Assembly: GCA_937907055.1 (NCBI GenBank) | Contig: CALCTW010000134.1 | Location: forward strand, 1-23,417 | Length of the DNA stretch: 23,417 bases | Source: an uncultured Clostridia bacterium | GTDB lineage: Bacteria; Bacillota; Clostridia; Christensenellales; Aristaeellaceae | Direction of reading: 5' to 3' | Notes under the pieces: generated by a model | Databases searched by the model: none | What the model saw: only the letters and a program-made list of their open reading frames with translations | What the model was told of the DNA's origin: nothing | Shown here: positions 1-23,417 of the stretch, piece by piece | How the letters are laid out: each line of letters opens with the position of its first letter | Position numbering within the stretch: the first letter of the stretch is position 1 | Made by a program: the position numbers and the translations under genes

Positions 1-2
1 TG

Positions 3-320
3 GAGATTATTTGGGAGAAAAGCCCGATTTCAGCAAAAGAAATCAGCTTAATTGCCGCTGAAACAATTGGATGGAATAAAAACACCACTTATACGGTAAT
101 CAAAAAGCTTGAAGCAAAAGGATTTATCAGACGGGAAGATCCGGGTTTTATTTGTACTCCGCTTGTATCTCAAAACCAAATGCAAAAAGTGGAAGCCGCC
201 TCTCTTGTCAAGAAAGTGTTTGGAGGTTCTCGCAAGGCTTTGTTTTCTGCTTTACTTGAGGATGAGCCTTTATCCGAAGAAGAAATCGATGAGCTGCGAA
301 AGCTGATAGATAACAGGTGA
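3..320 (+). CDS. BlaI/MecI/CopY-family winged-helix transcriptional repressor (5' partial, runs off the window)
   Basis: Frame 3 translates as EIIWEKSPISAKEISLIAAETIGWNKNTTYTVIKKLEAKGFIRRED...LSEEEIDELRKLIDNR*, the typical BlaI/CopY wHTH plus C-terminal dimerisation helix. The TGA stop at 318-320 overlaps the GTG start of the next gene (GTGA), and that gene is the cognate M56 peptidase. Confidence 0.85.
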   Translation, partial: EIIWEKSPISAKEISLIAAETIGWNKNTTYTVIKKLEAKGFIRREDPGFICTPLVSQNQMQKVEAASLVKKVFGGSRKALFSALLEDEPLSEEEIDELRKLIDNR

Positions 321-1240
321 GAGTAATGTTGCAGGAAGTTTTCTATTGGATATTCAATATGAGCATAACTGCCGCCTTGACAGGTGTGGTTATTATGCTC
401 GTCAGACTGATAAAGCGGATCCCGAGAAGGATTGCGGTATTTCTTTGGGTAATTCCTTTCCTGCGAATGGCGGTCCCTTTCGGATTGAACAGTCCCTACA
501 GCCTGATGTCGTTATTATCCAGAATCACCACAAAAACGATTGTTGTATACCAACCGACTGAGGACATTGCATTTTCATATATGAACAGTATAATGGCTGC
601 GAATTCATACTTTCCGATCACCTATAAGGTCAATATTTTTGAAGACATATTCAGCGTAGCCTCAGTGATATGGATAATCGTAGCTTTGTCTGTCCTTCTG
701 ATGTTAGTAGTTACTTATCTGACAACGATGTTGGAAATCAAAGATTCCACACATTTTAGAGACAATATTTATCTTTCGGAAAAGGTTGTATCTCCTGCTG
801 TATATGGAATTGTAAACCCCCAAATTATCTTACCGATGTCCTATAAAGACAGAGATATCGACCTTGTTGTTCTTCACGAAAAAACGCATATTCACAGTAT
901 TGATAATTTATGGCGAATGGTTGCGTTTGTGATCACAGCGGTGCATTGGTTTAATCCACTTTGCTGGATTTTCCTAAAATGCTTTCTCACAGATCTTGAA
1001 TTGTCCTGCGATGAGCGTGTCCTTTCAAAATTGGGAACAGACCGGGCAAAGGAATATGCACTGTCATTGTTAGAAAGTAGGCAAGGTACAACTGTATTTG
1101 CTTCTGCTTTCGGTGGAGCAAAAATACGCACAAGAATAGAAAACATACTGTCTTTTAAGAAGATGACGTGGTTCTCGCTCACGGTTTTTATTGCGCTGAT
1201 TGGTGCTATATTCTATGTCTTACTTACAAATGCAGGGTGA
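317..1240 (+). CDS. BlaR1/MecR1-like M56-family membrane zinc metallopeptidase without an extracellular penicillin-binding sensor domain
   Basis: 307 aa with several N-terminal TM helices and an HEKTH (HExxH) motif in LVVLHEKTHIHSIDNLW. It sits immediately downstream of, and is translationally coupled to, the BlaI-family gene. It ends in TGA. Confidence 0.85.
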   Translation: MRVMLQEVFYWIFNMSITAALTGVVIMLVRLIKRIPRRIAVFLWVIPFLRMAVPFGLNSPYSLMSLLSRITTKTIVVYQPTEDIAFSYMNSIMAANSYFPITYKVNIFEDIFSVASVIWIIVALSVLLMLVVTYLTTMLEIKDSTHFRDNIYLSEKVVSPAVYGIVNPQIILPMSYKDRDIDLVVLHEKTHIHSIDNLWRMVAFVITAVHWFNPLCWIFLKCFLTDLELSCDERVLSKLGTDRAKEYALSLLESRQGTTVFASAFGGAKIRTRIENILSFKKMTWFSLTVFIALIGAIFYVLLTNAG

Positions 1241-1253
1241 AAGGAAGCTGGAT

Positions 1254-2234
1254 ATGAAAAATAAATCGTTTAACAGATATTATCTGTTTTCTTGCATTGG
1301 CGTTTTGATCGCCTCTTATTATCCTTTATCAATGGGCATCCGGGTCATTACCGATATGATCACAAGCGGCACGGTTATGAAAGAAAACTATCCGAAATAT
1401 ATCATTCCGTATACCCCGATTTGCCTTGCTGTTATTGCAGCTGTTCTTCTAATGCCGGTGATTATGAAACTCCTTAAACGCTTTGCATTTATCGGAGGTT
1501 CTGTCCTGGCAATAGGAACTTTCTTCGCTCTTGAAACATTGTTTGAGCAGAAGGTTGTTGTAACAACTGCGGAAACTGTCTCAAAACTTGAAGACTGGCA
1601 AATGTTTATGTGCTATATTCCGCCGGAGTCGCTGACGACCACTTATAAAACGCAAACAGCGGTCGATATTCTCATCGGTAACTATAATCCTGCCTTTAAG
1701 ATGCACTTTTATATAATATCCGTAGTACTGATTCTTTCCATACTTAACTGTCTGTATGGTTTTGCTAAGATGATAAAGACTGGTGAAAAGAAGCGCTTAA
1801 AGTCTTTGGTGTTACAATCCGTTTGTTCCCTCTCTTTTCTCGGACTGTGTATTCTTGCCTGTTTTACGGCATTCTGGAGAGACGGAAATATTCAGGTTTC
1901 GCCTTTATCTGCAACGCTGATGACAGTATTCTTTATTCTTTTAGGCGTAACGGTTGGCGTTTTTATCGGTTCGTTCCTTTTGGGGAAGAGCAAATTCGTT
2001 TCTGTTTGGATTCCGTCGATTGCCGCTGCTTTGATGACATTCCTTATGTACATCGGCGAAATGATCCTGCTAAACCGACATTTATATAGTTTTGGCACTG
2101 GATTTATATTTGACAGCATACCCGGAATTGTGTTTGCCCCAATAGATTTACTGGTAATATTGGCAACTGCTTGCATTACAGCTTTGATATTTGGCATTCC
2201 GAATGGTTGCAAGCACATCCAAAAGGAGGAATAG
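1254..2234 (+). CDS. polytopic integral membrane protein of unknown function
   Basis: The ATG at 1254 is preceded by GAAAGGAAG 6 nt upstream (the ORF track starts earlier, at 1200, inside the previous gene). About 326 aa with roughly 8 hydrophobic helices, and the same AT-rich composition as the two upstream genes. It is the only gene in the window that ends in TAG (2232-2234). Confidence 0.7.
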   Translation: MKNKSFNRYYLFSCIGVLIASYYPLSMGIRVITDMITSGTVMKENYPKYIIPYTPICLAVIAAVLLMPVIMKLLKRFAFIGGSVLAIGTFFALETLFEQKVVVTTAETVSKLEDWQMFMCYIPPESLTTTYKTQTAVDILIGNYNPAFKMHFYIISVVLILSILNCLYGFAKMIKTGEKKRLKSLVLQSVCSLSFLGLCILACFTAFWRDGNIQVSPLSATLMTVFFILLGVTVGVFIGSFLLGKSKFVSVWIPSIAAALMTFLMYIGEMILLNRHLYSFGTGFIFDSIPGIVFAPIDLLVILATACITALIFGIPNGCKHIQKEE

Positions 2235-2238
2235 TGTG

Positions 2239-2328
2239 ATGAAGAAGACATTTTTCAATGTTAAACAGCGGTTACGCTGGCACTTTGTTTTATGCTTATA
2301 TTCTCTTTGGGCAGGTGCGCTATGAATA
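2239..2328 (+). CDS. possible small hydrophobic peptide (MKKTFFNVKQRLRWHFVLCLYSLWAGAL)
   Basis: The ATG at 2239 lies 8 nt after a strong AAGGAGG (2223-2229). The frame has 28 sense codons then TGA and lies upstream of the 2372-2421 terminator. There is no other support. Confidence 0.2.
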
Positions 2329-2371
2329 CAAGCTTCCTTTGAACGTGACTAAAGAAGAACTCCATTGTTTT

Positions 2372-2421
2372 GCCCCGCTCGGAATCAAGATTTTTCTCTT
2401 GGCTCCGGACGGGGCTTTTTT
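2372..2421 (+). terminator. rho-independent terminator candidate closing the AT-rich cassette
   Basis: GCCCCG (2372-2377) pairs with CGGGGC (2410-2415), with extra inner pairs (TCGGA/TCCGG), and is followed by TTTTTT (2416-2421). Confidence 0.5.
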
Positions 2422-2432
2422 GCGTTTATGGG

Positions 2433-2897
2433 CTATATTTTCGTAATCGGTATGACCGCCGTCTGTGGGAACCGCTCCTTTGCGGCTTGACGGACGATCC
2501 AGTCGCCTGCGGCGGCGAAGAAGAATCCACCCTTTTTATCGGCGTACACATAGCGGGTAACATCGTAATCGTCTTCACCGAGCGTGTAGTGAATCTCTCC
2601 CCAGTCGTTATTGTGGTCAGCGCAGTATTCATATACGATCTCTGTTTTCGTCTTTTTCGTGCGCCGCAGTTCTACGATGTGGATATATTCGTCAACGGCA
2701 AGATCTACAAGAATTTTGTCGTATGCCTTATGAACGATACGGTAAGCGGTATCCGGCGAAGACAGGGTATGCTGCAAGGCAAGGTCGGCGTATGCTTTTT
2801 TCTACTGGAGCAGCTTTACGGGAGAACCGTTTTCATCTTCTCCCATCTCAAAGATACCGAGACATTCTCTGCAAAAGCCGAGATGGTCGGCAATCAT
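2433..2897 (-). CDS. hypothetical protein whose reading frame contains one in-frame TAG (2804..2802)
   Basis: ATG at 2897, then MIADHLGFCRECLGIFEMGEDENGSPVKLLQ-[TAG]-KKAYADLALQHTLSSPDTAYRIVHKAYDKILVDL...IPITKI. The ORF track reports only the 3' part (2433..2777, TTG start). Both parts are in the same frame. The frame ends at a second TAG (2435..2433). If TAG is sense, the first TGA is at 2387..2385. No family was recognised. Confidence 0.45.
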
Positions 2898-3002
2898 TGA
2901 ACGTTCCCGGATACATAAGAAGAATGTTGATTTCAAAGAAAAATCGAGTATTCATAAGTCAAATCCCTTATGAATACCCGGTATGGATCGGGCGGCAATG
3001 TG

Positions 3003-3058
3003 CTTAACGCCTGCAAATCGGCGGAACGACTACTTAACGCCTGCAAATCGGCGGAACG
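3003..3058. repeat. perfect 26-nt direct repeat, two copies with a 30-nt period
   Basis: CTTAACGCCTGCAAATCGGCGGAACG occurs at 3003-3028 and again at 3033-3058, separated by ACTA. It is intergenic, about 100 nt upstream of the HAD gene promoter. Confidence 0.9.
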
Positions 3059-3157
3059 GAGGGCAGATCGGTTGCCCCGATCCCTTTCGGCGCGGACGGC
3101 GCGAGGGCTGCTGCCGGGAACGCGGGGGAGAAGGGTGTAACACTTTTTCCGCGGTGG

Positions 3158-3186
3158 TTGTGATGCCGGATGAAAAGTGGTATGAT
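3158..3186 (+). promoter_or_regulatory. sigma-70-type promoter candidate for the HAD hydrolase gene
   Basis: TTGTGA (3158-3163), a 17-nt spacer, then an extended -10 TGgTATGAT (3178-3186). The SD AAGGGGAGG (3192-3200) follows. Confidence 0.5.
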
Positions 3187-3209
3187 AGTATAAGGGGAGG
3201 TATGGACTG

Positions 3210-3977
3210 ATGATCAGGCTTGTTTGTTCCGATCTGGACGGCACGCTGCTGGAAAAGGGCGGCGTTCTGCCGGATGGTATTTTTGATGCGGTCCGCGCGC
3301 TGAAAAAGAAGGGCGTTCTGTTCGCGCCGGCTTCCGGCCGTCAGTATGATAACCTGCGCTCCCTGTTCGCGCCGGTGCGGGATGAGATCGCGTACATCTG
3401 CGAAAACGGCACGCTCACCGTGGCGGACGGGCAGAAGATGGGCTGCGGCTTTTTCCCGGAGGAGGTCGCGCGGCAGGTGATCCACGATATCCTGTCGCTG
3501 GATCTGCAGCTGCTGCTTTCCGTGCAGGATGCCTGTCTGGTGCTGGATACCGCGCCCCGCTCCTATACCGATGACATCGTTTACCGCCTGCGCAATACCA
3601 CCCGTGTCATCCATGATCCCATGATCTACGCGGGGGAGGCCATCAAGATCAGCGGCTTTGCCGCCGAAGGGCTGGGGGACCGCGCGCGGATCCTGCAGGA
3701 AAAGTGGCGTCCGGTCATGCATTGCGATGCCGTGGGCCCCTACTGGGTGGATTTTACCTACAACTGCAAGGGGGACGGCATCCGCGCCCTGTGCGATCAT
3801 TACGGCATCGCGCCGGAGGAGATCGCGGCTTTCGGCGACGCGCAGAACGACCGCTCCATGCTGGAGATGGTGGGTCATCCCTTTGTGATGGAAAGCGGCG
3901 ATCTGTCGCTGCTGAATGAGCGCGCCCGCACCAGCAAAACGGTGCTGGGCACTTTGAAGGAGCTGTTTGATCTGTAA
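3210..3977 (+). CDS. Cof-type HAD-IIB family hydrolase / sugar-phosphate phosphatase
   Basis: 255 aa. Motif I is CSDLDGTLL, motif II is APASGR and motif IV is FGDAQNDRSMLE. The length and cap architecture are typical of Cof/YidA-like phosphatases. It ends in TAA. Confidence 0.9.
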   Translation: MIRLVCSDLDGTLLEKGGVLPDGIFDAVRALKKKGVLFAPASGRQYDNLRSLFAPVRDEIAYICENGTLTVADGQKMGCGFFPEEVARQVIHDILSLDLQLLLSVQDACLVLDTAPRSYTDDIVYRLRNTTRVIHDPMIYAGEAIKISGFAAEGLGDRARILQEKWRPVMHCDAVGPYWVDFTYNCKGDGIRALCDHYGIAPEEIAAFGDAQNDRSMLEMVGHPFVMESGDLSLLNERARTSKTVLGTLKELFDL

Positions 3978-4082
3978 GCCCTTATAATACAGAAAAGAAC
4001 AGCGGTCTGTCTTCCGCGCGTTACGCGGCTTACATATTATGATTGATCATCATACGATTATTTTGAAACCGAGGCGAATCTT

Positions 4083-5486
4083 ATGCTCGAATTGAAGGAT
4101 TTTAAAAATTAGAGGATCCACATGATCGGGATTGGCGGCTCCTCCATGAGCGGTCTTTGCGAAATGCTGCTGACGGAGGGCTACACCGTGACCGGCTCGG
4201 ATAACACGCATTCCCACGCGGTGGAACGGCTGGAGGCACGCGGTGTTTCGGTCGTCATCGGCCATAAGGCGGAATCGGTGCACGGGGCCGGGCTGGTCAT
4301 CTACAGCGCCGCCATCGGCGAGGAAAACCCGGAGCGGGCGGAGGCCTTCCGGCTGGGTATTCCGCAGATGGAGCGCGCCGTGCTGCTGGGTCAGCTGATG
4401 CTGGGCCACGAGCATAATATCTGCGTTTCCGGCGCGCACGGCAAGACCACCACCTCCTCCATGATCGCGCAGGCGCTTGTGGAGGCCGGTGTCGATCCCG
4501 CCGTGCACATCGGCGGCCGTCTGGACGCCATCGGCGGCGGCAGCCTTGTGGGCTCCTCCCGCGCTTTTGTGGCGGAGGCCTGTGAGTTCCACGGCTCCTT
4601 CCTGCACATGTTCCCCACCCTCGCGGTCGTGCTGAACATCGATGAGGATCATCTGGATTATTACGGCGATATCGAGCATATCGAGGCTGCCTTCGGCGAT
4701 TTTCTGGCCCTCCTACCGGAGAACGGCATCGCGCTGGGCTGGGGCGAGGATGAGCGGATCACGCGTCTTTTCTCCCGTCTGCAGCAGAAGACCTGCACCT
4801 TTGGCCTTGCCGAAACGAATGATTTCTATCCCGCTTCGCTTTCCCTGTCCGATACCGGCTGCGGCATCTTTGATGTGATGCATGGGGGCGAAAAGCTGGC
4901 GCACATTGCCCTGTCCGTCGGCGGTGATTTTAATGTCATCAACGCGCTGGCGGCCTTTGCCGCGTGCTATCTCATCGGCGTTGAGCCGGATCAGATCGCC
5001 GCTTCCCTGTCCGCCTTCACCGGCGCGCGCCGCCGGGATGAGTTTACCGGCATGATCGACGGCGTGAAGCTGTATCACGATTACGGCCACAATCCGCCCG
5101 AAATGCGCGGCGCTATCCATGTGGCGCGCATGAAGCGTCCCACCCGCCTGTGGGCCGTCATGCAGCCCCATACCTACTCCCGTGTCAAGACTTTGTTTGA
5201 CGGTTATCTCACCTGCACCGCGGAAGCGGATATCACGCTCGTTACCGATATCTACGGCGCGCGCGAGGTGGATCCCGGCGACATCAACACGCCCATGATC
5301 ATCGAGGGCATGCGCGCGCACGGCATCCATGCCGTCCACACCCCCAACTTTGATGATACCGAGGCCTATCTGCGCGCTCACTGGCAGCCGGGCGATCTGG
5401 TGATCACGCTGGGCTGCGGCAATATCAATCTTCTCAATGAACAGATGCAGAAGCACGGTGATACCGTAAAGGAAGCAAAGGCATGA
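4083..5486 (+). CDS. murC: UDP-N-acetylmuramate--L-alanine ligase MurC, with an in-frame TAG at 4110-4112 in the N-terminal extension
   Basis: It has IGIGGSSMSGLCEMLLTEGYTVTGSD (Rossmann N-domain) and the GAHGKTTTSSMIA P-loop, in a Mur-ligase-length protein. The standard-code ORF starts at ATG 4122 (MIGIGG...). The conserved beta-1 strand RIH-M-IGIGG begins right after the TAG. An in-frame ATG at 4083 with an upstream GAGG gives MLELKDFKN-[TAG]-RIHMIGIGG. It ends in TGA, overlapping the next gene's ATG (ATGA). Confidence 0.88.
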
Positions 5487-6856
5487 GCAAGCGCTTTCTA
5501 TGCCTGATTTCCGGGCTTCTGGCCGCTTTGCTGCTTTTCGCGCCGGCGGCGTCCGCGCAGGGGGAATTCTCCTTCTGTCCCGCGTTTTTCGCGTTCGCGG
5601 ATCGCTATGACGCGGGGGAGAGCGTATCGCTCGCCCTGAGCGGCCATGTCAATAAGCTGCTCCCGTTTGAAGCAGAGGAGCTGGCTATCATCAACAGCGC
5701 GCTGGACGGGGCTTCGCTCACGCTCACTGCCGCGCGGGACGCGTCCGGCGCGTTCGCGCTTTCCCGCGGGGGGCTGCCCGTTCTTTCGTTCGCCTACCGG
5801 GATGATCTGGTGGCGGTCAATGATGAAGTATTGCTGCTTGGGCCTGTGGGGCAGGAGCAGCTCATTCCGCGGCAGCAGGCGGACCTGTGGGATTGTCTGA
5901 AGGCCATCCACGCCTCCCTGCCGCACATGGAGCAGGCGGTTTCCCTGCTTGCCCCGGTCAAGGCCGTTTCCGGCACCGTGATCAGCAATATCGGCTCCAT
6001 GCGCGAGGGGCGTGCCTACACGCTTTCCGCGGAGGCCGCGCAGCTTTTCCTGACAGGCATGTCCGCCCTGTTGCCGGAGGCATCGGGGATGGACGCGGTG
6101 AAGGAGGCGATCGCGCTTTGCAGCGCCTCCGGAGAGATCACCCTCACCTTTTATATGGATGCGCATGGGGATACGGTCTGCTGCGAGGGCGCGGGCCCGC
6201 TCCTGATCCGGGAGACGGATCACACCTTCCGCTTCCTGATCGCCATGAACGATACCGGCATCAATTGCTCCTTTACGGCATCCGCTGCTGCAGGAAAGGG
6301 GCTTTACCGCGTGGGCCTCAAGGCCAAGGTCAGCGAGGCCTCCTCCAGTCAGAAGGATCTGTCCGGTTCCGCGGAGTGGACGGTCCGCACGGATGAGGGC
6401 AAATATTCCCTCACTGGCGAAGCGGTGCTCAGCTCCCGCGCCCGCGCGGAGGGTGATACGCTGACCGGCCGTATCACCTGGACAGAGACGGACGGCGGCA
6501 CAGAGCGCGTTTATACGCTCAGGCCGGATCTGCTTTTTTCTGCGGATCAGGGGGCCGGCACGCTGTCCCTCACCCAGAAGAAGGGGGATACCACGCTCTT
6601 CAGCATGGATCTGAATGCTGTGCTGACGATGTCGCAGCCCGTGCTGCAGGACGCGCAGACGCCGAACCGCGTGGACGCGTACGCTTCCGAACGTATCGAG
6701 GACGCGCTGCTCAAGGCCTTCGCGGGGCAGATGGCCGCGCTGGATCAGCAGGATATGTATCTGCTCACCCACGCGCTCCGATCGGACGCGTGGATGGAGT
6801 CTACCACCGATCTGCAGAAGGTCTATTCCATTTTTGATTTCCAGGTGGAGGAATGA
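5483..6856 (+). CDS. secreted protein of unknown function (member 1 of a four-gene paralogous cluster)
   Basis: 457 aa with signal peptide MSKRFLCLISGLLAALLLFAPAASAQ. The start overlaps the murC stop. It ends in TGA. No family was recognised. Confidence 0.7.
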   Translation: MSKRFLCLISGLLAALLLFAPAASAQGEFSFCPAFFAFADRYDAGESVSLALSGHVNKLLPFEAEELAIINSALDGASLTLTAARDASGAFALSRGGLPVLSFAYRDDLVAVNDEVLLLGPVGQEQLIPRQQADLWDCLKAIHASLPHMEQAVSLLAPVKAVSGTVISNIGSMREGRAYTLSAEAAQLFLTGMSALLPEASGMDAVKEAIALCSASGEITLTFYMDAHGDTVCCEGAGPLLIRETDHTFRFLIAMNDTGINCSFTASAAAGKGLYRVGLKAKVSEASSSQKDLSGSAEWTVRTDEGKYSLTGEAVLSSRARAEGDTLTGRITWTETDGGTERVYTLRPDLLFSADQGAGTLSLTQKKGDTTLFSMDLNAVLTMSQPVLQDAQTPNRVDAYASERIEDALLKAFAGQMAALDQQDMYLLTHALRSDAWMESTTDLQKVYSIFDFQVEE

Positions 6857-6899
6857 TCACCCGGATTCCCGGGCTGTTGCCCGGAGAAGAGGAGGTCCT

Positions 6900-8294
6900 G
6901 TGAAAAAAGCATTCACGATCCTGCTTTGTATTTTGCTGCTCCTTCCGCTCAGCGCGGGGGCGAATGTCTATTCCCCGGTCGATTACACGATGGACCGCAA
7001 GCTCATCAGTCAGATCCGCACCGGCGGTTATGAGGGCACGGTCACGGTCGGCACACGGGGGGAAAGCATGGGCTATCCCTTTGATACCCTGTTTGCCCTG
7101 CTCCGTCCGCTGGATCAGGCTGTCATCACGTTTAACGGAACCGGAGAAAAAAATGTGGGCAACCACAATGATGTGCTGCTGACGGCAGCCCGCGGCGGTG
7201 AGGCCCTGACGGATCTGCGGCTGCAGACTTCACCGGAGCTGTGGGCGTTTTCGTCCGATACACTGCTTAAGGGACAGTTTTTCGCGTTCGATCCTTCGGC
7301 CTTCCTGACGATGTTTCTGGAACTGAATGAGATCCCCGCGGAGCTGCGCGCGTTTTTTACCGCGCGGGGCAGCGTTTTTCCGGCAGCGCTTTCCGAGTAT
7401 GAGGAGGAACTGGGGTTCTTCCTGGCGGAGTATTGCACCGTCGGCATCGAGGACGGCTGTTCCGTGCTGACGTACCGGGTGCCGGCAAAGGCGCTGATCA
7501 ACGAATGCGCGGATCTGCTTTCCCGCGTGCTCAGCAGGCCTGCCGCCCGTGCCGCGCTCTGTTCCTATCTGGAAGGGACGGGGCTGGAGGCCTTGATGAC
7601 AGCGGAAAACGCTGCCCTGCTGCCGGCTGCCGTGCGCATGCTGAAACTGAGCGGCGATCTTGTTCTCATCCGCCGTTTTGACGCCCGCGCGATGGAAATT
7701 GAGACGGAGGCGGAACTGCCGATGCCGACGGAGGGCGCGGTCTCCCGTGTCCTGATCCGGATCCGTCCGGGCGAAACCGGCACGATGCTGGATGTCACGG
7801 CAGAGTATCCGGAGGGGGATCTTGTGCGCTTCTCCTGTCTGCAGGAGCAGAACACCTGCACCGGCGTTTTCGCCGTCCGTTCCGCTGCCCGCGCGCTGGA
7901 TGAGGCCTTTGATTACAGCCTCACCCTCACCGAAAAGAACGTGAATTATGACCGCGTGGAGGATAAGGTGTCGCAGCGCTTCGGCTTCCTCCTCACACTC
8001 ACTCCGATGGAGGGCAGCCTTTCGCACAGCTTTACGGCGGAAGGACAGGTCACCCTGACCAGTCAGAAGAAAGAAGATAAGCCTACCTTCGCGGCCGGTA
8101 CCTGTGTGCTGGAGGATGAGACTACCGGCAGCGCGGTCACCTTTGACCTGAACGGAAAAACAAAGGCTGCCGCTGTGCCGGAGTTTATTGACGCGGCCGC
8201 GGTCACCCGCGCGGATCAGCTGCCGACGGAAGCGCTCCGCCAATGGCTGCAGGAGATCCTGGAGGCTTATGAGGCGGCGGTCCCTCAATTGTAA
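6900..8294 (+). CDS. secreted protein of unknown function (member 2 of the cluster)
   Basis: The GTG at 6900 is preceded by GAGGAGG (6887-6893). The signal peptide is VKKAFTILLCILLLLPLSAGA. The ORF-track start at 6834 is a TTG inside the previous gene. It ends in TAA. Confidence 0.7.
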   Translation: MKKAFTILLCILLLLPLSAGANVYSPVDYTMDRKLISQIRTGGYEGTVTVGTRGESMGYPFDTLFALLRPLDQAVITFNGTGEKNVGNHNDVLLTAARGGEALTDLRLQTSPELWAFSSDTLLKGQFFAFDPSAFLTMFLELNEIPAELRAFFTARGSVFPAALSEYEEELGFFLAEYCTVGIEDGCSVLTYRVPAKALINECADLLSRVLSRPAARAALCSYLEGTGLEALMTAENAALLPAAVRMLKLSGDLVLIRRFDARAMEIETEAELPMPTEGAVSRVLIRIRPGETGTMLDVTAEYPEGDLVRFSCLQEQNTCTGVFAVRSAARALDEAFDYSLTLTEKNVNYDRVEDKVSQRFGFLLTLTPMEGSLSHSFTAEGQVTLTSQKKEDKPTFAAGTCVLEDETTGSAVTFDLNGKTKAAAVPEFIDAAAVTRADQLPTEALRQWLQEILEAYEAAVPQL

Positions 8295-8310
8295 ATGTTA
8301 TCCCCTTTGC

Positions 8311-8339
8311 TTGACTTGTTTTCTGGTCTTATCTATAAT
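8311..8339 (+). promoter_or_regulatory. sigma-70 promoter for the 8379 gene
   Basis: TTGACT (8311-8316), a 17-nt spacer, then TATAAT (8334-8339). GGAGGT lies 8 nt before the ATG. The whole element is duplicated at 9950-9978. Confidence 0.7.
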
Positions 8340-8378
8340 ATATTTATTCCCTATACAGGAAAATGGAGGTAATCTGCA

Positions 8379-9854
8379 ATGATGAAAAAGATGCTTGCCC
8401 TTCTTATCAGCCTCATGATGCTGTTCAGCGTCTGCGGTGTGGCGGAAGGCGCGCTTGTGTGTGACAGCAATGTCAATGTCAACACGGAGGAACTGCTGAA
8501 CTTTGTTCGCGCCGTCAGCGGCACCGTGGACGCGGAGATCGAAGAGGAAGCGGTCACGATCCTGAACCTGCTTGCCAATGTGGTCAACAAGGTCCATACG
8601 CATGCCGTGATCAGTGAAAACGGCTGCGCCGGCACCCTGGCGCTGGGCGACAGCGATCTGGGCAGCGTGTATGCCGACTGGTCTGACGGTGTGAAGCTGT
8701 ATACCGATCTGCTGCCCTCCTACGCGGTGAACATCACGGCGGAGGAACTGCAGCCCTATGTTGAAATGGTCCAGCAGGCTGTTTCCCAGCTGCTCGGTGT
8801 CCTGATGACGATCGATACCGAAGCCTACGCGCAGCCCATCCGGGATCTGGCGCAGAAGTTCCTGGACAGCCAGGTGACGGAGAAGGTCACCTTCACCTTT
8901 GGCGATACCACCTATACCGATAAGGCCACCTACACCTTCACCTACGGCATGCTGGTGGACGCGGCCAACGAGATCGGCGCGCTGCTGAAGGCCGATGCCG
9001 AAAAGCTGGGCATGGGCGAGCTTTTCGATTTCGAAGCCAAAGTGACCGTCAGCGAAGCGGTTAAGCTGGACATTGAAGTGTACGCCAACGCCGGGAAGGA
9101 CATGCTGATCCTTGTCAAGAACGGGGATTACACCGGCATCGTTGTGACATGCAAGTATACCGAGACCGGTATGGATTGGGAATTCGCGATCGGTATCGAT
9201 GATTACACCCAGATCACCGGCAGCCTCTCTGTCGGCGATGGGCAGTTCACCTTCAATTGCGCGAATGATACGGTGGGCAGCTACGTGGAACAGCATAACG
9301 CGGTCAGCTTCACGCTGGTCACCGATCCCGTTCCGCTTCTGACCTACGCCGTGCATAAGGATTCCACTTCATATGGCTGGAATACCGGGCGGGATATCTA
9401 CTATACGCTCCTGCAGACAAGTGAAAACACCGTCTCTGTCATGATGGAGATGGCGATGAAGGAAGCCTACGGCGAAGAATCTGTGAATGTAACGATCCGC
9501 GAGCAGGCGGATGTGACCGTCACCGAGGATGGCCTGGAGGAGACCATGGTGCTGTATCTGGGCGACAGCGATGTGCCTGCCGTGACCGGCAACTACACCA
9601 TGACCATGACGAGTGAACCGGTCATCTTCCCCGAGCTGGACTGGGAGAACATGACGGTCGTCTCTCTGGAGGACATCCTGAACGCTTCCGAGGCCGGCTC
9701 CGATGAGATCGAAGCCGTGGAGAACGGTCTTCTCATGGATCTGATGGGATATACCGCGCCGCGTGTCATGATGGCTTTCCAGACGGAACTGCCCGATGAA
9801 TACGCGCAGATCATGAGCCTGATCGCGATGATCGTCGACGGCACACTCAACTGA
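8379..9854 (+). CDS. secreted protein of unknown function (member 3, tandem paralogue of the 10018 gene)
   Basis: 491 aa with signal peptide MMKKMLALLISLMMLFSVCGVAEG. It is clearly alignable by eye to the next gene (for example LYTDLLPSYAVNITAEEL against LSTDLLPSYGLHITAEDL). It ends in TGA. Confidence 0.8.
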   Translation: MMKKMLALLISLMMLFSVCGVAEGALVCDSNVNVNTEELLNFVRAVSGTVDAEIEEEAVTILNLLANVVNKVHTHAVISENGCAGTLALGDSDLGSVYADWSDGVKLYTDLLPSYAVNITAEELQPYVEMVQQAVSQLLGVLMTIDTEAYAQPIRDLAQKFLDSQVTEKVTFTFGDTTYTDKATYTFTYGMLVDAANEIGALLKADAEKLGMGELFDFEAKVTVSEAVKLDIEVYANAGKDMLILVKNGDYTGIVVTCKYTETGMDWEFAIGIDDYTQITGSLSVGDGQFTFNCANDTVGSYVEQHNAVSFTLVTDPVPLLTYAVHKDSTSYGWNTGRDIYYTLLQTSENTVSVMMEMAMKEAYGEESVNVTIREQADVTVTEDGLEETMVLYLGDSDVPAVTGNYTMTMTSEPVIFPELDWENMTVVSLEDILNASEAGSDEIEAVENGLLMDLMGYTAPRVMMAFQTELPDEYAQIMSLIAMIVDGTLN

Positions 9855-9863
9855 CCGATTTAC

Positions 9864-9887
9864 GCCCGGCTTTGGCCGGGCTTTTTT
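9864..9887 (+). terminator. rho-independent terminator
   Basis: GCCCGGC-TTTG-GCCGGGC followed by TTTTTT, 10 nt after the stop codon. Confidence 0.85.
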
Positions 9888-9949
9888 GATGCCGTTTTTT
9901 CGGCTCCCGGAGCGGCAGTCCCTCAATTGTAAACGTTATCCGCCTTTGC

Positions 9950-9978
9950 TTGACTTGCTTTCCGGCATTGCCTATAAT
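9950..9978 (+). promoter_or_regulatory. sigma-70 promoter for the 10018 gene (duplicate of 8311-8339)
   Basis: TTGACT (9950-9955), a 17-nt spacer, then TATAAT (9973-9978), followed by a conserved 5'UTR and GGAGGT. Confidence 0.7.
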
Positions 9979-10017
9979 GATTTTATTCCCTTTACAGGAA
10001 AACGGAGGTATATTGCA

Positions 10018-11535
10018 ATGATGAAAAAGATGCTCGCGCTGCTCCTTGGCTGTGTGATGCTGCTTGGCGTCTGCGGCGCGGCCGAGGATACGCTCAGCTG
10101 CAGGATGGAATATCAGTTCAACGCGGATGAGTTCAACGCGCTGCTGACCGGTATCGGCGGAGAGATCCCGGAAGAGGTTCAGCCCGTGATCGATCTGATG
10201 CTCAAGGTGCTGAATAAACTCTCCTTCAGCGGCATGATAAATGAAAAGGGCGCCAAGGGCGAGATCGCGCTGGGCGGTTCCGTGCTGGGCAATCTGTATA
10301 TCAACTGGGAGGACGGCATCCGGCTCAGCACCGATCTGCTTCCCTCCTACGGCCTTCACATTACCGCCGAGGACCTGGCGCCCGTGACCGATGTGCTGGC
10401 CAAACTGGCGCAGCTGGATCCGGCGGCCTATGTTGCGCCGTTCTATGACATGATCGCCGCGGTGGAAGCGACGGTGGTCACCGAGGCGGCCGAGACCGTG
10501 ATCGGCGATGTCACCTACACGGAAAAGACCACCTATACCTTCACAGAGAAGATGCTGGGCGATATGGTGAACGGCGTGCTTTCGCTGATCCGCGCGGATG
10601 CCGAAAAGCTCGGTCTGGGCGATATGATCGGCGCGGATGTCGTGAGCGAAGCCGATGAAGACAACAAAGCGTTTATCGTGATCTACAGCAACGACACGAA
10701 GAAACTGATCACGCTGGAGAATGACGCGGGCGCCGCCGCCTTTGTGATCACGCTCACCGAGGGTGAGAACGGCATGAACGGCACGGTCGTTGTCGGTGTC
10801 AATCCCGTTGTGAACGGCACCTTCATCCTGCGTGAAAATGGTTTCTCCTGCGCGGTCACAGCGGACGAAGTAGCCGGGGACTGGTTCGAGTCCCATTCGG
10901 TGCTTGAATGTGAGTTTACGCGGGATGAGAACGGCTTCTCCCTTGTGATAAAAGAGAGCGAATCGTTCAATGAGTGGACAGAATCCCACATGACGCTGGA
11001 ATGCGCCCTGCAGACCGCGCCTGTCTCCGTGTTCTCCTACGCGCTGCGCAGCGAGTCCGCGAGCGCCAACTGGAAGCAGATCAGCGAAATGAAGAACAGC
11101 TGGACGCTGACGGATGAAAACACCATCTCCTATCTGTCTGATATTTCTGTGCTGGAAGGCTATGACGGACGGGAAATGAGCATGGCCATGAAGGGCACGG
11201 GTGAAATGGTGCTTCTGGAGGACGGCATGGATATGACGAGCGCGGTGTACGTCAACGGCAGCGAGACCCCTCTCTGCGCAGCCACCGGCGCGCTGCGCTT
11301 CACGGACGAGGGGATCGATTTCCCTGCCTTCGATGAGGGCAAAACAGTCCTGACGATTGCGGAACTGAGCCGCCTCAGCGATAACGCGAATGCAGACGAA
11401 GCACAGACGCTGCTGCAGGGCATGATGAGCGAACTGATGGGCAACGGTATCGTCAATGTGATGACGGCTTTCCGGACAATGCCCGAAGAATACGAGCAGA
11501 TCATGGACTTCGCGGTACCTTCGCGGTACAGATGA
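10018..11535 (+). CDS. secreted protein of unknown function (member 4, tandem paralogue of the 8379 gene)
   Basis: The ATG at 10018 follows GGAGGT. The signal peptide is MMKKMLALLLGCVMLLGVCGAAED. The ORF-track start at 9886 lies upstream of the promoter and terminator and is not credible. It ends in TGA. Confidence 0.8.
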   Translation: MMKKMLALLLGCVMLLGVCGAAEDTLSCRMEYQFNADEFNALLTGIGGEIPEEVQPVIDLMLKVLNKLSFSGMINEKGAKGEIALGGSVLGNLYINWEDGIRLSTDLLPSYGLHITAEDLAPVTDVLAKLAQLDPAAYVAPFYDMIAAVEATVVTEAAETVIGDVTYTEKTTYTFTEKMLGDMVNGVLSLIRADAEKLGLGDMIGADVVSEADEDNKAFIVIYSNDTKKLITLENDAGAAAFVITLTEGENGMNGTVVVGVNPVVNGTFILRENGFSCAVTADEVAGDWFESHSVLECEFTRDENGFSLVIKESESFNEWTESHMTLECALQTAPVSVFSYALRSESASANWKQISEMKNSWTLTDENTISYLSDISVLEGYDGREMSMAMKGTGEMVLLEDGMDMTSAVYVNGSETPLCAATGALRFTDEGIDFPAFDEGKTVLTIAELSRLSDNANADEAQTLLQGMMSELMGNGIVNVMTAFRTMPEEYEQIMDFAVPSRYR

Positions 11536-11573
11536 TGACGAACGGGATGGAATAAGCCTGTTCTGATCGGCAG

Positions 11574-11606
11574 CGGGCCCGGCAAAAGCCGGGCCCGTTC
11601 TTTTTT
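11574..11606 (+). terminator. rho-independent terminator
   Basis: CGGGCCCGGC-AAAA-GCCGGGCCCG (10-bp stem) followed by TTCTTTTTT. Confidence 0.85.
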
Positions 11607-11666
11607 GCTTTTATGGTTGTCTGATGGCTCCGATCCGGCCGGACGATCAAATTTTCAGCGGCTCGG

Positions 11667-11695
11667 TTGCAATTTGGCCCCTGCTGTGCTATACT
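11667..11695 (+). promoter_or_regulatory. sigma-70 promoter for the tautomerase-family gene
   Basis: TTGCAA (11667-11672), a 17-nt spacer, then TATACT (11690-11695). The AGGAGG SD follows at about 11718. Confidence 0.6.
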
Positions 11696-11732
11696 GTGCC
11701 CGTTCCCTGAACGGACAGGAGGTCTTTTGTCT

Positions 11733-12077
11733 ATGCCTTACATCGCGGCTCGCGTATCCTGCGGCATTTCTCCCGAACAGGAAAAGGCGCTGAAGGAGGA
11801 GATGGGTCAGCTCATCTCTCTGCTCCCCGGCAAGTCGGAGCAGTGGCTGATGTGTGATTTCACACCCGATTGTCATCTCTATTTCCAGGGCAAAAATGAT
11901 CAGAAGATCGCTTTTGTCTCCGTTCGTGTATACGGAAAATCCGAGGGGAAATACTACGAAGCGTTAACGGAAGGGCTGACAGCACTTCTGGAACGCGAGC
12001 TTTCCATTCCTGCCCGCAACATCTACGTTCAATACGAAGAGTGTTCTGTCTGGGGCTGGAACGGTCATAATTTCTGA
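11733..12077 (+). CDS. MIF / phenylpyruvate-tautomerase-family protein (tautomerase superfamily)
   Basis: The ATG at 11733 lies after GGACAGGAGG. The 114-aa protein begins MPYI (catalytic Pro-1 after Met removal) and ends ...VWGWNGHNF, like the MIF C-terminus. It ends in TGA. Confidence 0.7.
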   Translation: MPYIAARVSCGISPEQEKALKEEMGQLISLLPGKSEQWLMCDFTPDCHLYFQGKNDQKIAFVSVRVYGKSEGKYYEALTEGLTALLERELSIPARNIYVQYEECSVWGWNGHNF

Positions 12078-12080
12078 TGT

Positions 12081-12116
12081 AAAGGTGTTTGCGCTGCGGC
12101 GCAAATGCCTTTTTCT
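12081..12116 (+). terminator. rho-independent terminator
   Basis: TTTGCGC-TGCG-GCGCAAA (12088-12105) followed by TGCCTTTTT. Confidence 0.7.
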
Positions 12117-12198
12117 TCCTTTATTGGTATTTTGTTGATCGGCATCCCGGCAGCAACGGCTGCCGTACAGCCTTTCTTACCGCAGAGAACAGGTGATT

Positions 12199-12906
12199 AT
12201 GCAGAAAGTACTCATCATCGGCGCCTCCCGGGGCATCGGCGCGGCATGTGTGCGCCGGTTCGCGCGGGCAGGCGCGCAGGTCGCGTTCACCTACGCCGCT
12301 TCCGAAGAGAAGGCGCTCGCGCTTTCGGCGGAGACCGGCGCTCCGGCAATCCGCTGCGACGCGGCGGACGCGGCGGCCATGCAGGCGCTGCCGGGGCAGC
12401 TGCCCTTTGTGCCGGATACGCTCATCTACGCGGCGGGGATCGCGAAAACATCCCTCATTCAGGATGTGTCCGTCGCCGAATGGGAGCATCTTTTCGCGGT
12501 CAATGTGACCGGTGCCTTCCTGATGGCCCGCGCGTTCCTGCCGGCGCTCATCAGCATGAAGAAGGGCAGCATCACCTTTATCACCTCCATGTGGGGGGAA
12601 GTGGGCGCTTCCTGTGAGGCGGCCTACAGCGCCACAAAAGGCGCGCTCATCGCGTTTGCCAAGGCCCTTGCCAAGGAAGAAGGGCCCAGCGGCATCCGTG
12701 TCAACTGTGTTTCGCCCGGGGTCATCGACACCGATATGATGGCCTGCTATTCCGCGGAGGATAAGGCGTCCCTCGCGGAGGAAACGCCGCTCGGCCGTCT
12801 TGGCACGCCCGACGAGGTGGCGGACACAGTCTATTATCTTTCGAGTGAGGAAGCACGCTTTGTCTCCGGCGCGGTTGTCCGGGTGAACGGCGGCTTTATC
12901 ACATAA
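12199..12906 (+). CDS. short-chain dehydrogenase/reductase (FabG-like SDR oxidoreductase)
   Basis: It has VLIIGASRGIGAA (TGxxxGxG-type NAD(P) motif), the catalytic YSATKGAL (YxxxK) and PGVIDTDM. The ATG at 12199 is preferred over the GTG at 12193. It ends in TAA. Confidence 0.88.
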   Translation: MQKVLIIGASRGIGAACVRRFARAGAQVAFTYAASEEKALALSAETGAPAIRCDAADAAAMQALPGQLPFVPDTLIYAAGIAKTSLIQDVSVAEWEHLFAVNVTGAFLMARAFLPALISMKKGSITFITSMWGEVGASCEAAYSATKGALIAFAKALAKEEGPSGIRVNCVSPGVIDTDMMACYSAEDKASLAEETPLGRLGTPDEVADTVYYLSSEEARFVSGAVVRVNGGFIT

Positions 12907-12958
12907 ATGTCTCTATAACACCTCATTATGATTTGCATGAGTTGGGAGGAACAGAACA

Positions 12959-14173
12959 ATGGTTGACGGATTTCTGAGCAAATGGGAACTGGACGGTGAC
13001 AAGATCCCCTGCGGGCCTCTGGGCGTGATCGCCATGCCGGGCTGTGAGGAAATGGCCGAAAAGGTGAACAAGTGGCTTAAGAAGTGGAACAATCTTCAGG
13101 AAGAAGAGGATCAGGAGTATTACACCACGCCGGGCCGCGGCAAGGATACGTTCCTGATGAAGTGCTACTGCCCGCGTTTCGGCACGGGTGAGGGCAAGGG
13201 TGTCATCAAGGAATCTGTGCGTGGTATCGATATCTATATTCTGGTGGACGTGACCGCCCATCACAAGACCTACAAGATGTACGGCGTGGACGTGCCCATG
13301 AGCCCGGATGATTACTTTGCCGATATCAAGCGTGTCATCTGCGCCATTCAGGGCAAGGCGAAGCGCATCAATGTTGTGATGCCCATGCTGTACGAGAGCC
13401 GTCAGCACCGCCGCAACGGCCGTGAGAGCCTCGACTGCGCCATGGCGCTGCAGGAGCTGGTGCATTACGGTGTCAGCAACATCATCACCTTCGACGCGCA
13501 TGATCCCCGTGTGCAGAACGCCATCCCCACCTCGGGCTTTGAAAATATCATGCCCACCTATCAGATGATCAAGGCGCTGTGCCGCAGCGTGAAGGATCTG
13601 CATATCGATAAGGAACATATGATGGTGGTCTCCCCGGATGAAGGCGCCATGCAGCGCAACATCTATTATTCCTCCGTGCTGGGGCTGGATCTGGGCATGT
13701 TCTATAAGCGCCGTGATTTCACCCGTGTGGTGAATGGCCGCAATCCGCTCGTCGCGCATGAGTATCTGGGCGATGACGTGGAGGGCAAGGATATTCTGGT
13801 GGTCGATGACATGATCGCCAGCGGCGATTCCATGCTGGATCTGTGCAAGGAGCTCAAACGCCGTAAGTGCGGCCGCATCTTCGCCATGGCCACCTTCGGC
13901 TTCTTTACCGCCGGTACCGGCATCTTTGACGAAGCCTACGCGGCCGGTCTGATCGACCGTGTGATCACCACCAACGCGGCCTATCATCCCGATGAGATCA
14001 ACAAGGCTCCCTGGTTCGTCCAGGCGGACCTGAGCAAGTATATCGCCTACATCGTGGCCACGCTGAATCATGATCACTCCCTGTCCAAGCTGCTCAATCC
14101 CTACGATAAGATCAAGAACCTGCTGATCAATTACAACGCGCAGCAGGAAGCGGAAGCCGCCAAAGCGGAATAA
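12959..14173 (+). CDS. prs: ribose-phosphate pyrophosphokinase (PRPP synthetase), long form
   Basis: 404 aa. It has VVMPMLYESRQHRR, ITFDAHDP, VVSPDEGAMQR and the PRPP-binding loop DILVVDDMIASGDSMLD. The SD GGGAGG lies 9 nt upstream of the ATG. It ends in TAA. Confidence 0.88.
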   Translation: MVDGFLSKWELDGDKIPCGPLGVIAMPGCEEMAEKVNKWLKKWNNLQEEEDQEYYTTPGRGKDTFLMKCYCPRFGTGEGKGVIKESVRGIDIYILVDVTAHHKTYKMYGVDVPMSPDDYFADIKRVICAIQGKAKRINVVMPMLYESRQHRRNGRESLDCAMALQELVHYGVSNIITFDAHDPRVQNAIPTSGFENIMPTYQMIKALCRSVKDLHIDKEHMMVVSPDEGAMQRNIYYSSVLGLDLGMFYKRRDFTRVVNGRNPLVAHEYLGDDVEGKDILVVDDMIASGDSMLDLCKELKRRKCGRIFAMATFGFFTAGTGIFDEAYAAGLIDRVITTNAAYHPDEINKAPWFVQADLSKYIAYIVATLNHDHSLSKLLNPYDKIKNLLINYNAQQEAEAAKAE

Positions 14174-14182
14174 TACAGCGCT

Positions 14183-14674
14183 ATGATGGAAGAAGAAAAA
14201 CAGATCGTGCCGGTGGAGACCGCGCCCGAAAAACCAAAGACCAACATCATTTCCTCCGCGAAGCATTTTATCGGCACCGCGCTCTCTCCCCTGAAATCCA
14301 AGGACAGCATCGCGCAGATCGAGGAATTCACCAGCGAGATGACATTGGTGGCCGAAGGGCTTTCGGAGGATCAGCTGCGGATCTCCCGTCTGCTGGATAA
14401 TGTGGCGGCGGAGCAGACCACCTTTGAAAAGGATACCGAGGATCATTTCCGGCTCGTCCGGGATGAGCTGGAGGAACAGGAAAAGGCGCTGAAGGGGCAG
14501 CAGGACGCGCTCAAGGCCGTCAATGCCCGTCTGGATAAGCTGGATAAGGCGCTTGCCGATAAGAAGCTCCGGAAGGTGGACGGCTGGACAGGCCTTGTCC
14601 GCGCGCTCACATGGCTGGTCGGGATCGCGGCCGGCTCCGGCATCATCATCACATTGCTCAATAAACTGCTCTGA
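14183..14674 (+). CDS. coiled-coil protein with a C-terminal transmembrane anchor, unknown function
   Basis: 163 aa. The central region is heptad-like and charged (EDHFRLVRDELEEQEKALKGQQDALKAVNARLDKLDKALADKKL). The C-terminal TM segment is LVRALTWLVGIAAGSGIIITLL. It ends in TGA. Confidence 0.6.
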   Translation: MMEEEKQIVPVETAPEKPKTNIISSAKHFIGTALSPLKSKDSIAQIEEFTSEMTLVAEGLSEDQLRISRLLDNVAAEQTTFEKDTEDHFRLVRDELEEQEKALKGQQDALKAVNARLDKLDKALADKKLRKVDGWTGLVRALTWLVGIAAGSGIIITLLNKLL

Positions 14675-14680
14675 TTTCTT

Positions 14681-14716
14681 CCGCGCGGGGGTCTTTGGCC
14701 TTCGCGCGGTTTTTGT
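14681..14716 (+). terminator. rho-independent terminator candidate
   Basis: CCGCGCG (14681-14687) pairs with CGCGCGG (14703-14709) and is followed by TTTTTGTTT. Confidence 0.6.
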
Positions 14717-14827
14717 TTACAAAGATCCTGGGGGATCCCGCGCGGATCCGGGAATGAAAAAAGGATTCCGCGCGCCGATGTGGAATAGGATAATATTAAC
14801 GTTTCTTTCTGCTATACAGGAGTGAGT

Positions 14828-15382
14828 ATGCCCGAATATAAAGAACTTGTAGCCAAATATAAGAAGCGCCGCCGGGATACACTGGTGGACGCGGTGACCA
14901 CCGGTCTTTCCTACGCGGATAATGTGGCGGCGGATCTGGGTCTTCTGCAGGATACCGGGGTGCTGGGTGAGGTGCTGGATGCCACCGGCAATGTACTGCC
15001 CTTTGCCGTGATCGCCATCTCCGAGCAGGCCAAGGTCATCATGGGCAGGAAGAGCCAGCAGGAAGCCAACCGCTCCATCTTCTACCGCATGATCAAGACC
15101 GGCGCGGCGCTGGGCGCGGGCGCGGCGGCGACCGCGGTCGGAGGCGTTATCTTCGCGTTGCCGGCGGCCATCGGTACGCGTACGCTGCTGGATACCTTCA
15201 AGAGCAAGGCGCTTACCGGGCGCAGGGTGGATCAGCGTATCCATCGTCTGCAGGAGCTGCGCCGCGGGATCACCGAACGCCGCCTGCCCTCGGACGCGGA
15301 TGTGCGCGCCATCGATCTTTCCGATACAGAGGTCCTCCCCCTGGAGGAGGATGATCTTCAATACCTGAATGAGGAGGAATAA
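14828..15382 (+). CDS. hypothetical protein with a Gly/Ala-rich membrane segment
   Basis: The ATG at 14828 follows AGGAG. About 184 aa with the hydrophobic segment TGAALGAGAAATAVGGVIFALPAAIG and an acidic C-terminus. It ends in TAA, 3 nt before the next gene. Confidence 0.6.
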   Translation: MPEYKELVAKYKKRRRDTLVDAVTTGLSYADNVAADLGLLQDTGVLGEVLDATGNVLPFAVIAISEQAKVIMGRKSQQEANRSIFYRMIKTGAALGAGAAATAVGGVIFALPAAIGTRTLLDTFKSKALTGRRVDQRIHRLQELRRGITERRLPSDADVRAIDLSDTEVLPLEEDDLQYLNEEE

Positions 15383-15385
15383 ATC

Positions 15386-16783
15386 ATGAAAAGGATCCTT
15401 CCCCTGCTTCTGATCACAGTATTGCTGTTTTCCCTGGCACTTCCCGCGCTGGCGGACAAGGCGGTCGTCATCACGCGCCAGCCGAAGAACACCACCGTAC
15501 ACGCCGGCGGAAACGCTTCGTTCTCTGCCGAGGCCGACAATGACAACGGCATCACCTGGCGGCTTGTCAGCCCTGACGGCAGTCAGGAGATCCTGGTCAA
15601 GGATGTGGGCACGGTCTTCCCGGGCGTGACCTATTCCGGCAGGAACGGCGATACCCTCACCCTCAAGAATGTGCCGGCCGAAATGAACGGCTGGGGCGTA
15701 TACTGCACCTACAGCAATGCCACCGGTAAGTATCCCACCAAAATGGCGTATCTTTATATCGAGGGCGCTTCCGCGGTTTTCATTCCCACCGGGAACGACG
15801 CGGGCGGTGAGATCGCCGGTTACAACGGCAACGAGGGCTTTGATGATAACGATGCCCTCTCCTACGCCGCCGCGGCGGAGGGCCGTCTGCTGCTGACCGT
15901 CAGGGGCGCCACGCTGACCGCGGACGGATACGTCGGCAATCAGGTGGATTTCACCAAGGCCGGTCAGATCTCCTTCAAGGTGAACGCGGATGTAACGCCC
16001 GCCTACTGGGTGATCAACGGCGCGCGCTATGATTTTGATCAGGTGCCGACTGTGATCTCTGTGCGTGATCTGAACTACTCCATGACCATCGAAGCCGTTC
16101 CGCGCGGCGCTGCCAGCGAGACACGGCTGAACGCCGAGGCCCTGCAGGCCAAGCGCACCGGCGCGCCACTGATCGCGACCTCCAAGAGCGCGGATCTGTG
16201 CTTTATCAACGCCGCCGGTCAGGGCAAGGGCGGCTGGTTCCGTGAGTTTGATTTCACCAATGATTATCAGAACCTCGCCACCAATCAGACCGAGCAGGGC
16301 GGCAGCATCACGCTGCGCTGTCGGGCTTATGTGGCGCCGGATCACAAGATCACCGCGTGGGAATTCAATAAAGTACGCCTCACGTTCTCTTCTTATGTGA
16401 CCGAATTTATCGTCAGCGGCCTGAATGAGACGATGGAATATCATCCCCTCACCGAGGCTGTGCCGGTCTACTACAATATTACCTGTGACGGCTGCACCTT
16501 CACCGGCGGCGGCTATACGAACGCGACCTCCGGCACCGTGCCGGCCGGCACATCGGTCACCTTCAACACCAAGTGGCTGCGTGTGATGTACTGGAATATC
16601 AACGGCAGCACGCTGACCCGGAAGGGCCAGATGCAGGTGGATGAAGGCTACTGGGATGATAGAGAGGAACTGTGGGTAGAAGTGCTGGTGTGGAAGGACG
16701 CGGATGTCAATGTGGCGGATGATTCCATCACGCGCACCATCAATAAGGATACCACGGTCAAGTGCCAGGCGGTGATCTATTGA
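15386..16783 (+). CDS. secreted protein with an N-terminal Ig-like domain, unknown function
   Basis: The signal peptide is MKRILPLLLITVLLFSLALPALA. It is followed by an Ig-like pattern (ITRQPKNTTVHAGGNASFSAEA...ITWRLV...GDTLTLKNV...GVYCTYSN). The SD GAGGAGG lies upstream. It ends in TGA. Confidence 0.7.
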   Translation: MKRILPLLLITVLLFSLALPALADKAVVITRQPKNTTVHAGGNASFSAEADNDNGITWRLVSPDGSQEILVKDVGTVFPGVTYSGRNGDTLTLKNVPAEMNGWGVYCTYSNATGKYPTKMAYLYIEGASAVFIPTGNDAGGEIAGYNGNEGFDDNDALSYAAAAEGRLLLTVRGATLTADGYVGNQVDFTKAGQISFKVNADVTPAYWVINGARYDFDQVPTVISVRDLNYSMTIEAVPRGAASETRLNAEALQAKRTGAPLIATSKSADLCFINAAGQGKGGWFREFDFTNDYQNLATNQTEQGGSITLRCRAYVAPDHKITAWEFNKVRLTFSSYVTEFIVSGLNETMEYHPLTEAVPVYYNITCDGCTFTGGGYTNATSGTVPAGTSVTFNTKWLRVMYWNINGSTLTRKGQMQVDEGYWDDREELWVEVLVWKDADVNVADDSITRTINKDTTVKCQAVIY

Positions 16784-16846
16784 TCGGCCTCCTTTACTGA
16801 TCACAATGAAACATTGATCCCGGATAAAGGGACAACATAAGAATAA

Positions 16847-16883
16847 GCCCTCCTGACGCGGCGTGAGACCGCGGCGGGAGGGC
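16847..16883. terminator. GC-rich hairpin between convergent genes (terminator candidate)
   Basis: GCCCTCC (16847-16853) pairs with GGAGGGC (16877-16883), with an inner CGCGG/CCGCG stem. The T-tract (TTTC) is weak. Confidence 0.4.
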
Positions 16884-16903
16884 TTTCAGATACAGGGTTC
16901 AAC

Positions 16904-16938
16904 AAAAAGGACACCATTCCGGGGAATGATGTCCTTTT
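16904..16938. terminator. bidirectional rho-independent terminator
   Basis: AAAAGGACA-C-CATTCC-GG-GGAATG-A-TGTCCTTTT. The A-tract and T-tract flank the stem on both sides. It lies 14 nt downstream of the minus-strand stop at 16952-16954. Confidence 0.7.
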
Positions 16939-16951
16939 CCTGTTCAGGGGG

Positions 16952-17443
16952 TTATTTGACCGTACCGCAATTCTTGCAGGTCGCCTTGCTGACGGGGTTC
17001 TCGGTGCCGCACGTGGGGCATTTCCACGTCGCGATGGGGGCAGGTGCGTGTTCGGGCTTGGACTTTTCGCCGTTTCTCGCCTTTCCGGTCAGACGGTCAG
17101 CGCCGCACTTGGAGCAGGTGATCCGAGAAACGGGGTTGTTGGTCTGACAGTTGGAGCAGGTCCAGTTCCGGTCCCGGAACATGGAGAAGGAACCGGAATT
17201 CTCAGATTCCTTGTCCGCGCAGGTGCCGATGGCGTAGATCACATTCGCGCTCAGCCAACTGAAGGCTGAACCTAAAAGCAACGTGATGATGCCGAGGAAA
17301 ATGAAAGGATGCTCATAACCCTAATTCCGGACATACACTTCGATCCCGAACAGGGAGATCGCGCCCCAGATAGTCGCAACGACACCGCTGATGCACCAGA
17401 TGTAAGCGAAGATCTTGCTCATCTTTCCACATAATTTGAACAT
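16952..17443 (-). CDS. two-TM membrane protein with two C-terminal RanBP2-type zinc fingers; the frame contains one in-frame TAG (17323..17321)
   Basis: A strong SD (AAGGAGG) lies 7 nt before the ATG at 17443. The product reads MFKLCGKMSKIFAYIWCISGVVATIWGAISLFGIEVYVRN-[TAG]-GYEHPFIFLGIITLLLGSAFSWLSANVIYAIG...WTCSNCQTNNPVSRITCSKCG...WKCPTCGTENPVSKATCKNCG. The ORF track shows only 16952..17281, which starts at a TTG inside TM2 with no SD. It ends in TAA. Confidence 0.7.
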
Positions 17444-17520
17444 AATGTTCCCTCCTTGGATATGTTATAGATTATTTAGAGACCGGGTCGTCGAAACGAC
17501 CGGAGCAGTCTTACAGAAGA

Positions 17521-18048
17521 TCAGTTCTGAGATGAAAACGCGGATTTAAAAGTTCCGCATTTCTTACAGATCCCATCACTGTCTGAGTTCTCCGTTCCGC
17601 AGGTGAGGCATCTCCACATTCCCGGGGACGCGGGTTGGGACACATCTATCTTTTCCGGGATGATGGTCTGAGGATCTGTCGGCGCGGACTCATCCTGCTT
17701 TTTCGAGACGACCGTATCCGGTGTGACAGGTGCGGTCACCGTGGTGGGCGCGGTCGTTGCGGCGGATGCCTGAGTGGAGGACGCTTCACTCAGTTTGATC
17801 AGGAAAAAGGCAATCCCAATGATGCCGCCGATGACGGACAAGCCGCCGAATACGCGATTCAGGTTCTCGTTGAGCAACACAACATTGTTGGCGGTATAAC
17901 GGGTGGCCCTGTAGATGTATGTGTAGGCATCGCCGCCGAAAGAAGTATAGTCGGCGGTCGATCCGGTGGGCTGACTGAGGGTGTTGATGCCGAAGATAAT
18001 GAGCGCGATGCAGGCCGCGATGCCCAGAACGGAAGCAAACTTTTTCAT
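17521..18048 (-). CDS. two-TM membrane protein with a Thr/Ala/Pro-rich linker and one C-terminal RanBP2-type zinc finger
   Basis: 175 aa with TM segments near the N-terminus and at GGLSVIGGIIGIAFFLI. The C-terminal WRCLTCGTENSDSDGICKKCG matches W-x-C-x2-C-x3-N-x6-C-x2-C. It ends in TGA. Confidence 0.75.
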   Translation of the reverse strand: MKKFASVLGIAACIALIIFGINTLSQPTGSTADYTSFGGDAYTYIYRATRYTANNVVLLNENLNRVFGGLSVIGGIIGIAFFLIKLSEASSTQASAATTAPTTVTAPVTPDTVVSKKQDESAPTDPQTIIPEKIDVSQPASPGMWRCLTCGTENSDSDGICKKCGTFKSAFSSQN

Positions 18049-18286
18049 AGGAATCTCTCTTTATTAATTGATGATCAATATTGTAGCATCGGGACAGTCT
18101 TTTGTCAATTTTGCAGTCTGATTCTTAAACGAAAACGAAAGCATTTTGAACGCAAGATAAATCAGATCGATACTTTTATGATATTTCTTCTTAATACCCC
18201 CTCGTCTATAATGTGCACTGTCAGGAGGATGAAAGACCTCCTGAGGAAAGAAGATAAAACGCCTGATAAGGCGGGAGGTAATGGAT

Positions 18287-18835
18287 ATGAAAAAGATCTC
18301 TGTTCTGATGGTTGCCCTGATTCTGGCCATTCTCGCGATCGTTCCTGTGATGTCCGCGCATGCTGAAAACGCGAACATCGCCTCATATACGATGTATGTT
18401 TCTTCTTCCAACGGCAAGGGCGTGCGTATGCGCTCCGGTGCCTCTACGGATTCCGATGTTCTCTTCAATCTGGGCGAAGGCCGCCCGGTTACTGTTACAG
18501 GTGCGTTTGGTGACTGGTCCATTGTCCGTGTCAGTGTGAACGGCAAGAGCTATAACGGCTACATTATGAGCCAGTTCCTTTCAAGCACCGATCCTTCCAC
18601 CCTTCCGCAGACCTTTAAGCCTGTAAGCCGCTTCGCGATCCGTGTTCGCGCGGCTTCCGCGGATGGTGTGGTCTCCATGTGGAAAACGACCAACAAGCAG
18701 GTTGCAAATAAAATGCGCGATCTGACCCGTACGGAAACCCTTACGGTGATCCAGGAAAGCCGCGCTTGGTATCTTGCTGAAGATATGTACGGCAATGTCG
18801 GCTATGTCGCCAAGGCCTACGTTACAGCCTGCTGA
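18287..18835 (+). CDS. secreted protein with two bacterial SH3 (SH3b) domains
   Basis: The ATG at 18287 lies 8 nt after GGGAGG (the ORF track starts two codons earlier, at 18281). The signal peptide is MKKISVLMVALILAILAIVPVMSAHA. SH3_3-like segments are present (VRMRSGASTDSDVLFNLGEGRPVTVTGAFGDWSIVRV...GYIMSQFL, and a second copy ending GYVAKAYV). It ends in TGA. Confidence 0.75.
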   Translation: MKKISVLMVALILAILAIVPVMSAHAENANIASYTMYVSSSNGKGVRMRSGASTDSDVLFNLGEGRPVTVTGAFGDWSIVRVSVNGKSYNGYIMSQFLSSTDPSTLPQTFKPVSRFAIRVRAASADGVVSMWKTTNKQVANKMRDLTRTETLTVIQESRAWYLAEDMYGNVGYVAKAYVTAC

Positions 18836-18927
18836 TTCCTCTCTCTTTCTTCTTTTTCCTTACCCGGTAACGTGAAGGACGCACTCAAGATGGATTCCTT
18901 GCCATCGCGTCCGGGCGCGTTACCCGG

Positions 18928-18963
18928 AAGACTGCCGCGATTGATCCCGCGGCAGTCTTTTGA
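18928..18963 (+). terminator. rho-independent terminator
   Basis: AAGACTGCCGCG (18928-18939) pairs with CGCGGCAGTCTT (18948-18959) around a short loop and is followed by T residues. Confidence 0.8.
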
Positions 18964-18975
18964 TGTACAGGCATA

Positions 18976-19007
18976 CAAAAACAGCGGCACCGAACGGGAT
19001 GCCGCTG
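18976..19007 (-). terminator. rho-independent terminator for the tsaC/GH13 operon
   Basis: On the minus strand, CAGCGGCA-TCCCGTTCGG-TGCCGCTG is followed by TTTTTG. It lies 25 nt downstream of the stop at 19032. Confidence 0.75.
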
Positions 19008-19031
19008 TGAATGTTATTTACAAGCTGTGAT

Positions 19032-20039
19032 TTATACTTCCACGATATCGAAGGCCGCCGCGCGCGCCATGCGGTTCATGACCGCCAGCGCCTCGCCCTC
19101 CGCCTTCCAGCCTTCGGCGAAAATGCGGCTGATCTTTTCTTCGTCCATGCGGCGAAGCAGATCAAAAAGCAGGTGCGCGGCCTCGGTCGGTGTGCTGCCG
19201 AGGGAATAGGCGCGGAGACCTTCATACGCCGGCAGATTCTGCTCATGGCAGAGGATGCAGGCGTTTGTTTCTTTTAAGTAAAGCGGACGGATGACGGCAG
19301 GGGTGTTTTCGCCCACGTAAAGCGTCATGCGGCCCTTGGGGGCGTAATGCCGGTGCTTCATGCCGGGGGAGGGCGCGCTTTCGCCCTCCTGCAGCGGACG
19401 CATCACGGCATCGCTGACGGCGCTTTCGCCGCACACCTCCGCGATCATTTCGGCGGTCACAGCGCCGGGGCGCAGCACAGTGGGGGTGTCCCCGCTGCAA
19501 TCGCACACCGTGCTCTCCACGCCGAAACGGCAATCCCCGCCGTCCAGAATGAGGGGGATCCGGCCGGTCATGTCTTCAAATACATGCAGGGCGGTCGTGG
19601 GCGAGGGGCGGCCGGAGAGATTGGCGCTGGGCGCGGCGATGGGTACACGGCAGGCACGGATAAAATCCAGCGCCGCCTTGTTGCCCGGCATGCGCACGCC
19701 CACGGTCCTGAGACCGGCGGTGGTGGTATCGGGCACGTTCCGCTTGGGCAGAAGCAGGGTGAGCGGCCCCGGCCAGAAGGCGTTCATCAGCTTTTCGGCC
19801 ATGGGATTGACCTCGCAGAGCGTGTCCAGCATGCCGCGGTCGGAAATGTGAACGATCAGCGGATTATCCTGCGGACGGCCCTTTGCCGCGAAGATGGAAC
19901 GGACAGCCTCTTCATTGAGGGCATCCGCGCCCAGACCGTACACGGTCTCGGTGGGGAAGGCGACAAGCTGACCCGCGCGGATCAGCTCACCGGCTTTATT
20001 AAGGGATTCTTCCGTTACGGGAAGAAGTTCGGTGTTCAT
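19032..20039 (-). CDS. tsaC: L-threonylcarbamoyladenylate synthase (Sua5/YwlC/TsaC type, with a C-terminal Sua5 domain)
   Basis: 335 aa. It has VAFPTETVYGLGADA, KGRPQDNPLIVH and APSANLSGRPSPT in the YrdC-like domain, followed by a Sua5-type C-terminal domain. The start overlaps the upstream GH13 stop (ATGA). It ends in TAA. Confidence 0.9.
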   Translation of the reverse strand: MNTELLPVTEESLNKAGELIRAGQLVAFPTETVYGLGADALNEEAVRSIFAAKGRPQDNPLIVHISDRGMLDTLCEVNPMAEKLMNAFWPGPLTLLLPKRNVPDTTTAGLRTVGVRMPGNKAALDFIRACRVPIAAPSANLSGRPSPTTALHVFEDMTGRIPLILDGGDCRFGVESTVCDCSGDTPTVLRPGAVTAEMIAEVCGESAVSDAVMRPLQEGESAPSPGMKHRHYAPKGRMTLYVGENTPAVIRPLYLKETNACILCHEQNLPAYEGLRAYSLGSTPTEAAHLLFDLLRRMDEEKISRIFAEGWKAEGEALAVMNRMARAAAFDIVEV

Positions 20040-21823
20040 CCTTCATAACCTCCGGAAAGATCGGGCAGGTCGCGCCTGTCGAAGGTCATTTCAAACGTTT
20101 CATCCGCGGCCGGGACGCCGAAGGCATCCGCGTCGTGTCTGTTGTAGCGTGTGATGGTGATGATGTCCTCATCCAGCGCTTCCACCTTCACAAAGCCGGT
20201 CTGCAGCACCTGAGAAGCGGAGCGGCGGGTGAGGATGTCACGGATGAAGCTTAACATCTGGGTGTTCTGATTTTCCCAGTCAAAGGTGCCGCGGCAGAAG
20301 GGATCCGGCGCGCCCTGCATGCCGATCTCATCGCCGTAATACAGGCAGGGGATGCCGGGCAGCACGCTCATCATCTGCATCATCATGGCGAAGCGGCCTT
20401 CGCCGAGGGCGTATTTTTCTTTGGTCAGGCGCTTGCCGGGACGATCCTTGAAGGGCACATCCTCAAAGGTGCATTCGGCCAGATAATTGACCGCGCGGGC
20501 CCTGTCGTGGCTGCCGCACAGGTTCATCAGGCTGTAGTAGAAGGGAGCGGGGTAGTTTTCCTTCTGGGAGGTGATGATGCGCGCCAGACCGAAGGCGGAA
20601 AGCTTGAAGGTGAGGAAGCGGATCAGCGCGTCACGCAGGGGGTAATTCATCACGCTGTCCAGCGTGTCGCCCTGACAGTAGCAGCGCATTTCGCCGTAGG
20701 CCACCTTGTGGCTGGCATCCTCCCACACCTCGCCCAGCACGACGGCCTGTTCATTTTCGGCCTTGACCGCCTTGCGGAGCTTGCGCAGAAAATCCATCGG
20801 CAGCTCATCCGCCACATCCAGCCGCCAGCCGTCTGTGCCCATGCGGATCCACTTGCGCACGATGCCGTCCTTGTTGAACATGAAGCTCTGATACCGGCGG
20901 TTGTCCTTGTTGACGGCGGGCAGGGTGGTAAAGCCCCACCAGCTGTTGTATTTATCGGGGTATTTCTCGAAGGAATACCAGTCGTAATACTTGCTTTCCT
21001 TGCTCTGGTACGCGCCGACGGTGGGATAATTGCCGTAGCGGTTGAAATACAGGCTGTCATCGCCCGTGTGGCTGAAAACACCGTCCAGCATGACGGACAT
21101 CCCCAGCGCCTGCGCCTTTTCGCACAGCACCTTCAGATCATGATTGGTGCCGAGCAGCGGATCCACCTGAGAATAATCCCCGGTGTCATAGCGGTGATTG
21201 CTGTGCGCCTTGAAAATGGGGTTCAGGTAAAGCACGGTGATGCCGAGCGACTGCAGATAGGGCAGCTTTTCGGCAATGCCGTTCAGTGTGCCGCCGAAGA
21301 AATCGATGCCGTTCGGGTTCGGTTCCTTCTTTCCGGGAATGACGGCCGGGGTCTCGTGCCAGTCCCTGTGCAGGTAAATGTCATCGCGGTCTGTGACCGG
21401 GGCACGGTCGCGGTAAAAGCGATCCGGGAAGATCTGATACATGACACCGTGGCGCATGAAGCGCGGGGTGTCATAAGCGGGATCGTACACCGTGATCTGA
21501 TATCCGCGGGGGAACATGGTCATCTGACCGCTGCCGCCCAGCATGTCATCGTTGTTGCCGTAGCAGAGCACATCTCCCTCATCATTCACGGCCTTGAAAT
21601 CATACCAGCAGAGGATGGGGACTTCCGGCATGGTGAGGGTATATTCGTAGACGTTGCGCTCGGTGTTGATCATGGGCAGGAAAAACTCGCTGCCGTTATA
21701 AAAACGCAGATACACCTTGGTGGCCCCGATGGCGCGGACACGGATGGTGACCTTGTCGCCGCATCTGAGGGCTCCGAAGGGATCGCGGTAGAATAAACTG
21801 TGTGAGTCGTGATAAAGCTGCAT
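20036..21823 (-). CDS. glycoside hydrolase family 13 alpha-glycosidase (neopullulanase / cyclomaltodextrinase / maltogenic-amylase-like)
   Basis: 595 aa with an N-terminal domain beginning MQLYHDSHSLFYRDPFGA. The GH13 conserved regions are present: LYLNPIFKAHSNHRYD, GWRLDVADELP, VLGEVWED and LCGSHDRARA. It ends in TGA. Confidence 0.9.
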   Translation of the reverse strand: MQLYHDSHSLFYRDPFGALRCGDKVTIRVRAIGATKVYLRFYNGSEFFLPMINTERNVYEYTLTMPEVPILCWYDFKAVNDEGDVLCYGNNDDMLGGSGQMTMFPRGYQITVYDPAYDTPRFMRHGVMYQIFPDRFYRDRAPVTDRDDIYLHRDWHETPAVIPGKKEPNPNGIDFFGGTLNGIAEKLPYLQSLGITVLYLNPIFKAHSNHRYDTGDYSQVDPLLGTNHDLKVLCEKAQALGMSVMLDGVFSHTGDDSLYFNRYGNYPTVGAYQSKESKYYDWYSFEKYPDKYNSWWGFTTLPAVNKDNRRYQSFMFNKDGIVRKWIRMGTDGWRLDVADELPMDFLRKLRKAVKAENEQAVVLGEVWEDASHKVAYGEMRCYCQGDTLDSVMNYPLRDALIRFLTFKLSAFGLARIITSQKENYPAPFYYSLMNLCGSHDRARAVNYLAECTFEDVPFKDRPGKRLTKEKYALGEGRFAMMMQMMSVLPGIPCLYYGDEIGMQGAPDPFCRGTFDWENQNTQMLSFIRDILTRRSASQVLQTGFVKVEALDEDIITITRYNRHDADAFGVPAADETFEMTFDRRDLPDLSGGYEG

Positions 21824-21853
21824 AAGTAACTCCGTTCGATCGGTATCCCTTTA

Positions 21854-21882
21854 ATTATAGCAACGGAAAGAGGTTTATTCAA
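21854..21882 (-). promoter_or_regulatory. sigma-70 promoter for the GH13-tsaC operon
   Basis: On the minus strand: TTGAAT (21882..21877), a 17-nt spacer, then TATAAT (21859..21854). GGAG lies 7 nt before the ATG at 21823. Confidence 0.65.
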
Positions 21883-22046
21883 GTAAAAAATGCCCTTTGA
21901 CAGATCGGGCGGCGCGGCGGGAGGTGGCTTAAAACGCGCCGTGAAAGCACAGAAAAACGGCATAAAACGGAACAGCGCCGCAAAGCCTTTTCCGGTAGGC
22001 AAAAATGTGATATGATAGATACAGACCCGCAAAGGAGGATAATGAA

Positions 22047-22700
22047 ATGAGAAAATGGACGGCGATCGCGCTGGTACTGATGATGCTCCTGACCCTGACG
22101 GCAGCGGCGGAGGAAACGATCAATCTGCCCCGTGTGACAGAGAAGAATTCTGTTCTGTACGATAATTCCTATCTGGGCTATTCCCTGCGTGTGTGGGAAT
22201 ATTTCACGGCGGTGCCGGACGCGGCCAATCAGGATCAGCTGAAGCTCATCCGCGAAAACGCCGGTGAGGATGATGATTATGTGTATGATGTGCGCTATTG
22301 GGTGCTGGGCGTGACAGAGAATGAATACATGACCTTCTGCGTGCAGCTGAAGGAGCGGAGCTGCGAGACCTTTGAGCAGGAAGTGGCGAATGCCGCCGTT
22401 TACGCTGAGATCGCGAACGCGAAGCTGCCTGAGGACGGAAGCCTGGGCTATTATGAAAACGTGCATGAGGGCATCCTGCGCGATACCCCGGCCGGACAGA
22501 TGCTGGAGACCGCCTATCGCTTCACCGACGCGCAGGGAAAGCAGATGACGGTGGTGTATTATGATTTTTATTACAATACCATCGAATACTGCTTTGTGCT
22601 GGAAAACGAAAGCAGCCTGATCAGCGTGGAGACCATGCAGCAGCTGCTGGGCGACATGATGTCCACCATCAGCGTTCAGAATGTGATCAGCGAGGTGTAA
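22047..22700 (+). CDS. secreted protein of unknown function
   Basis: 217 aa with signal peptide MRKWTAIALVLMMLLTLTAAA. AAAGGAGG lies 9 nt upstream, and an extended -10-like TGATATGAT lies about 35 nt upstream. It ends in TAA. Confidence 0.7.
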   Translation: MRKWTAIALVLMMLLTLTAAAEETINLPRVTEKNSVLYDNSYLGYSLRVWEYFTAVPDAANQDQLKLIRENAGEDDDYVYDVRYWVLGVTENEYMTFCVQLKERSCETFEQEVANAAVYAEIANAKLPEDGSLGYYENVHEGILRDTPAGQMLETAYRFTDAQGKQMTVVYYDFYYNTIEYCFVLENESSLISVETMQQLLGDMMSTISVQNVISEV

Positions 22701-22793
22701 AGGGATTCATGGTCTGCAGGATTGAATGATCGTTCCTTGTGCCGCGGCGGCGAAAGACGGGCAATTCGTATGCGATGATCCGGGAAACCCATC

Positions 22794-22823
22794 TTGTACC
22801 GCATGAGGAAGCTGTGGTATAAT
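22794..22823 (+). promoter_or_regulatory. promoter candidate for the LRR surface-protein gene
   Basis: TTGTAC (22794-22799), an 18-nt spacer, then an extended -10 TGgTATAAT (22815-22823). Confidence 0.5.
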
Positions 22824-22880
22824 AACAAAAAAAGCGTTGAATCCATGCAGCTTCACGCCTGAAACGAAAGGTTGATTAGC

Positions 22881-23417
22881 ATGAAAAAGTGGTTGGCTTT
22901 GATTCTGATGGCAGTTCTGATGCTCTGCACAGCAGTGGCTGTGGCGGAAAAGAGCGGAGATTATACATACAGGGTCCTGTAGGATGGCACGGCAGAAATC
23001 ACCCGGTATAACGGCAATGCATAGGTGTAGTTGGTGATTCCGGATACTTTGGGCAATCGTGTCGTTACCGCTATCGGCGATTCGGCTTTTGCGGATTGGT
23101 TTAGTTCCATCGAAGTCGTCACCATCCCTGACAGTGTTACCACCATCGGCAATTACGCTTTCGCCCACTGTGACTGGCTAACTTCTATCACTCTTCCTGA
23201 CGGCTTGACGACAATCGGCAACTACGCCTTTCTGCAATGCAAAGCGCTTTCCAAAATCACGATTCCCGGCAGTGTGGTTTCTATCGGAAGGGGTGCCTTT
23301 ACCTACTGTGAGAACCTCTCTTCTGTCACTCTTTCCGACGGTCTCATTTCTATCGGTGACTTTGCCTTCCAGGGCTGCATAATCAGCAGCATTACCATCC
23401 CCGGGAGTGTCACATAG
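22881..23417 (+). CDS. BspA-type leucine-rich-repeat cell-surface protein (3' partial) containing four in-frame TAG codons
   Basis: ATG at 22881, then signal peptide MKKWLALILMAVLMLCTAVAVA. The product continues EKSGDYTYRVL-[TAG 22980]-DGTAEITRYNGNA-[TAG 23022]-V-[TAG 23028]-LVIPDTLGNRVVTAIGDSAF. Four repeats of the IPxSVTxIGxxAFxxC type follow. The window ends at IPGSVT-[TAG 23415], in the middle of a repeat. The ORF track shows only 23031.., a TTG start with no SD and no signal peptide. Confidence 0.8.

Follow-up and report, generated by a model that had tools for sequence, protein, structure and literature searches.

The murC gene of an uncultured Clostridia bacterium carries an in-frame TAG at codon 10 of its ancestral reading frame. 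On balance, we lean to the view that this TAG arose by a genuine nonsense mutation of Gln10 (CAG to TAG), private to the strain, and that it is tolerated through initiation or reinitiation of translation at the in-frame ATG at position 4122. The case works like an early nonsense mutation followed by a translational restart, and would be a new instance of that known class. We take it for an oddity of one strain; a new genetic code is not indicated. All positions refer to the window, that is, the whole 23,417-nt stretch of DNA analyzed (contig CALCTW010000134.1).

The TAG is codon 10 and the ATG at 4122 is codon 14, with 9 nt between the two (Table 1). In the window, ATG 4083-4085 is followed by CTC GAA TTG AAG GAT TTT AAA AAT and then by the TAG, and positions 4083 to 4109 now form a 9-codon mini-ORF closed by this stop. 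After the TAG come AGG ATC CAC, the second ATG, and ATC GGG ATT GGC GGC. The translation of 4083-5486 reads MLELKDFKN, a stop, and then RIHMIGIGGSSMSG... to the end of the gene. An earlier interpretation, made from the letters of this DNA alone (the sequence-only reading), had described the same bases (ATG 4083, TAG 4110-4112, AGG-ATC-CAC, and ATG 4122), and re-reading the sequence confirmed them. The GAGG that it had noted before ATG 4083 was found as well, and there is indeed no start codon from the TAG to ATG 4122, since only AGG ATC CAC lies there. A second GAGG, which the sequence-only reading did not mention, overlaps both the TAG and the AGG arginine codon.

Table 1. Features at the 5' end of murC in the window
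Feature	Position	Strand	Remark
Shine-Dalgarno core GAGG of ancestral (full-length) murC	4071..4074	+	8 nt before ATG 4083; identical in conspecific L001, L002 and L085
Ancestral murC start codon ATG	4083..4085	+	start of P0001 and P0122 (99% identical, 467 aa)
MLELKDFKN, nine codons	4083..4109	+	what is left of the conserved N-terminal extension; helix at 4-7 in model
In-frame TAG	4110..4112	+	CAG (Gln10) in 3/3 conspecific assemblies; private C-to-T transition
Internal GAGG (in AGAGGA 4111-4116)	4112..4115	+	candidate restart Shine-Dalgarno, 6 nt before ATG 4122
AGG ATC CAC (R-I-H)	4113..4121	+	first three beta-1 residues; contains no start codon
ATG, Met14 of full-length MurC	4122..4124	+	proposed (re)initiation codon
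murC ORF, standard code, 454 aa	4122..5486	+	three Mur ligase domains, no frameshift

The gene passed every test for a MurC but one: read with the standard code, its beta-1 is incomplete. The standard-code ORF matched the three Pfam Mur ligase domains (N-terminal, middle, and C-terminal) in order: PF01225 (2.5e-21), PF08245 (9.8e-25), and PF02875 (2.1e-11). The match of the N-domain opened at position 4 of the 95 positions of the Mur_ligase profile; thus, the first three profile positions are missing from this ORF. The top PDB matches were all MurC, with a full-length alignment to 9ir5 at E = 5e-103. Like the canonical enzymes (PDB 9ir5, 6cau, 1gqq, 2f00, and 1j6u), the protein has three Mur-ligase domains, the GIGG loop, and the GKTT P-loop, and its gene lies in conserved synteny. 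Unlike them, the standard-code ORF is missing residues 1-13, among them the start of beta-1, which are present in every MurC compared. The complete first Rossmann strand, x-I-H-[FM]-[IV]-G-I-G-G, is therefore not contained in one uninterrupted ORF, which opens at M14.

The surroundings of the gene are those of its relatives. In the window, in the conspecific assemblies L001 and L085, and in the sister species L086 alike, a HAD hydrolase gene comes first, then murC, then genes for secreted proteins, and the murC stop overlaps the start of the next gene (ATGA 5483-5486), as it does in the relatives. A promoter scan upstream of murC gave no plus-strand sigma-70-like match. Compared with its ortholog in L001, murC aligned without gaps and yielded a dS of 0.090, a dN of 0.0066, and a dN/dS of 0.073; by these values, it is not a decaying pseudogene.

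We evaluated the N terminus of MurC in the relatives. The nearest database protein, P0001, begins MLELKDFKNQRIHMIGIGG, and P0122, from a second conspecific, has the same length. Relatives at 66-78% identity all follow the pattern M-x-x-[IL]-x-D-[FY]-x-x-[QKR]-R-[IV]-H-M-[IV]-G-I-G-G. When the DNA upstream of the MurC match was translated for 80 species-representative genomes, all 80 proved to encode an unbroken stretch of some 3-15 additional residues before [HYF]-[FMLI]-[IV]-G-[IV]-G-G. Across about 200 relatives, every protein had an extension of 3-15 residues ending in x-[IV]-[HY] before [MF]-IGIGG, none of them interrupted, and none of the nearest 120 MurC homologs was interrupted under the standard code. 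The residue aligned with the TAG is Gln (CAG) in the conspecific strains and Q, K, R, V, T, H, or G in the relatives. Met14 is invariant in a 49-sequence alignment of the closest relatives, and a more distant clade has Phe in its place. Judged by these alignments, 4083-4121 is genuine homologous murC coding sequence and not a chance ORF.

Two database proteins, P0086 and P0099, are annotated as starting at MIGIGG and were considered as native short forms. They were rejected, as their DNA encodes TTG-NINDFIGRRVH-M and ATG-ATPHIRDFRTQRVH-M, respectively. Their starts are thus choices of the gene caller, and MurC models of the form "MIGIGG..." are either mis-called starts of this kind or truncations. 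The shortest natural MurC N terminus that we saw was TTG-I-Y-M-VGIGG in the locus L049, with three residues before the Met. For Thermotoga MurC, we take the N terminus to be MKIHFVGIGG, in agreement with 1j6u.

An AlphaFold2 model of P0001 had a mean pLDDT of 91.5, and of about 91 over residues 1-10. It contains a short helix at residues 4-7 and places beta-1 at residues 11-15, RIHMI. A product starting at M14 would, according to this model, lose three of the five beta-1 residues (R11-I12-H13). Residues 1-9 are probably dispensable for folding, given that residue 2 of the PDB construct 6x9f aligns to query residue 10. The sequence-only reading had taken RIHMIGIGG to be the conserved strand and had expected a protein starting MIGIGG to be without most of beta-1. 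Both points are borne out, as RIH is kept in all relatives and is ordered in the model. Also in line with that reading, no relative was found that truly starts at MIGIGG, and in none of those compared was 4083-4121 replaced by unrelated sequence.

The TAG itself is a private base change. Three conspecific assemblies from three different samples (L001, L002, and L085) share about 97% nucleotide identity with the window across 3122-15405, and over 4066-4132 they are identical to it base for base, except for CAG in place of TAG. T at 4110 occurs in the window alone, and the three conspecific lineages are roughly equidistant, with 32-37 differences in the 1,404-nt gene. All 11 orthologous genes aligned to L001 without a single gap, and the TAG was the sole in-frame stop in their 3,739 codons. 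When changes were polarized over four genes with the three conspecific lineages, those private to the window comprised 51 synonymous changes, 20 nonsynonymous changes, and 1 stop, as compared with 40 and 17 (synonymous and nonsynonymous) in one sister lineage and 34 and 11 in another. The commonest class of private change was the GC-to-AT transition. The gapless genes and a substitution pattern like that of the sister lineages indicate that the contig behaves like genuinely evolved sequence and not like error-laden sequence.

The main rival to a restart is that the TAG is an assembly error or a minority allele: the majority base would be C, and the T at 4110 would stem from faulty sequencing or assembly, from damaged DNA, or from a harmful variant of low frequency that the assembler chanced to choose. 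In its favor, a cluster look-up has the TAG allele on record for one contig of one assembly (23,709 bp, NCBI/ENA), whereas the three conspecific assemblies have CAG; C-to-T is the typical deamination error; and no independent sample with the TAG was found. A look-up of the exact TAG-allele product returned no contig, and two pattern scans of JGI metagenomes found neither the TAG nor the CAG allele. Against it, there is no frameshift and no other stop in the 11 genes, and the private changes are about 70% synonymous, like those of the sister lineages. Moreover, 72 private substitutions in about 4.9 kb would be far above typical consensus error rates, as we infer them. We regard an artefact or minority allele as unlikely, though it is the alternative to be taken most seriously.

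The location of the stop also bears on this question. An in-frame start led by a Shine-Dalgarno sequence within the first 30 codons was found in only 2 of the 11 genes, murC (codon 14) and a MIF-like gene (codon 24). Only 36 of the 3,739 codons (about 1%) lie upstream of such a restart, and the one nonsense codon falls among these. A random error would strike this zone about 1 time in 100. The position of the nonsense codon therefore fits selection that spares such mutations only where a restart exists, and is unlikely for random error or neutral recoding.

The site has the sequence features of a restart at ATG 4122: an early stop, an in-frame start shortly downstream, proper Shine-Dalgarno spacing, and accessible RNA. 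The genes of the window typically carry GGAGG, GAGG, or AGGA 4-10 nt before their starts, and the GAGG at 4112-4115 lies at 6 nt. It owes its existence to the codon used for Arg11, AGG in place of the favored CGC; arginine codons in the window number 150 CGC versus 25 AGG. Use of AGG for Arg11 is limited to this species and its sister L086. The restart region is accessible, as the predicted fold of 101 nt (4060-4160) was no better than that of shuffled sequences (z = +1.0), and no stable structure follows the TAG.

We propose that ribosomes starting from ATG 4083 would make a 9-residue peptide and terminate at 4110-4112. The terminating ribosomes, or fresh 30S subunits, could then initiate at ATG 4122, guided by the GAGG that overlaps the stop. 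The predicted product is a near full-length MurC, minus residues 1-13. A small fraction of full-length protein might still arise through tRNA-Gln reading UAG, which is plausible in trace amounts since tRNA-Gln is near-cognate to UAG. We infer both the initiation at 4122 and a sufficient activity of the shortened enzyme. This enzyme may be impaired, with a cost in fitness, because it loses R-I-H of beta-1 and because an N terminus so short is found in none of about 200 relatives. Two other ways around the stop were considered and rejected. A frameshift or hop that bypasses the TAG would leave the murC frame, and a non-AUG start between the TAG and the ATG would have to use the ATC, which would sit at zero spacing from the GAGG.

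Rescue of early nonsense codons by downstream restarts has long been established for T4 rIIB and lacI. The murC site resembles these classical cases (T4 rIIB and E. coli lacI amber mutations) in that the stop lies in the first codons, an in-frame AUG follows a few nucleotides downstream, and the expected product is N-terminally shortened but otherwise complete. It also resembles coupled gene junctions that work by termination and reinitiation, in which a Shine-Dalgarno core at normal spacing overlaps the stop. Unlike the T4 rIIB and lacI laboratory mutants, the murC allele occurs naturally, affects an essential gene of cell-wall synthesis, and comes from a metagenome-assembled genome of uncultured rumen or gut Clostridia, and its restart is predicted from sequence. 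Another difference is that the restart would here remove part of a conserved beta-strand. A review on reinitiation (PMC5972666), which deals mainly with eukaryotes and viruses, offered no usable passages on restarts after nonsense codons in prokaryotes.

Read-through of the TAG was the claim of the sequence-only reading, which held that murC needs it for a normal N terminus. One part of this claim stands, namely that the TAG interrupts a conserved N terminus. The need for read-through and its occurrence are unsupported: the TAG is a private one-base change and the sole in-frame stop, TAG serves as a terminator, and an ATG led by a Shine-Dalgarno sequence lies downstream. If read-through were the main route, UAG would be decoded by near-cognate tRNA-Gln or by a dedicated amber suppressor (a tRNA-CUA, or pyrrolysine) encoded elsewhere in the genome. 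We consider this improbable, and less likely than an artefact; within it, dedicated recoding accounts for the smaller part. Basal read-through is normally well below 1%.

Several observations are nevertheless in keeping with read-through. The TAG aligns with Gln, the residue inserted both by near-cognate decoding and by code-15 suppressors, and both RIH and the N-terminal segment before it are kept by all relatives and are ordered in the structural model. Few genes in the clade end in TAG (about 3 per 100 called genes, versus 20-24% in a neighboring clade of similar GC). Low-level read-through of UAG in Salmonella pseudogenes has been seen by proteomics (PMC9122581). These are outweighed by the rest of the record. 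The 3,739 orthologous codons include a single in-frame TAG, the window has no interrupted gene besides murC, and the nearest 120 MurC homologs are uninterrupted. The window contains about 170 CAG codons, so a neutral change of CAG to TAG would strike this particular one about 1 time in 170.

TAG is, moreover, a working stop in this lineage. The gene at 1254..2234 of the window ends ...NGCKHIQKEE-TAG at the point where its close homologs end (...RHTQAEE, ...KHAQKEE, and ...RHTQKEE), and in L087, a relative whose MurC is 72% identical, both hisB (IGPD) and prmA end in TAG. The conserved C terminus of the former and the TAG ends of the latter two are what identify TAG as a functional terminator. 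ORFs called with the standard code were also compared with those obtained when TAG, TGA, or TAA is read as sense, and only murC gained a credible extension. Two apparent extensions on the minus strand with TAG as sense, 18064-19017 and 22707-23417, were rejected for containing multiple TAGs and translating into sequence that is not protein-like. Genome-wide recoding of TAG was rejected likewise, as no other credible gene was merged or extended and a single TAG occurs in 3,739 codons.

The machinery for decoding UAG was searched for as well. No tRNA was found in the window, and in 20 related loci no tRNA bears the anticodon CUA. No Rfam family matched the window, and no pylT, pylS, or pylBCD gene and no gene of the methylamine methyltransferase type was found in it. 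The TAG position in murC is variable among relatives and does not lie in a methylamine methyltransferase-type gene. No relative has the TAG, which excludes a conserved signal for programmed read-through. The evidence says that TAG is not recoded here.

Two known systems illustrate the difference. Genomes of gut bacteriophages that use code 15 have many in-frame TAGs over many genes, usually have a tRNA-CUA, and avoid TAG as a terminator (PMC9523058; bioRxiv 10.1101/2021.08.26.457843). The murC site shares with them an in-frame TAG at a Gln position and a gut-type habitat. Unlike them, it stands alone among about 3,700 to 6,700 codons, on a cellular chromosome in which TAG terminates genes, and no suppressor tRNA was seen in the window or the related loci. 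The site is also like the "pseudo-pseudogenes" of Salmonella, in which read-through affects UAG more often than the other stops: the gene is intact apart from one in-frame UAG, and a little full-length protein is possible (PMC9122581). Whereas those genes are dispensable and expressed at low levels, an essential enzyme would need more, and the downstream start would be the more productive route. A lone in-frame TAG in a metagenome-assembled genome gives no basis for recoding without genome-wide support.

A further reading, that this murC has recently become a pseudogene and that another copy in the genome supplies the function, is very improbable. For it, a stop at codon 10 formally disrupts the gene, and the analysis covered one contig of the genome. 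A genome collection was searched for the species in order to look for a second murC; the best match was 69% identical, so the species was not recovered there. Against it, the gene keeps its syntenic position with the conspecifics and the sister species, has no further lesions, a dN/dS of 0.073, and an ATGA overlap with the next gene, and murC is normally single-copy.

If the allele is real and restart is how it survives, it provides a natural example of an essential peptidoglycan gene that withstands an amber codon at position 10. It would indicate that early nonsense mutations can be buffered by a fortuitous internal Shine-Dalgarno sequence together with a Met codon, and would serve as a test of how much of the first Rossmann strand of MurC is dispensable.

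A minor lead of its own is the scarcity of TAG terminators throughout the clade. Among called genes, TAG was the stop in 1 of 21 in the window, 0 of 17 in L001, 0 of 20 in L086, 0 of 8 in L003, 2 of 24 in L087, and 0 of 20 in L088, or about 3%. In a crude ORF census, TAG comprised about 2-5% of the terminators in the close clade, as opposed to about 20-24% in the neighboring clade with the same GC. TAG/CTA was under-represented (observed/expected, 0.25), and CTAG occurred 0 times versus 337 expected. TAG is the rarest stop in E. coli too, and the scarcity in this clade resembles that of ordinary TAG-poor genomes and not a reassignment. It was rejected as proof of reassignment, since TAG works as a stop in the window and in L087. 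With its few TAG terminators, this lineage of rumen or gut Clostridia may have inefficient termination at UAG or may encode an amber suppressor (a chromosomal or prophage tRNA-CUA for Gln, or Pyl), a state of incipient amber-codon capture to which we give only the slimmest of chances. Were it true, changes of CAG to TAG would be tolerated even in essential genes, and the murC allele would be a first glimpse of this in a free-living bacterium.

TAG is very rare as a terminator in this clade, closing about 3 of 100 called genes across the window, a conspecific contig (L001), a sister-species contig (L086) and three contigs of relatives (L003, L087 and L088). None of the approximately 37 native genes of the species that were seen ends in TAG. 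A crude census of a neighbouring clade of equal GC content gave about 20-24% TAG terminators. The CTAG tetranucleotide was observed 0 times in 45 kb, as opposed to the 337 occurrences expected.

The sole TAG-terminated gene of the window is housed in a low-GC island at positions 1-3000, where GC content is 37-47% compared with about 58-62% in the remaining window. Synteny with the conspecific contigs L001 and L085 ends at this island, and both of them carry an aldo-keto reductase and other genes there. Many assemblies contain homologues of the multi-pass membrane protein encoded in the island, at 90-96% identity; more distant homologues (about 74-78%) carry the names of Lachnospiraceae or Tyzzerella MAGs. 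The island is probably an element gained horizontally.

In two relatives, MurC is annotated with a start at MIGIGG (P0086, 449 aa, and P0099, 450 aa). DNA for the conserved N-terminal MurC extension is present in both, beginning from a TTG in the first (contig L003, 2953-3003) and from an upstream ATG in the second (contig L004, 1035-1093). Read against this DNA, both annotated starts are mis-called and could mislead comparisons of MurC N-termini.

In the window, the TGA stop of murC and the ATG start of the following gene share bases in the sequence ATGA (5483-5486), an arrangement typical of translational coupling that is kept in all three conspecific contigs (L001, L002 and L085). The following gene is the first of four in a row immediately 3' of murC (5483-11535), whose products of 457-505 aa all have an N-terminal signal peptide and no Pfam match. 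Genes 3 and 4 are paralogous, at 32% identity, and their 5' leaders (tacaggaaaa[t/c]ggaggta...) are almost the same. For gene 3, dN/dS relative to a conspecific strain was elevated, at 0.55.

The start of the MIF/tautomerase-like gene (11667-12077) is ambiguous: TTG 11667 opens the longest ORF, ATG 11733 is the counterpart of the conspecific gene call, and codon 24, counted from ATG 11733, is another in-frame ATG preceded by an SD sequence. Its dS relative to L001 was unusually high, 0.29 versus 0.04-0.10 for neighbouring genes. Farther along, three small genes (16952-18835) are flanked by the gene for an Ig-domain protein and by sua5/tsaC.

Coordinates of the low-GC island and of genes in the window
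Feature	Position	Strand	Location
BlaR1-type M56 peptidase gene	317..1240		inside low-GC island
Multi-pass membrane protein gene	1254..2234		inside low-GC island
Island right boundary	about 2985-3120		
Signal-peptide protein gene 1	5483..6856		
Signal-peptide protein gene 2	6900..8294		
Signal-peptide protein gene 3	8379..9854		
Signal-peptide protein gene 4	10018..11535		
109-aa protein, two RanBP-type zinc ribbons	16952..17281	minus	
175-aa membrane protein, C-terminal zinc ribbon	17521..18048	minus	
184-aa secreted protein, bacterial SH3 domains	18281..18835	plus

Follow-up and report, generated by a model that had tools for sequence, protein, structure and literature searches.

A gene for a secreted leucine-rich repeat (LRR) protein of the BspA type, whose first 179 codons close the stretch of DNA analyzed here (the window, 23,417 nt), is intact and is written with TAG as a sense codon. 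It is interrupted by in-frame TAG and by no other stop, it lies in an insertion that varies between strains of the species, and the strain that carries it has TAG instead of CAG at one codon in each of two host genes. The most likely reading, to which a rough probability of 0.55 is given, is that of a foreign gene in a TAG-sense code which is read by amber suppression, the suppressor coming from a recoded phage-like element.

The window is part of a bacterial chromosome and not of a phage, as judged from its gene content and Pfam matches. It comprises genes for a HAD hydrolase, murC, four large secreted proteins, a MIF-like gene, a short-chain dehydrogenase (SDR) and a PRPP synthetase, as well as genes for an Ig-domain protein, zinc-ribbon proteins, an SH3 protein, Sua5 and an alpha-amylase. 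Its GC content lies between 55 and 63%, with the exception of an island of 40% GC at 1-2985. A search of GTDB genomes with the amylase returned only relatives of at most 42% identity. The right end of the window contains the following features:

22047..22700, + strand: conserved gene for a secreted protein of 217 amino acids, the last host gene before the insertion, present in all strains
22764..22880, + strand: upstream region specific to the insertion, read from the sequence
22881..23417, + strand: 5′ part (179 codons) of the BspA-type LRR secreted-protein gene, identified by translation and PF13306

Translation of 22881-23417 gives four in-frame TAG codons (22980-22982, 23022-23024, 23028-23030 and 23415-23417) and neither TAA nor TGA, and the frame free of the latter two extends over 22863-23417. 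Starting from the ATG at 22881 it reads MKKWLALILMAVLMLCTAVAVAEKSGDYTYRVL∗DGTAEITRYNGNA∗V∗LVIPDTLGNRVVTAIGDSAF...IPGSVT∗, in which, as in all sequences below, ∗ stands for TAG. The region 23031-23414 belongs to the LRR_5 family (PF13306; E=1.8e-35, 122 bits), membership being assigned by a score above the Pfam gathering cut-off, which is 27.7. The four in-frame TAG codons in a BspA-type LRR gene, which an earlier note on this DNA had described, are thereby confirmed. The note had also recognized a canonical N-terminus that spans the first three of these codons, and this is borne out by relatives with the same N-terminal module, which are read straight through the TAG columns, e.g., SGDYKYILLEDGTAEITDYSGNESELQIPSLLDEYTVTSIGDSAF. 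Across the same columns, P0012 and P0016 read ...YILLEDGTAEITDY.GN..EL.IP..., and the N- and C-terminal modules align with P0002, P0010, P0012, P0016, P0022, P0052, and P0083.

The gene agrees with BspA-type LRR proteins of gut Clostridia in its domain, in the register of its repeats, in having a signal peptide and in the two terminal modules (N-terminal GDYxYxLLxDGTAEITxYxG and C-terminal SYAxQYCxxNxLxY). However, the 120 retrieved protein predictions of this family are without an internal stop, and the closest of them is about 55% identical. The Sec-type signal peptide, MKKWLALILMAVLMLCTAVAVA/EKS, was read from the sequence and shows an n-region with KK, a hydrophobic core and the motif AVA/E. 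A Shine-Dalgarno (SD) sequence, GAAAGG, is located at 22866-22871, with the ATG following 9 nt on. Further upstream, a −35-like TTGTAC (22794-22799) is separated by an 18-nt spacer from an extended −10 element, TGgTATAAT (22815-22823). This promoter is a putative one, since the −35 element is weak and a consensus promoter scan of the equivalent upstream region of a second strain (L034, see below) listed no promoter. Under the standard code, translation of the LRR gene would end after 33 residues. It follows that the full-length protein requires an amber-suppressor tRNA with the anticodon CUA.

The complete gene is available from the assembly L034 (Logan SRR21151017), which is 98% identical to the window over 18075-23417:

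L034 4776-7148: full LRR orthologue of 790 codons with 13 TAG codons and a TGA stop, identified by translation

Over these 790 codons the orthologue contains 13 in-frame TAG (1.6% of all codons of the gene), no TAA, no TGA and no frameshift. With TAG read as sense it matches PF13306 with E=1.4e-230 and 752.7 bits, in 7 stretches that cross TAG sites. The earlier note had named two findings that would speak against its reading, a loss of the LRR periodicity after position 23417 and a decaying gene with frameshifts and other stop types. In L034 the repeat stays in register beyond the last TAG of the window (IPGSVT∗IGSQVFSYCDSLTSITF), and neither a frameshift nor another stop type occurs. The C-terminal module of the family is kept as well (RDSYA∗QYCKNNSLKY), and 18 nt past the TGA a terminator follows, consisting of a GC-rich hairpin and a U6 stretch (MFE of the 52-nt segment −14.5 kcal/mol).

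All four TAG codons of the window recur in L034, which is an independent assembly from another run and differs at 2% of the sites. The two strains are distinguished at the TAG cluster by a 6-bp indel which keeps the frame and includes a TAG (GCA TAG GTG TAG TTG versus GCA TAG GTA TTA TAG TAG TTG), and in the 179 shared LRR codons they show four synonymous and four non-synonymous changes. The nucleotide after the 13 TAG codons is mixed (G 4, T 4, A 3, C 2), so that no conserved context signal is seen.

Five lineages of the species were compared: W (the window), A (L032, L033, L036, L037, and L038), B (L039, NCBI GCA_045628485.1), C (L034) and D (L001). The LRR gene is present in W and C and absent from A and B. 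In the latter two, the 217-amino acid gene is followed by a tRNA-Leu(UAA), an abhydrolase gene and a C_GCAxxG gene, with the tRNA seen directly in L036 alone (16214-16300), where it has its own promoter-like site (TTGCGT-17-TATAAT) and a hairpin downstream. The homology of W and C to A stops at window position 22763, 47 bp before the tRNA-Leu(UAA) site. The breakpoint is therefore 5′ of the tRNA and not at the tRNA 3′ end, as in classical integration. Directly after the stop of the 217-amino acid gene, the window and L034 differ by a deletion or replacement of about 32 bp (window 22698-22745, L034 4625-4640), and this gene stops with TAA in the window and with TGA in L034. Thus, even the two LRR-bearing strains vary at the junction.

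The GC content at third codon positions (GC3) of the LRR gene is 0.54 (0.60 for the part in the window), compared to 0.60-0.785 in 18 host genes, and is the lowest found here except for two genes of the low-GC island at the left end. As the gene lies in a strain-variable insertion of lower GC, it was acquired horizontally, the evidence from composition being moderate. The earlier note had proposed that the high TAG density may stem from low expression or recent evolution of this class of genes. This is not the best explanation, since the gene is absent from two lineages, adjoins a tRNA-Leu site and has a low GC3, all of which make it look imported from a background in which TAG is sense. No tRNA was found in the window, in L001 or in L032-L035, and an Rfam scan of the window and L034, which cover about 2.6 kb of the insertion, gave none either, with no Rfam match of any kind in the window. 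Phage hallmark genes were not found in the window or L034, the sequences of which end inside the LRR gene and 74 bp after it, respectively.

According to the preferred reading, an LRR gene of about 790 codons would have been written where TAG is a sense codon, most likely for glutamine (genetic code 15), and would have entered a gut Clostridia chromosome between the 217-amino acid gene and the tRNA-Leu(UAA) locus by horizontal transfer. Its most plausible source would be a TAG-recoded phage-like element, or an element travelling with one, and an amber-suppressor tRNA (CUA) could let the full-length LRR protein be made. The suppressor tRNA, its source, its amino acid and the link to phages are what we infer here. 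TAG-recoded prophages of about 24 kb, termed Garnet and Topaz, have been described in Prevotella and Oscillospiraceae that use the standard code; their limits are set by an integrase and a host tRNA and are visible as a change in GC content (10.1101/2021.08.26.457843). Furthermore, the Phassvirus phages of Clostridia (phAss-1) encode three Sup-CTA tRNAs read as glutamine, and some recoded phages are without such suppressor tRNAs (PMC10607447).

The LRR insertion resembles these code-15 phages and prophages in that its reading frame is broken by in-frame TAG alone and is restored when TAG is taken as sense, and it shares with the prophages a location next to a tRNA gene, a presence that varies between strains and a GC content shifted from that of the host. 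On the other hand, it shows no phage gene, integrase or suppressor tRNA in the sequence reached, it is a self-contained surface-protein cassette, and its breakpoint lies upstream of the tRNA. In addition, host genes of the window carry TAG at glutamine codons, which is undescribed for lysogens. Finally, code-15 phages read TAG as glutamine via Sup-tRNA(CUA), whereas the profile of the LRR family prefers glutamate.

Among 80 viral LRR_5 loci examined in IMG/VR, one (L135, IMGVR_UViG_3300021399_000352) likewise has LRR_5 repeats with in-frame TAG (VTSI∗DYAFE∗CSRLTS). TAG-recoded viral contigs can therefore carry this type of protein. However, the similarity is generic (about 46% in the repeats), the GC content of this contig is 40%, and its viral status comes from IMG/VR alone. 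In its region 1-8631 the + strand ORFs, including two LRR_5 genes, contain 2-9 in-frame TAG each, those neighbouring the LRR_5 repeats 2-4 each, and the minus-strand ORFs 6928-7410 and 7549-8631 contain none, which looks like block-wise TAG recoding. No tRNA was detected within the 8.6 kb examined.

Further searches gave no close relative. A search of JGI metagenomes with the full LRR protein had a best match of 39% identity, and the matched frames were without TAG. A search of IMG/VR with the LRR protein, the neighbouring 217-amino acid protein and the abhydrolase returned nothing close, and blastn of the insertion against INPHARED and PLSDB returned no match. Only distant BspA-like matches were obtained by tblastn against phages, and the four that were inspected contain no in-frame TAG. 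L035, which has a neighbour protein of 53% identity, contains no LRR gene.

Two host genes of the window contain an internal TAG, both identified by comparison with sister strains:

4083..5486, + strand: murC, encoding UDP-N-acetylmuramate--L-alanine ligase, with TAG as codon 10 (4110-4112)
16952..17443, − strand: zinc-ribbon membrane-protein gene of 165 codons with the SD sequence AAGGAGG and TAG as codon 41 (17321-17323)

The murC product of the window starts with MLELKDFKN∗RIHMIGIGG. In lineage A, the MurC protein (P0121, 98% identical, 467 amino acids) has a glutamine at the position of the TAG, and CAG to TAG is the sole DNA difference touching this codon. The codon lies in a 13-residue N-terminal extension which is conserved in the 120 relatives examined. 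MurC relatives are named as "Clostridia bacterium" MAGs. In the 115 relatives that could be scored, the column is occupied by lysine (81), glutamine (23), arginine (7) and glutamate (1). The only apparent exception, a murC call starting from MIGIGG (P0221), was considered as a second TAG case and was rejected as a miscalled TTG start. Four codons past the TAG, both strains have an ATG (4122) preceded by an internal SD sequence (AGAGGA), and a start there could give a protein without residues 1-13.

In the zinc-ribbon gene, the window has EVYVRN∗GYEHPF and L039 has EVYVRNQGYEHPF, which again corresponds to a change of CAG (glutamine) to TAG. The gene has a host-like GC3 of 0.74 and is missing from lineage A; its Pfam matches cover the C-terminal part of the product. 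It belongs to a second strain-variable segment (16905-18116), which is present in the window and L039, is absent from lineage A, and consists of two minus-strand zinc-ribbon membrane-protein genes, one of which has the CAG to TAG change. Apart from murC and the LRR gene, the delimited + strand genes of the window have no internal TAG. The housekeeping genes, for which the earlier note gave a far lower TAG density, are not free of this codon, as murC has TAG where the sister strains have CAG. Expressed as a share of the putative glutamine codons, TAG makes up 13 of 26 in the LRR gene versus 2 of about 163 elsewhere.

In 5,886 aligned codons, the strains show 293 synonymous, 151 non-synonymous and two internal stop-involving differences, those of murC and the zinc-ribbon gene. 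Both of the latter are CAG to TAG changes and both occur in the LRR-bearing window strain. For neutral changes in one lineage, 161 CAG codons and a third-position C/T divergence of 4.6% predict about 3.7 such events, compared to the two observed. The spectrum and rate of the window-specific substitutions resemble those of the other lineages, so that DNA damage or error is not indicated for the host TAG codons. No in-frame TAG was found in about 40 kb of sister strains at 97-98% identity. A CAG to TAC difference at 16589-16591 is uninformative, as it sits in a locally divergent, probably recombined patch. This patch (16560-16620, within the gene 15386-16783) reads RVMYWNI versus HVAQWKV in all other lineages and looks like a recombination tract; the rest is 96-98% identical.

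The 26 core genes delimited in the sister strains end with TGA (17) or TAA (9), and none with TAG. TAG stops usually account for about 15%, yet 0 of 17-19 were counted at some Ruminococcus loci in a crude greedy ORF census, which is noisy in high-GC DNA. As some Clostridia loci are thus also without TAG stops, the absence of TAG among the 26 stops is weak evidence. The two host TAG codons are suggestive rather than decisive, because a true premature stop could be tolerated at either position; fully neutral CAG to TAG changes would be expected to fall mostly within the bodies of essential genes. Taken together, the two CAG to TAG changes suggest that amber suppression operates in the window strain. 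The further step, that this strain itself decodes TAG as glutamine or glutamate, perhaps via a constitutive suppressor tRNA of a mobile element, and is in an incipient reassignment at strain level, with CAG to TAG changes beginning to build up in its own chromosome, one of them in the essential murC, is a tentative possibility.

For the amino acid inserted at TAG, a Codetta-like test was applied, in which a 41-residue window around each TAG was compared to all repeats of 120 family members and the log-odds were summed. Over 13 TAG columns it gave +15.6 bits for glutamate, 0 for aspartate, −3.8 for lysine and asparagine, and −12.4 for glutamine. In the control, D, E, K, N, S, T, R, and Y were recovered at their own sites and Q was not. 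The composition of the LRR protein agrees with this test, which favours glutamate: it contains 2.9% glutamate compared to a family mean of 4.1 ± 1.7, and 1.65% glutamine compared to 1.2 ± 0.7, which would rise to 3.3% if TAG encodes glutamine. Two TAG columns (x-DGVLF) hold a conserved isoleucine in the relatives. The host sites (murC codon 10 and zinc-ribbon codon 41), both of which are CAG in sister strains, point to glutamine together with the phage precedent, whereas the family profile points to glutamate. Glutamine is probably the meaning of TAG here, followed by glutamate and then by any other amino acid. Many Firmicutes make glutaminyl-tRNA by charging the tRNA with glutamate and then amidating it, and by this route a suppressor could deliver either of the two. 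The hint of the earlier note that a small or polar residue is encoded was too loose, as the TAG columns are mostly of the acidic or amide type in the relatives and two hold the conserved isoleucine.

Several points stand against the phage-derived reading. Neither a tRNA nor a phage gene lies in the sequence reached, the breakpoint is 5′ of the tRNA, and IMG/VR, INPHARED, PLSDB and the JGI metagenomes gave no close relative. The gene resembles an ordinary bacterial surface cassette with promoter-like site, SD sequence, signal peptide and terminator, the profile favours glutamate, the glutamine share would be high if TAG is glutamine, and two TAG columns are conserved isoleucine in the relatives. 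Both host TAG codons are at nonsense-tolerant positions.

The same observations bear on an alternative in which the LRR gene would be a recent copy, taken from a TAG-recoded phage or another TAG-sense donor into a standard-code bacterium, that remains untranslated past codon 33, the host TAG codons being tolerated nonsense mutations. The gene would then be intact because it is young, or would be expressed only during induction of a recoded prophage. Its foreign composition and strain variability, the position of both host TAG codons where a loss is tolerable, and the lack of a suppressor tRNA in the window, L001, and L032-L035 agree with this, as does the published model, in which the lysogen does not translate the genes of a recoded prophage (10.1101/2021.08.26.457843). 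Nevertheless, it is considered unlikely. The frame is open in two strains that differ by 2%, even across the in-frame indel, and the ratio of four synonymous to four non-synonymous changes in 179 codons, the promoter-like site, SD sequence and terminator of the gene itself, and the restriction of nonsense differences in 5,886 codons to two CAG to TAG changes in the LRR-bearing strain argue against it.

A change of the code at the level of the lineage, with a chromosomal tRNA(CUA), a lost or weakened RF1, a native, fast-evolving LRR gene and TAG slowly spreading, appears distinctly improbable. It could account for the CAG to TAG changes in murC, an essential gene, and in another host gene, whose GC3 is 0.74, for the lack of TAG among the 26 core-gene stops, and for a number of CAG to TAG changes near the neutral expectation (2 versus about 3.7). 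However, a single shared history does not explain a TAG share of 13/26 versus 2/~163 of the glutamine codons, in-frame TAG is lacking from about 40 kb of the sister strains (97-98% identity), and the lack of TAG stops is weakly unusual at most, given the 0/17-19 at some Ruminococcus loci. The known bacterial TGA reassignments (tryptophan in code 4, glycine in code 25) would be similar in that housekeeping genes carry a stop codon at conserved sense sites and the genes sampled do not end with this codon; the two sites concerned here could tolerate a real stop. They differ by being lineage-wide, by affecting TGA and by involving the loss of a release factor, while TAG and a strain-level change are concerned here. 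A literature search gave only three genetic codes for bacteria, and a bacterial reassignment of TAG was not found in it.

Reading of TAG as pyrrolysine by a pylT/pylS system is very improbable. Lysine occupies the murC column in 81 of 115 relatives and ranks third in the profile test, but 13 pyrrolysines in a structural repeat protein are without precedent, the sister strains have glutamine codons at both host sites, and no pyl genes were found in about 70 kb of sequence of the species. To our knowledge, the use of pyrrolysine in bacteria is confined to methylamine methyltransferases.

Decay of an ordinary pseudogene by nonsense mutations is very unlikely and effectively refuted: the frame is broken after 33 codons under the standard code, yet mixed stops, frameshifts and eroded motifs are lacking, the repeat consensus, the C-terminal module (RDSYA∗QYCKNN) and the signals at both ends are intact, and 13 TAG among 13 stops in 790 codons have a probability of ~2e-6 to 5e-6 under random nonsense mutation, for which single-base nonsense mutations of the gene's own codons would give TAG in 36-39%. 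An assembly or sequencing artefact, such as C to T damage or a chimeric contig, has a negligible probability; C to T errors at CAG could in principle produce all three classes of TAG, but the four TAG codons of the window are reproduced in the independent, 2% divergent L034 assembly, and the substitution spectrum and rate of the window match those of other lineages. Given the integrity of the gene in L034, the TAG-only stops, their P value and the in-frame indel, both decay and artefact fail to explain it.

TAG recoding has so far been known from gut phages and prophages. Here, a chromosomal surface cassette of bacterial type is written with sense TAG, and the same strain has TAG at glutamine codons of its own genes. 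If decoding by the host proves true, sense TAG in housekeeping genes of a bacterial chromosome would be reported here for the first time. An active suppression would mean that a mobile element could be observed as it pulls its host toward another genetic code, would offer a natural test case for the codon-capture and ambiguous-intermediate models, and would imply that, in such MAGs, gene calling with the standard code silently truncates proteins such as MurC and surface antigens. Without active suppression, there is still a clear recoded gene inside a standard-code chromosome, which annotation pipelines would miscall as fragments.

The low-GC island at 1-2985 is a further strain-variable part of the window: lineage A does not have it and carries an aldo-keto reductase gene and other genes in its place. 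It contains three genes:

start to ~320, frame 3: truncated gene for a BlaI/MecI-type repressor
317-1240: gene for a BlaR1 M56 peptidase
1200-2234: gene for a multi-pass membrane protein of 344 amino acids

The membrane-protein gene is the only gene of the window that ends in TAG; read-through of this codon would add 9 residues up to a TAA at 2262-2264.

The four large secreted proteins, which match no Pfam family, are encoded in two tandem pairs (5483-6856 and 6900-8294; 8379-9854 and 10018-11535). The proteins encoded at 8379 and 10018 are paralogues with the common signal peptide MMKKMLALL, and an upstream stretch of about 175 bp (8274-8446) has an 84% match to a second one, which in L032 and L036 precedes the orthologue of the paralogue at 10018. 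Between strains, the gene 8379-9854 shows 28 non-synonymous versus 14 synonymous differences.
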